Below, one piece after another: positions 1 to 56,952 of a stretch of 56,952 nt of DNA. Numbering within the stretch: position 1 is the stretch's first letter; each line of letters begins with the position of its first letter. The DNA comes from Chromatiaceae bacterium. Its GTDB lineage: Bacteria > Pseudomonadota > Gammaproteobacteria > Chromatiales > Chromatiaceae. The translations under genes were made by a program, and so were the position numbers. The DNA lies in contig JBASIS010000047.1 in NCBI GenBank assembly GCA_049654905.1, positions 1 through 56,952 on the forward strand, read 5' to 3'. The notes beneath the pieces are model-generated. The model saw only the letters and a list, made by a program, of their open reading frames with translations, was not told the DNA's origin and did not search any database.

Positions 1-2770
1 TGGTCGGATTTTCCAGGATGCGGACCACCACCTCACGGTAGATGCCTCCGGACTGGCGCTCCAGGGCGGCGCCGAAATCCTTGGCGTCCTTGGCGGCATA
101 GGTGAGGTCCAGGCTGTCGTTGGCATAGTCCGAAACCCCGGCCGCCAGGGCATAGAGCTTGGGCTGAAGAATGAATTGATCCGGCTGGCCGCCCCCTTCC
201 CAGCGCAGCCTGATGGTCTCGGGCGGAGAGGCGCCGTAGCGATTTTCGGCCACCAGGCTGAGGGTCAGGTCACGGCCGGGCAGGCTAATCTCCAGGATTT
301 CCTCACCTGCCGCGGGCTGGGCAGGCTCTTCCCGCTGGGTAATGCGCTGGAGCCCCCGTTGGGCATCCAGGGGCCGGCCATCCACCAGTATTTGCAACGG
401 GCGGAGGGGCTCGCCACTGGGATTTTTGATGCGATAGCGGAGGCTGGTCTGGCCTTGGGCGAAACCCTCGCCATCCCGGGGGCTGATGATCTGGACGAGG
501 GGGGGCAGGGATGTCGCTACGCTCTGGTTGGGCAGGGTCTTTTCGCCCTGGGTATTGGCCTTGGCAATGGCCTGGCCCTCGTCCAGGGTCTCCAGGATGT
601 TCGCTACCACCTGGGGACGGTAGAAGCGCTCGCGGAAACTGCTGACGGGGTAGAAGTCGGAGGCATTGGCCCTGGCCATGGCCCGCCCGACCACCGCCCC
701 TACCTTGGGTGGGGCCTGGGGGTTCGCGCGCTGGGGATAGATGTCGAAGGTGAGATATTCCATGCCTCGAATGATATTGGCATGGACGGCTTCACCGGCG
801 CCTGTCTGGTTAATGACCTCGATCAACTCATCGCGTGATTGGACCCGGACGCCATTGACCGATTCGATCTGATCCCCGGCGAGGATGCCCGCGGTAGCGG
901 CGGCGGAGCCTGGGACCAGGTTGAGCACCGACAGGCCTTCCCCCATCTCGACCCGGTTCAGGTGCCAACCGATCAGCCGGTCCCCGCCGGGACTAGCATC
1001 GTAGTAGCCATCCGGGGTCCAGAGCACCCATTCCCGGGTCTCCTTATGCACGAACAGCGCCAGTAACTCCTGGCCATCGCTGTAGCGGTACCAGCGGACC
1101 GTGCCATCCCCGAAGGCGGCCGTGGCCAGGCGGCCATCGGCGCTGATGTTGACACCCCAGGCGGTATCATGGACCTGGGTTTGCCAGACCGGCTGGCCCT
1201 GGCGGTCGAAACGACGGAGATACCAGGCTGTGCCCAACAGGAAGCTTTGTCCATCAGGGGCGATGGCCAGAGCGCGGGAGGTTTCGTGCGGTGCCAGGGG
1301 CAGGGCCTTGCCATTGAGCTTAGGCCCCGGCTTGTTCTCCCAGTCGCTGACCTTGAGGCCCTGAGCCTTGATGCGGGGCGCGGCCAGGGGGCTGATGCCC
1401 AGGCCGCGGCGCACCGCATCGTCCAGGCCGCCAGGACCCATGCCTTGGGCCTGGCGCCATTGATTTAGGGCTACCTTTAATTGCGGCCCCGCCTGGCCAT
1501 CAATCCCACCGGGGTCGAAGCCTGATTCCACCAGGCGTTGCTGGAGCAGCCAGGTTTCGTTGATCTGGCCCTGGAACAGCCGCTTGGCGTTGATATCGAA
1601 CATGACCGTCTGTTCGCCGCCATAGCCGAGACCCATGGCAATCCGGCGCCCGTCGGCTGATATACGGAAATGCTCGCCAAGCTTATTGCGTAAATCCGGT
1701 ATCACCGCCCGTCGCTGTTGGATCAGGTCCCCATCGTTATTGAACTTGAGCCAGGCGGGGTCGTTGGTGGCGGCCAGTAGCCCGCCCTTGGCCAAGGGCC
1801 TCAGGTCGGCCAGGCTGTTACCCGTGCCCTTCCAAAAGCGCCGTTCGCCCTTGCCGGCCTTTTCCCAGGCCACGATGGGAAACTTGCCATCGAGTTGGAA
1901 GCGACCTCCCGCGAACAGGTGCTGGCCATCGCTGGACCAGGCCACCTTGCTCAAATCCCCGTTGTCGATCCCTTTGCGGCTGGGGTGCTCCAGGGGTTGC
2001 AGATCCTTGCCAGAGAGCAGATTCACCACCGGGGCATCCGCGAAGCCGACGGCGATCCGGGCGCCATCGGGGGAAAAGGTGACGGCGAAGGGCTCCTTGC
2101 CACCCGGGGCCGCGCGCTTGGCCGCGAGATGGAACTTGTCGTCGTAGAGGCGGATCTGGCCGTCCAGGGAACTGGTTACCAACTGGCCCTTGGCGTCGAA
2201 GTCGCACCAGTGGCTGGCGTCGCCATAATCGCTGTCACTGGCCACCTGCCGCCACCCATCCGTGGACCAGACGCGGATGCCGTCGCCACCCAGGCTGGCC
2301 CCCAGGTAGCGGCCATCCCGGGAAAAACACAGGTGGTTGATGACATTCGGCAAACCAAAGAGGTGTTGCCGCAATTCGCCACTGACCCGGTCGAAAAGGT
2401 AGAGATGATAATTGCCTGGCCCCTCGGTCCCTGCCTTGGTCGCCCCGCCGGCGGCGATCCATTGGCCGTCGGGTGATAGGGCGGCGGCGTACAGGCGGCC
2501 TTCCTCGCCTTCGCCGATCGGTATCCGCAAGGTCTTGCCCGGGTTCCCGTCATCGAGGGTCCAGAGGCGCAGGGTCTTGTCGTCGGAGGCAGTGATCAGC
2601 AGGTCCCCCGCCTGATCGACGGAGATGCGCTTGATCGGGCCGGTGTGCATGCCTGTTTCCAGGCGAAGGATGGGCTCGGTGGGCAAGCCATCGGCCTTTA
2701 GGAAAGGCGGGGATAGGGATAAGGCAAAGCCAAGGATGCCGAATAGCACAAGGTTAGACTGACGACGCAT
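1..2770 (-). CDS. Secreted multidomain WD40-repeat / peptidoglycan-binding / PDZ / caspase-like (peptidase C14) protein; 3' end cut by the window edge
   Basis: ATG (rc) at 2770-2768 opens a frame with no stop down to position 1. It is absent from the ORF track because it has no in-window stop, and no other minus ORF is listed in that frame. Hand translation: MRRQSNLVLFGILGFALSLSPPFLKADG (signal peptide), ITASDDKTLRLW (WD40), LQQRLVESGFDPGGIDGQAGPQL (PG_binding-like), EGLSVLNLVPGSAAATAGILAGDQIESVNG (PDZ), KLYALAAGVSDYANDSLDLTYAAKDAKDFGAALERQ (start of caspase p20-like domain). Confidence 0.8.
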   Translation of the reverse strand, partial: MRRQSNLVLFGILGFALSLSPPFLKADGLPTEPILRLETGMHTGPIKRISVDQAGDLLITASDDKTLRLWTLDDGNPGKTLRIPIGEGEEGRLYAAALSPDGQWIAAGGATKAGTEGPGNYHLYLFDRVSGELRQHLFGLPNVINHLCFSRDGRYLGASLGGDGIRVWSTDGWRQVASDSDYGDASHWCDFDAKGQLVTSSLDGQIRLYDDKFHLAAKRAAPGGKEPFAVTFSPDGARIAVGFADAPVVNLLSGKDLQPLEHPSRKGIDNGDLSKVAWSSDGQHLFAGGRFQLDGKFPIVAWEKAGKGERRFWKGTGNSLADLRPLAKGGLLAATNDPAWLKFNNDGDLIQQRRAVIPDLRNKLGEHFRISADGRRIAMGLGYGGEQTVMFDINAKRLFQGQINETWLLQQRLVESGFDPGGIDGQAGPQLKVALNQWRQAQGMGPGGLDDAVRRGLGISPLAAPRIKAQGLKVSDWENKPGPKLNGKALPLAPHETSRALAIAPDGQSFLLGTAWYLRRFDRQGQPVWQTQVHDTAWGVNISADGRLATAAFGDGTVRWYRYSDGQELLALFVHKETREWVLWTPDGYYDASPGGDRLIGWHLNRVEMGEGLSVLNLVPGSAAATAGILAGDQIESVNGVRVQSRDELIEVINQTGAGEAVHANIIRGMEYLTFDIYPQRANPQAPPKVGAVVGRAMARANASDFYPVSSFRERFYRPQVVANILETLDEGQAIAKANTQGEKTLPNQSVATSLPPLVQIISPRDGEGFAQGQTSLRYRIKNPSGEPLRPLQILVDGRPLDAQRGLQRITQREEPAQPAAGEEILEISLPGRDLTLSLVAENRYGASPPETIRLRWEGGGQPDQFILQPKLYALAAGVSDYANDSLDLTYAAKDAKDFGAALERQSGGIYREVVVRILENPT

Positions 2771-2986
2771 CTGTCCCTCTCCCATTTCGCCAAGCGCGTG
2801 GGGCCTTGAACCTTGGCCAAAGCGTATTAGGTCCCCAGGGAGGGCATGAATTACCCAAGGTCTCCCCGTACCCCTTGTCGCGACCCTATAATAAAGAAAA
2901 ATCCGGGCCGATGTTTGCGGCTGTTCGGACCCAGGTCGGGGAGTGAATAGCCGGCGCACCGCCATCATGAGCGAGGAATCCAGTCG

Positions 2987-3898
2987 ATGACTTATTGCCG
3001 TTTCCTTGCCGGTATCCTTGGCCTCGGGCTCCCCGGCCTGATCTGGGGCGATTGCGCTACCCTGGCCGCTGACATCCAGAACGCCGCGCGGGCGGGGGAG
3101 GTGACGGCACTCGCCGATTATGCCCGCCAGATCCCGACCGAGCCCAGCTGCGCCGATGATTTTCGCGTCAACCTGGCCCGGGTGGCGGCCTATGGATTTC
3201 TTCGCGAGGTCCAGGGTCGTCTAGCCAAGGGCGCTACCCTGGCGGATCAGGAGCCCCTTCTGCGCCAGTCGCTGACGGTGGCCCGCACCTGGCAGGTGCT
3301 GGCCCTGCTGGGCGATCTGGAATTAGAACGCAAGCATTACGAGGTCGCGACCCTGACCTATCAGGAGGCCCTGGGTTTGATCAATGACCCGGTGGCGACG
3401 CCCAAGGCGCCCCCCGAGGCCCAGATTGAGTCCATCTTCCGCAAGGCCGCGGAGTCCCGCCTTCTGGCCGAGCGATATGTGGCCGTACCCGTCAATCACC
3501 GCTCTGGCACCGCCGAGGGCCTGGCTCTGACCTCCGTGCGCGGCTGGGCGGTGCAACGGGTACCCATCCCGGTCACCTTTGAAAGCTACTCCGCCCAATT
3601 CTCGCCCAAGGGCGAGCAGGCGGCCAGCGATCTGGCGGCCTATCTCCTCAAGCAGGCGCCGGCGGAGATTACGCTGGTCGGTCACACCGATGAGCGGGGC
3701 TCGGACCAGGAAAATCTGGCCCTCTCCAAACGCCGGGCCGAGGTTCTCGCCAAGTATCTAAAAGATCAGGGTTACGGGGGCCGTATCCGTATCGAGGGTG
3801 CCGGTGAATCCCAGCCCATCAAGCTTGACGATCCCGATCGCTATACCCAGGAGGAAATCTGGGAACTCAATCGCCGGGTCGAACTCGTGCGGAAATGA
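2987..3898 (+). CDS. OmpA/MotB-family peptidoglycan-associated protein with a helical (TPR-like) N-terminal region
   Basis: C-terminal OmpA_C signature TLVGHTDERGSDQENLALSKRRAEVLAKYLKDQGY...NRRVELV; N-terminal hydrophobic signal-like segment. Confidence 0.8.
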   Translation: MTYCRFLAGILGLGLPGLIWGDCATLAADIQNAARAGEVTALADYARQIPTEPSCADDFRVNLARVAAYGFLREVQGRLAKGATLADQEPLLRQSLTVARTWQVLALLGDLELERKHYEVATLTYQEALGLINDPVATPKAPPEAQIESIFRKAAESRLLAERYVAVPVNHRSGTAEGLALTSVRGWAVQRVPIPVTFESYSAQFSPKGEQAASDLAAYLLKQAPAEITLVGHTDERGSDQENLALSKRRAEVLAKYLKDQGYGGRIRIEGAGESQPIKLDDPDRYTQEEIWELNRRVELVRK

Positions 3899-3902
3899 GG
3901 GC

Positions 3903-5540
3903 ATGACCATGATCAAGCGGCAGGCTCCTGGGCACCGTTCCGCTCCAGAACCCCTAGGTCATTCCTGGTCCTTCAGGCGTTGCTTCCCAGCCGCACTGGC
4001 CCTGGGCTGGCTGATGGCGGGTTCCGCTCTGGCCGAGGTCCGCGCCCTGGTGATCGGCATTGATGCCTATCAACACGGTTCCCCGCTCAAGGGCGCCGTG
4101 TCGGATGCCCAGGATGTCGCCCAGGCACTGCGCCAACTCGGCGTGACGGATCTCACCCTGCGACTCAACCAGGAAGTGACCCGGGACCGCCTGGCCCAGG
4201 ACTGGCGGGAGTTGCTCTCGCGTTCCCAGAGCGGTGATACCCTGGTGTTGACCTATGCCGGCCATGGCGCTCAGGAGCCGGAGCGGGTCGCGGGGAACGA
4301 GCAGGACGGCAAGGATGAGGTGCTCCTGCTGGCGGGCTTCTCGGAAACCGGCCCGGGGACCCGTGAACGCCTGGTGGATGATGAACTCTACCAATGGTTT
4401 CGCGAGGCCAACGACCGGGGGCTGGAACTGCTGTTCGTCGCCGATGCCTGTCACTCCGGCACCCTGACCCGGGGCGTGGATCCGCGCGCGGGTGGGGGGC
4501 GGGTGCGCTACAGCGCCTATACCATCACCGACGACGAGCTTGATCTGCAAATTCCCACCCCGGCGACTGGTGGCCCGGGTGGGGAGGACTTGCCCCGCCT
4601 CACCTTTCTGGCCGCGGGGCAGGAGAACCAGAAGGTGCCCGAGGTCGATCTGCTGGATACCCAGGGGCATCCTTCGCCGCGAGGGGCTCTGAGTTGGGCC
4701 TTCGCCCGGGCCCTGGAGGGGCAGGCCGATCAGGATAGCGACGCCCGGCTGACCCGGGACGAAATCAACCGTTTCGTGCGCGCTAATGTACGCGCCATTG
4801 CCGAGGCCCGGCAGACCCCGAACCTGCTGCCGATGGGTGATGAGGGGCGAGTTGTCCTGCCGGTGGGTGCCGCCACGACGCGTTCCGCCACCCTGGCCAG
4901 CCATTGGCCTGAGGCGCGGGTACGCATCCTGGCGTCGGACGAGCGCTCCGCGGCCGCCCTGGCCGAGGAATTGACTGGGATTGCCCGGGTGGCCGAGGGC
5001 GAGGATGCCGATCTGATCCTCGATCTGCGCGCGCGCCAGGCGATCTCCGGGCAGGGGGATGTCCTGGCGCGGGATTTGGTCCGGCCCGCGCTGCAAACCC
5101 TCATCGATAAATGGCGTGGTCTGGAAAAGCTCAAGTTCGAGCGGTTGGGGGACCGCTTGACCATGCGCGTGCTCCCCAACGATGGCACCCACCGCCAGGG
5201 CCAGGAGATGGTCTTCGAGATCGACGACATCCGCCTGCCCTATCTGGTGTTTTTTAGCCTCTCGGGCGACGGCACCCTGAATTTCCACTACCCCTTGCCG
5301 GAGGATCCCGAGACCGTGCCCACGGGCCGGCCGGTCAGGGTCGGTTTCAAGGTTACGCCACCCTATGGCGCGGATCACATCATCGCCGTGGCCAGCGACC
5401 AGTCCCTGGGTGAACTGACGGCCCTGCTCAGGTCGCTGGATGGCAAGCCCGCCCCTCGACCCGCCCTGGAGTCGGTGATCGCCGTCCTCCGTCAGGGCAG
5501 CCGCCAATTGGGGATTCAGGGCCTTTTTACCGCCCCCTGA
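3903..5540 (+). CDS. Caspase-like peptidase C14 (orthocaspase) with C-terminal DUF4384-like domain
   Basis: ALVIGIDAYQ..., catalytic His context LTYAGHGAQ and Cys context VADACHSG; C-terminal RVLPNDGTHRQGQEMVFEI...LSGDGTLNFHYPL. I prefer ATG 3903 (MTMIKRQ) to the track start 3798, which overlaps the OmpA gene by 100 nt. Confidence 0.8.
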   Translation: MTMIKRQAPGHRSAPEPLGHSWSFRRCFPAALALGWLMAGSALAEVRALVIGIDAYQHGSPLKGAVSDAQDVAQALRQLGVTDLTLRLNQEVTRDRLAQDWRELLSRSQSGDTLVLTYAGHGAQEPERVAGNEQDGKDEVLLLAGFSETGPGTRERLVDDELYQWFREANDRGLELLFVADACHSGTLTRGVDPRAGGGRVRYSAYTITDDELDLQIPTPATGGPGGEDLPRLTFLAAGQENQKVPEVDLLDTQGHPSPRGALSWAFARALEGQADQDSDARLTRDEINRFVRANVRAIAEARQTPNLLPMGDEGRVVLPVGAATTRSATLASHWPEARVRILASDERSAAALAEELTGIARVAEGEDADLILDLRARQAISGQGDVLARDLVRPALQTLIDKWRGLEKLKFERLGDRLTMRVLPNDGTHRQGQEMVFEIDDIRLPYLVFFSLSGDGTLNFHYPLPEDPETVPTGRPVRVGFKVTPPYGADHIIAVASDQSLGELTALLRSLDGKPAPRPALESVIAVLRQGSRQLGIQGLFTAP

Positions 5541-5589
5541 CGCGCCGCCTCCGCCCCTCGCCGCCGACTTACCTCGGGAGATTTGCCTT

Positions 5590-6789
5590 GTGAAAATCCG
5601 CCTCTCATCCCGGCTCCGGTTAGCCGCTAGTCCTGGTCTTGCCCGCTGTCGTTCCCTCCTGGCGCCCTGGTCGGGGATGGGTTGGCTGCTGGCGGGCCTG
5701 CTGGTGCTGTCGCCGCCACTCTGGGCCCAGGTCTCCGCCGTGGACCTGGCCGAATGGGGTCAGGAGAAGGCCGCGCCACGCCCGGAGGAGCCGGCGCCGG
5801 GAGAAATAACCGCCCTGGACACTGGCGACGAAGATGCGCCAGAGGCGGCCAAGGTGGCGGAAACCCAGCCCACCAAGCCCCGGGTGGCGGTCTACCAATT
5901 CAAGGTGCGCGGTGATCTGGGCATCCCGGACGCGGGTGACATCATCGGCGAATGGATGATCGGCGCCTTGGCCGCGACGGGCCGCTTTACCCTCATGGAG
6001 CGGGTGCTGCTCCAAAAGGTGTTCGAGGAAAATGAACTCCAGTCCAGTCATCTGGCCGACGAATCCACCCTGGCCGCCGAGGCCGGCCGGCTCTATGGCG
6101 TGGAGGCCATTGTCAGCGGCACCGCCATCAAGTGGGGCGAGACCATTTCTATCGTGGCGCGGCTGATCGATACCAATACGGGCGTCATTCGCAGCGCCGC
6201 CGAGATCAAGACCACTAATCGCAACAATATTCCGGACCAGATTGACCTGCTGGCCCGCAAGCTCGTGGGCCCCGTACCCGCTTCGGCCAAGACCGGACCC
6301 ACGGCCCCGCAACCAACCGGGCCCGGGCTGGTGGCCCAAAATCCGGCGCGGCTGGCCATTCAGATCCTGCCCAAGGAGCGCTTTCGCCTCGGCCAGGAGA
6401 TGCGCTTTCGCATCACCAGCCAGCAGGATGGCCATCTGTTGGTGGTGGATCTGAATGCGGACGGGGAGATGTCTCAGGTTTATCCCTTGGATGAGGGCGC
6501 GGTCGGGGCCATCGACAACCGTCTGCGCTCGGGCCGGGCCCTCACCCTTCCGGAACCCCGGTCCGGATTAAGCTTCACCGCCAGCGAACCCACCGGCACG
6601 GGCCGGCTGGTGGCTATCCTCACGGAGGAGGCGGTTGACCTTGAGGAATTGCGGGATGGGGGGCGGCTGACGGGAGCCGGGCAAGACCCCGTCAGCGGTA
6701 TCCTCGATCGGCTCTCCCAGCTTCAGGCCAAAAGCCCATCCGCCGCCTCTTGGTCCATGACCCAGGCGGAGTATCTGATCGAGCCCTAG
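5590..6789 (+). CDS. CsgG/FlgO/LpoB-like envelope protein with C-terminal DUF4384-like domain
   Basis: PRVAVYQFKVRGDLGIPDAGDIIGEWMIGALAATGRFTLMERVLLQKVFEENELQ...GVEAIVSGTAIKWGETISIVARLIDTNTGVI (CsgG/FlgO-like fold signature). C-terminal ILPKERFRLGQEMRFRITSQQDGHLLVVDLNADGEMSQVYPL. GTG start. Confidence 0.65.
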   Translation: MKIRLSSRLRLAASPGLARCRSLLAPWSGMGWLLAGLLVLSPPLWAQVSAVDLAEWGQEKAAPRPEEPAPGEITALDTGDEDAPEAAKVAETQPTKPRVAVYQFKVRGDLGIPDAGDIIGEWMIGALAATGRFTLMERVLLQKVFEENELQSSHLADESTLAAEAGRLYGVEAIVSGTAIKWGETISIVARLIDTNTGVIRSAAEIKTTNRNNIPDQIDLLARKLVGPVPASAKTGPTAPQPTGPGLVAQNPARLAIQILPKERFRLGQEMRFRITSQQDGHLLVVDLNADGEMSQVYPLDEGAVGAIDNRLRSGRALTLPEPRSGLSFTASEPTGTGRLVAILTEEAVDLEELRDGGRLTGAGQDPVSGILDRLSQLQAKSPSAASWSMTQAEYLIEP

Positions 6790-6950
6790 CCCGCCCTCGG
6801 CCCTCCCCCCGCCTGCCGTGGCGTGACTAGGGAATAATACAGAGGCAGGCTATCCAGGGTCCCTGAATCGTTGGCCTGGATCCGCTAGTCGGCCCGCGGC
6901 TTGAGCCCGCTCGCTGGATTTTGCCTCCCTTTGCCCCTATTCTGCCGGTC

Positions 6951-8288
6951 ATGATGAAGAAGCTCTATATCCAGACTAATGGCTGTCAGATGAACGAGTA
7001 TGACTCCGCGCGCATGGCGGATGTGCTGCGGGAGTCCCATGGCCTGGAGTTGGCGGCCTCCGCCGAGGAGGCGGATGTCCTGCTGCTGAACACCTGTTCC
7101 ATCCGCGAGAAGGCCCAGGAAAAGGTCTTTTCCGCCCTGGGGCGCTGGAAGCCCCTCAAGCAACAGCGGCCGGACCTGGTCATTGGTGTCGGCGGCTGCG
7201 TCGCCAGCCAGGAGGGTGAGGCCCTGCGCGAGCGGGCGCCCTTCGTCGATCTTGTCTTCGGACCCCAGACCCTGCATCGCCTGCCCGCTATGTTGCGGGA
7301 ACTGGCGGCGGGGCAGGGTCCCCGGGTGGACGTCTCCTTCCCGGCGATCGAGAAGTTCGACAGCCTGCCGGCGCCGCGGGCCGAGGGGCCGACGGCCTTC
7401 GTCTCGGTCATGGAGGGCTGTTCCAAGTTCTGCACCTATTGCGTGGTCCCCTATACGCGGGGCGCCGAGGTCAGCCGGCCTTTCGACGACGTCATCGCCG
7501 AGGTCGCGGGCCTGGCGGCGCAGGGGGTGCGCGAGGTCAACCTGCTGGGTCAGAACGTCAACGCTTATCGCGGCCCGCAGCATGACGGCGAGGTCGCGGA
7601 CCTGGCGCTGTTGATCCGCTATTTGGCGGCTATCGAGGGCATCGACCGTATCCGCTATACCACATCTCATCCGGTGGAGTTTTCGGACGCCCTGATCGAG
7701 GTTTATGGCGAGGTGCCGGAACTGGTCGATCATTTGCATCTGCCGGTGCAAAGCGGATCCGATTTGATCCTGGCGGCCATGAAACGCGGTCACACGGCGG
7801 CCCAATATCAGGACAAGATTCGCCGGCTGCGCGCGGTGCGGCCCAACATCAGCATCTCGTCGGATTTCATCGTCGGCTTTCCCGGCGAGATGGACGCGGA
7901 CTTTGCCGCCACCCTGGCGTTGATCGAGGACATCGGCTTCGATGCCAGCTTCAGCTTTATCTACAGCCGCCGCCCGGGCACCCCGGCGGCGGATTACCCG
8001 GACGAGACCCCGCACCCGGTCAAGCAGGAGCGCCTGATGCGCCTGCAGGCGCGGCTGGCGAACCAGGCCCAGGGCATCAGCCGGCGCATGGTCGGCACCC
8101 TGGAGCGGGTCCTGGTGGAGGGGCCCGCCCGCAAGGACCCGCGCGAGCTGGCCGGTCGCACCGAGAATAACCGGGTAGTCAATTTCGCCGGACCCGCGGA
8201 TCTCATCGGCCAGTTCGCCGAGGTTCGCATCACCCAGGCCCTGCCCAATTCCCTGCGTGGGGAACTGGCGCCAGCGCCCCTGCCCTGA
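6951..8288 (+). CDS. miaB: tRNA-2-methylthio-N6-dimethylallyladenosine synthase MiaB (radical SAM)
   Basis: [18 protein letters not shown]..., radical-SAM [19 protein letters not shown]-like C-terminus. Start moved to ATG 6951 (track start 6921 is TTG). Confidence 0.93.
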
Positions 8289-8306
8289 GAGCCTGCCGCA
8301 GACCCT

Positions 8307-9287
8307 TTGTCCCAGATACCCGAAACCCTCGACCTCCGGCTCGCGCCCGAGGACAACATCCGTCTCGCCAACCTCACCGGTCAGCTCGACGCCCATCTGC
8401 GCCAGATCGAGCGCCGGCTGGGCATCGAGATCGCCAATCGCGGCCACCTCTTCCGCCTTATTGGCGAGGGCCAAGCGATACGGGCCGGCGAGCAGGTCCT
8501 GGAACGTCTTTATGCCGCGACCGCGGAGGAGGTCCTGACGCCCGAGGCCATTCATCTGCAATTGCAGGCCTCCGGCGTCGAGGCCCTCCTTGAGGATGGG
8601 GACGCCGAGCGCCCGGAACTGGCCGTGCGGCTCAAACGCGCCCTGATCCGCGCTCGCGGGCCGAATCAGCAGGCCTATCTCGATGCGGTGATGCGCCACG
8701 ACATCAACTTTGGTGTTGGCCCCGCCGGGACCGGCAAGACCTATCTCGCCGTCGCCTGCGCCGTGGAGGCCCTGGAGACGGACCGCGTTCGGCGGGTCTT
8801 GCTGGTGCGACCGGCGGTGGAGGCCGGCGAGCGCCTGGGCTTTCTGCCGGGCGACCTGGCCCAGAAGATAGACCCCTATCTGCGCCCCCTCTACGACGCC
8901 CTCTACGAGATGCTGGGTTTCGAGAAGGTGACCCGGCTCATGGAGCGCCATGTCATCGAGGTCGCGCCCCTGGCCTACATGCGCGGGCGCACCCTCAACG
9001 ATGCCTTCATCATTCTGGACGAGGCCCAGAACACCACGCCGGAGCAGATGAAGATGTTCCTGACCCGCATCGGTTTCGGTTCCACGGCCGTTATTACCGG
9101 CGACGTTACCCAGGTGGACCTGCCCCGGGGCCAGACCTCGGGTCTGCGCCAGGGCATCGAGGTCTTGCGGCATGTGGAGGGCATCAGCTTCACCTTCTTC
9201 AATGCCCGTGACGTGGTGCGCCACGCGCTGGTGCAACGCATCGTCAATGCCTATGACGCCTTCGATCGGGGCCTGCCGGCGGAGTAG
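8307..9287 (+). CDS. ybeZ: PhoH-like ATPase YbeZ
   Basis: Walker A GPAGTGKTYLAV, ILDEAQN, conserved position between miaB and ybeY; TTG start. Confidence 0.9.
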   Translation: MSQIPETLDLRLAPEDNIRLANLTGQLDAHLRQIERRLGIEIANRGHLFRLIGEGQAIRAGEQVLERLYAATAEEVLTPEAIHLQLQASGVEALLEDGDAERPELAVRLKRALIRARGPNQQAYLDAVMRHDINFGVGPAGTGKTYLAVACAVEALETDRVRRVLLVRPAVEAGERLGFLPGDLAQKIDPYLRPLYDALYEMLGFEKVTRLMERHVIEVAPLAYMRGRTLNDAFIILDEAQNTTPEQMKMFLTRIGFGSTAVITGDVTQVDLPRGQTSGLRQGIEVLRHVEGISFTFFNARDVVRHALVQRIVNAYDAFDRGLPAE

Positions 9288-9296
9288 GGGTAGGGG

Positions 9297-9755
9297 GTGA
9301 AGATCAAGCTGGCTATTCAGCAGGCCTCCGCCGCGAGCCGGGTGCCGGTTAAGGGGGAGGTGAAGCGATGGGCGGCGGCGGCCTTAAAGGGGCGGCGCAA
9401 GCAGGCTCGTCTCAGCCTGCGCATCCTCGATGAGGCAGAGTCGGCCGCCCTGAATCTGCGCTATCGCGGTAAGGCGGGACCGACCAATGTCCTCTCCTTT
9501 TCCTTCGAGCCCCCACCGGGCCTGCCGGGCCCCCAGCCATTCATCGGCGATCTCGCTATCTGTGCCCCGGTGGTGGAGCGCGAGGCCCTGGAACAGGGCA
9601 AGTCCCTGGAGGCCCACTGGGCCCACCTGGTGGTCCACGGCATCCTGCATCTGCTGGGCCATGACCACCGCGACGAGGCCGAGGCCCAGGAGATGGAGAC
9701 GCTAGAGACCCGTATTATGGAGGAGCTAGGCTTTCCCGCCCCTTACGAGGCGTGA
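9297..9755 (+). CDS. ybeY: Endoribonuclease YbeY (rRNA maturation)
   Basis: Metal-binding motif HGILHLLGHDH; miaB-ybeZ-ybeY synteny; GTG start. Confidence 0.9.
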   Translation: MKIKLAIQQASAASRVPVKGEVKRWAAAALKGRRKQARLSLRILDEAESAALNLRYRGKAGPTNVLSFSFEPPPGLPGPQPFIGDLAICAPVVEREALEQGKSLEAHWAHLVVHGILHLLGHDHRDEAEAQEMETLETRIMEELGFPAPYEA

Positions 9756-9782
9756 GGGGCGAGGCGCGCTGCCGGGCGGAGC

Positions 9783-10673
9783 TCAGCCGTTACACCGGGA
9801 CATGAGGCACTCGATGATGGGCTGGAGGATGATCTCCATGGCGAAGCCCATCTTGCCGCCGGGGACTACCATGCTGTTGCGGCGGGTCATGAAGGAGCCG
9901 TGGATCATGGACAGGAGATAGGGGAAGTCCACATCCCATTTATTCGGATTGCGGAAGCGAATGATGACGAAGCTCTCGTCCGGGGTGGGGATGTCGCGGG
10001 CGATGAAGGGGTTGGAGGTATCGACCGTGGCCACGCGCTGGAAGTTGATATCCGTCAGGGAGAACTGGGGGACAATGGTGGTGATGTAGTCCGGCATGCG
10101 GCGCATGATGGTATCGACGATGGCCTCCGCCGAATAGCCGCGCTCCGCGTTGTCCCGATGAATCTTCTGAATCCACTCCAGGTTGACAATGGGCACCACG
10201 CCTATGCCCAGGTCAACGTGCTTGGCGACGTTATGGTCCTCGGTAATCACCAGGCCATGCAGGCCCTCGTAAAAGAGCAGGTCCGTGCCTTCCGGTAGGT
10301 CCTCGAGGGGGGTGAACTGGCCCGGCTTGAGACTGGTGCCGAGACGGGCATTGAGCTCGACAGCCTCTTCCTCGCTATGGATGTAATACCGTTTCTTGCC
10401 GGCGCCTGACTCGCCATAGGTTCTGAACAGCTCCTCAAGCATGTCGAAGCGGTTGGCCTCGGCGCCAAAGTGACTCAGGTTGCGGTGGGCGGCGGAGGCC
10501 TTGGCCGTTTCCAACTTCATCTCGGCACGGTCGTAACGATGGAAGCTGTCACCCTCAATGATGGCGGGGGTGATACCGTCACGGTAGAAGATGTGTTCGA
10601 AGGCCCGCTTGACAGTGGTCGTACCGGCGCCCGAGGAACCGGTGACCGCGATGACAGGGTGTTGGGTGGACAT
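9783..10673 (-). CDS. prk: Phosphoribulokinase (Calvin-cycle enzyme)
   Basis: MSTQHPVIAVTGSSGAGTTTVKRAFEHIFYRDGI... matches the bacterial PRK N-terminus and P-loop. Start set at ATG (rc) 10673, giving 296 aa; the track N-terminal extension is rejected. Confidence 0.88.
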   Translation of the reverse strand: MSTQHPVIAVTGSSGAGTTTVKRAFEHIFYRDGITPAIIEGDSFHRYDRAEMKLETAKASAAHRNLSHFGAEANRFDMLEELFRTYGESGAGKKRYYIHSEEEAVELNARLGTSLKPGQFTPLEDLPEGTDLLFYEGLHGLVITEDHNVAKHVDLGIGVVPIVNLEWIQKIHRDNAERGYSAEAIVDTIMRRMPDYITTIVPQFSLTDINFQRVATVDTSNPFIARDIPTPDESFVIIRFRNPNKWDVDFPYLLSMIHGSFMTRRNSMVVPGGKMGFAMEIILQPIIECLMSRCNG

Positions 10674-10883
10674 GAAGGTCTCCTCTGTTCTATTGCTCTC
10701 AGGATTATGGGCGCCGGCCACGACCCGCAGGGGTGTCGGCCGAAGGTGAGTGGGTTTAAACCCTGCTTGAAGTTGAAAGGAAGCCCCGCGGTGGCGGACT
10801 TGCGCGCGCGGGGATCTTGAAGTAATTACTAATATACCACGGGGCTCCCCCAAGTCTTGGGAAAAGCGCGGGGGGCTGGCGGG

Positions 10884-13244
10884 TCACGCCACTCCGGTGC
10901 TGGGCATGGGTACCTCGCCAGAGGTCATCAGGCTTTCGTACTCCAGGGCCTGGAGGCGTTCCAGCACCTCGCCGGACTGATCGGTGAGTCGCCGGATGAG
11001 GAGGGTGATCTGGTCACTGGGCTGGCCTTGCTCGACCGCGCGCAAGAGCTCCTGGCCCAGGCGATGCACTTCATTATGGGGGTCTTCGAGGGCATCGAAG
11101 GCGGGCAGACCGGCGAAATACCGACCTTGGTCCTGGAACCACTGGCCGAAACGGCAGCGCCGGGGGTCCATCTCCACTTCCAGCCCCTTGATGGTGTTCC
11201 CGCCCTCCTTGCCGAAGGCCTTGGCAATGGCATAGTCGATGAGCGAACGCCGCCAGTGGATGTGATCGATCTGGGCGATGTGGATCAAACCGGTCGGTAC
11301 GCCGGACCAGCGCTCATCGCGTTTCAGGTAGGTCAGGAAATCCGGGAAGGCCATCGGCCGGCCCAGCCAAAAGCCCTGGGCCTCGGTGCAGCCGGCTTTC
11401 AGCAGGAAGTCAAAGACCTGGCGGCTCTCCACCCCTTCCGCGACTGTCTTGATGCCCAGTTGATGCGCCATCTGAATGCTGGAGCGCACCAGGGTGGTAC
11501 ATTTGTCCGATGTCTCCATGCGCCGGATCAGACCCTGGTCGATCTTGACCGCCGAGAAGGGCCATTGGCTTAGGACCTCAATGGAAGAAAAGCCCGTGCC
11601 GAAGTCGTCCATGGCCAGTCCAATGCCCATGCCCGTCAGTTCGAGAATGTGATCGCGGGTCTTCCCCGAGCTATTGATGACCGAGGATTCGGTTAATTCG
11701 GCCTGCAGCAGGCTGGGGTCGAGCTGGAATTTGGCGATGGCCGTGCGTAGGGCCTTCACCATCTCGTCGGATTCCAGGTTCCAGGCCGTCAGGTTGAAGG
11801 ACATGACCAGGCCCGGGAGTATGTCCTGAATGATGCTCAGGTCGGCCATGAGTCTGGGAAGCATGGCCAGGGTCATGTGCTTGATCAGACCCGATTCAAT
11901 CGCCAGGGGCAGGAAGTCGTCGGGCGGTAGGACCTCTTCATCCGGCTTGACCCAGCGCATCAGGGCCTCGGCGCCCGATACCTTGCCCGTGAGCAGCGAT
12001 ATCTTGGGCTGGTAGTAATAAACGAACTCCTCCCGGGCGAGCGCCTGCTTGATTTCCGCCAGTTGAATGCCAGGGCCAGGGCCAGTGCCTGGGCCGGCCG
12101 GCGCGGGACTGAAATCCGCGGCGATGCTGGTATGGAGTTCGGGTACATAGCCCGTGACGCAATCGCGACCGATCTTCTTGGAGAAGGCCATGGCTACATC
12201 GGCGTTCCTGGCCAACTCCTGCTCGTTTTGGCCATGATCGGGGTAGATGGCGATACCCACGCTCAAGGATACCGATAGCGTCAGGGCGTCCAGGGTGATG
12301 GGTGGCCGGATGGCCTCGCGTACCTTGTTGGCCACCTCGATGGCATGCTCTTGGCTGCCGATATTCGGCAAAAACAGGATGAATTCGTCACCCCCCATGC
12401 GCCCGAGGGTGTCGGAGTTGCGCAGCGTCCGGGAAATCCGCTGGGCGATCTCCCGCAGGACCCCATCGCCGATGGCGTGGCCGTGGTTGTCGTTGATGCG
12501 CTTTAAGCGGTCGACATCCAGAAAAATGAGGGCCAGTCGCTGATGCTGGCGGTGGGCGCTGGCCAGGGCTCGCTCCACCAGGAGGGAGAAGAGGGCCCGA
12601 TTGGGCAGTCCCGTGAGACCGTCATGCTGGGCCATGTGCCGGACACTCTCCTCCATCCCATGCCAGGCCGTGATATCGCGGGTCACGCCATGAATCTCGA
12701 TCGCGCCCGTGGCCGGATTGCGGATGAAATGCATCCGCATCTCGGTCCAGACGAGGGTGCCATCCTGGCGGGACTGGGGTAGCTGTTCCGTGAAGGGCGT
12801 ACGGGCGGAGAGGGTCCCCGCGCGAAAGGCCGCCCTTTTTTCCGCTATTAGGGCCTGGATCCGGGCCCGACCTTCCGGCGTCAGGGCCGCATCCAGGGGC
12901 TCCGCCATGACCTCCTCGGGGGTATAACCTCGCAACCCCAGGATCGAGGGGCTGACATAAAGAAACCGGAGGGTTTCGGCATCCAGGACCCACACCACGT
13001 CGCGCATGGTGTCGCCGAGGGTTTGGAGTTGGCGCTGACTGGCGGCAAGATGGGCTTCAGCCGTCTGGCGTACCGCGCTCTCGGCACCCAGGCGTTCCCT
13101 GGCCGCCCGGAGTTCCTCCTGGAGTTCTTGGACCAAGCGGTTATCCAGCGCCCTGTCCGACGGATGCTGGACCTCGCGAGGTGCCCTGGAACGGGAGAGC
13201 GGGTCGAGGATCCTGCCCAGCAGGGATTTGATGGCTGATTTCAA
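10884..13244 (-). CDS. PAS-GGDEF-EAL signalling protein with C-terminal CZB (chemoreceptor zinc-binding) domain
   Basis: PAS region (VVWVLDAETLRFLYVSPSILGLRGYTPEEV), GGDEF (RMGGDEFILF), EAL (GAEALMRW), C-terminal DHIHW...CRFGQW...HNEVH. The start is uncertain: TTG (rc) at 13244 follows AGGAAG by 8 nt; the track start is 13517. Confidence 0.8.
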   Translation of the reverse strand: MKSAIKSLLGRILDPLSRSRAPREVQHPSDRALDNRLVQELQEELRAARERLGAESAVRQTAEAHLAASQRQLQTLGDTMRDVVWVLDAETLRFLYVSPSILGLRGYTPEEVMAEPLDAALTPEGRARIQALIAEKRAAFRAGTLSARTPFTEQLPQSRQDGTLVWTEMRMHFIRNPATGAIEIHGVTRDITAWHGMEESVRHMAQHDGLTGLPNRALFSLLVERALASAHRQHQRLALIFLDVDRLKRINDNHGHAIGDGVLREIAQRISRTLRNSDTLGRMGGDEFILFLPNIGSQEHAIEVANKVREAIRPPITLDALTLSVSLSVGIAIYPDHGQNEQELARNADVAMAFSKKIGRDCVTGYVPELHTSIAADFSPAPAGPGTGPGPGIQLAEIKQALAREEFVYYYQPKISLLTGKVSGAEALMRWVKPDEEVLPPDDFLPLAIESGLIKHMTLAMLPRLMADLSIIQDILPGLVMSFNLTAWNLESDEMVKALRTAIAKFQLDPSLLQAELTESSVINSSGKTRDHILELTGMGIGLAMDDFGTGFSSIEVLSQWPFSAVKIDQGLIRRMETSDKCTTLVRSSIQMAHQLGIKTVAEGVESRQVFDFLLKAGCTEAQGFWLGRPMAFPDFLTYLKRDERWSGVPTGLIHIAQIDHIHWRRSLIDYAIAKAFGKEGGNTIKGLEVEMDPRRCRFGQWFQDQGRYFAGLPAFDALEDPHNEVHRLGQELLRAVEQGQPSDQITLLIRRLTDQSGEVLERLQALEYESLMTSGEVPMPSTGVA

Positions 13245-13447
13245 CGCCAGGACTTCCTGTTTATGCCTGCCTTGGGCGGGAGTCCCAGGGCTGCGCTGGA
13301 AATAGTCGGATTTTCCGCGGGAGGGGTACCCACTCCGGGGCAAGGCTCGGGTCGAGCTGTCATGGTGGAATCCGGTTGGGGATAATGCCGGGCGGCCTGA
13401 AGCAAAACATAGCACGAAAAAACCATCATGACGTAACCACGCCCCGC

Positions 13448-15232
13448 ATGGCGCTAAGCCGGGTGTCGATAGCCCGGTGTCCTCGCCTCGGCGCGGGTCA
13501 TGGCGTAATCTTGGCAACCTTGATAGCCAACGAGGATTGGAGCTTGAACTCAGACATCAGCAAGCGGATAGCCGGACGGAGCAGGCCAGGGAGGTGCCAG
13601 GGCGGCTTCATCGCCGGGCTGGGCCAGTGGCTCGACCGTAACATTCTGGAATTGGGGCGGGAACTGCGGCTCTCCTACCTGCCGCCGCTGATGATCTACG
13701 TCGCCTACGGCATCCAGGGTCTGACCGCCATCGTTGGCACCTTCTTCGTCAAGGATTACCTGGGGCTGTCCGCCTCCTTCCTGGCGGCCCTGGGCTTCTG
13801 GGCGGGCATCCCCTGGGCCCTCAAGATGCCCCTGGGGCACCTGGTCGATCTGATCTGGCGCCATAAGTCTGCCCTGGTCTATCTGGGCGCGAGCCTCCTC
13901 ACCGCCAGCCTGCTGATCATGATCGGCCTGCTGGGGCACCGGGTCGCCCTGGCCGCCATCATGCCGGTGGAGGCCTGGTACGTCCTCGCCGCCCTGTTGG
14001 CGCCGGTGGGCTATGTGATTCAGGACGTGGTGGCGGATGCCATGACGGTGGAGGCGGTACCTCGGGTGGACGCCGATGGCCGGCCCATCGATCCGGCGAC
14101 GCGCAAGCTGATGCACACCACCATGCAGACCCTGGGGCGGGTGGCCATCATCGGCGGTGGGGTCCTGGTGGCCCTCGCCAATGTCTATCTCTTCGCCGGG
14201 GTCGAGGCGATGTCGGAGGCGGACAAGGTCGCGACCTATATCCTCATCTACGAGATGGCCTTGGCGATTCCCCTCGTCTCCATTCTGGGCGTGGCCCTGG
14301 CCGCTTTCATCAAGCGCCGCGACCTGCGCCGCCTGATGGCGAAGGGACTGGGACGCGCCGAGGCCGTCCGCCGCCTTGAGCACCCACTGGAGAAGACCTA
14401 TCCGAATTGGTGGATCCTGGGCGGCAGCCTGGTATTCGTCGTCTTCACCCTGAGCCTGGGGCTGACGGACGTGCCCTATAACCAGGAGATCATCTTCGTC
14501 GGGTCCATGGTCATCATCCTCTTCCTGATGTCGCGCCTGCTGCGGGCCCTCGACCCGGAGGCGCGGCTCTATCTGGTGGGCACCGCCTTCATCATCTTCG
14601 TCTTCCGGGCCATGCCGGGGCCGGGCTCGGGCCAGACCTGGTGGATGATCGATGAATTGGCCTTCGATCAGCAATTCCTGTCCGTCCTGTCGCTGATCGG
14701 CAGCAGCCTGACCCTGCTGGGGCTCTTTATGTTCCGGCGCTTCATGGCCGAGCGCTCCATCGCCTATGTGGTGGTCTTCCTGACGGTGATTTCCAGTCTC
14801 CTCTATCTGCCCATCATCGGCATGTACCACGGGCTCCACGAATGGACGGCGGCAATGACCGGCGGCCTGGTCGATGCCCGCGTCATCGCCATCGTGGATA
14901 CGGCCCTGGAGTCGCCCCTGGGGCAGATTGCCATGGTGCCCATGCTGGCCTGGATCGCCAATTCCGCCCCGGAAAATCTCAAGGCCACCTTCTTCGCCGT
15001 CATGGCCTCCTTCACCAACCTGGCCCTGTCGGCGGGTCAGTTGGGGACCAAATATCTCAACGAGATTTTCCTGGTGACGCGGGAGGTCAAGGACCCGGTC
15101 AGCGGCGAGATCACGGTACCGGCGGACTATAGCGAGTTGGGAATCCTGATGACGGCCTCACTGCTGATCGGCCTGCTATTGCCCCTGGCCGCCGTGGCCC
15201 TGGTCAAGATGACCCGGCTACGGACAGCCTGA
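13448..15232 (+). CDS. Polytopic membrane transporter, BT1 (folate-biopterin transporter)-like MFS
   Basis: About 12 hydrophobic segments; FVKDYLGLSASFLAALGFWAGIPWALKMPLGHLVDL resembles the BT1 signature. Start uncertain (ATG 13448 preferred over 13376). Confidence 0.5.
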   Translation: MALSRVSIARCPRLGAGHGVILATLIANEDWSLNSDISKRIAGRSRPGRCQGGFIAGLGQWLDRNILELGRELRLSYLPPLMIYVAYGIQGLTAIVGTFFVKDYLGLSASFLAALGFWAGIPWALKMPLGHLVDLIWRHKSALVYLGASLLTASLLIMIGLLGHRVALAAIMPVEAWYVLAALLAPVGYVIQDVVADAMTVEAVPRVDADGRPIDPATRKLMHTTMQTLGRVAIIGGGVLVALANVYLFAGVEAMSEADKVATYILIYEMALAIPLVSILGVALAAFIKRRDLRRLMAKGLGRAEAVRRLEHPLEKTYPNWWILGGSLVFVVFTLSLGLTDVPYNQEIIFVGSMVIILFLMSRLLRALDPEARLYLVGTAFIIFVFRAMPGPGSGQTWWMIDELAFDQQFLSVLSLIGSSLTLLGLFMFRRFMAERSIAYVVVFLTVISSLLYLPIIGMYHGLHEWTAAMTGGLVDARVIAIVDTALESPLGQIAMVPMLAWIANSAPENLKATFFAVMASFTNLALSAGQLGTKYLNEIFLVTREVKDPVSGEITVPADYSELGILMTASLLIGLLLPLAAVALVKMTRLRTA

Positions 15233-15366
15233 GGGCGAGAGCAAATGCCCGGCGAGTTTTTTACCGATGCCGGGTGCTGCATACCAGCGTGATTCCGCAA
15301 TATCAAGAGTGCCGTCGAGCAGTCGGTTGGCATTCCATTCTATACAAACGACTGGAGCCAACCACG

Positions 15367-15627
15367 TCATCCCGGGATCAATGAAATGAGGGGAAAGTTC
15401 TCGGGTTTGCGAATTGACTCAACGGAAAGGTCAACGTCAAGTTCAGGCCAATATAGATGATTTTCCGTTGGCCGTTCAATCTCGGAGATCTGCCCGATGG
15501 TTGCCGACTTAAACCACGGAAACTCTGAAAAGGGTACCGCCAGTTCCTCCTTGTCATCCAGCAGAATCCAGAAGCAGTGCCTGGACACATGGGTGACTTC
15601 AGCCGATAAAGTGGCGATGCCAGGCAT
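15367..15627 (-). CDS. DUF2442 family protein
   Basis: MPGIATLSAEVTHVSRHCFWILLDDKEELAVPFSEFPWFKSATIGQISEIE fits the DUF2442 pattern; sits in the low-GC islet and overlaps its partner gene by 29 nt. Confidence 0.6.
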   Translation of the reverse strand: MPGIATLSAEVTHVSRHCFWILLDDKEELAVPFSEFPWFKSATIGQISEIERPTENHLYWPELDVDLSVESIRKPENFPLISLIPG

Positions 15628-15838
15628 CTTGAATCTCCTGAATGTGTCCTTCAACAACGGCTTGCGCTTGATAAATCTGCGTCTTCGAAAGCCCAATATT
15701 CACTGCCAAGTGTACCGACGGAGTCAGCCAGAATTTCGCTTCACCATCCGGGTGTGCGACGTGGACATGGATACGGGGCTCCTCGCGAGAGAAGAAAAAC
15801 AATCTGAACTGGCCATCACGAACAATTGTTGGCGCCAT
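15599..15838 (-). CDS. DUF4160 family protein
   Basis: MAPTIVRDGQFRLFFFSREEPRIHVHVAHPDGEAKFWL is the typical DUF4160 core; start set at ATG (rc) 15838. Confidence 0.6.
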   Translation of the reverse strand: MAPTIVRDGQFRLFFFSREEPRIHVHVAHPDGEAKFWLTPSVHLAVNIGLSKTQIYQAQAVVEGHIQEIQDAWHRHFIG

Positions 15839-15967
15839 ATAGACTAAATGCCGTGTTGGTGGTTTTTTGAAATGGCCTGACGACTGGCTAGCCGGCCCCC
15901 GATACCGCGCCGGTATGGCCTTGAGATTTAGCACTGAACTCACGCGCGGTATTGGGTCGGTGCTGAG

Positions 15968-16882
15968 CTAATTATCGCTAAAATAGTCGGAATCAATCTT
16001 ATGAACCTGGTAGGTAGCAACGGGATTCACGCCTACACCAAAATCGATCATGAGCTTCGCGAGAGTTGCGCCATCAAGCAGAATAATCTTGGAGTCGATG
16101 CGGGATACGAAATCCAAAGCGTCCTTCGTGAAATCAGACGTGGTAATGAAAATACCTTTCCGCGCCCGTTGGCCTTGAAGCGCCCCAGCAAACTTCTGTA
16201 TCTCCGGTCGTCCAATCGTAGCTTCCCATCGCTTCGCCTGGATGTAGATGTTGTCCAGACCGAGGTGGTCTTCCTTGATGATTCCGTCAATGCCTTCGTC
16301 GCCGCTGCGTCCTATGGCCCGGCCTGCGTCCTTCCTGCTTCCACCGTAGCCCATCTTGACGAGAAGTTCGACGACGATCTTCTCGAATAGAGTTGGGTCA
16401 CAACCTCGAATGCTCGATAGAATCTCGCTGGCGAGTTCGGACCGTAGACGTTCATATGCGGATTCGAGGGCTTCATGGGGAGTTTGCCCGAGGGCAAGCT
16501 CGGGCGTATCCGCGCGATCCTCTTCGGTTTTCTCCCGTCGAATACTCTTGAACTGGATGAACTCAGGAAATCGTTCGAGATACTTTTGATTGATTGCGCT
16601 CGGATGTTCTTTGAGAATGTTGCGGCCACGATCAGTTATCTTGAAATGCCCTCTTCTGGGTGAAGATAAGAGCCCAGCTTTCTTCAAATAGGTGCGTGCC
16701 CATCCAATCCGGTTTGTGAAGACCGGTTGTAGACCACTGGGGAGAAGTTCGTTTCGCTCTTCGTCACTAAGAGAGAACCTTTCGGCTAGTGCGGCAATGG
16801 CACCCTTGAGCTGGTACTCGTCTCCGTCTCCTGCGAATCTGAGCAGAGGCAGCATGCAGGATTGATAATCGGGGATGGGCAT
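15968..16882 (-). CDS. mrr: Mrr-type modification-dependent restriction endonuclease
   Basis: Mrr_N winged helix (MPIPDYQSCMLPLLRFAGDG...NRIGWARTYLKKAGLL) and Mrr catalytic core (GDEGIDGIIKEDHLGLDNIYIQAKRW); low-GC context. Confidence 0.85.
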   Translation of the reverse strand: MPIPDYQSCMLPLLRFAGDGDEYQLKGAIAALAERFSLSDEERNELLPSGLQPVFTNRIGWARTYLKKAGLLSSPRRGHFKITDRGRNILKEHPSAINQKYLERFPEFIQFKSIRREKTEEDRADTPELALGQTPHEALESAYERLRSELASEILSSIRGCDPTLFEKIVVELLVKMGYGGSRKDAGRAIGRSGDEGIDGIIKEDHLGLDNIYIQAKRWEATIGRPEIQKFAGALQGQRARKGIFITTSDFTKDALDFVSRIDSKIILLDGATLAKLMIDFGVGVNPVATYQVHKIDSDYFSDN

Positions 16883-16989
16883 ATTTTGGTTGGCTCAGCC
16901 GTAGGGACACCGGTTACCCGGCCCCCGGGTAAAGTCCCGGACGTATGGTTTTCCCGCATCCGGTTCCGCCTCCGGTGCTCCTGTCCTAG

Positions 16990-17160
16990 GTGACGGCCGG
17001 GGAGATCGCAGGCTACTTTCGGCAGGCGTCAGCCCAGGCACAACGGATCAATTGGCAGTTTCGACAACTCGTCGATGCCTTGCAACTGCTGTTCGTTAAT
17101 TTGGCTCAATCTTCTGCCGGAAACGAGACCGATTGGGATGGGTGGAAGGCTGGCAAACTT
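16990..17160 (+). pseudogene. Possible remnant of a tyrosine-recombinase N-terminal SAM-like domain
   Basis: EIAGYFRQASAQAQRINWQFRQLVDALQLLFVNL loosely resembles the core-binding helix of integron/Xer-like integrases; no catalytic domain follows. Weak call from motif memory only. Confidence 0.25.
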
Positions 17161-17199
17161 CCCTTGGGCGCCAACCATCCGCCGCCCGGCCCGAGGGCA

Positions 17200-18315
17200 C
17201 TAACCCCCAATGATCGTTGCCGAAATCGTCTGTGGTATGGGCATGGCTACCCTGTGCACCCGTGTGCTCAGGCCGCAAAATAATTCGTAGTTGATCGTGC
17301 CGGCGGCCTGGGCGATCTCCTCCACCGGCAGGCCGCGACCCCAGAGGATGACCTCGTCGCCGGGCTGGGTTCCGGGGGCGAGGCGCAGATCCAGGCTGAT
17401 ACTGTCCATGGAGACCCGCCCGATCAGGGCTACCCGCCGCCCCCCCACCAGCACCGGCGTGCCGGAAGGGGCATGGCGGGGGTAGCCGTCGCCATAGCCG
17501 ATGGCGGCCACGCCCACCGGCATGTCTTCCGGGCAGGAGAAGGTGCCCCCATAGCCGATGCGGTCCCCGGCGTGGAAGTGATGGACGGCGGCAATCTGGG
17601 TTTTGAGGGTCATCACCGGCTCCAGGCCCACTTCCCCCGCGCTCAGACCCGCGAAGGGCGAGCCACCGTAAAGCATGATGCCCGGCCTCACCCAATCAGC
17701 CCGGGCAGCCGGACAGGCGAGGAGGCCGCCGGAGTTGCCGATGTTCAAGGCCTGGCCCGGCCCAGCCAGGGCCCGCAGGCGCTGACATTGGCGGTCCGTC
17801 AGGGGGTCCTCGGGGTTGTCGGCATTGGCCAGATGGGTCATGAGACCCGGCAGCGGTGCCACCCGCGGGCAGGCGGCCAGTCGCGACTGGATGGCGGGCA
17901 CCTCCGCTGGATCGAGGCCCAGGCGGTGCATCCCTGTATCAACCTTGATCCAGATGCGTAGCGGGGGGCCGGGTGGCAAAGTCTCCAGCCAGGTCATCTG
18001 TTCGCCTTGGTGCAGCGCCAGGTCGAGTCGGTGCGCTTGGGCGGCGGCGGTCTCGTCGGTGGAGAGGGCGCCGCTCAGCACCAGGATGGGTTGCCCAACC
18101 CCCGCTCCGCGCAGGCGCAGGGCCTCCTCGACCCGGGCCACGGCGAAGCCATCCGCCGCCGTCAGGGCCGCCGCCGCACGCTCCAGGCCGTGGCCATAGG
18201 CATCCGCCTTGATGACGGCCCAGATGCGACTGGTGGGGGCCCGCTGGCGCGCCACGCCCAGGTTATGGCGCAGAGCCGCCAGGTCGATCAGGGCGCGGGG
18301 GCCGCTGAACCTCAC
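17200..18315 (-). CDS. alr: Alanine racemase
   Basis: PLP-lysine context AVIKADAYGHG; C-terminal YELFCGLSTRVHRV. GTG start overlaps the dnaB TGA (GTGA); dnaB-alr synteny. Confidence 0.92.
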   Translation of the reverse strand: MRFSGPRALIDLAALRHNLGVARQRAPTSRIWAVIKADAYGHGLERAAAALTAADGFAVARVEEALRLRGAGVGQPILVLSGALSTDETAAAQAHRLDLALHQGEQMTWLETLPPGPPLRIWIKVDTGMHRLGLDPAEVPAIQSRLAACPRVAPLPGLMTHLANADNPEDPLTDRQCQRLRALAGPGQALNIGNSGGLLACPAARADWVRPGIMLYGGSPFAGLSAGEVGLEPVMTLKTQIAAVHHFHAGDRIGYGGTFSCPEDMPVGVAAIGYGDGYPRHAPSGTPVLVGGRRVALIGRVSMDSISLDLRLAPGTQPGDEVILWGRGLPVEEIAQAAGTINYELFCGLSTRVHRVAMPIPQTISATIIGG

Positions 18316-20984
18316 CGGTAGCCTTCGTCGCCGTAAACGTCCGAGATGTAGTTCTCGAACTTGGTGTACTTGCCCAGGAAGGTTAGCCGCGTGGTACCGA
18401 TGGGCCCGTTACGCTGCTTGCCGATGATGATTTCGGCGACCCCCTTGTCCTTGCTGTCCTCGTGATAAACCTCGTCGCGGTAAATAAAAACAATGAGATC
18501 CGCGTCCTGTTCGATGGCTCCGGAGTTATGACTGATGATGCCGTCCGCCAGCCAACTGGCAGAGCCGGGGACCGTGAGATCGAAGACCTCCTCCTCCCCA
18601 GCCTCCTCAATGGCGACGATGCGATCCCAGAAGATGTCGCTGCTGGCCTGATTGCGTAGTGGCTCGTCGTCCAGGAGTTCGGCATAGCTCGCCAGAGTTT
18701 GACGCGATGGCGCGAAGTTGAAGTGTGCCTGGCCGCCATAGGAGGTACCACGCATCTGGGCCATCCCTCGGGTAGTGACACCTTGGGAACGCATGACCGC
18801 ACGAACCTGGTCGAAGACCTGGACAGGTAAAGTGTCCAAATTAGTGTTGGGGACTGTATGGGCAATCAGGGCGCTAAGCAGCTTGGCCTGGTTTTCTCTG
18901 GGGCCAAAGGCCCCGACCTCTCCGAGAAAAAGCCGTTGCTGTTCCGCGCCCCTGATCCAGACCATATAGGTAGTGCGGTATTGCTCGCTCGTCACGGCCT
19001 GGATGCGTCCGCGGATACCCAGGCGGAGCAAAAGGGCCATGACATCGTCAGCCAGGCCTTGACTGTTGGTGCTCAGGTGGACACCGTGACTGCCTCGCTG
19101 ACCCGGTTTGCGGGGAGAGATGGTACCGTCGGTAGCCCATAGATGTCTCAGGAAGAGGGCGATTTGCTCGTTGGCGAGTTGGAAGAGGGCCGATGGCACC
19201 CGCTTTTCGTGAGACCGTTGGCCAAAAATCCCCAGACTGCGCAGCCAGAGGTTGATACCCGCTGGATGCCAGCGATTACCATTGCCGCTGAATACCAGTT
19301 GATGCCAAGCCCCCTTGCCTTCATGGCGATTGACCTGAACGCCGAAGTGCTGGATTGCGGAATCAGACACTATCCGGCTATTGGCATCGGATGCCGTGGT
19401 ATAGCGTAAGGGCTGGCCCTTGAGGTAGCTGCCGTCACCCATCAGGTGGGCAAGCAGAATGATTTCCGGCTCGGGCCAAACCAGGGCTGTGGAGGGTTCT
19501 GGCACTTGCCGCGCGGTACCCAGGCGGTCACCCGCACGGAGTTCACCGATGGTACGCCAACCCTCCGCGCCATAAAGCCGGTGGTTGGCCGTGCCACGCA
19601 GGCGGCGTCCACTGGCTAGTCGGACCTCGAATACGGGTTTAGGGCCAACACGCCAAACCTTATCCGAGGTGGCCTTGATCAGCCTGCCCTGTTCATTCAT
19701 CGAGAGCACTTCCGGGGTCTGGCCGACCAGGTCGCGAATGGGAACCCGGCTGCCATCGGCCAGCAAGACTAAGGTATCCCCGGTCACGCACTCGCGCAGA
19801 TCCGACATCACCGGCCGCTTGTTGGGGCGCTGCTCCAGGCTGCGGTTGAGCTGGGAGAGGGCGACGACGGGGACCTTGAGTTCCTTGGCCAGGGCCTTGA
19901 GGGAGCGGGAGATGGCGGAGATCTCGGTGGCGCGGTTCTCGCTGTTGCCCGGCACCTGCATGAGTTGGAGGTAATCCAGGACGATGAGCGCCAGGTCGCC
20001 GTGCTCGCGTTTGAGGCGGCGTGCGCGGGCGCGGACCTCGGTCGGCGATAGGGCCGGGGTGTCGTCAATATAGACGGGGGCGTCTGCCAGCATGTTCACC
20101 GCCGAGGTCAGGCGCGGCCACTCGTCCTCCTCCAGTTTGCCGGTGCGCACCCGGTGCTGATCAATGCGTCCCAGGGAGGACATCATGCGCATGGCCAGGG
20201 CGTCGCCGGGCATCTCCATGCTGAAGATGGCGACCGGCCGTTTCACCTCCAGGGCCACGTTTTCCGCCAGGTTCATCGCGAAACTGGTCTTGCCCATTGA
20301 GGGCCGCCCCGCCACGATGATGAGGTCCGAGGGCTGGAGACCGGAGGTCATCTCGTCGAAATCGGCAAAGCCGGTGGGCAGGCCGGTGATGGGCTCGTTG
20401 CGCTGAAAGAGGATCTCGATGCGCTCCACGGCCCGGCCGAGGAGGCCGCGCAGGGACTGGAAGCCACCACCGCCGCGCTGTTCCTGCTCGGCGATTTCGA
20501 AGACCCGCCGTTCCGCCTCGTCCAGCAGCTCCGCCACCTCCCGGCCCTCGGTGTTGAAGGCGATGTCGCTGATGCCGGTGCCGACGGAGATGAGCTGGCG
20601 CAGCACCGAGCGCTCGCGCACGATCTTGGCGTAGGCCTTGACGTTGGCGGCGCTGGGGGTGCCGGTGGCGATGACGCCCAGGTAGGGCAAGCCGCCGGCG
20701 TCCTCGAGTTGGTCGGTGCGCTCCAACATTTCGGCCAGGGTGACGACGTCGAAGGGCTGGTCACGGGCCGCCAGGTCGCGGATGGCGCCAAAGATGAGAC
20801 GGTGTTCGCGCCGGTAGAAATCGCCCTCGCCCACCTTGTCGGCCACCGAATCCCAGGTCTGGTTGTCCAGCATGAGGCCGCCGAGCAGGGACTGTTCCGC
20901 CTGGTTCGAATGGGGGGGGATGCGCAACCGTTCGCCGGACGGCAGTTCCTGTTCGGGGTAAGGCAGGTCGTAGGGGTCGGACAT
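18312..20984 (-). CDS. dnaB: Replicative DNA helicase DnaB, interrupted in frame by a 422-aa intein (extein 398 + 70 = 468 aa)
   Basis: PPHSNQAEQSLLGGLMLD, Walker A AGRPSMGKTSFA, LIVLDYLQLM, then ...MSDLRE | CVTGDTLV...IISHN | SGAIEQDADLIVFIYRDEVY. Confidence 0.95.
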   Translation of the reverse strand: MSDPYDLPYPEQELPSGERLRIPPHSNQAEQSLLGGLMLDNQTWDSVADKVGEGDFYRREHRLIFGAIRDLAARDQPFDVVTLAEMLERTDQLEDAGGLPYLGVIATGTPSAANVKAYAKIVRERSVLRQLISVGTGISDIAFNTEGREVAELLDEAERRVFEIAEQEQRGGGGFQSLRGLLGRAVERIEILFQRNEPITGLPTGFADFDEMTSGLQPSDLIIVAGRPSMGKTSFAMNLAENVALEVKRPVAIFSMEMPGDALAMRMMSSLGRIDQHRVRTGKLEEDEWPRLTSAVNMLADAPVYIDDTPALSPTEVRARARRLKREHGDLALIVLDYLQLMQVPGNSENRATEISAISRSLKALAKELKVPVVALSQLNRSLEQRPNKRPVMSDLRECVTGDTLVLLADGSRVPIRDLVGQTPEVLSMNEQGRLIKATSDKVWRVGPKPVFEVRLASGRRLRGTANHRLYGAEGWRTIGELRAGDRLGTARQVPEPSTALVWPEPEIILLAHLMGDGSYLKGQPLRYTTASDANSRIVSDSAIQHFGVQVNRHEGKGAWHQLVFSGNGNRWHPAGINLWLRSLGIFGQRSHEKRVPSALFQLANEQIALFLRHLWATDGTISPRKPGQRGSHGVHLSTNSQGLADDVMALLLRLGIRGRIQAVTSEQYRTTYMVWIRGAEQQRLFLGEVGAFGPRENQAKLLSALIAHTVPNTNLDTLPVQVFDQVRAVMRSQGVTTRGMAQMRGTSYGGQAHFNFAPSRQTLASYAELLDDEPLRNQASSDIFWDRIVAIEEAGEEEVFDLTVPGSASWLADGIISHNSGAIEQDADLIVFIYRDEVYHEDSKDKGVAEIIIGKQRNGPIGTTRLTFLGKYTKFENYISDVYGDEGYR
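18525..19790 (-). mobile_element. DnaB intein with embedded LAGLIDADG homing-endonuclease domain
   Basis: Block A CVTGDTLVLLADG (Cys1 codon at 19790-19788), block B GTANHRLY (TxxH), LAGLIDADG-like LLAHLMGDGSY and FLRHLWATDGTI, block F/G VFDLTVPGSASWLADGIISHN followed by +1 Ser (18524-18522). Confidence 0.9.
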
Positions 20985-21046
20985 GGATTGCTCGAAGCCG
21001 GGCGCAAGCGGGAAGGGCGCCGCGAGGGAGGTAGGTCTTAGACCTG

Positions 21047-21083
21047 GACCTGGCCCGGGGGGTGATGCGCCCCGGGCCAGGTC
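21047..21083 (-). terminator. GC-rich hairpin between rplI and dnaB (terminator or attenuator-like, no U-tract)
   Basis: 14-bp inverted repeat 21047-21060 / 21070-21083 (core cctggcccgggg ... ccccgggccagg) with a 9-nt loop, 7 nt downstream of the rplI stop. Confidence 0.45.
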
Positions 21084-21089
21084 GCGCGA

Positions 21090-21539
21090 CTAGCTCGCGG
21101 GGACGATCTCGATCTTGAGGGTGGCGTCAATCTCGGGATGGAGATGAACGCTGACCTCGTAATGGCCGGTGGCCCGGAAGGAGCCTGCGGGCAGGCGCAC
21201 TTCTTGCTTGTTGAGCTTTAAGCCCAGGGCCACCACCGCCTCGGCGATATCACCGGTGCCCACGGAGCCGAAGAGACGGCCCTCGTCACCAGCCTTGCGG
21301 GCGATGGTCACGGAGCGGCCATCGAGTTCTTCCCGGCGTTCGTCGGCGATGGCATAGGCCTCGGCGGCGAGTTGTTCCAGTTCGGAGCGACGCTCCTCGA
21401 AGCGCTTGAGGTTATCCGCCGTGGCGGGTACCGCATAGCCCTGCGGAATGAGGAAATTGCGGCCGTAACCGGCGCGAATGTCCACCTTTTCGCCTAGGTT
21501 GCCGAGATTGGCGACCTTTTTCATCAGGATGACTTCCAC
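21090..21539 (-). CDS. rplI: 50S ribosomal protein L9
   Basis: (M)EVILMKKVANLGNLGEKVDIRAGYGRNFLIPQGYAVPAT aligns with E. coli MQVILLDKVANLGSLGDQV... GTG (rc) at 21539 gives 149 aa plus stop. Confidence 0.92.
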   Translation of the reverse strand: MEVILMKKVANLGNLGEKVDIRAGYGRNFLIPQGYAVPATADNLKRFEERRSELEQLAAEAYAIADERREELDGRSVTIARKAGDEGRLFGSVGTGDIAEAVVALGLKLNKQEVRLPAGSFRATGHYEVSVHLHPEIDATLKIEIVPAS

Positions 21540-21636
21540 TTGGGTACCCCCAGTAAGATTTTCAGTAGCGGCGGACCAGGTCACGGGGTGGCGCGGTCCA
21601 CGATGGATGTCGAAGGCCGCCCCGGGGCGGCCCTCT

Positions 21637-22548
21637 TCAGTTCTTTTCGGCTTGGCGCGGTCTGACCCTAGCGCGCACGTTTACCCAAATATCCGCCAAA
21701 CCCAGGCCGGCGGTCAAAACCTGAGCGTGGGGCAGCGCCAGCAGGAAAAGGGCGTATAAGCCAATCAACCAGCCCCGGTTGGCCTGCAGCGCCTTGACCA
21801 GCCAGTGGATCAGCGCCAATCCCTGGAGCAGAAACAGGGGGGTGATCAGGATGAGCAGATCCGCCGCCCACTGGCTTTCGCTCTTGACCAGGATGAAGGC
21901 CATCAGGGCCAGCCCCAGGACCCCCAGCCCCTTGCCCAGGCGCAGATCGCGAAACTCGGCGCCGAATCCGCCGGGATTGTAAAGCAACGACTGCCACCAA
22001 CGCCCCAGGAAGAGCGCCAGCAGGGCCTGGAAGTAAAAGGTCGCGGCGAAGGCTCCCGTCATCCAACGGGCCACCTCCAGGATCAGGGCTTGGCTTTCGG
22101 CATCGGTCAGAATGCCACCCTCGATCAGGCCCTGTCGCACCGGCTCCATGAGTTCGGCCCAGTAGGCGGCGGGATCGGTCAGGCCCACCTTCAGCCCGAT
22201 CAGGATGGCCAGACCCATGAGACCCGCCGTCGTCACCGTCAGGGCTGGCAAGCCGCTGTTGCGCAGCAGCACCGCCAGGACCCAGACCGGCAGCCAGAGG
22301 GCCAGGGCGAAGCCCAGGGCGGGCCCGGGGCTGCCCAGTGCCGCGAAGGCGAAGAGACCGCTCGCCAGTCCGGCGAAGAGCCCCACCAGCAGGCCCTCGA
22401 CCGGACCCTGGCGCAAGGTGGCCAGGGCCAGGGTCGCGGAACTGAGCAGGCCTGTCAGCGGGAAGAGCAGCGACAGGAGCGCGAACACCGCGGCCACCAG
22501 TGCGGCCTGGGAACGGCCACGCATGATGAAAGAGGCCAGACCTAGCAT
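21637..22548 (-). CDS. Polytopic inner-membrane protein (DUF2232-like) within the rpsF operon
   Basis: Eight or more hydrophobic segments. Its position between rpsR and rplI matches the DUF2232 gene seen there in other Proteobacteria. Family call from synteny memory. Confidence 0.5.
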   Translation of the reverse strand: MLGLASFIMRGRSQAALVAAVFALLSLLFPLTGLLSSATLALATLRQGPVEGLLVGLFAGLASGLFAFAALGSPGPALGFALALWLPVWVLAVLLRNSGLPALTVTTAGLMGLAILIGLKVGLTDPAAYWAELMEPVRQGLIEGGILTDAESQALILEVARWMTGAFAATFYFQALLALFLGRWWQSLLYNPGGFGAEFRDLRLGKGLGVLGLALMAFILVKSESQWAADLLILITPLFLLQGLALIHWLVKALQANRGWLIGLYALFLLALPHAQVLTAGLGLADIWVNVRARVRPRQAEKN

Positions 22549-22624
22549 GGCGCGTCTCGTCTCGTCGGACCTGGGTCCAGGCCACCCGGCATCCGCGTCC
22601 GGTGTAGCCTGGACGGGCGCCTGA

Positions 22625-22849
22625 TCAATGGCCGTCTGAGTAAGGCAGCAGGGCCAGGAAACGCGCCCGCTTGACGGCTAGGGCCAGTTGACGTTGATAC
22701 TTGGCCGAGGTGCCGGTGATGCGGCTGGGCACTATCTTGCCCGACTCGCTGACATAAGCCTTGAGGAGATTGAGATCCTTGTAGTCGATCTCGGTAATGC
22801 CCTCGGCGGTGAAGCGACAGTAGCGCTTGCGGCGGAAAAATTTTGACAT
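22625..22849 (-). CDS. rpsR: 30S ribosomal protein S18
   Basis: [52 protein letters not shown]. Confidence 0.95.
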
Positions 22850-22858
22850 GGCAACCTC

Positions 22859-23281
22859 TTACTCAAGCTCGTCTTCGTCGTCCATTTCCTCGATCCGCTC
22901 CACGCGCTCGGGGCGGTCGCGGCGGCGGCGCTCGCCACCAGAATCATCGGAGGAGGGTTCCTCCTCGGACTTGGCGAGGGGCGAGGGCTCGGTAACGGCC
23001 GCGTCACGGATGAGGATGAGGTTACGCAGCACCGCGTCATTGAAGCGGAAGGCGCTTTCCAGTTCGTCCAGGGTGGGCTGGTCGCATTCGACATTCATCA
23101 GAATGTAGTGGGCCTTGTGGATCTTGTTGATCGGATAGGCCAGTTGCCGGCGACCCCAATCCTCGTAGCGATGGATCTTGCCGCCGGACTTTTCGACGCT
23201 GGCGCGATAGCGCTCCACCATGGCGGGCACCTGCTCGCTCTGGCTGGGGTGCACCAGGAACACGATTTCGTAATGACGCAT
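22859..23281 (-). CDS. rpsF: 30S ribosomal protein S6 (acidic C-terminal tail)
   Basis: [25 protein letters not shown]...[21 protein letters not shown]. Confidence 0.95.
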
Positions 23282-23335
23282 GTGGTCTCCTTACGGGTTA
23301 AACAGCCTCGCATGGGACAGTGAGGCAAGGAGTAG

Positions 23336-23353
23336 CCTCCCGAAGCCGGGAGG
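23336..23353 (-). promoter_or_regulatory. Stable tetraloop hairpin in the rpsF 5' leader (candidate S6:S18 autoregulatory leader)
   Basis: cctcccg-aagc-cgggagg is a perfect 7-bp stem, 55-72 nt upstream of the rpsF ATG. Confidence 0.3.
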
Positions 23354-23461
23354 ATCGGGCATTATACGGAAATACCCCGCCGGGTCAAAAACCATCGAAG
23401 GGGCGAGGGCGCGGGGTTAAACTCCCCGACGACTGATTGCACCCCCCGCGAGGACACCCTA

Positions 23462-24844
23462 TTGCCCACATCACCCACCAAGGTCCGCCTGGCCTATGTC
23501 TGTAGTGGTTGCGGCGCCAGCCTCAACAAATGGGCTGGGCGCTGCCCGGATTGCGGCGCCTGGAACTCGGTCGAGGAGATCCCGGACGCGCCGGCGGCGG
23601 GCCGCGGCCGGCAGGGTTATGCGGGCGCCGCTGCCAGTGCCGGGGTCCTGTCCCTGGAGGCGGTCAGTCCGGAACGGGAGACGCGCACCAGCAGTGGCAT
23701 CGCCGAGCTGGACCGGGTCCTGGGCGGTGGTCTGGTGGCCGGGTCCGTGGTCCTGATCGGTGGCGACCCGGGCATCGGCAAGTCCACCCTCCTGCTCCAG
23801 GCCTGCGCCGCCCTCAGCGCCAGCCTGGGGCCCGAACGGCCGGTGCTCTACGTCACCGGGGAGGAATCGCCCCAGCAGGTGAGTCTGCGCGCCCGACGCC
23901 TGGGCCTAAGCGGCGCCGGCATCCGTCTGCTGGCGGAGACCGGGGTCGAACGGATCCTCGCCGCCGCCTCCAGCGAGCAGCCGCGGGTCCTGGTGGTCGA
24001 CTCCATCCAGACCACCTACACCGACCTCCTGCCGTCCGCCCCCGGCTCCGTGTCCCAGGTACGGGAGACGGCGGCGCAACTGGTACGCTGGGCCAAGCAG
24101 GGCGATACCTGCGTCTTCCTGGTCGGACACGTCACCAAGGAAGGGGCACTGGCCGGCCCCCGGGTGCTGGAGCACATGGTCGATACCGTCCTCTATTTCG
24201 AGGGCGAGGCCGGCAGCCCTTACCGGCTGGTGCGCGCGGTCAAGAACCGCTTCGGCGCCGTCAACGAACTGGGCGTTTTCGCCATGACGGACCGCGGCTT
24301 GAAGGAGGTTCGCAACCCCTCCGCCATCTTCCTCTCCCGCCATGACCAGCCCGTGCCCGGCAGTCTGGTCATGATCACCCGCGAGGGCACCCGGCCCCTC
24401 ATGGTCGAGGTCCAGGCCCTGGTGGACGAGAGCCCCCTGGCCAATCCCCGACGCGTGGCACTGGGTCTGGAGCAGAATCGGCTGTCCATGCTGCTGGCGG
24501 TGCTCCACCGCCATGGCGGCCTGGCCATGTTCGACCGGGATGTCTTCGTCAACGTCGTGGGCGGGGTGCGCATCACCGAGACCGCCGCCGACCTGGCGGT
24601 GTTGCTGGCGGTGCTCTCCAGTTATCGCGACCGGCCCCTGGACCTGGAGCTGGCGGTCTTCGGTGAGGTGGGCCTGAGCGGCGAGATCCGCCCCGTGCCC
24701 AACGGCCCCGACCGGTTGCGCGAGGCCGCCAAGCATGGCATCAAGCGCGTCATCGCCCCCAAGGGTAATGTCCCCAAGGGCGGTGTCGAGGGTCTGGAGA
24801 TCCTGGAGGTGCGGAGCCTGAAGGAGGCGATCGACGGGGTCTGA
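23462..24844 (+). CDS. radA: DNA repair protein RadA/Sms
   Basis: Zinc finger YVCSGCGASLNKWAGRCPDCGAWNS, Walker A GGDPGIGKSTLLLQ, KNRFG motif, Lon-like C-terminus; TTG start. Confidence 0.93.
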   Translation: MPTSPTKVRLAYVCSGCGASLNKWAGRCPDCGAWNSVEEIPDAPAAGRGRQGYAGAAASAGVLSLEAVSPERETRTSSGIAELDRVLGGGLVAGSVVLIGGDPGIGKSTLLLQACAALSASLGPERPVLYVTGEESPQQVSLRARRLGLSGAGIRLLAETGVERILAAASSEQPRVLVVDSIQTTYTDLLPSAPGSVSQVRETAAQLVRWAKQGDTCVFLVGHVTKEGALAGPRVLEHMVDTVLYFEGEAGSPYRLVRAVKNRFGAVNELGVFAMTDRGLKEVRNPSAIFLSRHDQPVPGSLVMITREGTRPLMVEVQALVDESPLANPRRVALGLEQNRLSMLLAVLHRHGGLAMFDRDVFVNVVGGVRITETAADLAVLLAVLSSYRDRPLDLELAVFGEVGLSGEIRPVPNGPDRLREAAKHGIKRVIAPKGNVPKGGVEGLEILEVRSLKEAIDGV

Positions 24845-24950
24845 AGGCATCCTTGCCACGCGAACTGACGGACGGGACAGCCGACTCCCGGCTATGGGTC
24901 CTCTTTCTCCCTACACCCGGTTCGATATCTAGGAACGGAATCGCATTGAC

Positions 24951-26120
24951 CTAGCTGCCCGGCAGTTCCGTGCCGCGACTCATGATCTCGATATAGCCCT
25001 CGTAGCTGAACAGGCGGTTACGCTTTTGGGCGGTGAGCTCTTTGACGATGCTGAGCTGCTCCAGATGGCCGAGTGCCTTGTTGACCGTAGCCGGGGTGAT
25101 GCCGGTCCTCGCCACCAGCGAGCCCGAGGTGGCGATGGGGTGCTCCATCAGCGCCCGGTGGACCTGTAGGGTGGAGGCCGCCGCTCGGCCGAGGCCACTG
25201 ATCTTGTCGCGATCCCGTTTGGACAGGTCGAGGAGCTGTTGGGCGGTTGCCACCGCCTGGGTGGCCGTGACGATGACCGCCTCGGCGAAGAAGTCGAGCC
25301 AGACTTCCCAGTCGCCGGTCAGGCGGACCTGGTTGAGCAGCTCGTAGTAATACGGGCGGTGCGTCTTGAAATAGAGGCTGAGGTAGAGCATGGGCTCCCG
25401 CAGTATCTTTTGCTCGCACAGCAGCAGGGTAATCAGCAGTCGCCCAAGACGGCCGTTACCGTCGAGGAAGGGGTGAATGGTCTCGAACTGCACATGAGCC
25501 AGCGCCACCTTGAGCAGCGCCGAGGTCGGCTCCGGCTGGTCATGGAGGAAGAGCTCCAGCCTGCTCATGCACTCCAGCACCTCTTCGGCCGGAGGCGGGA
25601 CGAAGGCCGCGTTGCCCGGCCGGGTGCCGCCGATCCAGTTCTGGCTGCGCCGGAACTCGCCCGGGGTCTGATGGCTGCCCCGGCCCTTGGTCAGCAGCAC
25701 GCCATGGATCTCGCGGAATAGCCGCAGCGACAGCGGCAGCCCTTCCTCCAGCAGGCGCAGGCCATGGACGAGGGCGGCGACATAGTTGCTGACCTCCCGC
25801 ACGTCATCCAGCGGCACACCCGGTTCCTGATCCAGTTCGAACAGCAGCAGGTCGGATAGCGAGGACTGAGTGCCCTCGATCATGGAAGAGAGTACCGCCT
25901 CTTTTCGGACATACAGGTAGAGGAACAGCGAGGTGTCCGGCAGCAGGGTCGAGACGCTATCCAGCCGCCCGAGCGCCAGCAGCGCTTGGTCGAATTTGCC
26001 GCGCAGCTTCGGGGTCCAGTCGATGGGTGGGCGCGGCGGCAGCGGGGCGGGCACGAAGGCCTTGGCCTTCTCACCCACCGTCGAAATGGTCACATATCTG
26101 CCTTGGAGTGCTCGCTTCAT
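24951..26120 (-). CDS. Fic-family AMP-transferase (class II, N-terminal inhibitory helix) with C-terminal winged HTH
   Basis: Fic motif HPFLDGNGRLGRLL; inhibitory (S/T)xxxE(G/N) motif SSMIEG upstream; C-terminal TGITPATVNKALGHLEQLSIV. Confidence 0.88.
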   Translation of the reverse strand: MKRALQGRYVTISTVGEKAKAFVPAPLPPRPPIDWTPKLRGKFDQALLALGRLDSVSTLLPDTSLFLYLYVRKEAVLSSMIEGTQSSLSDLLLFELDQEPGVPLDDVREVSNYVAALVHGLRLLEEGLPLSLRLFREIHGVLLTKGRGSHQTPGEFRRSQNWIGGTRPGNAAFVPPPAEEVLECMSRLELFLHDQPEPTSALLKVALAHVQFETIHPFLDGNGRLGRLLITLLLCEQKILREPMLYLSLYFKTHRPYYYELLNQVRLTGDWEVWLDFFAEAVIVTATQAVATAQQLLDLSKRDRDKISGLGRAAASTLQVHRALMEHPIATSGSLVARTGITPATVNKALGHLEQLSIVKELTAQKRNRLFSYEGYIEIMSRGTELPGS

Positions 26121-26137
26121 CCTGCCTGCCTCGAACC

Positions 26138-26162
26138 TAAAATAAAATTCGTCTTTATTTTA
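26138..26162. promoter_or_regulatory. AT-rich inverted repeat in the fic promoter region
   Basis: taaaataaa-N7-tttatttta, 18-42 bp upstream of the fic ATG, inside an about 70-bp AT-rich tract (26131-26200) in an otherwise GC-rich genome. Confidence 0.35.
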
Positions 26163-26533
26163 CATTAAATGCATATATTAAAATAAAAAGCCGGGCAGGG
26201 AGAAATCAATCAGCTTTCCCGATTGGACGTTTCGATTTCCCCAGATGGGCGTTTGAGGTCGCGGCCTTGTTCATAAGCCGGGCCAAGACCCACGATTCCG
26301 TTAGGATCCGGCGCTATCACTATACATAAGATCAATATGTTACGGCGAGTTCCCGGAGATCGACTCGGCGGGTGGGGGGAGTAATGAATAAGGCATCCAG
26401 TTCGGCCACCGGATGTCGCGCAGGGACATGGGCGTGGCCCGATCTCGGTACGGATGACCTTGAAAGGCCCGGCGATTTGCGCGGCCGTCCCCTGATTACT
26501 GGGATGGTTGCCGCGCCGCCGCCAGGGAGGCGC

Positions 26534-26574
26534 CCCGAAGAGGATGGCCAGTCCCCTTGCCCATCCTCTTCGGG
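26534..26574 (-). terminator. Hairpin immediately downstream of the CMD-Rieske gene
   Basis: 14-bp stem cccgaagaggatgg / ccatcctcttcggg with a 13-nt loop, 18 nt beyond the stop at 26592; no U-tract. Confidence 0.45.
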
Positions 26575-26591
26575 CGCGGTCGCGACCGCGC

Positions 26592-27218
26592 TTACCAGTA
26601 GGCCAGGAGCCTCCCGCCCTCGACCTGGTGCTCGAAGCAGCGCAGGGGCCGGTTGCCGACCTCGACGCATTCGCCGGTGGTGAGGTCGAAGGCCCAGTGA
26701 TGCTTGGGGCAGGTCAGGCGGCCATCGACCAGGGCCAGGTGGGGGATGTTGGTCTCCTGGTGGGGGCAGCGGGAGTCATAGACCCGGAAGTCGTCGCCGG
26801 TGCGGTAGATGTAGAGGGAGCGGCCATCGGCCTCGACGAAGGAGACCTTGCCATCGGCCAGGTCGGCTAGCGCGGCCAGGTCGTGCCATTCCGGCTGGGC
26901 ATCCAGGTTTTCCGGACGGAATTCGGGCAGGTCCATCTTCAGGAGGATATCCGTGGCCCAGACGATCTTGGCCAGGCCCAGGACCGGGAAGGCCATGAGC
27001 AGGGCGTCGATGATCTCGTGAGGGCTGGCGCCATTGCGCATCGCCCGCGTCAGGTATTGCTTGAAGCCGGGCTCGGTCTGGACCGCGACCTTGGTGATGA
27101 CCGAGATGAGGTCGCGCGTGCGGACATCTAGGTGGTCGCCGGCCTTCTTAAGAAAGGTGAAATAGCTGGTCATGGCCTCCGGGCGGACCTTGACCAGGTA
27201 ATTAAGGGCGTCGCTCAT
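26592..27218 (-). CDS. Carboxymuconolactone-decarboxylase (AhpD-like) domain fused to a Rieske [2Fe-2S] domain
   Basis: N-terminal CMD-like DLISVITKVAVQ...ASPHEIIDALLMAFPVLG; C-terminal Rieske ligands CPHQ and CPKHHW. Start at ATG (rc) 27218 (MSDALNYL). Confidence 0.7.
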   Translation of the reverse strand: MSDALNYLVKVRPEAMTSYFTFLKKAGDHLDVRTRDLISVITKVAVQTEPGFKQYLTRAMRNGASPHEIIDALLMAFPVLGLAKIVWATDILLKMDLPEFRPENLDAQPEWHDLAALADLADGKVSFVEADGRSLYIYRTGDDFRVYDSRCPHQETNIPHLALVDGRLTCPKHHWAFDLTTGECVEVGNRPLRCFEHQVEGGRLLAYW

Positions 27219-27379
27219 GCTCTTACTCCCGCGTGATGGACTGTCACCCCGGAAATGGGATGATGGACGCATTATCCGCGCCAAGGGGAGAGAATTCGAG
27301 GTGGCCAGGTCATGAAAATCGCCAATTCCCGCCCAGTCCCCGCGCCAAGGAGGGGCGGCTCTGCTATCTTTCCCGGACC

Positions 27380-28492
27380 ATGAATGCCGCCCACTTCACC
27401 GACCCGCAAACCGGTTTCGCTGCCTATGACCCCGTCCAGGCCGAGGCCGCGCGCCGGCTCGCGGCCTTGCATGCCACTCTGGCGCAAACGCCCATCCCGG
27501 GTCCGGCCCGGCGAGGATTAGCGGGCCGGATCAGGTCGCGCTTCAAGCCGCTGCCCGCGCCGGCGCCCGTCCCGGGCCTGTATCTCTGGGGGGGCGTCGG
27601 GCGGGGCAAGACCTATTTGATGGACTGGTTTGCCGAGGCCCTGCCCCTGCCGGGTAAGCAGCGGCTCCATTTTCATCACCTGATGCGCGACCTGCATGAG
27701 GAGATGGCGGGCCTGCCGCGCCAGCCGGACCCGCTGGAACTGGTCGCGGAGCGGCGCTGCCAGGATCTGCGGGTGCTGTGCCTGGATGAGTTCGTGGTCA
27801 CGGACATCGCCGACGCCACCCTGCTGCATGGCCTGTTGCGCGCCTTCTTCCGCCGGGGCGTGACCCTGGTGACGACCTCCAACACCCCGCCGGACCGTCT
27901 CTATCTCAACGGCCTGCAACGCCCACTCTTTCTCCCCGCCATCGCCCTCCTCAAGCAGCATACCCAGGTGTTCGAGCTGGATGGCGGCGTCGATTACCGG
28001 CTGCAAACCCTGCGGGAGGATGGCGTTTATCACCATGCCGCGGAGGGCGACGCCGATGCCCATCTCTCCGCTACCTTCGCGCGCCTGGCGGGTGGGCATC
28101 AGGGCGGGCCGGCGGCACTGCATATCAACGGCCGCGACATCCCGGCGCGCCGGCTGGGGCCCGACCTGGCCTGGTTCGATTTCGAGGTGCTATGCGGTGG
28201 CCCCCGCGCCGCCGCCGATTACATCGAGATTGGGCGGGAGTTTCACACCGTTCTGCTCTCCGGGGTGCCCCGCCTCACCGCCCGTCAGGACGCGGCGGCG
28301 CGGCGCTTCCTGCACTTGGTGGACGAGCTTTATGATCGCCGTGTCAAGCTCATCCTCAGCGCCGCGGTGCCCCTGGAGGAGCTGTATTCCGGCGAACTGC
28401 ACGAATTTGCTCATGAGCGCCTGACGAGCCGGCTGGTGGAGATGCAGTCAACCGGCTATCTCGCCGCCGGGGGCGATGCGCGAGCGCCTTAA
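27380..28492 (+). CDS. zapE: Cell-division ATPase ZapE (AFG1-like)
   Basis: GLYLWGGVGRGKTYLMDWF Walker A, LCLDEFVVTD Walker B; start at ATG 27380 (MNAAHF). Confidence 0.88.
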   Translation: MNAAHFTDPQTGFAAYDPVQAEAARRLAALHATLAQTPIPGPARRGLAGRIRSRFKPLPAPAPVPGLYLWGGVGRGKTYLMDWFAEALPLPGKQRLHFHHLMRDLHEEMAGLPRQPDPLELVAERRCQDLRVLCLDEFVVTDIADATLLHGLLRAFFRRGVTLVTTSNTPPDRLYLNGLQRPLFLPAIALLKQHTQVFELDGGVDYRLQTLREDGVYHHAAEGDADAHLSATFARLAGGHQGGPAALHINGRDIPARRLGPDLAWFDFEVLCGGPRAAADYIEIGREFHTVLLSGVPRLTARQDAAARRFLHLVDELYDRRVKLILSAAVPLEELYSGELHEFAHERLTSRLVEMQSTGYLAAGGDARAP

Positions 28493-29091
28493 CTCGGGGT
28501 TGGGGCGTCGCCCTGGTAGGTCGCGAGCAGCCGCCGAAACCGGCCCCAGTCGAAGGCCGGACCCGGGTCCGTCTTGCGTCCGGGGGCAATGGCGCTATGG
28601 CCGACGATGCGTTCTGGGGTGATGGCGGGAAAACGCGCCAGGAGGTCGCGGCTGGTCTCGGCCAGGACCTGGTACTGGGCGGTGGTGTAGGGCACCTCGT
28701 CCGCCCCCTCCAGTTCGATGCCGATGGCGTAGTCGTTGCAGCGCTCCCGGCCCCTGAAGCTTGAGGCCCCGGCGTGCCAGGCGCGTTTATGCAGATCGAC
28801 GTACTGGATGAGTTCGCCATCGCGGTGGATCAGCAGGTGGCTGGAGACGCGCAGCCCGGCGATAGGGCGAAAATAGGGATGGGCCTCGGGGTCGAGGCGG
28901 TTCTGGAAGAGGGCGTCGATCCAGGGGCCGCCAAAGTCTCCGGGCGGCAAGCTGACCCCATGGATGACCAGCAGATCCACCGAGATACCGGGCGGGCGCT
29001 CATCCCAGTTGGGGGAGAGGCGTCGCCGGGCCTGCGGTAGCCAACCGGGGCCCAACTCTCCTGTGGGTGCCAGGCCCGGGTCCCTGTCCAT
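28489..29091 (-). CDS. ampD: 1,6-anhydro-N-acetylmuramyl-L-alanine amidase AmpD
   Basis: SPNWDERPPG...LLVIHGVSLPPG...HAGASSFRGRERCNDYAIGIELEG...GHSAIAPGRKTDPGP. Confidence 0.9.
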   Translation of the reverse strand: MDRDPGLAPTGELGPGWLPQARRRLSPNWDERPPGISVDLLVIHGVSLPPGDFGGPWIDALFQNRLDPEAHPYFRPIAGLRVSSHLLIHRDGELIQYVDLHKRAWHAGASSFRGRERCNDYAIGIELEGADEVPYTTAQYQVLAETSRDLLARFPAITPERIVGHSAIAPGRKTDPGPAFDWGRFRRLLATYQGDAPTPS

Positions 29092-29100
29092 GCGCGGCGC

Positions 29101-29505
29101 TCAGAGGTGGGGCACCAGGCCCTTCATCACCAGGTCGGTGAGGCTCACCACCCCTAGCACTTCCCGGTCCTTGACCACCGGCGCCCGACTCAGGTCGAAG
29201 CGGTCGAAGAGGCGGGCGCAATAGCGGATATCCATGTCGGGATGCACGGTAATGGCCGGCTTGACCATGATCTCGTAGATGTTGACGCGGTCCGGGGCCC
29301 GGTCTTTGGCCAGCACCTCCCGGGCGATATCGGACAGAACGACGATGCCCAGTTCATCGTGCTCGCTGCGCGGCTTGACGATCAGGGTCTTGGTATCGAT
29401 GTGGCGCATGGCCTCCAGGGCGGCGGCCACCGTCGCCATGCCATCGACCAGATCGAAATGGGGCTTCATGACATCGCGGACGCGGATCAGGGGTCGGGTG
29501 CTCAT
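29101..29505 (-). CDS. CBS-pair domain protein
   Basis: Two CBS repeats (VRDVMKPHFDLVDGMATVAAALEAM...; IYEIMVKPAITVHPDMDIRYCARLF...VVSLTDLV). Confidence 0.8.
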   Translation of the reverse strand: MSTRPLIRVRDVMKPHFDLVDGMATVAAALEAMRHIDTKTLIVKPRSEHDELGIVVLSDIAREVLAKDRAPDRVNIYEIMVKPAITVHPDMDIRYCARLFDRFDLSRAPVVKDREVLGVVSLTDLVMKGLVPHL

Positions 29506-29508
29506 GGC

Positions 29509-29859
29509 TCAAAGCTCCTCTTCAACAAGTTCCGTCAGCTTGCGGACCTGGTGATCGATGCCGACCGCGTCCTCCACATCGACCTGAAAGGCAATGCCGG
29601 ACCCCGGTCGGTCGCGGAAGCCACCGGCCTGGGCGATGGTCTCCAGGATGTGCCGGCTGAGGTGCTCCTCCACCAGCAACAGGATGACATCCCGTTGGGT
29701 CTCCAGGGTCAGACCGAAGAAGGTCTTGGTCTTCTCGGCCCCTTCGCCCCGGGCCTGGTTGATGACGGTGGAGCCCGTGGCGCCAGCCTTGCGGGCGGCA
29801 TCCAGGACGGCCTGGGTCGATCGGTCCTCGACGAAGGCCAGAATCAGTTTGAAGTGCAT
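29509..29859 (-). CDS. P-II-like signal-transduction protein (116 aa)
   Basis: MHFKLILAFVEDRSTQAVLDAARKAGATGSTVINQARGEG... has the P-II fold pattern. Start at ATG (rc) 29859; the track ORF upstream extension is rejected. Confidence 0.7.
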   Translation of the reverse strand: MHFKLILAFVEDRSTQAVLDAARKAGATGSTVINQARGEGAEKTKTFFGLTLETQRDVILLLVEEHLSRHILETIAQAGGFRDRPGSGIAFQVDVEDAVGIDHQVRKLTELVEEEL

Positions 29860-29915
29860 GGATCTTAATCCTCGCGATACGGGGGGCTGGGTGTTGGACG
29901 GCCAGGGGCTTGGGG

Positions 29916-31451
29916 TCAATCCCCCGATGCCGCCCGTGCCGCGGGGGAAGGCGCTTCCTTCTGGGGGGAGTTTGTCCTGCGCAGCCACCAGTGGGCAAGC
30001 ATGCCGTAGGACATGACGATGATCATGGGTAGCAGGGATGCGAAGGCAATCAGACCAAAGCCGTCTATCATGGGATCGCGTCCCGGAGTGCGTTCGGCGA
30101 GACCGACGCCCAGCGCTGTGACCAGCGGCACGGTGACCGTCGAGGTGGTAACGCCGCCGCAGTCGAAGGCGATCGGGACGATGAAGCGTGGCGCCAATTT
30201 GGCCATGGCCAACACCAGCAGGTAGCCCGGGATCAGCCAATAGGCGATATTGGTGCCATCAACGATGCGCGCACAGCCGATCATAATGCCGATCCCGACG
30301 CCGACCGAAACCAGGGATCGCAGCCACAGGCCGTTCAATTGGCCGACACTGACCTTATCGGCCTTGATTGACAGGGCGATCAGCGCGGGTTCGGCCATGG
30401 TTGTGGCAAAGCCGATCAGAAAGCCATAGAGATAGAGCACCCACAGGGAGACACCGTCGCGCATCAGTCCCTGGGTCATCTCGTCGCCCAGCGGGAAGAG
30501 CCCGACTTGCAGGCCTTCGTCGAACATGTAGAGCCCCAGGGCCACCAGCAGCATGCCGACCGCCAGGCCCTTGGGGTTGGCCAAGGGCCGCCGCAGGATG
30601 ACATAACTCGACAACAGGACCACGGCGATGATCGGCAAGAGATTGCGGACCATGTGCAGAAAGTCGGTCAATATTTCCAGGGCGGGGTGGAGGTGGTGGG
30701 GCTCCGGGGGCAAGGCTAGCGCGATGGCGGCCTGATCGGCGGGCACGAAAAAGAGAATGCCGTAGATCTGGATAATGATCATGGGTGCCAGGGCACCGAA
30801 GGCGATGAGGCCGAAGCCATCGAGCATGGGATTGCGGCCGCTGATCGTCATGGCCAGGCCGACGCCGAGCGCCGCCAACATGGGCGCGGTAACCGTGGAC
30901 GCGACCACCCCGCCGGAATCAAAGGCCAGGCCAACCAGTTCTGGCGGCGCGAAGGCGGTGGAAATGATGACGATCAGGTAACCGGGGATCAAATAATGGG
31001 CGATAGAATGTCCGCGCACGATGCGCCAGACGCCCACCATGACCGCCAGACCCACGCCCAGGGCCGCCACCATGCGCAGGGTCAGGGCGCCCATGCTCCC
31101 ACCCGATACCGCCTCGGCCTTGTAGGCCACCGCCATCAAGGCCGGCTCGGCGGCTACCGAGGCGAAGCTGATGGAGAAGGCGAACAGCATTAGCCAGAGG
31201 AAGGAGCCCCGGCGGGCATAGTCGTAAGCCATCGTTTCGCCGATGGGAAAGATGGCCACGTCGAGGCCCTTGACGAACAAGGCCAGGCCGAGGAGCACGA
31301 CGGCAAAGCCACCGACGAGCGCTACAGGGTTATCCGGCAGGTGCTGAATAAAGAAGGCCTGGAAAATGACCACGACGATCAGGGTCGGGGCCAGATCCCG
31401 AGCCGCGTCGTAGAGCAGTTCGCGGACGGCGTGGATCAGTGCGACAGCCAT
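29916..31451 (-). CDS. Integral membrane protein with two tandem DUF1538-like repeats
   Basis: Internal duplication visible: AFDSGGVVASTVTAPMLAALGVGLAMTISGRNPMLDGFGLIAFGALAPMIIIQIYG versus AFDCGGVTTSTVTVPLVTALGVGLAERTPGRDPMIDGFGLIAFASLLPMIIVMSYG. Confidence 0.7.
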   Translation of the reverse strand: MAVALIHAVRELLYDAARDLAPTLIVVVIFQAFFIQHLPDNPVALVGGFAVVLLGLALFVKGLDVAIFPIGETMAYDYARRGSFLWLMLFAFSISFASVAAEPALMAVAYKAEAVSGGSMGALTLRMVAALGVGLAVMVGVWRIVRGHSIAHYLIPGYLIVIISTAFAPPELVGLAFDSGGVVASTVTAPMLAALGVGLAMTISGRNPMLDGFGLIAFGALAPMIIIQIYGILFFVPADQAAIALALPPEPHHLHPALEILTDFLHMVRNLLPIIAVVLLSSYVILRRPLANPKGLAVGMLLVALGLYMFDEGLQVGLFPLGDEMTQGLMRDGVSLWVLYLYGFLIGFATTMAEPALIALSIKADKVSVGQLNGLWLRSLVSVGVGIGIMIGCARIVDGTNIAYWLIPGYLLVLAMAKLAPRFIVPIAFDCGGVTTSTVTVPLVTALGVGLAERTPGRDPMIDGFGLIAFASLLPMIIVMSYGMLAHWWLRRTNSPQKEAPSPAARAASGD

Positions 31452-31772
31452 GCCTGCCCCGTTTCTTGAAGGCCTTGCGCGGGCGACATCCCGCGGGATA
31501 ATCGGGCGGGGTACTGCTGCTGGTCTGTCATCGGCTCTTGAAGAAATCCAATAAAATTATGTAATAAAGCGTTGCTGGCAGTAACAGCCCTTACCGAGGC
31601 CAAGGGCCATGCCCAACAGAAAGATCCCTCGGCTGCGAGGTTTTGGGGGGTCGCCGGTGGCCTTGGCGCGGGCGGTTCAGGCAATCTGTCGGTACAATGC
31701 TGGCTGGATTGTAACAAAATAATTAAAAATGGCGAGGGCCTAGGGTTGCCGCCAAGAAGAGGTAGATTTTTC

Positions 31773-32654
31773 ATGAGTCAAGACATGTCTTCCCCCCTGC
31801 CGCCAGGGGACGCGCCCGCACCCCTGGACCACCGTATCATCACCGACCAGGTCCGCGCCGCCCTGGTGGAGGACCTCGGAGATGGGGATCGCACCGCCCG
31901 CCTGCTGCCGGCGGACCAGGTCGCGCGGGTGGAGCTGATCACCCGCCAGGAGGCGGTCATCTGCGGTCGCGCCTGGTTTGACGAGACCTTCCACCAGATC
32001 GATGGCCGTGTCGTCAGCGACTGGCGGGTGAGCGACGGGGATCGCGTCGGCCCCGGCGACTGTCTGTGCCGAATGCAGGGCCCCACCCGTGCCCTCCTCA
32101 CGGGGGAGCGTACCGCCATGAACTTCCTGCAGACCCTGTCTGGCACCGCCACCCGTGCCCGCCATTACGCCCAGGTCGTCGCGGATCTGCCGGTGCGCCT
32201 CCTCGACACCCGCAAGACCATCCCGGGTCTGCGTCTGGCCCAGAAATACGCCGTGCGCTGTGGCGGCTGCCACAACCACCGCCTGGGGCTGTTTGACGCC
32301 ATCCTGATCAAGGAGAACCACATCCTGGCGGCGGGCTCCATCGCCGCCGCCCTCGCCGCCGCCCGCGATCTGGCCGAGGGTCTTCCGGTGGAGATCGAGG
32401 TCGAAAGCCTCGCCGAGGTCGAGCAGGCCCTGGCGGCGGGCGGTACCCACCTCCTCCTGGACAACTTTAGCCCCGAGGCCCTGCGTCAGGCGGTGCGCCT
32501 GGTCGCGGGTCGCGCCCGTCTGGAGGCCTCCGGTGGCATCACCCTGGAGACCCTGCGAGTCATCGCCGAGACCGGCGTGGACGACATCTCCATCGGTGAT
32601 TTGACGAAGGATCTGGTTAGCGTCGATCTCTCCATGCGGTTTTTGCCGGCTTGA
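31773..32654 (+). CDS. nadC: Nicotinate-nucleotide pyrophosphorylase (quinolinate phosphoribosyltransferase)
   Basis: [65 protein letters not shown]. Start at ATG 31773. Confidence 0.92.
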
Positions 32655-32826
32655 GCCCAATAGCGAGCTTTGGCCGACCAGTCCCAACAGGAGCTTGGGT
32701 GCCTGGATTCGTCCTTTGGTCCAGTAAGAATTGAGAAATTACCTCGGCTATCTAGGCGAGATCGCCCCGGGTGGCAAGCCGCCCGGTTCCCCCGCAAGCG
32801 ATCAACCCTGACGAAAGGATCGCGCC

Positions 32827-35800
32827 ATGCCCCGCATTTTCGACAATATCGACCAGACCCTGCTACCGGCCTTGCGGGAGACGCTGACGGTGGGCGAGCG
32901 GGCCGACTTCTGCGTCGGCTATTTCAACCTGCGGGGTTGGCGCTATCTGGCGGATCTCATCGACCGCTGGGCGGGTGGCGAGGGCCACTGCTGCCGGCTC
33001 CTTGTCGGGATGCAGTCCACGCCCTCCGAGGAACTGCGCCAGGCCATGCGTATCCCTCTGGGCGGCGAGTCCTTGGAAGAGAGCCTGGACAATCAGACCG
33101 CCCTGCGCGAGAAGCGCCGGCTCGCCGAGGACTTCCGGCGCCAACTCTGTTTCGGCGCGCCCACCAACGAGGACGAGGCGGCCCTGCGCCAACTTGCTTT
33201 GCAGCTCCATCGGCGCCGGCTGCTGGTCAAGGTCTTCCTGTCCCACCCCCTGCACGCCAAGCTGTATCTCGTCCACCGGCGGGATGCCAACAACCCCATG
33301 ACGGGCTTCGTCGGTAGCAGCAACCTCACCATGGCCGGCCTGGCCAAGCAGGGGGAGCTGAACGTCGATGTGTTGGACCATGATGCCTGTGCCAAGCTGG
33401 CGGATTGGTTCGAGGACCGCTGGCGGGAGCGCTGGTGCCTCGACATCTCCCAGGAACTGGCCGCCATTATCGACGCGAGCTGGGCCGCCGACCGCCTGGT
33501 CCCGCCCTATCACGTCTATCTCAAGATGGCCTATCACCTGGCCCAGGAGGCACGTACCGGACTGCTGGAATTTCGCATCCCGGCCATCTTTGGCGACGCC
33601 CTCTTCGATTTTCAGGTGGCGGCGGTGAAGATTGCCGCCCACCATCTCAACAAGCGCGGTGGCGTTCTCATCGGCGATGTCGTGGGCCTGGGCAAGTCCC
33701 TGATGGCCACCGCCCTGGCCAAGATTTTCGAGGACGACTTCGCCACCGAGACCCTCATTATCTGCCCCAAAAACCTGGTGACCATGTGGGAGGACTATGT
33801 CCACCGCTACCGGCTCCATGCCAAGGTCATGTCCCTGTCCCGGGTCCTGACTGAGCTGCCGGAGCGGACCCGCCGCTACCGGGTGGTGCTGATCGATGAG
33901 TCCCACAATCTGCGCAACAAGGAGGGCAAGCGCTGGCGGACCATCCGCGACTACATTGATCGCAACGACAGCCTGTGCATTCTGCTGTCCGCCACCCCCT
34001 ATAACAAGACCTATCTGGACCTGTCCGCCCAGATCTCGCTCTTCCTCAAGGAGGATGCGGACATCGGCATCCGCCCGGAACGCCAGATCGCTGCCATGGG
34101 TGGCGAGCACGCCTTCGCCGCCCGTCATCAATGCCCGGTCTGTTCCCTGGCCGCCTTCAATAAGAGCGAGGACCCGGACGACTGGCGGGAGCTGATGCGC
34201 CTCTACATGGTGCGCCGCACCCGTGGCTTCATCATGCAGAACTATGCCCAGGAGGATGAGCGGGGGCGTTACCTGATTTTCCCCGATGGCACCAAATCCT
34301 ATTTTCCCCGGCGCCTGCCCCGGAACATCAGCTTCCCTATCCGGGACGAGGACCCCGACGACGCCTACGCCCGCTTCTATTCCGCCCCGGTGGTCAACAC
34401 CATCAACACCCTGATCCTGCCCCGCTATGGCCTGGGCAACTATCTCGCTCCCCAACCGAAACACCCGCCCACCCCCCACCAGGAACGCCTGATCGCCGGC
34501 CTGTCCCGGGCCGGGACCCGCCTGATGGGCTTTTGTCGTACCAACCTCTTCAAGCGCCTGGAGAGCGCTGGCCCTGCCTTTTTGCTCTCCATCGAGCGGC
34601 ACATTCTGCGCAATTTCATCGTCCTGCACGCCATCGATGCGGGGTTGGAAATCCCCCTGGGAACCCAGGCCGCCGCCCTGTTGGACCCCACCTATTACGA
34701 CGGGGATGCCGATGACATCCTGGCGCCGGGGGTCGGGACCGGTGTGGAAGAGGACGACAACGAGGAGGGGATCCCGGATGGGCGGGCAGCGGAAGAGGGT
34801 GCCCGTCACGGAGGTACCCATGAAGCGGGTGGTGACGCCCCCGGACCTGTCGCGACTTCACCCTCGGGCCTGCGCACCGAGGCTGACTTCCGAGACCGCG
34901 CCCGGTTGGTGTATGCCAGCTTCGGCGGTCCTCTCAAGAGCCGCTTCAAGTGGTTGCCTTGCCATCTATTTATCCCAGACCTCGCCCAGGACCTGCTCGC
35001 CGATGCACGCGCCCTGATCGGTGTCCTGGCGACCTGTGGTGATTGGGACCCACGCCGGGATGCCAAGCTGGCGGAGTTGCACCGGCTCATCAGCCAGGTC
35101 CACTCCGAGGAAAAGCTGCTGATCTTCACCCAGTTCGCCGATACGGCGCGATATCTGGCCAGCCAGCTCAGGTTGCGGGGCGTCAAGGCCATTGACCAGG
35201 CCACGGGGCAGAGCGCGGACCCGACGGCACTGGCCTGGCGCTTCGCCCCCGACGCGAACGCCAAGCGCGCTCAAATCCCCAAATCCGCCGAGTTGCGCGT
35301 GCTCATCGCCACCGATGTCCTCTCCGAGGGCCAGAATCTCCAGGACGGCGCCATTGTCGTCAATTACGACTTGCCTTGGGCCATCATCCGCCTCATCCAA
35401 CGCGCCGGCCGCGTGGACCGTATCGGCCAGCGCGCCGACCGCATCCTCTGCTACTCCTTCGTCCCCGCGGACGGCGTCGAGCGTCTCATCCGCCTGCGCC
35501 AGCGCGTCCGCCAGCGTCTGGCCCAGAACGCCGAGGTCGTGGGCTCCGACGAGAGCTTTTTCGAGGATGATCCGGACGATCAGGGTATTCGCGATCTCTA
35601 CACCGAACGGAATGGCATCCTGGATGACGACAGCGACACGGAGGTGGACCTCGCCTCCTTTGCCTATCAGATCTGGAAGAATGCCACCGACGCCGATCCC
35701 AGCCTGGTCGCCCGGATTGAGGCCCTGCCCGATGTTGTTTACGCCACTAAGGCCCATGCCCCGCTCCCCGCCGCGCCCGCGGGCATCCTGGTGTACACCC

Positions 35801-36330
35801 GTACCGCCCAGGGCAACGATGCCCTAGCCTGGATGGACGAAGCCGGTAACCCGGTTACTCAGTCCCAGCTCACCATCCTCAAGGCCGCCGCCTGCCCCGC
35901 CGATACCGAGGCCCTGGCCCGGGGCGAGCACCATCACGCCCTCACCCAGCAGGGACTCAGGCACATCATGGACGAGGAAAAATGCTTTGGGGGCACCCTG
36001 GGTCGGCCCTCTGGCGCCCGCTACAAGACCTATGAGCGGCTCAAACGCCATCGCGCCCACTTGGGCGACCGGCGCGACCTCTTCGTCACCGACGAACATA
36101 TCCGCCAGCTTGACCGGGCTCTGGAGGAGATCTATCGCTACCCCTTGATGCAGAGCGCCATTGATACCCTCAACCGCCAGCTCAAGGCCCGGATTGAAGA
36201 CCACCAGCTCGCCGACCTGATCCTCCGCTTGCGCGAGGATGGGCGCCTCTGCCTGATCAGCGACGAAGAAGCGTCCCATGAGCCCCGGCTGATCTGTACC
36301 ATGGGCCTGACCCGGCGTGACTCAAACTAG
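32827..36330 (+). CDS. PLD-family (single HKD) nuclease domain fused to an SNF2/Rad54-like SF2 ATPase (1167 aa)
   Basis: HKD motif HPLHAKLYLV...GFVGSSNLTMAGL (H143/K145, nt about 33253); SNF2 motif I GDVVGLGKS (about 33685), motif II VLIDESHNLRN (about 33895), LLSATP, helicase-C ATDVLSEGQNLQD and QRAGRVDRIGQ. Confidence 0.88.
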   Translation: MPRIFDNIDQTLLPALRETLTVGERADFCVGYFNLRGWRYLADLIDRWAGGEGHCCRLLVGMQSTPSEELRQAMRIPLGGESLEESLDNQTALREKRRLAEDFRRQLCFGAPTNEDEAALRQLALQLHRRRLLVKVFLSHPLHAKLYLVHRRDANNPMTGFVGSSNLTMAGLAKQGELNVDVLDHDACAKLADWFEDRWRERWCLDISQELAAIIDASWAADRLVPPYHVYLKMAYHLAQEARTGLLEFRIPAIFGDALFDFQVAAVKIAAHHLNKRGGVLIGDVVGLGKSLMATALAKIFEDDFATETLIICPKNLVTMWEDYVHRYRLHAKVMSLSRVLTELPERTRRYRVVLIDESHNLRNKEGKRWRTIRDYIDRNDSLCILLSATPYNKTYLDLSAQISLFLKEDADIGIRPERQIAAMGGEHAFAARHQCPVCSLAAFNKSEDPDDWRELMRLYMVRRTRGFIMQNYAQEDERGRYLIFPDGTKSYFPRRLPRNISFPIRDEDPDDAYARFYSAPVVNTINTLILPRYGLGNYLAPQPKHPPTPHQERLIAGLSRAGTRLMGFCRTNLFKRLESAGPAFLLSIERHILRNFIVLHAIDAGLEIPLGTQAAALLDPTYYDGDADDILAPGVGTGVEEDDNEEGIPDGRAAEEGARHGGTHEAGGDAPGPVATSPSGLRTEADFRDRARLVYASFGGPLKSRFKWLPCHLFIPDLAQDLLADARALIGVLATCGDWDPRRDAKLAELHRLISQVHSEEKLLIFTQFADTARYLASQLRLRGVKAIDQATGQSADPTALAWRFAPDANAKRAQIPKSAELRVLIATDVLSEGQNLQDGAIVVNYDLPWAIIRLIQRAGRVDRIGQRADRILCYSFVPADGVERLIRLRQRVRQRLAQNAEVVGSDESFFEDDPDDQGIRDLYTERNGILDDDSDTEVDLASFAYQIWKNATDADPSLVARIEALPDVVYATKAHAPLPAAPAGILVYTRTAQGNDALAWMDEAGNPVTQSQLTILKAAACPADTEALARGEHHHALTQQGLRHIMDEEKCFGGTLGRPSGARYKTYERLKRHRAHLGDRRDLFVTDEHIRQLDRALEEIYRYPLMQSAIDTLNRQLKARIEDHQLADLILRLREDGRLCLISDEEASHEPRLICTMGLTRRDSN

Positions 36331-36368
36331 AGAGAAGTACCCATGATCATGGATTCTTGCGCATAACC

Positions 36369-39300
36369 ATGGACAAACTCCAGATCGAGCGGGTACGCGA
36401 CCGGCTGCAGGCCTTCGACTTCAAGCGCCTCTTTATCGAGGAGTTGGGTTGGTCCCACGCCCGCGGTGCCAAACCCGTCACCCTAATGATTGCCAACGAA
36501 AGCTGGCAGGCAACGCCCATCGCGGAGCTTTCGGGTGTCGTTGTCTTTCTCCTGGCTGGGCTGCCGGACCGGTCAACCCGGTTAGCCATTCACAAGGCCC
36601 TGTCCGAGCATGCTCATGAAAATCTAGTCATTTTCGTTGACCATGCCTTTGAATCCACTCAAAGCCTTTGGCTCTGGGTGAAGCGCGAGGGCAGCAAACG
36701 CTTCCCGCGCGAGCATCTCTATGTCAGGGGCCAGCCGGGCGATCTTTTTATCTCCAAGCTGTCCGGCATCGTTGTCGATATCAATGAATTGGACGAGCGG
36801 GGTCGCTTTCCCCTCGCCCAACTCGTCGAGCGCATGCGCTCCGCTCTGGATGTGGAGCGCATCACCAAAAAATTCTTCAGGGAATACGATGCGCAGCGAC
36901 TGGCCTTCGTCGAATTGATTCAAGGTATTCCCGACGAGCGCGACCGCCGTTGGTATGCCTCGGTCCTGATGAATCGCCTCATGTTCGTCTGGTTCCTCCA
37001 GCGCAAACACTTTCTGGATGGCGGCAACCCCAACTATCTCTTGGACCGGCTCAGGGACAGCCAGCTCAGCGCCAAGGACGCTTTTTTCAGTGGCTTTCTG
37101 CAAGCCCTGTTTTTCGAGGGCTTCGCCAAGCCACCGGAACAACGTTCCAGTGCTGTCAGGCGGCTGATCGGCGATATCCGCTACCTCAACGGCGGCCTCT
37201 TCATTCCTCACCGCCTGGAGCGCGACTATGGTCCCGCCATTCGCATCCCGGATAGTGCCTTCGAGAACCTGTTTCACCTGTTCGGCGCCTACTCCTGGAA
37301 CCTCAATGACTCGCCCGGAGGCCTGGATAACGAAATAAACCCGGATGTACTCGGCTACATCTTCGAGAAGTACATTAACCAGAAGGCCTTTGGCGCCTAC
37401 TATACCCGCCCGGAGATCACCGAATACCTCTGCGAGCGCACCATCCACCGGCTGATCCTCCAAAAGGTCAATCAGCCCGCCGTGCCGGAGTTAGGACTGC
37501 CCGCCCGCCGCTTTGCCGGTGTGCCCGAGCTGTTGATGGGTCTGGATGCCACCCTTTGCCGGGAGCTGCTGCATACCATTCTGCCCGGTCTCGCCCTCCT
37601 GGACCCGGCCTGCGGGTCCGGCGCCTTCCTGGTCGCCGCCATGAAGACCCTGATCAATATCTACTCGGCGGTGATCGGGCGGATCAAATTCCTCAACGAC
37701 CAAGGACTCAGCGAACAGCTCAAGCGTTGGGAGACCGAACATAAAAGCCTCGCCTACTTCATCAAGCGCAGCATCATTACCGATAACCTGTTCGGCGTGG
37801 ACATCATGGAGGAAGCGACCGAGATCGCCCGATTGCGGCTGTTCCTCGCTCTGGTAGCATCGGCCCAGACCGTCGACCAACTGGAGCCCTTGCCTAATAT
37901 CGACTTCAATATCCTGGCAGGCAACTCACTCATCGGTCTGATCAGGGTCGATGCCGAGCAATTCGACGCGAGCAAGGGTGAGTTCGGGGGACAGATCGAT
38001 CTATTCCGCAAGAGCTACCGCGAAATTCTGGCCGAAAAGAATCGCTCGGTGGACAACTTCCGCCATACCGCATCCTGGGCGGGAGATACGGACCTGTCCT
38101 CGCTCAAGATCAACATCGAAAAACAACGGCAAGAGGCCCAGGCCACCCTTAACGACCTGCTGCTCGATGAGTGGGATCGGGCTGGGATCCGTTTCGAGCA
38201 AGCGACCTGGGATGGGGCCAAGGGCAAGGTCGGCAAGGCCCAGAAACGCAAGCTCAAGATCGAGGACCTGGCAGCGCTGCACCCCTTCCACTGGGGCTTC
38301 GAGTTTGACGAAATACTGCACCAGCGCGGGGGCTTCGACGCCATTATTACCAACCCGCCCTGGGAGATCTTCAAGCCCAACGCCAAGGAGTTTTTTCAGG
38401 AATACTCCGATTTGGTCACTGAGAATAAGATGACCATCAAGGATTTTGAGAAAGAACAGGCCCGTCTTCTCAAAGATCCCAAAATCCGTGCCGTTTGGCT
38501 GGAATACCTGTCGCGCTTCCCACATGTCTCCTCCTGGTTCCGCGCTGCGGCACAATTTAAGCACCAGTCGGCCATCGTCAATGGTAGGAAGACCGGTAGC
38601 GACATCAACCTCTATAAACTCTTTACCGAGCAATGTACCAACCTTCTGCGAGATGGCGGAGGTTGCGGTATTGTCATTCCTTCCGGGATCTACAGCGATC
38701 TTGGGGCCAAGGGCCTGAGGGATTTGCTTTTCTCAAGATGCGCCATCAATGATCTAGTGAGCTTCTCAAATGAGCGGTTCGTTTTTCAGGAGGTTCATCA
38801 CTCAGTAAGATTCTGCTTGCTGTCATTCGAGTACGGCGGTGATACAGATGCATTCAACGCTGTATTTCGAATCAATCCTCGTGAAGCCGTTGGGCCGGCG
38901 GAATTGGATAGTTTTCTACATTCGGCTATCAATCGGATCAGGATTTCAATATCGCTCGTGCGTAAGCTTTCACCAGACTCGCATTCGGTTCGTGAGTTTC
39001 GGTCTGACCTTGATATGCTAGTCGCGGAGAAGATGGTGAAATTCCCGTTGTTTGGACAGCAGGTGGACAGGGGATCGGGTTTACACCTCGCCACTGAGTT
39101 CCATATGACAAACGACAGCGGTCTGTTTAAGACTGAATCCGCCAATGGACGGTTACCGCTTTTTGAAGGGAAGATGATTCATCAGTTCTCCTGTAGTTGG
39201 GGCCATCCAAAATACTGGCTGGACGAAAAAGAGGCACGGGCAGCATTACTTGGACGCATCCCCGATACCGGACAACTGCTTGACTACCAGGGCTATAGAC

Positions 39301-39833
39301 TTGGTTTCCGTGACGTAGCCAGGAATACTGATGCGCGAACGATGATCTGCGCCGTATTACCGAAATGTATTTTTACAAACCACAAGTTGCCTTATGTGCC
39401 GATTGCTCATTTGCAAACGATGTTATTTGTAGCTGCGATCTGGAATAGCTTGGCGTTCGATTACTTGGTCCGCCAGTGCGTCACTGCGAACATTACTTTC
39501 TTCATAGTTTACCAGCTACCTATGCCCCGCTTGACTGAGCAAGATGCAGGCTTTAGCGCCATCATGTCCCGCGCCGCCCGCCTAACCTGCACCACTCCGG
39601 AATTCGATGAACTAGCCCAGCAGGTTGGTATGCAATCCCACCGCGAAAGCGCCACCGACCCCGTAGATCGCGCCAAGCTACGGGCCGAGCTGGACGGCTT
39701 GATTGCATACCGCTATGGCCTCACCGAAGCCGAGTTTAGCCATTTACTGTCCACCTTTCCTCTGGTTTCGGAGCCGGTGAAGATTGCCGCACTTAATGCC
39801 TATCGGGATGTGGAGCGAGGTCTGATTCGATGA
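36369..39833 (+). CDS. Large MmeI/Eco57I-like gamma-class N6-adenine DNA methyltransferase with target-recognition domain
   Basis: Helical spacer RYLNGGLF...GAYYTRPEI, SAM motif I LLDPACGSGAFLV (about 37602), FGVDIMEEATEIARLRLFL, NILAGNSLIG, motif IV NPPW (38352-38363), C-terminal LDGLIAYRYGLTEAEFSHLL. Start is ATG 36369 or TTG 36357. Confidence 0.88.
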   Translation: MDKLQIERVRDRLQAFDFKRLFIEELGWSHARGAKPVTLMIANESWQATPIAELSGVVVFLLAGLPDRSTRLAIHKALSEHAHENLVIFVDHAFESTQSLWLWVKREGSKRFPREHLYVRGQPGDLFISKLSGIVVDINELDERGRFPLAQLVERMRSALDVERITKKFFREYDAQRLAFVELIQGIPDERDRRWYASVLMNRLMFVWFLQRKHFLDGGNPNYLLDRLRDSQLSAKDAFFSGFLQALFFEGFAKPPEQRSSAVRRLIGDIRYLNGGLFIPHRLERDYGPAIRIPDSAFENLFHLFGAYSWNLNDSPGGLDNEINPDVLGYIFEKYINQKAFGAYYTRPEITEYLCERTIHRLILQKVNQPAVPELGLPARRFAGVPELLMGLDATLCRELLHTILPGLALLDPACGSGAFLVAAMKTLINIYSAVIGRIKFLNDQGLSEQLKRWETEHKSLAYFIKRSIITDNLFGVDIMEEATEIARLRLFLALVASAQTVDQLEPLPNIDFNILAGNSLIGLIRVDAEQFDASKGEFGGQIDLFRKSYREILAEKNRSVDNFRHTASWAGDTDLSSLKINIEKQRQEAQATLNDLLLDEWDRAGIRFEQATWDGAKGKVGKAQKRKLKIEDLAALHPFHWGFEFDEILHQRGGFDAIITNPPWEIFKPNAKEFFQEYSDLVTENKMTIKDFEKEQARLLKDPKIRAVWLEYLSRFPHVSSWFRAAAQFKHQSAIVNGRKTGSDINLYKLFTEQCTNLLRDGGGCGIVIPSGIYSDLGAKGLRDLLFSRCAINDLVSFSNERFVFQEVHHSVRFCLLSFEYGGDTDAFNAVFRINPREAVGPAELDSFLHSAINRIRISISLVRKLSPDSHSVREFRSDLDMLVAEKMVKFPLFGQQVDRGSGLHLATEFHMTNDSGLFKTESANGRLPLFEGKMIHQFSCSWGHPKYWLDEKEARAALLGRIPDTGQLLDYQGYRLGFRDVARNTDARTMICAVLPKCIFTNHKLPYVPIAHLQTMLFVAAIWNSLAFDYLVRQCVTANITFFIVYQLPMPRLTEQDAGFSAIMSRAARLTCTTPEFDELAQQVGMQSHRESATDPVDRAKLRAELDGLIAYRYGLTEAEFSHLLSTFPLVSEPVKIAALNAYRDVERGLIR

Positions 39834-40954
39834 GGTTGCAATCCGTCCGCATACATAACTTCAAGGCCATCGTCGATAGCAAGGTCGTTCGGCTCGGCCC
39901 GCTGACCGCCTTTGTCGGCCAGAATGGTGCTGGTAAATCCAGCCTGATCGAGGCCTTGGAGACCTATCAGGCCATCGTTCGGGACGGCCTGGATCTCGCG
40001 ATGCAGCGCTGGCTTGGCATTGAGCATGCCCGCCACAAGGGCCAGGAGACCAAGGAGCGCCTGGGCCAGCCGGTCAATCCGATCAGCTTCGAGTTGAGGC
40101 TTGGCTTGTCGCCGCGCCGGGTCTCGCGGTTGTCTATGTCGGTCAGCAACGACCCGGCTTTCAACCATATCTTCATCTCGGACGAACGTCTCACCTTCCA
40201 GGACGGGACCTTCGTCGGGCGGGACCCGATAGGCGCGAGCCAGACCTATGGCAGGGGCCGCTCAATACTGACTGCGCCCATGGCCGATGCCAGGGATCTA
40301 GCCGAGCATGTCCTCAACTGGCAGTTCCTGGCCCTAAGCCCCGAGCGCATGGGGCTTCCCGTTCCCCAGCAACGGACCGGCGGCGGTGTGCGGTTGGCCC
40401 GGGATGGCTCGAACGTCGCCGACTTCCTTCTCGATCTGCGCCGGCGGGATCAGAACGCCTTTGACGGCATCGTCGCAACCATGGGTTATGTGTTGCCCTA
40501 TGCCAAGGACCTCCAAACCTCTCTGACGACAGAGATCGAGCGCAAGGCCTGGCTGCAACTGACCGAGGCCGATTTCAAGGTCCCCGGCTGGATGCTGTCC
40601 ACGGGTACCCTGCGCCTGCTGGCCCTGTTGGCCCTGCTGCGTCACCCCAAGCCGCCACCCTTGATCCTGGTGGAGGAGCTTGAGAATGGCCTGGACCCAC
40701 GGAGCATGCACCTGCTGGTGGAGGAAATTCGCAACGCGGTGCTGGACGGAGTGACTCAGGTGATCCTGACGACCCATTCACCCTATCTCTTGGACCTGCT
40801 GACGCTCGATCACCTGGTGCTGGTGGAGCGTGACGGGAGTGGCGCACCGCGCTTCCGGCGTCCCGCGAATGATGCATCCCTGGCGAATTGGGCCGGGCGG
40901 TTCGCCCCAGGGAAGCTCTATACCATGGGTAGCCTCTCGGGGAGTGGTGCATGA
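39830..40954 (+). CDS. ABC-type (AAA_15/AAA_21-like) ATPase
   Basis: MRLQSVRIHNFKAIVDS...LTAFVGQNGAGKSSLIEAL (Walker A, K36), LILVEELENGLDP (Walker B), TTHSPYLL (H-loop). ATG overlaps the methyltransferase TGA (ATGA at 39830-39833). Confidence 0.85.
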   Translation: MRLQSVRIHNFKAIVDSKVVRLGPLTAFVGQNGAGKSSLIEALETYQAIVRDGLDLAMQRWLGIEHARHKGQETKERLGQPVNPISFELRLGLSPRRVSRLSMSVSNDPAFNHIFISDERLTFQDGTFVGRDPIGASQTYGRGRSILTAPMADARDLAEHVLNWQFLALSPERMGLPVPQQRTGGGVRLARDGSNVADFLLDLRRRDQNAFDGIVATMGYVLPYAKDLQTSLTTEIERKAWLQLTEADFKVPGWMLSTGTLRLLALLALLRHPKPPPLILVEELENGLDPRSMHLLVEEIRNAVLDGVTQVILTTHSPYLLDLLTLDHLVLVERDGSGAPRFRRPANDASLANWAGRFAPGKLYTMGSLSGSGA

Positions 40955-41556
40955 AGGTCGGCTTTGTGTTCGAGTGTGGTCCCAAGGGTGCCGACGTGCA
41001 GGTGTGCGAATATCTGGCCATGGCAATCCGCTCGGGGATTGTTCCCGTGTCGCGCACGCTGGACAATAAAGCCAATCTGCTGAGAGATGCTGGCCGGGTG
41101 GCCGCGGCGCTACTGGCCGACGGCTGCGAGCGGGTGCTCATCGTCTGGGATTTGCGTCCGGCCTGGCCGGACAAGAAAGCCAAACCCTGTCGCCACGACG
41201 AGCGCGCGGCGATGCTTAAAGCCCTTGAAGACGCGGGAGTCGCCGATGTCCCGGTCTTTTTGGTCTGCGTCGAGCAGGAGTTGGAAAGCTGGCTGTTGAC
41301 GGATGAGACAAAGCTCGCGGCCTATCTATCGACACCGGCGCACCCATTGATCGTGCCCGGGGTGCGACAGCCGGACCGTGTCCCGAACCCCAAGGCCTTG
41401 ATGATGAATTACTTCAGGGCCGCACGTGGCTGGCGCTACGAGGACCGGACCCACGCCATCCGGGTTCTCGGTGCTGGCGCTTTGGACCTGAAGAAGCTGA
41501 GACGCTCGGCCAGTTTCGCCCGATTCGAGTCCAAGCTCACCGAGGATTTTCGCTGA
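40951..41556 (+). CDS. DUF4276 family protein (predicted Toprim-like)
   Basis: MKVGFVFECGPKG (Toprim-like Glu), VLIVWDLRPAW, VCVEQELESWLL. ATG overlaps the ATPase TGA (ATGA at 40951-40954). Family call from motif memory. Confidence 0.65.
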   Translation: MKVGFVFECGPKGADVQVCEYLAMAIRSGIVPVSRTLDNKANLLRDAGRVAAALLADGCERVLIVWDLRPAWPDKKAKPCRHDERAAMLKALEDAGVADVPVFLVCVEQELESWLLTDETKLAAYLSTPAHPLIVPGVRQPDRVPNPKALMMNYFRAARGWRYEDRTHAIRVLGAGALDLKKLRRSASFARFESKLTEDFR

Positions 41557-41586
41557 AGCCTGGAAAATATCTGGAGATCACCCCCC

Positions 41587-41883
41587 TTGCACGTCACCCT
41601 GGTCCATGTCCACGTCAAACCCGCTGATATCGACTCCTTCATCGCCGCCAGCCGCGCCAATCACGAGGCCTCGGTCCGGGAGCCGGGCAACCGGCGCTTT
41701 GATGTGCTCCAGAATCCGGAGGATGCCGGACACTTCATCCTCTACGAGGCCTATGCCTCGGCCGAGGCGGCCGCCGCCCATAAGCAGACGGCGCACTACG
41801 CCCGGTGGCGCGATACCGTGGCGGCCATGATGGCCGCGCCACGCCAGGGCGTACCCATGATTGGACTTTTCCCGATAGACTGA
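41587..41883 (+). CDS. Antibiotic-biosynthesis-monooxygenase (ABM/YgiN-like) domain protein
   Basis: VTLVHVHVKPADIDSFIAASRANHEASVREPGNRRFDVLQ...FILYEAYASAEAAAAHKQTAHY; TTG start. Confidence 0.75.
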   Translation: MHVTLVHVHVKPADIDSFIAASRANHEASVREPGNRRFDVLQNPEDAGHFILYEAYASAEAAAAHKQTAHYARWRDTVAAMMAAPRQGVPMIGLFPID

Positions 41884-41884
41884 A

Positions 41885-43081
41885 ATGATGAATCCCTTTT
41901 CAATTGGCCGCCTGCCGCGCATCGAGTTCGGGTCGGGCGCCATCGCCCAACTACCCGCTATCGCCGCTCGCCATGGCCGGCGCTTGCTGATCCTGACCGG
42001 TGCTCACTCCTTTACGTCATCCCCGCATTGGGAAGAGTTGCGTAAGGCGCTGGCGGAGGGCTATTTCGGGGGGGAGATCGTGCGCATCCCGGGCGAGCCA
42101 TCGCCGGAAGAGATCGATAGCATCGTGCAACTCAGCCGGGGGGGCCGCATCGATGCGGTGATCGGCATCGGTGGCGGCAGCGTGCTGGACGCCGCCAAGG
42201 CCGTCGCGGGTTTGCTGAAGCCCGGCAACAGCGTCATGGACCACCTGGAGGGCGTCGGGCCCGAGCTACCCTATCGCGGTCCGGCCACGCCCTTCATCGC
42301 CGTCCCCACCACGGCGGGCACGGGCTCGGAGGCGACGAAAAATGCCGTGCTCACCCGACAAGGCCCGGATGGGTTCAAAAAGTCCTTCCGCGACGACGCC
42401 TTGATGGCCGAATACGCCATCGTCGATCCGGACCTGCTGGCGTCTTGTCCAGCGGCTTCGATCGCCGCCAACGGCATGGATGCCTTGACCCAATTGCTGG
42501 AGGCCTATGTCTCGACCCGCGCCAATCCCATGACCGACGCCCTGGCGCTGGCGGGGCTGGCGGCGGTGCGCGATGGCTTGCTGGTCTGGTATCGGGGCGG
42601 GGAGGGCGCCGCCGCCGGGCGGGAGAAGATGGCCCTGGCGGCCCTCTGGTCCGGCGTCTGTCTGGCCCAGGCCGGGCTGGGGTCGGTGCATGGTCTGGCC
42701 CAGCCGCTGGGCTCGTTCTTTCCCATCTCGCATGGCGTGGTCTGCGGCACCCTGGTGGCGGCGGCGACGCGGATCAACATCGAGGCCCTGTTGGCGCGGG
42801 CCCCGGACGTGACGGCGCTCACCAAGTACGCCACCATTGGCCGCCTGCTGGGGGCCGCGCCGGGCGTCAGCGATGACGAAGCCCGAGACACCCTGCTTGA
42901 TACCCTGAAGGCATGGACCCGGCTCCTGAAGCTGCCACTGCTCTCGGAACTGGGCGTAGCGGTGGGAGATTTTCCCCGCATCCTGGCCAACGCGCGGGGC
43001 TCCAGCATGAAGACCAACCCCATCGCCTTGCAGGACGCCGAGATCGAGCGGATTCTCCAGATGCGGTTGCTGGCGGCTTAG
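41885..43081 (+). CDS. Iron-containing (group III) alcohol dehydrogenase
   Basis: GIGGGSVLDAAKAVAG, AVPTTAGTGSEAT, GSVHGLAQPLG, HGVVCG. Confidence 0.85.
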   Translation: MMNPFSIGRLPRIEFGSGAIAQLPAIAARHGRRLLILTGAHSFTSSPHWEELRKALAEGYFGGEIVRIPGEPSPEEIDSIVQLSRGGRIDAVIGIGGGSVLDAAKAVAGLLKPGNSVMDHLEGVGPELPYRGPATPFIAVPTTAGTGSEATKNAVLTRQGPDGFKKSFRDDALMAEYAIVDPDLLASCPAASIAANGMDALTQLLEAYVSTRANPMTDALALAGLAAVRDGLLVWYRGGEGAAAGREKMALAALWSGVCLAQAGLGSVHGLAQPLGSFFPISHGVVCGTLVAAATRINIEALLARAPDVTALTKYATIGRLLGAAPGVSDDEARDTLLDTLKAWTRLLKLPLLSELGVAVGDFPRILANARGSSMKTNPIALQDAEIERILQMRLLAA

Positions 43082-43149
43082 GGGCCAAGCCGTCCTGGCG
43101 GCCCTCGTGGCCCTCCCGGTGGCTTGATTCCGGCGTGGGCATGCGCCTA

Positions 43150-43165
43150 GAATGAACGTTCATTC
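43150..43165. promoter_or_regulatory. Perfect 16-bp palindrome, candidate TetR-type operator of the RND operon
   Basis: GAATGAACGTTCATTC, 33-48 bp upstream of the adaptor-subunit ATG (43198); a TetR gene closes the same operon. Confidence 0.55.
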
Positions 43166-43197
43166 CAGTTCCGTCGCGTTGCGCGCCGAGGTGCTTC

Positions 43198-44367
43198 ATG
43201 GGTCACCTGTTTTCTGTTGCCGCCCTGCGGAGGGCGGGTCTGATCACCACCCTCCTGCTCGCCGGCTGTGGTCAGGGTTCCCCAACCGGTGGACCAGGTG
43301 GGGCGCCGGGTCAGATGCCGCCACCCGAGTTGGGCATCTTCACCGTCGTGGCGGAGCCCGCCGCTCTGACCATGGAACTGGTGGGCCGCGCCACGCCCTA
43401 CCGGATCGCGGAGGTGCGGCCCCAGGTGGGCGGCATCATCAAGTCCCGCGAGTTCCCGGAGGGTGGCGAGATCACCACCGGCCAGCCCCTCTACCTCATC
43501 GATCCCGCTCGCTACGAGGCGGTCCGGGATAGCGCCGAGGCGGCCCTGGTCCGCGCCCGCGCCACTCGGGAGCGCGCCGAGAAGAAGGCGGAGCGTTATG
43601 GCAATCTGCTGAGGAACAAGGCGGGTAGCCTGGAGCAATTCGATGATGCCCAGGTGGCCCTGAAGGAGTCGGCGGCGGATGTCCAGGTCGCCGCGGCGGA
43701 TCTGGCCAAGGCCCGCATTGAACTGGAATACACCCGTATCACCTCCCCCATCGACGGCCAGATCGGCCGTTCGACCGTGACCCAGGGCGCCCTGGTGACC
43801 GCCAACCAGGCGCAGGCCCTGGCGACGGTCCAGCAACTGGACCCCATTTATGTCGATCTCACCCAGTCGGCGGCCCAGCAGTTGCGGTTGCGCCGTGCCG
43901 TGGAGGATGGCCGCCTGCGGCGCTCGGAGGACGGGCAGCCCAAGGCGACTCTGACCCTGGAGGACGGCTCGACCTATCCCCACGAGGGGCGTCTGGAGTT
44001 CTCCGAGGTCAGCGTGGATCAGGGCACGGGCACCGTCACCCTGCGGGCGACCTTCCCCAATCCCGACCATGTCCTGCTGCCGGGCATGTTCGTGCGTGCC
44101 CAGGTCGAGGAGGGGACGCGCCAGGAGGCCATCCTGGTGCCTCAGCAAGGTATCCAGCGGGATCGGCAAGGTCAGGCGGTGGCCCTGGTGTTGAATGAAG
44201 AGGACCTGGTTGAACAGCGCCGGGTCGAGACGGATCGGGCCCTGGGTAGCCGCTGGCTGATCAATGAGGGTCTCAAGCCCGGTGACCGCTTGATCGTCGA
44301 GGGGGTGCAGAAGGCTAAGCCCGGCATCAAGGCCAAGGCCGTCGATTGGAAGCCGGCCACGCCCTGA
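43198..44367 (+). CDS. RND efflux periplasmic adaptor (MFP, AcrA/MexA-like lipoprotein)
   Basis: Lipobox LLLAGC; YRIAEVRPQVGGIIKSREFPEGGEITTGQPLYLIDP, ITSPIDGQIGRS, VDQGTGTVTLRATFPNP. Confidence 0.9.
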   Translation: MGHLFSVAALRRAGLITTLLLAGCGQGSPTGGPGGAPGQMPPPELGIFTVVAEPAALTMELVGRATPYRIAEVRPQVGGIIKSREFPEGGEITTGQPLYLIDPARYEAVRDSAEAALVRARATRERAEKKAERYGNLLRNKAGSLEQFDDAQVALKESAADVQVAAADLAKARIELEYTRITSPIDGQIGRSTVTQGALVTANQAQALATVQQLDPIYVDLTQSAAQQLRLRRAVEDGRLRRSEDGQPKATLTLEDGSTYPHEGRLEFSEVSVDQGTGTVTLRATFPNPDHVLLPGMFVRAQVEEGTRQEAILVPQQGIQRDRQGQAVALVLNEEDLVEQRRVETDRALGSRWLINEGLKPGDRLIVEGVQKAKPGIKAKAVDWKPATP

Positions 44368-44446
44368 ATTGGCCCGCCCGCGGTTGCACTGGGTATTCGC
44401 CCGCCGCGGTTGCCTGCGTCGCTTCGTCACCTAGAGAGACTCCCTC

Positions 44447-47400
44447 ATGGCCCATTTTTTCATCGACCGTCCCGTCTTCGCCTGGGTTATCGCCATCCTG
44501 ATCATGTTGGCCGGGCTGCTGGCGATCTGGACCCTGCCCGTCAGCCAATATCCCGCCATCGCCCCGCCCGCCATCTCCATTACCGCCAACTATCCCGGTG
44601 CCTCGGCGCAAACGGTTCAGGACTCGGTGACCCAGATCATCGAGCAGCAGATGAACGGTCTCGATGGCCTGCGCTACATGTCCGCCACCAGCGAATCGAA
44701 CGGTCAGGCGACGGTGACCCTGACCTTCGCTAACGGGACCAACCCCGATACCGCCCAGATGCAGGTGCAGAACAAGCTGCAACTGGCCAGCGTGCTGTTG
44801 CCGGAGGAGGTACGGCAGCAGGGGCTGACGGTCGCCAAGTCGGTGCGTAACTTTCTCATGATCGTGGCCTTCGTCTCCCGGGATGGCCGTCTGACCAAGG
44901 CCGATCTGGGCGACTATGCCAACAGCATGGTCAAGGACCCCATCAGCCGGATCCCGGGCGTGGGCGAGGTGACGCTCTTCGAGACCCAATATGCCATGCG
45001 CATCTGGCTCGATCCCAACAAGCTGAACCAGTATGGCCTCACGCCCGCCGAGGTCTGGAGCGCCATCGAGGCCGAAAACGCCCAGGTCTCCGCGGGTCAA
45101 CTCGGCGCCCGCCCGGCGAACCAGGATCAACAGTTCACCGCAACCGTGAACGTCCAGAGCCGTCTGGCGACACCGGAGGAGTTTGGTGAAATTCGCCTGC
45201 GCACCCAGGAGGACGGGGCCGTGGTGCATCTGCGCGACGTGGCTCGGGTCGCCCTGGGCAGCGAGAGCTACAGCCGTAACGGCCGCCACCTGGGTAAGCC
45301 CGCCGCGGGCATGGCGATCCGCCTGGCCACCGGGGCCAATGCCCTGGAGACCGCCGATGCCGTCAAACGCAAGGTGGCGGACCTGGCCGCCTACTTCCCG
45401 GCGGGCATGGAGTACGTCTTCCCCTACGACACCACGCCCTTCGTGCGTATCTCCATCGGCAAGGTGGTGACGACCCTCTTCGAGGCGGTGGCCCTGGTGT
45501 TTTTGGTCATGTACCTCTTTCTGCAGAATTTCCGGGCCACCCTGATCCCGGCCATCGCCGTGCCCGTGGTGTTGCTGGGCACCTTTGGGGTCCTGGCGGC
45601 CTTTGGCTATTCCATCAATACCCTGACCCTCTTTGCCATGGTACTGGCCATTGGCCTGCTGGTGGACGACGCCATCGTGGTGGTGGAAAACGTCGCGCGG
45701 GTGATGCACGAGGACCATCTGCCACCCCGGGAGGCGACGCGGAAGTCCATGGACCAGATTACCAGCGCTATCATCGGCATCGCCCTGGTGCTCTCGGCGG
45801 TCTTCGTCCCCATGGCCTTCTTTGGGGGTTCCACCGGTGTTATCTACCGCCAGTTTGCCGTAACCATTGTCGCGGCCATGCTGCTGTCGGTGCTAGTGGC
45901 CCTGACCCTGACCCCGGCCTTGACGGCGACCCTGCTCCAGCCCCTCGATCAGGATCATCATGAGCGGCGGCGGGGCTTTCTGGGCTGGTTCAACCGCGGC
46001 TTCAATCGCAGCGTCGGTTTTTACACCCGGGGCACGGGCTTCATGCTCCAGCGGCGCTGGTTCTTTCTCGCGGTCTATCTGCTGCTGGTGGGTGCCCTGG
46101 CCTGGTTATACCCGCGTCTGCCGAGTGCCTTCCTGCCAGACGAGGACCAGGGCATCCTCATCATGCAGGCGGTACTGCCCGCTGGCGCCACCCTGGAGCG
46201 CACCGAAAAAGTCCTGGAACAGATCGAGCGGCACTTCCGCGACAACGAGGCCGAGGCGGTTCAGGAATTCATCACGGTGGCCGGCTTCAGTTTCGCTGGT
46301 CAGGGTCAGAACATGGCCATCGGTTTCGTCAAGCTGAAGGACTGGTCGGAGCGCAATCGGCCGGATCTGGGGGTGCGCGCCGTCGCGGGGCGGGCCATGC
46401 AGGCCTTCGCGGGCATCCGCGATGCCCAGGTCTTCGCCTTCCCGCCGCCGGCCGTGATCGAACTGGGCACCGCCACGGGCTGGAACGTCCAGCTCCAGGA
46501 CCGGGTCGGGGTGGGACATGAGGCCCTCATGGCGGCCCAGGGCCAATTCATGGGCATGGCGGCCAAGGACCCGCGCCTCATGGCGGTACGGCCCAACGGG
46601 CGCGAGGACGAGGCTCAGCTCCAGGTTGACGTGGATCGGACCCGCGCCGGGGCCCTGGGCCTGTCGCTGGCGGACATCAACCGGACCCTGGCGGTCGCCT
46701 GGGGGAGTGCCTACATCGATGACTTCGTCCATGAGGGCCGGGTCAAACGGGTTTATCTCCAGGCCGATGCCCCCTTCCGCATGTTGCCGGAGGACCTGGA
46801 TGTCTGGTACGTGCGCAACAAGCAGGGCGAGATGGTGCCCTTCTCGGCCTTTGCCACTCTGCGCTGGGTCTTTGGGTCGCCGCGTCTGGAACGCTTCAAC
46901 GGTCTGGCCTCGGCCGAGATCCTGGGTCAGGCCGCCCCCGGCGTCAGTTCCGGGGAGGCCATGGCGGCGGTCGAGGAACTGGTCGGGAAGCTGCCAAGCG
47001 GCATAGGCCTGGAATGGACCGGCATCTCCTTCGAGGAGCGCAGCGCCGGGGCCCAGGCACCCCTGCTCTTCAGCTTGTCGGTGCTAGTAGTTTTGCTGAC
47101 CCTGGCCGCGCTTTACGAGAGTTGGTCCGTGCCCTTCGCCGTCATTCTGGGGGTGCCCATCGGCGTCCTGGGCGCGGTCCTCGCGGCCATGGGGAGGGGT
47201 CTGCCGAGTGATATCTACTTCCAGGTCGGGCTGTTGGCCACCATCGGTCTGGCGGCCAAGAACGCCATCCTCATCGTCGAGTTTGCCCGCACCCTGCAGG
47301 AACAGGGTCGGGATGCCGCGGGCGCGGCGCTGGAGGCGGCCCGGCTGCGTATCCGGCCCATCGTCATGACCTCCCTGGCCTTCGGCTTTGGCGTGCTGCC

Positions 47401-47590
47401 GCTGGCCATCAGCACGGGCGCGGGTTCCGGGGCCCAGCATGCCGTGGGCACGGGGGTGTTGGGCGGCGTCATCGCCAGTACCCTGCTGGGGGTCTTTTTC
47501 GTGCCCCTCTTCTTTGTCCTGATCCGGGGGCGGATGCGTAAGCGGGCGGACAAGGCCGTCGCCTTGCCGGAGGTCTCAGCCCATGGTTGA
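44447..47590 (+). CDS. RND multidrug efflux permease (AcrB/MexB-like, HAE1)
   Basis: [23 protein letters not shown]..., [14 protein letters not shown], 1047 aa. Confidence 0.93.
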
Positions 47591-48185
47591 CCCAGTGGAT
47601 CAGCTCTTGGATCAGGAGGTCCGCGGCCAGGTCCGGCGGCAGCGGATCCTGGACGCCGCCGCGGCCTGCTTCGTCCGCGAGGGTTTTCATGGCGCCAGCA
47701 TTGCCCGTATCGCCAAGGCGGCGGGCATGAGCGCCGGCAACCTCTATCACTTCTTCGAGAGCAAGGAGGCCATAATCGGGGCCCTGGTGCAGCGCAAGCT
47801 GGATGAGTCGCTGGCCCTCTTTGCCCAGATCGAGAACGCCGAGGACCTGTTTCATGCCATGATGGAGCGGGTCGAGGCGAGTCTCAATGAGCGGACGGAC
47901 AGGGATAATGCCGCCCTGGAGTTGGAGATTCTGGCCGAGGCGGCGCGCAATCCAGCGGTGGCGACCATCGTCCGCGTCGCCGACGCCGCCACGCGCGAGC
48001 GCCTGCGCCATCTCTATCGCGCTGCCCGCCAGGCGCGGGGCCTGCCTGTGGAGGACGAGGCCGCCGCCACCGAGGTGTTGACGGCCTTGTTCCAGGGGCT
48101 GCCGGCCCGCGCCATCAGTCATCCCGAGCTGGACCGGGTCGGTCTGGTGCCCATGCTGCGGCTGGCCTTGGGAACCCTGTTTTGA
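47583..48185 (+). CDS. TetR/AcrR-family transcriptional regulator
   Basis: [47 protein letters not shown]; overlaps the permease 3' end by 8 nt. Confidence 0.85.
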
Positions 48186-48215
48186 GGCGACCCCTGTGGA
48201 TCGAGGGTGGGGATA

Positions 48216-48716
48216 TCAGAGGTCGCCGCTGGCGCCGGCTTCCATGATCTCGCGCAGGGTGTCGCGGACCTTGATGGCCTTTTCCAACAGGACGGGCGGC
48301 AAGTCGGCGGAGCGGATGGCCAGATCCAGGTCCAGGGTCACCAGCCAGTTATGGCCATCCTTGTCCTCAATGAGGGTGATGCGGCACGGCAGATAGGCGG
48401 AAAAGTCGATGTCGTGCTCGAGCATTTCGTGGGCGATGAGGGCATCGCAGAACTGAAAGATCTCCACCCGCCGGCTCTCAATATCCATGCTCCGCAATTG
48501 CTGGGAGAGGGGCAGGTGGGCAACCAGCTTGAAATTCAGGGCATTGGCGCGCAGCTTCATGGACTCGATGGCGCTGTCCGCGGTGATGCCCTCCGCCAGG
48601 GGCATTTTGAGTACGGTATCGGCAATCTTCGGCATGGGCTCCTGATCGGCCATAACGAGGGGACTGATGAGCAGCGAAAGCACTGCCAGGATGGCGATGG
48701 CGGTCAATTTGCGCAT
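48216..48716 (-). CDS. Secreted DUF302 domain protein
   Basis: Signal peptide MRKLTAIAILAVLSLLISPLVMA; RVEIFQFCDALIAHEMLEHDIDFSAYLPCRITLIED fits DUF302. Start at ATG (rc) 48716. Confidence 0.65.
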   Translation of the reverse strand: MRKLTAIAILAVLSLLISPLVMADQEPMPKIADTVLKMPLAEGITADSAIESMKLRANALNFKLVAHLPLSQQLRSMDIESRRVEIFQFCDALIAHEMLEHDIDFSAYLPCRITLIEDKDGHNWLVTLDLDLAIRSADLPPVLLEKAIKVRDTLREIMEAGASGDL

Positions 48717-48887
48717 CTGTTGGAGCTCCTTGGGCGCGGCACGGGCCCATTGGTGATGGGTGGGGGAAAGGTGTCGTAGGAAGAATATTCTGGACCTTTG
48801 GCCAGGGGCTGCCAATCAGGGTTCGGCTAATGGACGTCCTGTTTCAAGATTCCCCTGTCCCCTTTGCCGCCCCTGCCGCATCCCTTG

Positions 48888-49184
48888 TCAGTTGTCTAAC
48901 CGGTAATGCTTCTCGACGGGCTCCAGAACCTCCCAGGCGCAGGTCAGGCCGGCGGGGAAGGTGATGAGGTCGCCGCGCTTGAATTCACGGGGCTCGCCAC
49001 CCTCGGGGGTGACCCGAAAGCGTCCGCGCTGGATATAGCAGGTCTCGGTCTTGGCGTAACGCCAGGGAAATGACGAGACTTCCTTGCGCCAGAGGGGCCA
49101 GTGATCGATACCCAGTACCTCCAGCTTGGCGGGTGAGGGTTTGTGCTCGCAGTGGATTTCCTGGTCGCGGTCTGGATCGCTCAT
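48888..49184 (-). CDS. Small cupin (DUF861/cupin_3-like) protein
   Basis: WPLWRKEVSSFPWRYAKTETCYIQRGRFRVTPEGGEPREFKRGDLITFPAGLTCAWEV. Confidence 0.65.
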   Translation of the reverse strand: MSDPDRDQEIHCEHKPSPAKLEVLGIDHWPLWRKEVSSFPWRYAKTETCYIQRGRFRVTPEGGEPREFKRGDLITFPAGLTCAWEVLEPVEKHYRLDN

Positions 49185-49330
49185 GGCTTGGGCTCCGGGT
49201 TGGCGGGGTGCCGGGTCACCCCGGCACGGTAAGTCCCTCTGGAGTAGGGATAGCGGCGCCGGCTTTTCAAGTCCGGACCCCTCAAGGCACCCTCTTGCGC
49301 CTTTGGCCGGCGTGTCGGAAACTCTAACTC

Positions 49331-49831
49331 ATGAAAGCCTACCTTGAAAAGCTAGCGGAAGCGGTCGGTCATCGTCTGCTGGCGCGCCAGGCCCTAGTCG
49401 CCACGGCCGAATCCTGCACCGGTGGTTGGATCGCCCAAGTGCTGACGTCCGTGCCGGGTTCCAGCCTTTGGTTCGATCGGGGCTTCGTCACCTACAGCAA
49501 TCAGGCCAAGCAGGAGATGCTGGGCGTGGCGCCGGAAACCCTGGCGGCCCATGGCGCCGTCAGTGCTCCGGTGGTGGCCGAAATGGCGGCTGGGGCTCTG
49601 AATCACAGCCAGGCCCGGTTCGCCGTGGCGGTGAGCGGCGTCGCGGGCCCGGGTGGCGGCAGCGAGGACAAACCCGTGGGTACCGTCTATCTGGCCTGGG
49701 CCTGGCGAGACCATGCGCCCCTGATCCAGCGCCGGCAATTCGCCGGTGATCGCGAGGAGATCCGTCGCCAGACGGTTCGCGTGGCCCTAGAGCACCTCAT
49801 TGAATTACTCGATGTCGATGCCGATGGCTGA
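49331..49831 (+). CDS. pncC: Nicotinamide-nucleotide amidase PncC (CinA C-terminal domain)
   Basis: ATAESCTGGWIAQVLTSVPGSSLWFDRGFVTYSNQAKQEMLGV...VSGVAGPGGGSEDKPVGTVY; position upstream of recA. Confidence 0.88.
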   Translation: MKAYLEKLAEAVGHRLLARQALVATAESCTGGWIAQVLTSVPGSSLWFDRGFVTYSNQAKQEMLGVAPETLAAHGAVSAPVVAEMAAGALNHSQARFAVAVSGVAGPGGGSEDKPVGTVYLAWAWRDHAPLIQRRQFAGDREEIRRQTVRVALEHLIELLDVDADG

Positions 49832-50345
49832 GCCCCTGTTCCTGGCCCTCTGGCCCGGCGCGGCCCAGCGTCTGGCCCTCGCCCGGGTCCAGGCGGCCCT
49901 GCCCCCGCGGACCGGGCGCCCGACTCACCCCGAGGACATCCATCTCACTTTAGTCTTTTTGGGCCCCGCCAGCCCGGAACAGCGCCACTGCGTCGAGGCG
50001 GCCGCCGAGCGGGTACGGAGCCACCCTTTTGAGCTGGCGCTGGATCGGGTGGGATCCTTCCCCCGGGCCCGGGTTCTCTGGTGCGGGGCCGATACCGCGC
50101 CGCCCCCCTTGGCCGATCTGGTCCTGGCCCTGCGGTCGGAACTGGCGGGCTGTGGCTTTGCCCTCGACAACCGCCCCTACTGTCCCCACGCCACCCTGGC
50201 GCGCAAGGCGCCTGCCCTGGAGGCCTATACCCTGGACCCGCCCATCCGCTGGCCAGTGGCTTCCTTCGTGCTCGCCTATGGCCAGGAAGGTCCGCCGCCC
50301 CGTTACCGCATCCTGCGACGCTGGTCTCTGGACGGATCTTGCTGA
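49824..50345 (+). CDS. thpR: RNA 2',3'-cyclic phosphodiesterase (2'-5' RNA ligase family, ThpR/LigT)
   Basis: Two HxT/S motifs, HLTLVFLG and HATLAR. ATG 49824 overlaps the pncC stop by 8 nt. Confidence 0.8.
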   Translation: MAEPLFLALWPGAAQRLALARVQAALPPRTGRPTHPEDIHLTLVFLGPASPEQRHCVEAAAERVRSHPFELALDRVGSFPRARVLWCGADTAPPPLADLVLALRSELAGCGFALDNRPYCPHATLARKAPALEAYTLDPPIRWPVASFVLAYGQEGPPPRYRILRRWSLDGSC

Positions 50346-50463
50346 ATCAAGCCTTCGGCGCCATGACGGCGCCAATCCTCTATGCGATACTTGATCCCTT
50401 GAGTTTGGGCGGGGCCAAAGAGCCGCCCAGCGACGGCAATCCTATAGCCAGGAGCTAACAAAG

Positions 50464-51495
50464 ATGGACGAAAACCGCAAAAAGGCGTTGGCCGCCGCCC
50501 TCACCCAGATCGAGAAGCAGTTCGGCAAGGGTTCGGTCATGCGCATGGGCGACGCGGGCGCCATCCGCAACGTGGAGGTCATCTCCACGGGCTCCCTGGG
50601 CCTGGATATCGCCTTGGGTGTCGGGGGGGTGCCCAGGGGCCGGGTGGTGGAGATCTATGGCCCCGAGTCCTCCGGTAAGACGACCCTGACCCTGCATATT
50701 GTCGCCGAGGCCCAGAAACTGGGCGGCACCTGTGCCTTTGTCGATGCGGAACACGCCCTGGACCCCCTCTATGCCGGGCGCCTAGGCGTCAAGATGGACG
50801 AATTGCTGGTGTCCCAGCCGGATACGGGGGAGCAGGCCCTGGAGATCACCGACATGCTGGTGCGCTCCGGCGCCGTGGACGTGGTGGTGGTCGACTCGGT
50901 GGCGGCCCTGACGCCCAAGGCCGAAATCGAGGGCGAGATGGGTGATTCCCATGTCGGCCTGCAGGCGCGCCTCATGTCTCAGGCCCTGCGTAAGCTTACC
51001 GGCAATATCAATCGCTCCAACTGCATGGTGGTCTTCATCAATCAGATTAGGATGAAGATCGGCGTCATGTTCGGTAGCCCGGAAACCACCACCGGCGGCA
51101 ATGCCCTCAAGTTTTACGCCTCGGTGCGGCTGGATATCCGCCGCATCGGTGCCCTCAAGAAGGGCGAGGAGGTCATCGGCAACGAGACCAAGGTCAAGGT
51201 GGTCAAGAACAAGGTCGCACCCCCCTTCAAGCAGGCGGAATTCGACATCCTCTACGGCGAGGGGATCTCCCGCGAGGGCGAGATCATCGATCTGGGCGCC
51301 CAGCATGGCATCATCGATAAGTCGGGGGCCTGGTACAGCTATGGGGGCAACCGCATCGGTCAGGGCAAGGACAACGTGCGCCTCTATCTGAAGCAGAACC
51401 CGGCGCTGGCCGCCGAGATCGAGGTCAAGATCCGCGCCAAGCTGCTGCCGTCCGCCGATGCCGCTCCGGCTCCCGAGGCCGTGCCGGCGGAGTAG
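50464..51495 (+). CDS. recA: Recombinase RecA
   Basis: [30 protein letters not shown]..., [49 protein letters not shown]. Confidence 0.97.
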
Positions 51496-51523
51496 CCTTA
51501 GGCCGCGCCCGATCCCGATCGCT

Positions 51524-52030
51524 ATGAATGAGGACCCGGAGGAGTTCGATGATGAACTCCTTATGGAGGCCGCGGCTACCCAGGGGGCCGACGCCGTACG
51601 CAACCAGGCCCTCCGCCTGCTCGCCAGCCGCGAGCACAGCCGTTGGGAACTGGAACGTAAGCTGCTGGCGCGGGGCTATGAGGCGGCCGTCCTGGCGGGG
51701 GTGCTGGATGCCCTGACCGAGACCGGCCTCCTGAGCGACGAACGCATGGCCGAGGCCTACGTGGCCGGCCGGCTGCGTAAGGGTTTCGGTCCCCTGCGGC
51801 TGCGTCAGGAGTTGCGCGAGCGGGGCCTGGACGATGATCTGATCGGCCCCTGCCTTGACCGAAGCACCAGCGATTGGCTGGAACTCATGACCCGGGTGGC
51901 GGCCAGAAAATTTGGCCCTGGCCGGGTCACCGATCGTAAGGAACTGGCGCGCCGCGCCCGTTTCCTGGAATATCGCGGCTTTCCGCCGGATCTCGTCGGT
52001 CGCTATCTGCGCGACGGGCCAGAAGCCTGA
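51524..52030 (+). CDS. recX: RecA regulator RecX
   Basis: [24 protein letters not shown]...; position directly after recA. Start at ATG 51524. Confidence 0.85.
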
Positions 52031-52094
52031 CATCGGCCGGGCCCCTAGGTCGGGAAGCGATGATTGTCATTTATTCCGTATTGAGTTTGCCGTC

Positions 52095-54701
<2,607 letters not shown>

Positions 54702-54782
54702 AATTCCATTTTCTTCCCCTGGTCGCTCCGCATCGCGGGGCGGCTGGGTATTCTTGACATTGGCAGAAGTAAGGAGAGTGCC

Positions 54783-56006
54783 ATGGCGCTCATTGTTCAA
54801 AAATACGGCGGTACCTCCGTCGGCAGCGTGGAGCGCATCCAGAACGTTGCCCAGCGCGTGAAACGCTGGCGCGATCGGGGCGATCAGGTGGTGGTGGTCG
54901 TCTCCGCCATGTCCGGCGAGACGGATCGTCTCATCGGCCTGGCCAAGGCCTTGCAGGAGCGTCCCCTCCCGCGGGAGCTGGATGTGCTGCTAGCCACCGG
55001 GGAACAGGTCACGATCGCCCTGCTGGCTATGGCGCTGGACCAGATCGGCTGTCCCGCCCGCTCCTATACGGGTGCCCAGGTCCAAATCCTCACGGACAGC
55101 GCCCACAACAAGGCGCGCATCCGCGAAATCGAGGGGACCAACATCCGCGCGGATCTGGATGCCGGGAGCGTGGTGGTGGTGGCGGGCTTCCAGGGCGTGG
55201 ACGAAGACGGCAATATCACCACCCTGGGGCGTGGCGGGTCGGACACCTCCGCCGTGGCCGTGGCCGCCGCCCTGCACGCCGACGAGTGCCAGATTTACAC
55301 CGACGTGGATGGTGTCTATACCACGGACCCGCGCGTGGAGCCCCGCGCCCGCAAACTCGACCGCATCACCTTCGAGGAGATGCTTGAGATGGCCAGCCTG
55401 GGCTCCAAGGTCCTGCAAATCCGCTCCGTGGAGTTTGCGGGTAAGTACAGGGTCCCATTGCGCGTGCTCTCCAGCTTCGAAGAGGGGGAGGGCACGCTGA
55501 TTTCACTTGAGGAGGACGCCGTGGAACAAGCGGTCATTTCCGGTATTGCATTCGCCCGCGACGAGGCCAAGCTGACCATCCTGGGGGTACCAGACCAGCC
55601 GGGCGTCGCCTACAAGATTTTGGGTCCCATCGCGGACGCCAATATCGAAGTGGACATGATCATCCAAAATATCGCCGCCGACGAGGCGACGACGGACTTC
55701 ACCTTCACCGTCCATCGCGGCGAGTATCAGCGGGCACTGGAGATCCTCAAGGGCACCGCCGTCTCCCTGGCCGCGCGTCAGGTCCTGGGTGACGATCGCA
55801 TCGCCAAGATCTCCATCGTTGGCGTAGGGATGCGCTCCCACGCGGGCATCGCCAGCAAGATGTTCGCCGCTCTGGCCAAGGAGGGGATCAACATCCGCAT
55901 GATCTCCACCTCCGAGATCAAGATCTCCGTGGTCGTGGACGAGAAATATCTGGAACTCGGCGTGCGCACTCTGCATAGTGCCTTTGGGTTGGACAAAAAT
56001 GATTGA
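54783..56006 (+). CDS. lysC: Aspartate kinase (two C-terminal ACT domains)
   Basis: MALIVQKYGGTSVGSVERI..., VVVVSAMSGETDRL, GRGGSDTSAVAVAAAL. AAGGAGAG ribosome-binding site 5-6 nt upstream. Confidence 0.93.
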   Translation: MALIVQKYGGTSVGSVERIQNVAQRVKRWRDRGDQVVVVVSAMSGETDRLIGLAKALQERPLPRELDVLLATGEQVTIALLAMALDQIGCPARSYTGAQVQILTDSAHNKARIREIEGTNIRADLDAGSVVVVAGFQGVDEDGNITTLGRGGSDTSAVAVAAALHADECQIYTDVDGVYTTDPRVEPRARKLDRITFEEMLEMASLGSKVLQIRSVEFAGKYRVPLRVLSSFEEGEGTLISLEEDAVEQAVISGIAFARDEAKLTILGVPDQPGVAYKILGPIADANIEVDMIIQNIAADEATTDFTFTVHRGEYQRALEILKGTAVSLAARQVLGDDRIAKISIVGVGMRSHAGIASKMFAALAKEGINIRMISTSEIKISVVVDEKYLELGVRTLHSAFGLDKND

Positions 56007-56021
56007 CCGGAGGCGATCCGT

Positions 56022-56061
56022 CCCAAAAAGGCTGGCTATCGCGCAAAAAGGCCTTTTTGGG
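56022..56061 (+). terminator. Hairpin downstream of lysC
   Basis: cccaaaaaggc (56022-56032) pairs with gcctttttggg (56051-56061), starting 16 nt after the lysC stop. The stem is AT-rich, so the call is weak. Confidence 0.35.
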
Positions 56062-56217
56062 GCCTCTGGCAGTTGCTAAAATTCACCGCACACGGAGTCG
56101 TACCCAGGCCTTCGTGATTGGTTGCTTCGCGGTCCCAGCGTCTGAGCCGGCAATGCCGCTCCTCGCCGCCTCTGGCCCGCGTTCTGGTTAAAGGAATAGA
56201 AAGGGAGAGAACGCGAA

Positions 56218-56433
56218 ATGTTGATACTCACGAGAAGGGTCGGCGAGACCCTCATGATCGGAGATGAGGTGACCGTCACCGTCCTTGGCGTCAAGGGCAA
56301 CCAGGTGCGCATCGGCGTCAACGCCCCCCGGGACGTCGCCGTCCATCGCGAGGAGATCTACGAGCGTATCAAGCGTGAACAGGCCGGGCAGGGCGGCGGT
56401 GGCGAAATCGATAGCGATATCGAGAGCGATTAG
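56218..56433 (+). CDS. csrA: Carbon storage regulator CsrA (with an about 10-aa acidic C-terminal extension)
   Basis: [52 protein letters not shown]. Confidence 0.95.
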
Positions 56434-56508
56434 CTATGGCGCCAAACGGCAGGCGGGACTATAATACTCCGCCTGCTAAGGCACCCGCCACAACCGCCAA
56501 GGTTTCCA

Positions 56509-56601
56509 GGAGAGATGGCCGAGAGGCTGAAGGCGCTCCCCTGCTAAGGGAGTATGGGGCTTATACCTCCATCGAGGGTTCGAATCCCTCTCTCTCCGCC
56601 A
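56509..56601 (+). tRNA. tRNA-Ser (anticodon GCU), class II with long variable arm, encoded CCA
   Basis: Acceptor GGAGAGA/TCTCTCC, anticodon stem CTCCC/GGGAG with loop CTGCTAA, T-arm GAGGG-TTCGAAT-CCCTC, discriminator G plus CCA. csrA-tRNA-Ser synteny as in enterobacteria. Confidence 0.9.
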
Positions 56602-56952
56602 CTTCAAGCCAAAAACTCTAATAAAATCAGTCTTCTCTCTCTTCCGATTTCTTACCGAACCACCTTTTGAACCACCTTTGAGCCTTTAACCTTCCCCCAA
56701 TCAAGGTTGGTAGGGCATGGTCGGTGGGGGTGGGTTGCTCGTCTGATTTTCTGCGCGGCGTGCCTGCTCCCGGTCGTCTGGCGCTTCACCGTCCGGTTAA
56801 AACCCGGAATATCACACTCTATTTCCTTTTGATTCAGCATCTTATGCGCTACGGGCGTTGAGGCTGTCCGTGGCTGTCTGACGCGTTGCGTGGGCGGGTA
56901 AGGGCAAAGCCAGGGGTGGGGTCTGCGGCGGGCGCTACGGGGCGCCTACGAG

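Follow-up and report, generated by a model that had tools for sequence, protein, structure and literature searches.

PrrC (PrrC-EcoprrI) is an ABC-type ATPase-nuclease that is encoded within a Type I restriction operon and kept latent by that system. The recruitment of ATPase/Toprim pairs into BREX and BREX-related operons has been published as the idea of a backup effector. The ATPase/Toprim pair HEC-01 was defined within Hma (Type-1 BR) systems and is embedded in other defence systems; when tested alone in E. coli, it gave no phage protection (HEC-01 preprint). In MANTIS, asymmetric, hemimethylated sites have been published, and its MtsD protein, a PLD-SF2 dimer, is a characterised analogue of the first gene product of the operon studied here. 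We consider this operon to combine, with reasonable probability, two modules that are distinct in evolution and probably also in function: a two-subunit ATP-dependent restriction-modification-like module (module A, genes 1 and 2) joined to an ATPase/Toprim module of the HEC-01 kind (module B, genes 3 and 4).

The window, a stretch of 56,952 nucleotides from a Chromatiaceae bacterium, was checked for ORFs, and four were found in the same direction between 32827 and 41556 (Table 1). The longest ORF of gene 2 (36357-39833) begins with TTG; the start was set to the in-frame ATG because it fits the N-terminus of the homologues (consensus MxKLxIER...). The gap between the TAG stop codon of gene 1 (36328-36330) and gene 2 amounts to 26 nt for the TTG or 38 nt for the ATG start, and ATGA stop/start overlaps connect gene 2 to gene 3 (39830-39833) and gene 3 to gene 4 (40951-40954). 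Gene order and coordinates, gap and overlaps, the resulting translational coupling of genes 2-4, and the flanking nadC and ABM/alcohol dehydrogenase genes all agreed with a sequence-only reading of this DNA. That reading had also excluded internal terminators; no convincing one was found, because the seven terminator-like sites equal the chance rate (7.0 ± 2.7 in shuffles), but for the same reason the scan gives no positive evidence either. An Rfam scan revealed 0 family matches.

Table 1. Positions of the four genes, their conserved motifs and the flanking genes in the window.
Feature	Residues	Position	Strand	Remark
nadC		31572-32654		upstream flank
Gene 1 (P1)		32827..36330	+	1167 aa ORF
Gene 1 H143	143	33253-33255	+	
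Gene 1 K145	145	33259-33261	+	
Gene 1 GSSN	163-166	33313-33324	+	
Gene 1 GLGKS	287-291	33685-33699	+	
Gene 1 DESH	from 357	33895-33906	+	
Gene 2 (P2)		36369..39833	+	1154 aa; ATG start taken
Gene 2 N-terminal domain	1 to ~310	36369-37298	+	family-specific
Gene 2 motif I DPACGSG	from 412	37602-37622	+	
Gene 2 NPPW	from 662	38352-38363	+	
Gene 2 hypervariable target-recognition segment	~789-1062	38733..39554	+	blastn vs sister strain
Gene 3 (P3)		39830..40954	+	374 aa
Gene 3 Walker A GQNGAGKS	30-37	39917-39940	+	
Gene 4 (P4)		40951..41556	+	201 aa
Gene 4 E8	8	40972-40974	+	
ABM		41587-41883		downstream flank
Fe-ADH		41885-43081		downstream flank

Pfam and motif analyses confirmed the earlier domain calls for all four proteins. 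The gene 1 product (PLDc_2, RE_NgoFVII, SNF2-rel_dom, ResIII, Helicase_C) begins with a PLD nuclease containing a single HKD motif, to which an SNF2/SF2 translocase is fused, and ends with an uncharacterised region of ~250 aa. H143, K145, G163-N166, G287-K290 and D357-S359 were invariant in 90 homologues; in the species-representative genome set, 588 stretches matched gene 1. The best PADLOC profile, 'HKD+Snf2', gave a partial match (150 bits), and the score for NCBIfam DrmD (120 bits) was far under the cut-off of 610. The structure model (pLDDT 50.6) was too poor for a comparison with SauUSI or MtsD. We propose gene 1 as the nuclease-motor subunit, which is probably a dimer since each chain contains one HKD motif.

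Gene 2 (Eco57I, MmeI_Mtase, N6_Mtase) encodes an N-terminal domain, a gamma-class N6-adenine methyltransferase core with invariant motifs and, after a target-recognition domain, a conserved C-terminal tail; it is proposed to be the methyltransferase and specificity subunit. In blastn comparisons with the sister strain L083, identity was 95.6% up to 38732 and 93% from 39555; nothing was alignable in between, where L083 has unrelated sequence. Comparison with L085 gave the same left boundary of the unalignable segment, which sits within a stretch of low GC content (0.53 at 38001-40000 versus ~0.65 in the flanks). The alignments show an exchange of the predicted target-recognition domain between the sister strains.

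The gene 3 product matched AAA_21 (3e-28) and AAA_15 in Pfam, and PADLOC HEC-01A over its full length (4.5e-44). K36, Q165, S257/G259, E282/E283 and H316 were invariant in 32 homologues, and the best solved structure, matching the N-terminus only, was that of an OLD-family nuclease (6p74); by these sequence features, it is an ABC ATPase of the OLD/AAA_21 type. The gene 4 product was assigned to DUF4276 (33.8 bits, cut-off 30.2) and matched HEC-01B (2e-8); its acidic residues E8, D67, E108, E112 and D165 were invariant in 27 homologues. As DUF4276 has been placed in the Toprim superfamily (PMC12065111; HEC-01 preprint), gene 4 putatively encodes a Toprim-like nuclease effector. The sequence-only reading could place the arrangement in no named system; genes 3-4 do match HEC-01, a PADLOC candidate system. 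The pair is accessory to the core genes and may serve as a second-line nuclease module.

In ~72 of 80 species-level loci, gene 1 is followed, usually at a spacing of -4 to +45 nt, by a gene 2 homologue with the same N-terminal domain. Most gene 1-2 loci contain a DprA-like third gene that is absent from the window, and no other recurring family was found in the 80 loci. With class A being the methyltransferase class of the window's gene 2 and class B the other class, the DprA-like gene accompanies class B and is mostly missing from class-A loci. Genes 3-4 are carried by four of the seven class-A loci and by none of the 42 class-B loci, leaving 45 of 49 evaluable species-level loci without them. 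Thus, the core family is gene 1 plus gene 2, usually with the DprA-like gene, and only a minority has the four-gene form. Genes 1 and 2 look like a restriction-modification system, for which they are a candidate. This assignment is supported by analogy with the published gene 2 homologue Slr6050 (M.Ssp6803IV) on pSYSX, located downstream of a gene 1 homologue with an embedded VapBC pair in between. For Slr6050, GA(m6A)GGC has been proposed as a tentative, asymmetric target, and no segregated knockout was obtained (PMC6105098); this essentiality may be independent of the neighbouring helicase.

The linkage of genes 3-4 was analysed from the gene 3 side. In metagenome loci with gene 3 relatives of 46-96% identity, a class-A gene 2 was directly upstream in 25 of 26 evaluable cases; in the exception, another Eco57I-type methyltransferase and a BsuBI/PstI nuclease occupied the gene 2 slot. 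The scan patterns were peptides of gene 3 itself, so that only close relatives were sampled and free-standing members could escape. Gene 2 was also directly upstream of genes 3-4 in all eight other contexts examined, i.e. seven full cassettes (two on plasmids) and one degraded copy (L130). The same four-gene order, mostly with its overlaps, was found on over 30 independent contigs of several phyla and on two cyanobacterial plasmids, a recurrence beyond chance. The link is one-sided: the gene 3-4 clade is confined to the class-A operon context, and genes 1-2 mostly occur without genes 3-4. The earlier description of the pairs as hard-wired holds for the window's lineage, in which close gene 3 relatives are nearly always found directly behind a class-A gene 2. 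Such strict confinement could mean a functional dependence tighter than 'accessory'.

In a set of 11 non-independent loci, pairwise identities in gene 1 co-varied with those in the N-terminal domain of gene 2 (Spearman 0.76), as did those of genes 3 and 4 with each other (0.83), and co-variation of genes 3-4 with genes 1-2 was weak (0.14-0.45). These sequence comparisons show modular evolution, with genes 1-2 and genes 3-4 behaving as separate modules. The two modules also recombine relative to each other.

One obligate four-protein machine, in which methylation or the licensing of cleavage would require genes 3-4 as it requires MtsA/MtsB in MANTIS, is rather improbable; genes 3-4 would then be core parts of a distinct four-gene system. 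It would fit the occurrence of the gene 3-4 clade behind class-A gene 2 only, the ATGA coupling kept across phyla, and the precedent of MANTIS, where methylation can strictly require a second ATPase; as class-A loci are mostly without the DprA-like gene, genes 3-4 might replace it. However, genes 3-4 are missing from three of the seven evaluable class-A loci and show little co-variation with gene 1 or either part of gene 2; several loci have inserts of 0.5-2.3 kb between genes 2 and 3, and distant ATPase+DUF4276 pairs are free-standing or lie in other restriction operons (Type III-like). The separate evolution of the modules, together with a 2-bp frameshift in gene 4 of strain L083 with intact genes 1-3, argues against a single obligate machine. 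It is very unlikely, on the other hand, that two unrelated systems merely became adjacent by clustering of defence genes, with no conserved four-gene unit. The many gene 1-2 loci without genes 3-4, the recombining modules, and the region downstream of gene 2, a hotspot for varied inserts (PIN, YhcG, Schlafen, DUF3800, HNH, DarG), would agree with such clustering, but the window is no defence island (neighbours nadC, dnaB, alr, recA, alaS and an efflux pump), order and overlaps are kept across phyla and plasmids, and among the loci examined, no member of the gene 3-4 clade was observed outside operons of this kind. This explanation has already been largely refuted by the linkage, which is one-sided but strict.

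It also appears unlikely that gene 2 alone makes up a complete Type IIG restriction-methyltransferase and that gene 1 is an independent, merely adjacent, SauUSI-like modification-dependent (Type IV) nuclease. PLD-helicase fusions such as SauUSI act autonomously on methylated DNA (published), and the PADLOC REase_MTase_IIG profile PDLC03628 matches class-B gene 2 homologues end to end. In the window's gene 2, this profile covers residues 13-369 only (1e-114), and a second IIG profile covers residues 412-1139. However, no conserved PD-(D/E)xK residues were found in the homologue alignment of the N-terminal domain, E84 and R106 are the only invariant polar residues of its alpha/beta part, and structure comparison gave no fold match at E < 0.01. 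As this domain has no nuclease signature, a nuclease can be recognised in module A only in gene 1, and the earlier term 'MmeI-like' applies to the methyltransferase core but not to the N-terminal domain. Furthermore, adjacency of genes 1 and 2 is near-universal, with gene overlap and co-variation, a Pfam scan revealed no recognisable modified-base reader domain in gene 1, and a Type IV nuclease would be toxic to its own cell with an adenine methyltransferase active beside it, unless their specificities differ.

In the preferred reading of modules A and B, the activities, the contact between genes 1 and 2, and the trigger of module B are inferred. With its exchangeable target-recognition domain, gene 2 would recognise a short, probably asymmetric DNA site and place N6-methyladenine on host DNA; its N-terminal domain would join it to gene 1, which, probably as a dimer, would cut unmarked DNA using SNF2 motor and PLD nuclease. 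Module B, predicted to pair an OLD/PARIS-like ABC ATPase with a Toprim nuclease (DUF4276) encoded by a gene of its own, closes the operon at its 3' end, is translationally coupled to the methyltransferase and would most likely act as a second-line effector, abortive or nucleolytic. In the window's lineage, it is by now a fixed accessory of a single methyltransferase class.

No PADLOC or NCBIfam profile set assigned all four genes to a named system, as anticipated by the sequence-only reading, whose general view of an ATP-dependent restriction-modification parts list with a split OLD-like ATPase/Toprim pair holds. Its label 'split Type ISP/DISARM-like' was not retained, the nearest characterised relative being MANTIS/Gao_RL (Type-2 BREX-related). 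Class 1 DISARM, Type ISP and Type III systems share with the cassette an SF2/SNF2 motor, a nuclease and an adenine methyltransferase with target-recognition domain, and DrmD and DrmMI profiles match genes 1 and 2. Unlike DISARM, however, the cassette lacks DrmA and DrmB (DUF1998), as noted before, and its PLD is fused to the helicase rather than being a separate DrmC; functions of the single Type ISP chain are split over two chains, and PLD replaces the Mrr or PD-ExK nuclease of compared systems. The DUF499-centred MANTIS/Gao_RL/Type-2 systems (MtsA-D) likewise have an effector with N-terminal HKD/PLD nuclease and SF2/SNF2 motor, adjoining an N6-adenine methyltransferase that bears specificity. 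Membership was rejected because genes for the DUF499 AAA+ ATPase (MtsA) and for DUF3780 (MtsB) are absent from the window and from all 80 related loci; the cassette further differs by the family-specific gene 2 N-terminal domain (~310 residues) and the only partial 'HKD+Snf2' match of gene 1. Asymmetric, hemimethylated sites are plausible for the cassette because of the site given for Slr6050. Module B resembles PARIS (AriA/AriB), OLD nucleases and Gabija in pairing an ABC ATPase with a Toprim nuclease, but its Toprim partner is DUF4276 instead of the DUF4435 of AriB and, unlike in OLD or GajA, is an unfused, separate gene. Scores for NCBIfam MADS3 (114, cut-off 420) and MADS2 (47, cut-off 720) were far below threshold. 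Like HEC-01, which is related to Mad3/Mad4 of MADS, genes 3-4 are embedded in a helicase/methyltransferase defence operon; unlike HEC-01 in its Hma setting, their clade is confined to operons of a PLD-SNF2 protein and a class-A methyltransferase.

Sequence comparison shows that the four-gene cassette is real, conserved and widespread, and it carries no name. All four ORFs run in one direction, and the two ATGA stop/start overlaps described in the sequence-only reading were found in the sequence, as were its flanking genes (nadC upstream, ABM and then Fe-ADH downstream; coordinates are compiled in the table). The surrounding window encodes dnaB with an intein, alr, phosphoribulokinase, radA, recA, cinA, alaS, lysC and an RND pump, and is ordinary chromosome with no defence island. 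The sole tRNA lies 15 kb off, no integrase was found near the cassette, and the direct and inverted repeats between 32500 and 42000 were short and chance-like, with no sign of a mobile element or shufflon. Terminator-like and promoter-like matches were as numerous as in shuffled sequence, i.e. at chance rate, and no family was matched in an Rfam search of the window.

Coordinates of the cassette, of other features of the window and of features at related loci (L-numbers)
Feature	Sequence	Position	Strand	Remark
Gene 1, PLD-SNF2 helicase-nuclease	window	32827-36330	+	ORF list; stop 36328-36330
Tiny ORF ATGATCATGGATTCTTGCGCATAA (MIMDSCA)	window	36343-36366		gap between genes 1 and 2
Gene 2, N6-adenine methyltransferase	window	36369-39833	+	in-frame ATG at 36369, backed by homologue N-termini; 36357 = alternative start
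Gene 2 segment unalignable with sister strain	window	38733-39554		within low-GC stretch (0.53)
Overlap gene 2/gene 3	window	39830-39833		ATGA
Gene 3, ABC ATPase	window	39830-40954	+	ORF list
Overlap gene 3/gene 4	window	40951-40954		ATGA
Gene 4, DUF4276/Toprim protein	window	40951-41556	+	ORF list
dnaB with intein	window	18312-20984	-	
GC drop	window	15001-17000		GC 0.54; region about 13550-17000
Small ORF	window	15497-15847	+	no Pfam match
Small ORF	window	16312-16629	-	no Pfam match
429-aa ORF	window	13550-14839	-	no Pfam match
DprA-like gene	L022	16714-17349		
DprA-like gene	L004	16728-17258		
DprA-like gene	L007	10287-10970		
Frameshifted gene 4	L083, sister strain	11676-12290		also in L084
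Variant with Type II genes	L095	4151-11720		
Schlafen/HATPase_c_4 gene	L128	3624-5309		between genes 1 and 2
Core system	L132, Synechocystis PCC 6803 pSYSX	43696-51129		
ATPase+DUF4276 pair and flanking genes	L133, Aeromonas veronii pHX3	5077-11827		27% identity to gene 3

The tiny ORF between genes 1 and 2 is preceded by a purine-rich stretch and ends 2 nt short of the gene 2 ATG; it might serve as a translation relay from gene 1 to gene 2. Elsewhere in the window, the DnaB replicative helicase is split by an intein bearing a LAGLIDADG homing-endonuclease domain. The stretch of the GC drop contains small ORFs only and lies next to the 429-aa ORF; this may be foreign or non-coding DNA.

The gene 1 product comprises a single N-terminal PLD/HKD domain (PLDc_2) followed by SNF2 and Helicase_C domains (Pfam). 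Across 90 homologues H143, K145, GSSN163-166, the GLGK Walker A motif and DES357-359 were invariant, and the protein is probably dimeric, as each chain carries one HKD motif. Sequence and profile searches against solved structures returned generic SF2 helicase C-domains only, and the full-length AlphaFold model was poor (mean pLDDT 50.6, pTM 0.28). Matches to the PADLOC profiles 'HKD+Snf2' and DrmD were partial; here and below, PADLOC labels denote profile matches only.

Gene 2 encodes a gamma-class N6-adenine methyltransferase core with Eco57I and MmeI_Mtase domains (Pfam). The order expected of this class (motif I, xxGxG; motif IV, NPPY/W; target-recognition domain) is present, with DPACGSG at residue 412, NPPW at 662 and a variable target-recognition segment at residues ~789-1062. 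The N-terminal domain, which matches the PADLOC Type IIG profile 'REase_MTase_IIG', consists of an alpha/beta part (residues ~1-130) and a helical part (~160-310). Its AlphaFold model (mean pLDDT 76) gave no Foldseek match in the PDB with E < 0.01; the top hits, all of low TM-score, were to MPN domains and to a splicing endonuclease. Nothing useful came from comparing gene 2 with solved structures by sequence or profile. Among 80 homologues no conserved PD-(D/E)xK residues were found in this domain, and since E84 and R106 are the sole polar invariants of the alpha/beta part, no such signature was read there. Assignment of gene 2 to Type IIG, whose endonuclease domain shares one chain with the methyltransferase and the target-recognition domain, is unsupported, as no nuclease was recognized despite the profile match.

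Relatives of gene 1 were confirmed in at least 588 stretches of at least 600 matched, from many phyla (one genome per species). The best 80 of these at least 588 loci align with gene 1 end to end at 57-73% identity, and in ~72 of them a gene sharing the first ~360 residues of gene 2 follows on the same strand, usually at a spacing of -4 to +45 nt; in ~20 of the 80, genes amounting to 0.4-1.9 kb are inserted in this interval. At locus L128, a Schlafen/HATPase_c_4 gene is embedded there. When the ORFs of the best 80 loci were clustered, using our own simple ORF calls for foreign loci, three families recurred in at least 28 loci, namely gene 1, gene 2 and a DprA-like gene. The latter (~200 aa, Pfam DNA_processg_A) was detected by a custom HMM in 35 of the best 80 loci and resembles the DprA-like antitoxins PsyrA and ShosA (PADLOC). 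The genes inserted between gene 2 and the DprA-like gene include PIN, YhcG, Schlafen, DUF3800, MTaX1-HNH, DarG, transposases and a large Dsr1-like protein. In the window, the custom HMM found no DprA-like gene. These recurrences suggest that the PLD-SNF2 helicase, the methyltransferase and the DprA-like protein form a widespread three-gene system. No description of it was found in the literature searched, and this uncharacterised family is arguably the more notable by-product of the analysis.

Two classes of gene 2 were distinguished. Class A resembles the window protein end to end; class B has only the N-terminal domain and methyltransferase core in common with it, and one PADLOC Type IIG profile matched class B end to end. 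Some class-A homologues (within P0176, P0177 and P0191-P0196) carry a C-terminal Schlafen AlbA_2 fusion (~1311 aa). Genes 3 and 4 were present in four of seven evaluable class-A loci and in none of 42 evaluable class-B loci; the DprA-like gene was present in two and 31, respectively. By hand calculation, the chance of all four gene 3-4 positives falling in class A is ~35/211876 = 1.7e-4.

Gene 3 encodes an ABC ATPase of the AAA_21/AAA_15 type in which Walker A, Q-loop, signature, Walker B and H-loop are conserved; among solved structures it matched the N-terminus of OLD. Gene 4 encodes a DUF4276 protein above the Pfam cut-off with E8, D67, E108, E112 and D165 invariant; solved structures gave no match in sequence and profile searches, and published work counts DUF4276 among the Toprim superfamily (PMC12065111; HEC-01 preprint). 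The sequence-only reading could not assign the arrangement to any named system. This stood for NCBIfam, none of whose models reached its cut-off with any of the four proteins, and gave way in part for genes 3 and 4, which match the PADLOC profiles of the candidate ATPase/Toprim system HEC-01 (HEC-01A, 4.5e-44, gene 3 residues 2-371 against 5-360 of 363; HEC-01B, 2e-8 for gene 4).

The linkage was also followed from gene 3. A metagenome scan gave 43 loci with gene 3 relatives among the matches listed; none was found in viral contigs. At 25 of the 26 loci with ≥46% identity and enough upstream sequence, a class-A gene 2 lies directly upstream, preceded by gene 1 wherever the contig extends far enough. 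At the exception, L095, genes 3-4 come after a truncated gene 1, an Eco57I-type methyltransferase of another kind and a BsuBI/PstI endonuclease, in that order; here a Type II system has apparently taken over the methyltransferase slot. Most gene 3 loci keep the gene 2/gene 3 overlap, and five have 0.5-2.3 kb inserts at this position. The four-gene order recurs in Ca. Contendobacter-like contigs in a different genomic neighbourhood, in the sister strain (L083/L084) in the same neighbourhood as in the window, in two other long contigs, of which one belongs to Leptothrix ochracea, on the Anabaena cylindrica plasmid pANACY.05, where its annotation consists of generic names only, and on Calothrix NIES-4101 plasmid 4. 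A third long contig (L130) holds a degraded copy with a gene 1 fragment, a truncated gene 2 and genes 3-4 directly behind. More remote ATPase+DUF4276 pairs (24-27% identity) have other surroundings; one on a Desulfotalea plasmid stands alone. On Aeromonas veronii pHX3 (L133), such a pair has a site-specific DNA methyltransferase on one side and a DEAD/DEAH helicase on the other, much as if a Type III-like operon had taken up a comparable insert.

The sister strain is at ~95% nucleotide identity to the window. Between flanks 93-96% identical, unrelated sequence stands in place of 38733-39554 in its gene 2, which looks like a target-recognition-domain swap by recent recombination. In gene 4, a 2-bp TA insertion shifts the frame at ~codon 89 in two assemblies, possibly from the same data; genes 1 and 3 of this strain are still 96-97% identical to those of the window.

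We consider it reasonably probable, on these sequence comparisons, that the cassette joins two modules in a single operon, module A (genes 1-2) and module B (genes 3-4). The proposal that the restriction-like genes are hard-wired to the ATPase/DUF4276 pair held from the side of genes 3-4, as close gene 3 relatives almost always lie behind a class-A gene 2, and failed from the side of the core pair, with genes 3-4 in only 4 of 49 evaluable core loci; each locus set (best 80 of at least 588; 43 metagenome matches listed) is biased by its own query. An obligate four-subunit machine of all four proteins is argued against by the gene 4 frameshift in the sister strain, by class-A loci without genes 3-4 and by weak co-variation across the pairs. 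Among 11 loci with all parts, which are non-independent and make these values qualitative, pairwise identities co-varied between gene 1 and the gene 2 N-terminal domain (Spearman 0.76) and between gene 3 and gene 4 (0.83), and weakly across the two pairs (0.14-0.45); the rest of gene 2 showed weak co-variation too. Together with gene adjacency, this suggests that the gene 2 N-terminal domain is a coupling domain for gene 1. The converse explanation, that modules A and B are merely adjacent, corresponds to the independent assortment that the sequence-only reading had named as its refutation. The weak cross-co-variation and a neighbour-joining tree of gene 1, in which the class-A loci carrying genes 3-4 are dispersed between those of class B, speak for such assortment; the strict one-sided linkage of genes 3-4 to class-A gene 2 speaks against it and against mere adjacency.

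In the two-module reading, module A would be a two-subunit ATP-dependent restriction-modification-like system. The gene 2 methyltransferase would provide specificity and self-marking, and the PLD-SNF2 protein, probably as a dimer, translocation and cleavage. Module B would be a HEC-01-type ATPase/Toprim pair that is now a fixed accessory of class-A methyltransferases and probably a second line of defence. A stronger version, which we rate as rather unlikely, makes genes 3-4 a guard module that relies on the restriction complex, much as PrrC does on EcoprrI. The complex of class-A methyltransferase and helicase, or else a phage inhibitor of it, would be under the watch of the ABC ATPase, which would release the DUF4276 nuclease once the first line is blocked. 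Such a guard would account both for the confinement of the gene 3-4 clade to loci with such a methyltransferase and for the lack of protection by HEC-01 on its own; the HEC-01 preprint describes an ABC ATPase and Toprim pair embedded in Hma systems, without protection in E. coli. OLD-type ABC ATPase and nuclease pairs in BREX or BREX-related operons have likewise been proposed as backup effectors.

The core pair has one published notice that we found, a neighbouring-gene table entry, and no experimental study of the PLD-SNF2 and methyltransferase pair was found. A core system is present at L132 on the Synechocystis pSYSX plasmid, which holds a gene 1 homologue, an embedded VapBC pair and the class-B methyltransferase Slr6050/M.Ssp6803IV. 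Slr6050 was tentatively assigned GA(m6A)GGC, and its knockout was not segregable (PMC6105098), which fits an active cognate nuclease without being proof of one. A ThiF/E2/multiubiquitin cluster adjoins this core system. The PLD-SNF2 and methyltransferase genes are among the more widespread restriction-like gene pairs. For BREX, Hma and related systems an 'embedded backup effector' has been proposed, and the four-gene subtype is a clean natural setting in which to test this idea: from phylum to phylum the ATPase/Toprim pair has stayed with a single methyltransferase class, and the remaining operon shuffles around it. The target-recognition-domain swap and the sister-strain gene 4 frameshift are natural variants to exploit, and culturable hosts exist for the four-gene form (Anabaena cylindrica PCC 7122, pANACY.05) and for the core (Synechocystis PCC 6803, pSYSX).

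Compared with known systems, the cassette was first taken for a split Type ISP/DISARM-like module, an assignment that we abandon because the membership features of both are absent (one polypeptide; DrmA and DrmB). Genes 1 and 2 are two chains, encoded by separate ORFs with a 38 nt gap and separate in all related loci, which excludes Type ISP. The absence of DrmA/DrmB (DUF1998), already recognized from the sequence, was borne out in the window and in related loci and excludes class 1 DISARM; the DrmD score was 120 bits, below the NCBIfam cut-off of 610. MADS was rejected on scores (MADS3, 114 bits against a cut-off of 420; MADS2, 46.6 against 720), and no further mad-like genes adjoin the cassette. 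Gene 3 partially matched the AriA and GajA profiles; in PARIS, however, the AriB Toprim partner is DUF4435, and in OLD/GajA (Gabija) the Toprim is fused to the ATPase, whereas here a separate, unfused DUF4276 protein is encoded, and membership in all three was rejected. Hma, first described with an m5C-type methylase, was rejected on that methylase, its helicase with a C-terminal PD-(D/E)xK nuclease and its DUF499 ATPase. HEC-01 shares with genes 3-4, at profile level only, the order of an ATPase (HEC-01A) and then a Toprim-like protein (HEC-01B).

Module A is similar to MANTIS, the new name for Gao_RL (2026 preprint), in having PLDc_2 N-terminal to SNF2/Helicase_C in gene 1 and an N6-adenine methyltransferase in gene 2. 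The parts of these Type-2 BREX-related systems are an N6-methyltransferase, a helicase that bears an HKD nuclease at its N-terminus, a DUF499 ATPase and DUF3780, and 98% of their loci have a stand-alone DUF3780 protein (MtsB). No DUF499 AAA+ ATPase (MtsA) was found flanking the cassette (Pfam) or among the recurrent families of the best 80 of at least 588 loci, and no stand-alone DUF3780 among the neighbours or these families; membership was rejected on both. MANTIS hemimethylates 6-bp asymmetric sites, requires its ATPase loader for methylation, and its solved MtsD is a PLD-SF2 dimer similar to SauUSI (2026 preprint). The core pair lacks this loader and could therefore show the minimal needs of hemimethylation self-marking combined with a motor nuclease. 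In a reading that we likewise rate as rather unlikely, genes 1-2 would be a minimal MANTIS-like system, methylating and restricting without an AAA+ loader. Conceptually, the cassette stays within known kinds, as a restriction-modification system of the motor-nuclease type in which an ABC/Toprim module is embedded.

Follow-up and report, generated by a model that had tools for sequence, protein, structure and literature searches.

What does an ABC ATPase paired with a DUF4276 protein contribute to the methyltransferase operon that it closes? The window, that is, the whole 56,952-nucleotide stretch of Chromatiaceae DNA that we analysed, carries four co-directional open reading frames (ORFs) on the + strand, here called g1 to g4, the last two of which, g3 (39830–40954, + strand, 374 aa) and g4 (40951–41556, + strand, 201 aa), form this pair. 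The initial annotation had read them as a split OLD/PARIS-type module that might act as a guard, firing when phage anti-restriction proteins inhibit the adjoining restriction-modification (R-M)-like module. The positions it gave, the motifs it listed and the two ATGA overlaps are confirmed from the ORFs and the sequence: on the + strand, the g2 stop overlaps the g3 start at 39830–39833, and the g3 stop overlaps the g4 start at 40951–40954. Being long ORFs with strong profile matches and many cluster representatives (317 at E ≤ 1e-3, 235 at E ≤ 1e-10), the two are not chance features. Housekeeping genes flank the operon, with nadC upstream and ABM and Fe-ADH downstream.

Gene content of the operon

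The first gene, g1 (32827–36330, + strand, 1167 aa), encodes a fusion of a PLD (HKD) nuclease and an SNF2-type SF2 helicase/translocase, with Pfam matches to PLDc_2, SNF2-rel_dom and Helicase_C. Its best PADLOC match is 'C3a139 HKD+Snf2' (2.8e-44), ranking above DrmD-like models, and 12 orthologues, with identities as low as 21%, all keep H143-x-K145, G163-S-S-N166, G287-L-G-K290, D357-E-x-H360 and Q858-R-x-G-R862. This protein is likely the motor-nuclease of the operon.

The second gene, g2 (36357–39833, + strand, 1158 aa), codes for a gamma-class N6-adenine (N6A) DNA methyltransferase (MTase) and specificity subunit, of a lineage that we call type A. Pfam matches it to Eco57I and MmeI_Mtase, and NCBIfam to the Alw26I family (76.9 bits) and MAD2 (46.6 bits), both under their cut-offs; the core is of Eco57I/MmeI type and the C-terminal half resembles Alw26I/MAD2. 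Among its conserved elements are motif I (D416-P-x-x-G-S-G-A-F) and motif IV (N666-P-P). It also matches models of type IIG enzymes, which join nuclease and MTase in one chain (REase_MTase_IIG in PADLOC, 1.3e-114), but in an alignment of 66 g2 sequences the N-terminal domain has no conserved nuclease motif and no conserved acidic or lysine residue; no residue reaches the conservation thresholds before F93, itself AD-specific, and none shared with the type-B lineage described below is conserved before F173. A PD-(D/E)xK site in g2 is therefore unlikely, and the PLD domain of g1, rather than g2, is the more probable nuclease of the operon, judging from sequence.

One segment of g2 (38733–39506, + strand, residues ~790–1050) is replaced between close relatives. 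Nucleotide identity between the window and the related locus L126 is 82.6% up to 38732, disappears between 38733 and 39506, and is 92% from 39507 onwards, with g3 and g4 96–98% identical at the protein level. GC content is 0.53 across 38–40 kb against ~0.65 in the flanks, and the dip coincides with this segment, which is probably the target-recognition region.

The third protein, g3, is an ABC ATPase of the AAA_15/AAA_21 (OLD/Rad50-like) group. AAA_21 matches it across its whole length (3.2e-28, 100 bits), and AAA_15 and SMC_N also match. The Walker A, Walker B and H-loop motifs recognised at first sight are all present, and the complete catalytic set shows no variation among 14 relatives with identities as low as 34%: Walker A (G30-x-N-G-x-G-K36-S-S), Q-loop (W164-Q165), signature (S257-x-G259), Walker B/D-loop (E283-x-E285-N-G-L-D289) and H-loop (T-T-H316-S). 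Among solved structures, the best match to its N-terminal sequence is the Thermus OLD nuclease 6P74 (4.7e-8), also the top fold match (E 1.9e-7) of a poor model (pLDDT 60).

The assignment of g4 to DUF4276 stands, with a Pfam match (PF14103) of 33.8 bits over a curated gathering threshold of 30.2, covering residues 29–196, and DUF4276 is matched by 30 of 30 close homologues scanned. The profile match omits the N-terminal strand that bears E8. The motifs FVFECG (residues 5–10), VWDL (65–68) and ELESWLL (110–116) contain E8, D67 and E112, which are invariant in 46 diverse representatives (31–62% identity) and, together with K148, make up the conserved residue set. Through the Pfam, PADLOC and 6P74 matches, the pair is thus an OLD/Rad50-like ABC ATPase with a DUF4276 protein, as first read.

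The Toprim-like character also claimed for g4 fared less evenly. Its AF2 model (pLDDT 89, pTM 0.85) has a four-stranded beta/alpha core of beta-alpha-beta-alpha-beta-alpha-beta topology, compatible with Toprim, and E8 directly follows the strand formed by residues 2–7, matching the conserved Toprim glutamate at the end of strand 1. On the other hand, the Toprim DxD motif is absent: only D67 is conserved, within W66-D67-x-x-P70, where residue 69 varies between R, M, F and Y. E112, invariant and located after strand 4, might replace the second aspartate. Foldseek against the PDB found nothing at E ≤ 1e-3 and no Toprim entry among the top 50, and no DUF4435 or Toprim Pfam match appeared even at E ≤ 10 in g4 and 29 homologues. 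The sole related match in BFVD is weak, an RloB-like protein (prob 0.96, TM 0.41–0.43, E 0.028); RloB has been grouped with DUF4276 under the Toprim superfamily (PMC12065111). Membership of g4 in that superfamily is thus only partly supported, and by analogy the protein may be a metal-dependent nuclease using E8/D67/E112.

Comparison with known defence systems

The closest catalogued counterpart of the pair is HEC-01. g3 aligns with the PADLOC model HEC-01A at 4.5e-44 (residues 2–371 against profile positions 5–360 of 363) and, against HEC-01B, g4 matches eight PADLOC models (best 2.1e-8). By these profiles, g3-g4 is a HEC-01-type module, a candidate defence pair listed in PADLOC and of unproven function. 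HEC-01, or Hma-embedded candidate 01, was found in helicase-methylase systems and gave no defence against the coliphage panel tested when expressed alone (bioRxiv 10.1101/2024.01.29.577857). Both there and here, an adjacent ABC ATPase (AAA_15/21) and DUF4276/TOPRIM-like protein are embedded in a helicase-methylase operon. However, HEC-01 was defined in an Hma host with an m5C/DUF1156 MTase, a DUF3883 Snf2 helicase and a DUF499 ATPase, whereas the host in the window combines a PLD-SNF2 helicase with an Eco57I/Alw26I-type N6A MTase, whose stop codon the 3'-terminal pair overlaps. The operon is not Hma itself: g2 is an Eco57I/MmeI-type N6A enzyme, not m5C/DUF1156, and the HmaA match is limited to the helicase C-terminal domain of g1 (8e-19).

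In MADS, mad2 encodes the MTase, defence requires both mad3 (ATPase) and mad4 (DUF4276), and a mad3 deletion strain was used to prepare methylated plasmids (Maestri et al.; bioRxiv 10.1101/2023.03.30.534895). As in the window, the gene for an N6A MTase precedes those for an AAA_15/21-type ATPase (Mad3) and a DUF4276 protein (Mad4), and MAD3 is the best NCBIfam match of g3 (8.9e-33). [quoted passage not shown] Since scores lie far under the equivalog cut-offs (114.1 bits against 420 for g3, 46.6 against 720 for g2) and the housekeeping flanks leave no room for MAD6, MAD7 or MAD8, the operon is not assigned to MADS and the analogy rests on distant homology.

MANTIS (formerly Gao_RL / Gao_29) requires all four of its genes for restriction (bioRxiv 10.64898/2026.09.23.753747). 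[quoted passage not shown] Against NF042964, an NCBIfam phospholipase-D anti-phage model that we take to be the MtsD family, g1 scores 126.5 bits (cut-off 1100), in the helicase C-terminal region only.

With PARIS and the OLD family (P2 Old, Gabija GajA) the pair shares an OLD/Rad50-like ABC ATPase and a putative Toprim-type nuclease, encoded by two genes as in PARIS, a system triggered by anti-restriction proteins such as Ocr. The PARIS-type family originally proposed is nevertheless not borne out, as the best matches are HEC-01A/B, not AriA/AriB. AriB is a DUF4435 protein, whereas g4 has no DUF4435 or OLD-Toprim match, lacks the second DxD aspartate and has no AriB model among its PADLOC matches. 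AriA models do match g3 (3.4e-28 and 2.6e-20), over a stretch of protein and profile identical to that of the generic AAA_21 match and more weakly than HEC-01A, and the PARIS chains 8UX9 and 8V47 rank 11–13 in its fold search, from a low-confidence query model. g3, at 374 aa, is also shorter than AriA (53–55 kDa), and the pair is without phage or satellite carriage; no relatives were found on viral contigs. OLD-family nuclease classes 1–3 place ATPase and Toprim in one polypeptide; here there are two ORFs. RloA/RloB, PrrC and RloC are similarly ATPase-linked modules embedded in R-M operons, and an RloB-like protein is the only coherent structural match of g4, but their host R-M type is different and PrrC and RloC are single-chain anticodon nucleases.

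Association with one methyltransferase lineage

A survey of 45 loci with g4 relatives included 23 with enough upstream DNA to judge gene order. The order PLD-SNF2 helicase, N6A MTase, ATPase, DUF4276 is kept in 21 of the 23, with identities down to 24–35%, in Gamma-, Beta- and Deltaproteobacteria, Deinococcota, Chthonomonadales and Bacteroidota, and two cyanobacterial plasmids also carry it. At least six bacterial phyla share the conserved four-gene operon. A 4-bp overlap joins g2 and g3 in ~20 related loci and g3 and g4 in ~24, so the coupling to an R-M-like module first noted here is tight and its overlaps are usually kept. Within the proteobacterial loci, conservation is higher for g3 and g4 than for g1 and g2.

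The reverse survey gave a different picture. Of 80 loci with g1 relatives, ~27 were informative (g1 orthologues 42–73% identical) and just 3 carry the pair, indicating that the helicase-MTase architecture generally needs no such pair. Most instead have another MTase lineage, type B, accompanied either by a small gene resembling DprA or by different defence cargo. In the g2 tree, pair-carrying loci all fall in type-A clades and DprA-only loci all in a separate type-B clade; identity to residues 600–1158 of the window g2 is 40–72% in loci with the pair versus 4–20% in the others, and none of ~24 observable type-B loci has the pair. In the g1 tree, by contrast, pair-carrying loci are scattered. 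The pair tracks the type-A MTase, not the helicase, and the co-inherited block is therefore g2(type A)-g3-g4. Type-A MTases of three phyla match the MAD2 model beyond the catalytic region, whereas type-B enzymes match it only at the SAM-binding motif; the Bacteroidota type-A MTase has no MAD2 match.

Other arrangements exist. Elsewhere, the slot after the MTase gene holds toxin/abortive-infection cargo (DarT with Macro, Fic, GmrSD, Schlafen), and insertions of several small selfish genes occur at its other junctions. In five loci (L001, L010, L019, L035 and L005) a DprA-like gene, reduced to a fragment in L005, sits on the far side of g3-g4 from the MTase gene. The pair is intact alone in L022, beside a g1 remnant in L126 and beside a broken g2 in L021. 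The horizontally acquired block of the window has its right end at 41557–41559, where homology to the two closest relatives, L001 (95.8% nucleotide identity) and L126 (92%), stops, in both cases at 41559; the three loci have three different contexts downstream. In this setting g3-g4 is not a free-standing neighbour but stays with a single MTase lineage as its stable partner, in a four-gene methylation-based restriction operon.

Role of the ATPase-DUF4276 pair

We propose, with a probability of about 0.4, that g3-g4 is an MTase-coupled part of the restriction arm, comparable to MADS. We favour this reading because the pair and the type-A MTase are co-inherited, the gene order and the overlaps are kept, the catalytic motifs of g1, g3 and g4 are conserved and type-A MTases of three phyla match MAD2 beyond the catalytic region; because mad3 and mad4 are needed in MADS, where methylated plasmids came from the mad3 deletion strain; because HEC-01 on its own gave no defence; and because MANTIS provides a case of a PLD-helicase and MTase relying on another ATPase and a small protein. 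Counting against it are the type-B g1 loci without the pair and the toxin cargo in the post-MTase slot, the cargo-like position before a DprA-like gene and the intact pairs of L022, L126 and L021, as well as the low MADS scores, the lack of room for MAD6-8 and the Bacteroidota type-A MTase without a MAD2 match.

A guard role is doubtful and somewhat less likely than this MADS-like role in the restriction arm. Here the ATPase, in the manner of PARIS, PrrC or RloC, would sense a phage anti-restriction protein or the failure of g1/g2 and release the DUF4276 nuclease against DNA or RNA such as tRNA, aborting infection. Such a role has already been put forward in general terms, by Payne et al. (bioRxiv 10.1101/2024.01.29.577857) and, for the OLD-ABC/TOPRIM modules of BREX-like loci, in PMC12839542. 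OLD-ABC and TOPRIM modules in BREX/BR loci of at least 1242 taxa have been proposed as backup suicidal effectors, g3 shares its OLD/Rad50-like ABC group with AriA, GajA and PtuA, and two groups assign DUF4276 to the Toprim superfamily. The wide occurrence of the helicase-MTase core without the pair, and the toxin-type cargo in its slot elsewhere, would also suit a guard. PrrC, found almost exclusively in type I R-M loci, is likewise bound to its R-M partner lineage; near-perfect co-occurrence of pair and MTase lineage fits an integral partner or a partner-bound guard alike. However, HEC-01 alone showed no defence against the coliphages tested, and mad3 and mad4, the closest tested relatives, are required for the primary defence phenotype. 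A guard of the PrrC kind, which its R-M partner masks and which turns toxic once that partner is lost, fits poorly with the intact pairs found where g1 or g2 is broken or absent. The absence of DUF4435 and viral-contig relatives, unlike PARIS, also counts against a guard, as does, more weakly, the higher conservation of g3 and g4, unlike that of a fast-evolving trigger sensor.

Alternatively, the pair could be autonomous abortive-infection cargo, a self-contained HEC-01 riding the 3' end of the operon by 'embedding', sharing promoter and mobility without cross-talk. Payne et al. describe independent systems embedded in Hma, BREX, DISARM and type I R-M loci, and the stand-alone pair of L022, its position before the DprA-like gene in L001, L010, L019 and L035, the selfish genes at other junctions and the end of close-relative homology exactly after g4 agree with it. 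Random cargo, however, would not be expected to follow a single MTase lineage through six phyla even as helicases are exchanged, to keep a 4-bp overlap with the MTase stop codon in ~20 loci or to be missing from all ~24 observable type-B loci, and HEC-01 gave no defence by itself; we regard this explanation as improbable. Least probable is a MtsA/MtsB-like loader that places g2 on DNA and switches on methylation, and hence restriction target recognition: the same four-gene layout, the need of MANTIS for an ATPase and small co-regulator in both methylation and restriction, and the specific co-occurrence with one MTase lineage recommend it, but MtsA (ORC/Cdc6-clade AAA+, DUF499) and MtsB (DUF3870) are unrelated to g3 and g4, MADS methylation persists without Mad3, and the E8/D67/E112 set of g4 suggests an enzyme over a passive co-regulator.

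Returning to the restriction-arm reading, domain content and conservation suggest the following mechanism. g2 would read a short target through its exchangeable recognition region and methylate host DNA, while g1, with its PLD nuclease on an SNF2 motor, would couple ATP-driven translocation to cleavage at unmodified foreign sites. The overlapping stop and start codons would keep g3 and g4 in fixed proportion to g2, and the two proteins would assemble on the type-A-specific C-terminal half of g2. By analogy with Mad3/Mad4, the ATPase-DUF4276 complex would serve restriction, not methylation, either by licensing cleavage in an ATP-dependent manner or as a second, metal-dependent nuclease (E8/D67/E112).

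For the family as a whole, a broader and more tentative idea is that type-A MTase, ABC ATPase and DUF4276 protein may form an obligate complex which, with an interchangeable PLD-SNF2 motor-nuclease, would constitute an unnamed four-gene, minimal MADS-like family. In it, the MTase would guide an OLD-like ATPase and a non-canonical Toprim-like enzyme (E/D/E in place of E/DxD) to unmodified DNA, and sister three-gene systems would have the DprA-like protein in the equivalent position.

The four-gene operon and its products

The operon in the window comprises four ORFs that run in the same direction on the + strand, as defined by ORF calling: g1 (32827-36330, 1167 aa), g2 (36357-39833, 1158 aa), g3 (39830-40954, 374 aa) and g4 (40951-41556, 201 aa). 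Inspection of the sequence itself corroborated the ATGA overlap between g3 and g4 reported in the initial annotation, and the g2/g3 junction has an ATGA overlap likewise. Consensus scans for an internal promoter or terminator between g2 and g3-g4 returned no more matches than in shuffled sequence. Housekeeping genes flank the operon on both sides: upstream lie nadC and a gene for a DUF1538 membrane protein, and downstream the genes encode an ABM monooxygenase, an Fe-ADH and components of an RND efflux pump. GC content drops inside the block, which is a lone island of ~8.8 kb outside any larger defence island. The window's second solitary defence gene, encoding a 304-aa Mrr_N + Mrr_cat Type IV restriction endonuclease (15968-16882, - strand), is found in another stretch of low GC (0.54), flanked by a BT1-family transporter and an alanine racemase.

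The product of g1 joins a PLD (HKD) nuclease to a SNF2-type helicase. Orthologues as distant as 21% identity all keep its HxK and GSSN nuclease motifs and its helicase motifs I, II and VI unchanged. The g2 product is an Eco57I/MmeI-type N6-adenine methyltransferase (MTase) with conserved motifs I and IV. A nuclease motif in its N-terminal domain is unlikely, since no acidic or lysine residue is conserved there; because of this, the PLD domain of g1 is most likely the nuclease of the module.

As the initial annotation had claimed, g3 encodes an ATPase with Walker A, Walker B and H-loop motifs and g4 a DUF4276 protein. The g3 protein matches Pfam AAA_21 end to end (3.2e-28), with further matches to AAA_15 and SMC_N, and its Walker A, Q-loop, ABC signature, Walker B/D-loop and H-loop are invariant in 14 relatives down to 34% identity. 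The g4 protein scores 33.8 bits against DUF4276 (curated threshold 30.2) and contains all the motifs originally quoted; residues E8, W66, D67, P70, E112 and K148 are invariant in 46 diverse representatives (31-62% identity). Four cysteines of g4, C9, C59, C80 and C106 (window 40975-41268), are invariant in a 16-sequence cross-phylum alignment, while in the 46 representatives C59 alone reaches at least 90%, which makes a general structural metal site unlikely; the idea of a four-cysteine site was dropped. Relatives of g4 form a small clade, with 317 cluster representatives at E <= 1e-3 among 1.84 billion. None was found on the viral contigs of IMG/VR, and phage carriage was rejected on this basis.

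The proposal that g4 is Toprim-like stood in part. Its AlphaFold model, built with 30 homologues, is confident (pLDDT 89, pTM 0.85) and shows a beta-alpha-beta-alpha-beta-alpha-beta core, with E8, D67 and E112 following strands 1, 3 and 4, respectively. In this model, the order of the core and the position of E8 fit the Toprim topology and its catalytic glutamate. The assignment is not clean, because the canonical DxD motif is cut down to a single aspartate and Foldseek against the PDB returned nothing at E <= 1e-3, with no Toprim entry in the top 50. Direct structural proof failed as well: Foldseek gave nothing significant in either PDB or BFVD, and a profile search of PDB sequences found nothing. 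In BFVD, a library of viral structures, the sole coherent match was an RloB-like protein (prob 0.96, TM ~0.42, E 0.028). The Menshen study places both DUF4276, naming Mad4, and RloB in the Toprim superfamily (PMC12065111).

For g3 the structure model is poor (pLDDT 60), so its fold matches are suggestive at most: the OLD nuclease 6P74 comes first (1.9e-7), followed by Rad50, a retron-associated ATPase, GajA, PtuA and the PARIS ATPase AriA. In agreement with this list, g3 also matches 6P74 at the sequence level.

Linkage of the pair to one methyltransferase lineage

A scan of one genome per species yielded 45 loci with g4 relatives, which were compared by tblastn with g1-g4. Of the 23 loci that extend at least ~9 kb upstream, 21 have all four genes in the same order, the exceptions being a lone g3-g4 pair (L022) and a fragment (L029). 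The suspected coupling of the pair, g3 and g4, to an R-M-like module was supported by its neighbourhoods, with an MTase upstream in 21/23 informative loci. The four-gene order spans Gamma-, Beta- and Deltaproteobacteria, Deinococcota, Chthonomonadales and Bacteroidota, the proteins of the latter sharing just 24-35% identity with those of the window. Two cyanobacterial plasmids (NC_020056.1, pANACY.05, 468-9301; AP018277.1, 1819-10609) bear the same operon adjoining integrase or transposase genes, where the products are named only 'helicase-related protein', 'DNA methyltransferase', 'ATP-binding protein' and 'DUF4276 family protein'. A 4-bp overlap is kept between g3 and g4 in ~24 loci and between g2 and g3 in ~20. 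In some loci small genes are inserted at the g1/g2 or g2/g3 junctions; by eye, these look like a VapBC-type pair and DUF559-like, DUF1016-like and Schlafen/AlbA-like proteins.

The reverse survey started from aligned g1 orthologues and gave 80 metagenome loci whose g1 is 42-73% identical. Among the ~27 with enough downstream DNA, g3 and g4 occur in just three (L079, L080 and L083). In the other ~24, the gene after g1 encodes an MTase that is close to g2 in size and has its Pfam architecture (Eco57I, MmeI_Mtase), but whose resemblance to g2 lies mainly in the first ~500 residues. A small DprA/Smf-like protein (DNA_processg_A) comes after the MTase in 16 loci: L046, L048, L056, L057, L061, L076, L078, L084, L090, L099, L105, L112, L113, L115, L116 and L124. 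These sister systems consist of the PLD-SNF2 helicase, a PglX-like Eco57I MTase of a second lineage (type B; the window's g2 is type A) and the DprA/Smf-like protein (155-253 aa). No named system with this core was found in the literature searched; PsyrTA, where a DprA-like antitoxin accompanies a RecQ-type helicase toxin, may offer an analogy.

Other genes found after the MTase by Pfam scan encode Fic, Schlafen AlbA_2, DUF4258, DarT with a Macro-domain protein, GmrSD, DUF3800 and a UvrD-like helicase. This site, often the interval between the MTase and DprA-like genes, is a hotspot of varied defence or toxin cargo (L056 8114-9169; L124 16777-18294; L076 17775-18086; L114 15140-16829; L068 9222-11279; L100 16805-17590; L084 17169-19745; L027 438-1090, a pair that by eye looks VapBC-like). 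A DprA-like gene also lies 3' of g4 in L001, L010, L019 and L035, and a fragment of one in L005. In all five, g3-g4 is embedded, having the MTase gene on one side and the DprA-like gene on the other.

Trees of g1 and g2 were built by neighbour-joining without bootstraps, and the close relationships cited rest on high pairwise identity. In the g1 tree, pair-carrying loci are scattered amid DprA-only loci, one of which (L076) falls inside the window's own g1 clade at >70% identity. In the g2 tree, by contrast, every pair-carrying locus belongs to type A clades, and the DprA-only or pair-less loci to a separate type B clade, with two exceptions placed in type A. One of them, L044, is an eroded locus where remnants of g3/g4 are still present. 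In the other, L054 (8561-12769, - strand), a type-A MTase occurs with no g3/g4, the one such case observed; the gene is convergent with g1 and its 1402-aa product carries a C-terminal Schlafen AlbA_2 fusion where the pair would follow. Pair-carrying loci share 40-72% identity with the window's g2 over residues 600-1158, and type B 4-20%. Type-A MTases of Proteobacteria, Deinococcota and Cyanobacteria have an Alw26I-family match and a MAD2 match in the post-catalytic region, the MAD2 match being absent from the Bacteroidota type-A MTase. Type-B MTases are PglX-like in appearance and contact MAD2 at the SAM-binding motif only. From the scatter of g1 against the clean split of g2, we infer that type-A g2, g3 and g4 are inherited together as a block and that g1 is exchangeable.

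Two relatives stand closest to the window. A Chromatiaceae MAG (L001) is 95.8% identical in nucleotides to window 39881-41559, and homology to both this MAG and a 1.69-Mb contig from a close relative (L126) ends 3 nt past the g4 stop (41557-41559). Beyond this point the three contexts differ: an ABM gene and no DprA-like gene in the window, a 91-aa ORF and a DprA-like gene in L001 (1677-2764), and a 124-aa ORF and UDP-glucose dehydrogenase in L126 (10607-11123). In L126, g1 is a frameshifted C-terminal remnant (residues 927-1167, at 4564-5287), and g2, g3 and g4 are intact ORFs despite this. Window 38733-39506 (g2 residues ~790-1050), coinciding with a GC dip, has no nucleotide match in L126, where the flanking DNA is 83-92% identical and the g3 and g4 proteins 96-98%; this segment is probably an exchanged target-recognition region. 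In L021, g2 is broken into three ORFs and g1, g3 and g4 are intact.

Known relatives and the role of the pair

The pair is a member of the catalogued candidate family HEC-01 and matches it best by PADLOC models: the best match of g3 is to the HEC-01A models (4.5e-44, full length), and g4 matches HEC-01B models only (2e-8). HEC-01, an ABC ATPase with a TOPRIM-like protein, came to light through its position inside Hma helicase-methylase-ATPase systems, and when expressed by itself it failed to protect against the tested phages (Payne et al., bioRxiv 10.1101/2024.01.29.577857). Every Halomonas hma operon has an inserted AAA_21 ATPase and an unannotated partner gene (PMC11232893). A link of such pairs to methylation-based systems is already known in general terms. 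Among NCBIfam models, g3 best matches MAD3, the MADS ATPase, but its 114 bits lie far below the equivalog cut-off of 420. In the literature searched we found neither a name for the four-gene operon, whose PGAP names are generic, nor a description of it as a conserved unit, which Krishnan et al. 2020 may sketch; nor did we find any account of the pair following a single MTase lineage across exchanges of the helicase.

Other known systems were rejected. The initial reading of the pair as PARIS-type fails: AriB is a DUF4435 protein, and 30 members of the g4 subfamily gave no DUF4435 or Toprim Pfam match even at E <= 10. Hma combines an m5C/DUF1156 MTase, a DUF499 ATPase and a DUF3883 helicase. 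As for MANTIS/Gao_RL, DUF499 and DUF3870 are absent here and g1 scores far under the NF042964 cut-off.

Tentatively, with a probability of roughly 0.4, we favour a role for the pair as an MTase-coupled part of the restriction arm, because of the lineage linkage across phyla, the retained overlaps, the genetics of MADS and the failure of HEC-01 alone. According to the MADS report (bioRxiv 10.1101/2023.03.30.534895), where mad2 is the MTase, deletion of mad3, and likewise of mad4, abolishes defence; the mad3 deletion strain was used to prepare methylated plasmids; and mad5 could be deleted only when mad2 or mad3 was deleted too. These data place the MADS ATPase and DUF4276 pair in the restriction arm. 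Mechanistically, the pair would act via one MTase lineage, through its C-terminal half, rather than via the helicase.

The initial annotation had instead proposed a backup that guards against phage anti-restriction proteins, which we regard as possible but rather unlikely. The helicase-MTase core is widespread without the pair, other loci hold cargo in its slot, and lone or orphaned pairs occur (L022, L126, L021), all in keeping with a guard. The orphaned pairs speak against one of the PrrC style, toxic on loss of its R-M partner, though not against a trigger-sensing guard of the PARIS style. The idea is already published as a general hypothesis, since the OLD-ABC-linked nucleases of BREX-like loci, recorded for at least 1242 taxa with the TOPRIM-linked ones most prominent, were proposed to be backup suicidal effectors (PMC12839542). 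The same wide occurrence of the core without the pair, the cargo in its slot and the lone or orphaned pairs would also suit an independent system riding in the operon, an explanation we consider improbable. In MANTIS, the PLD-SF2 nuclease and N6A MTase depend on a second ATPase, of the DUF499 type, and on a small DUF3870 partner for methylation as well as restriction (bioRxiv 10.64898/2026.09.23.753747); a similar loader role for the pair is very doubtful, because MADS methylates without Mad3 and g4 retains an enzyme-like acidic site.

Pairs of an ABC ATPase and a DUF4276 protein (HEC-01, Mad3/Mad4) are so far catalogued rather than explained mechanistically. The four-gene family offers a compact setting, found in cultured strains and on small plasmids (for example Anabaena pANACY.05, Hydrogenophaga sp. 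MI9 and Flavobacterium cyanobacteriorum TH021), and the comparative data yield the testable prediction that the pair works through the C-terminal half of one MTase lineage. The choice between an integral restriction component and an anti-restriction guard now concerns more than a thousand BREX-like loci, and the sister systems with a DprA-like gene or swappable cargo in the same place are a natural experiment in the acquisition of accessory modules by methylation-based systems.
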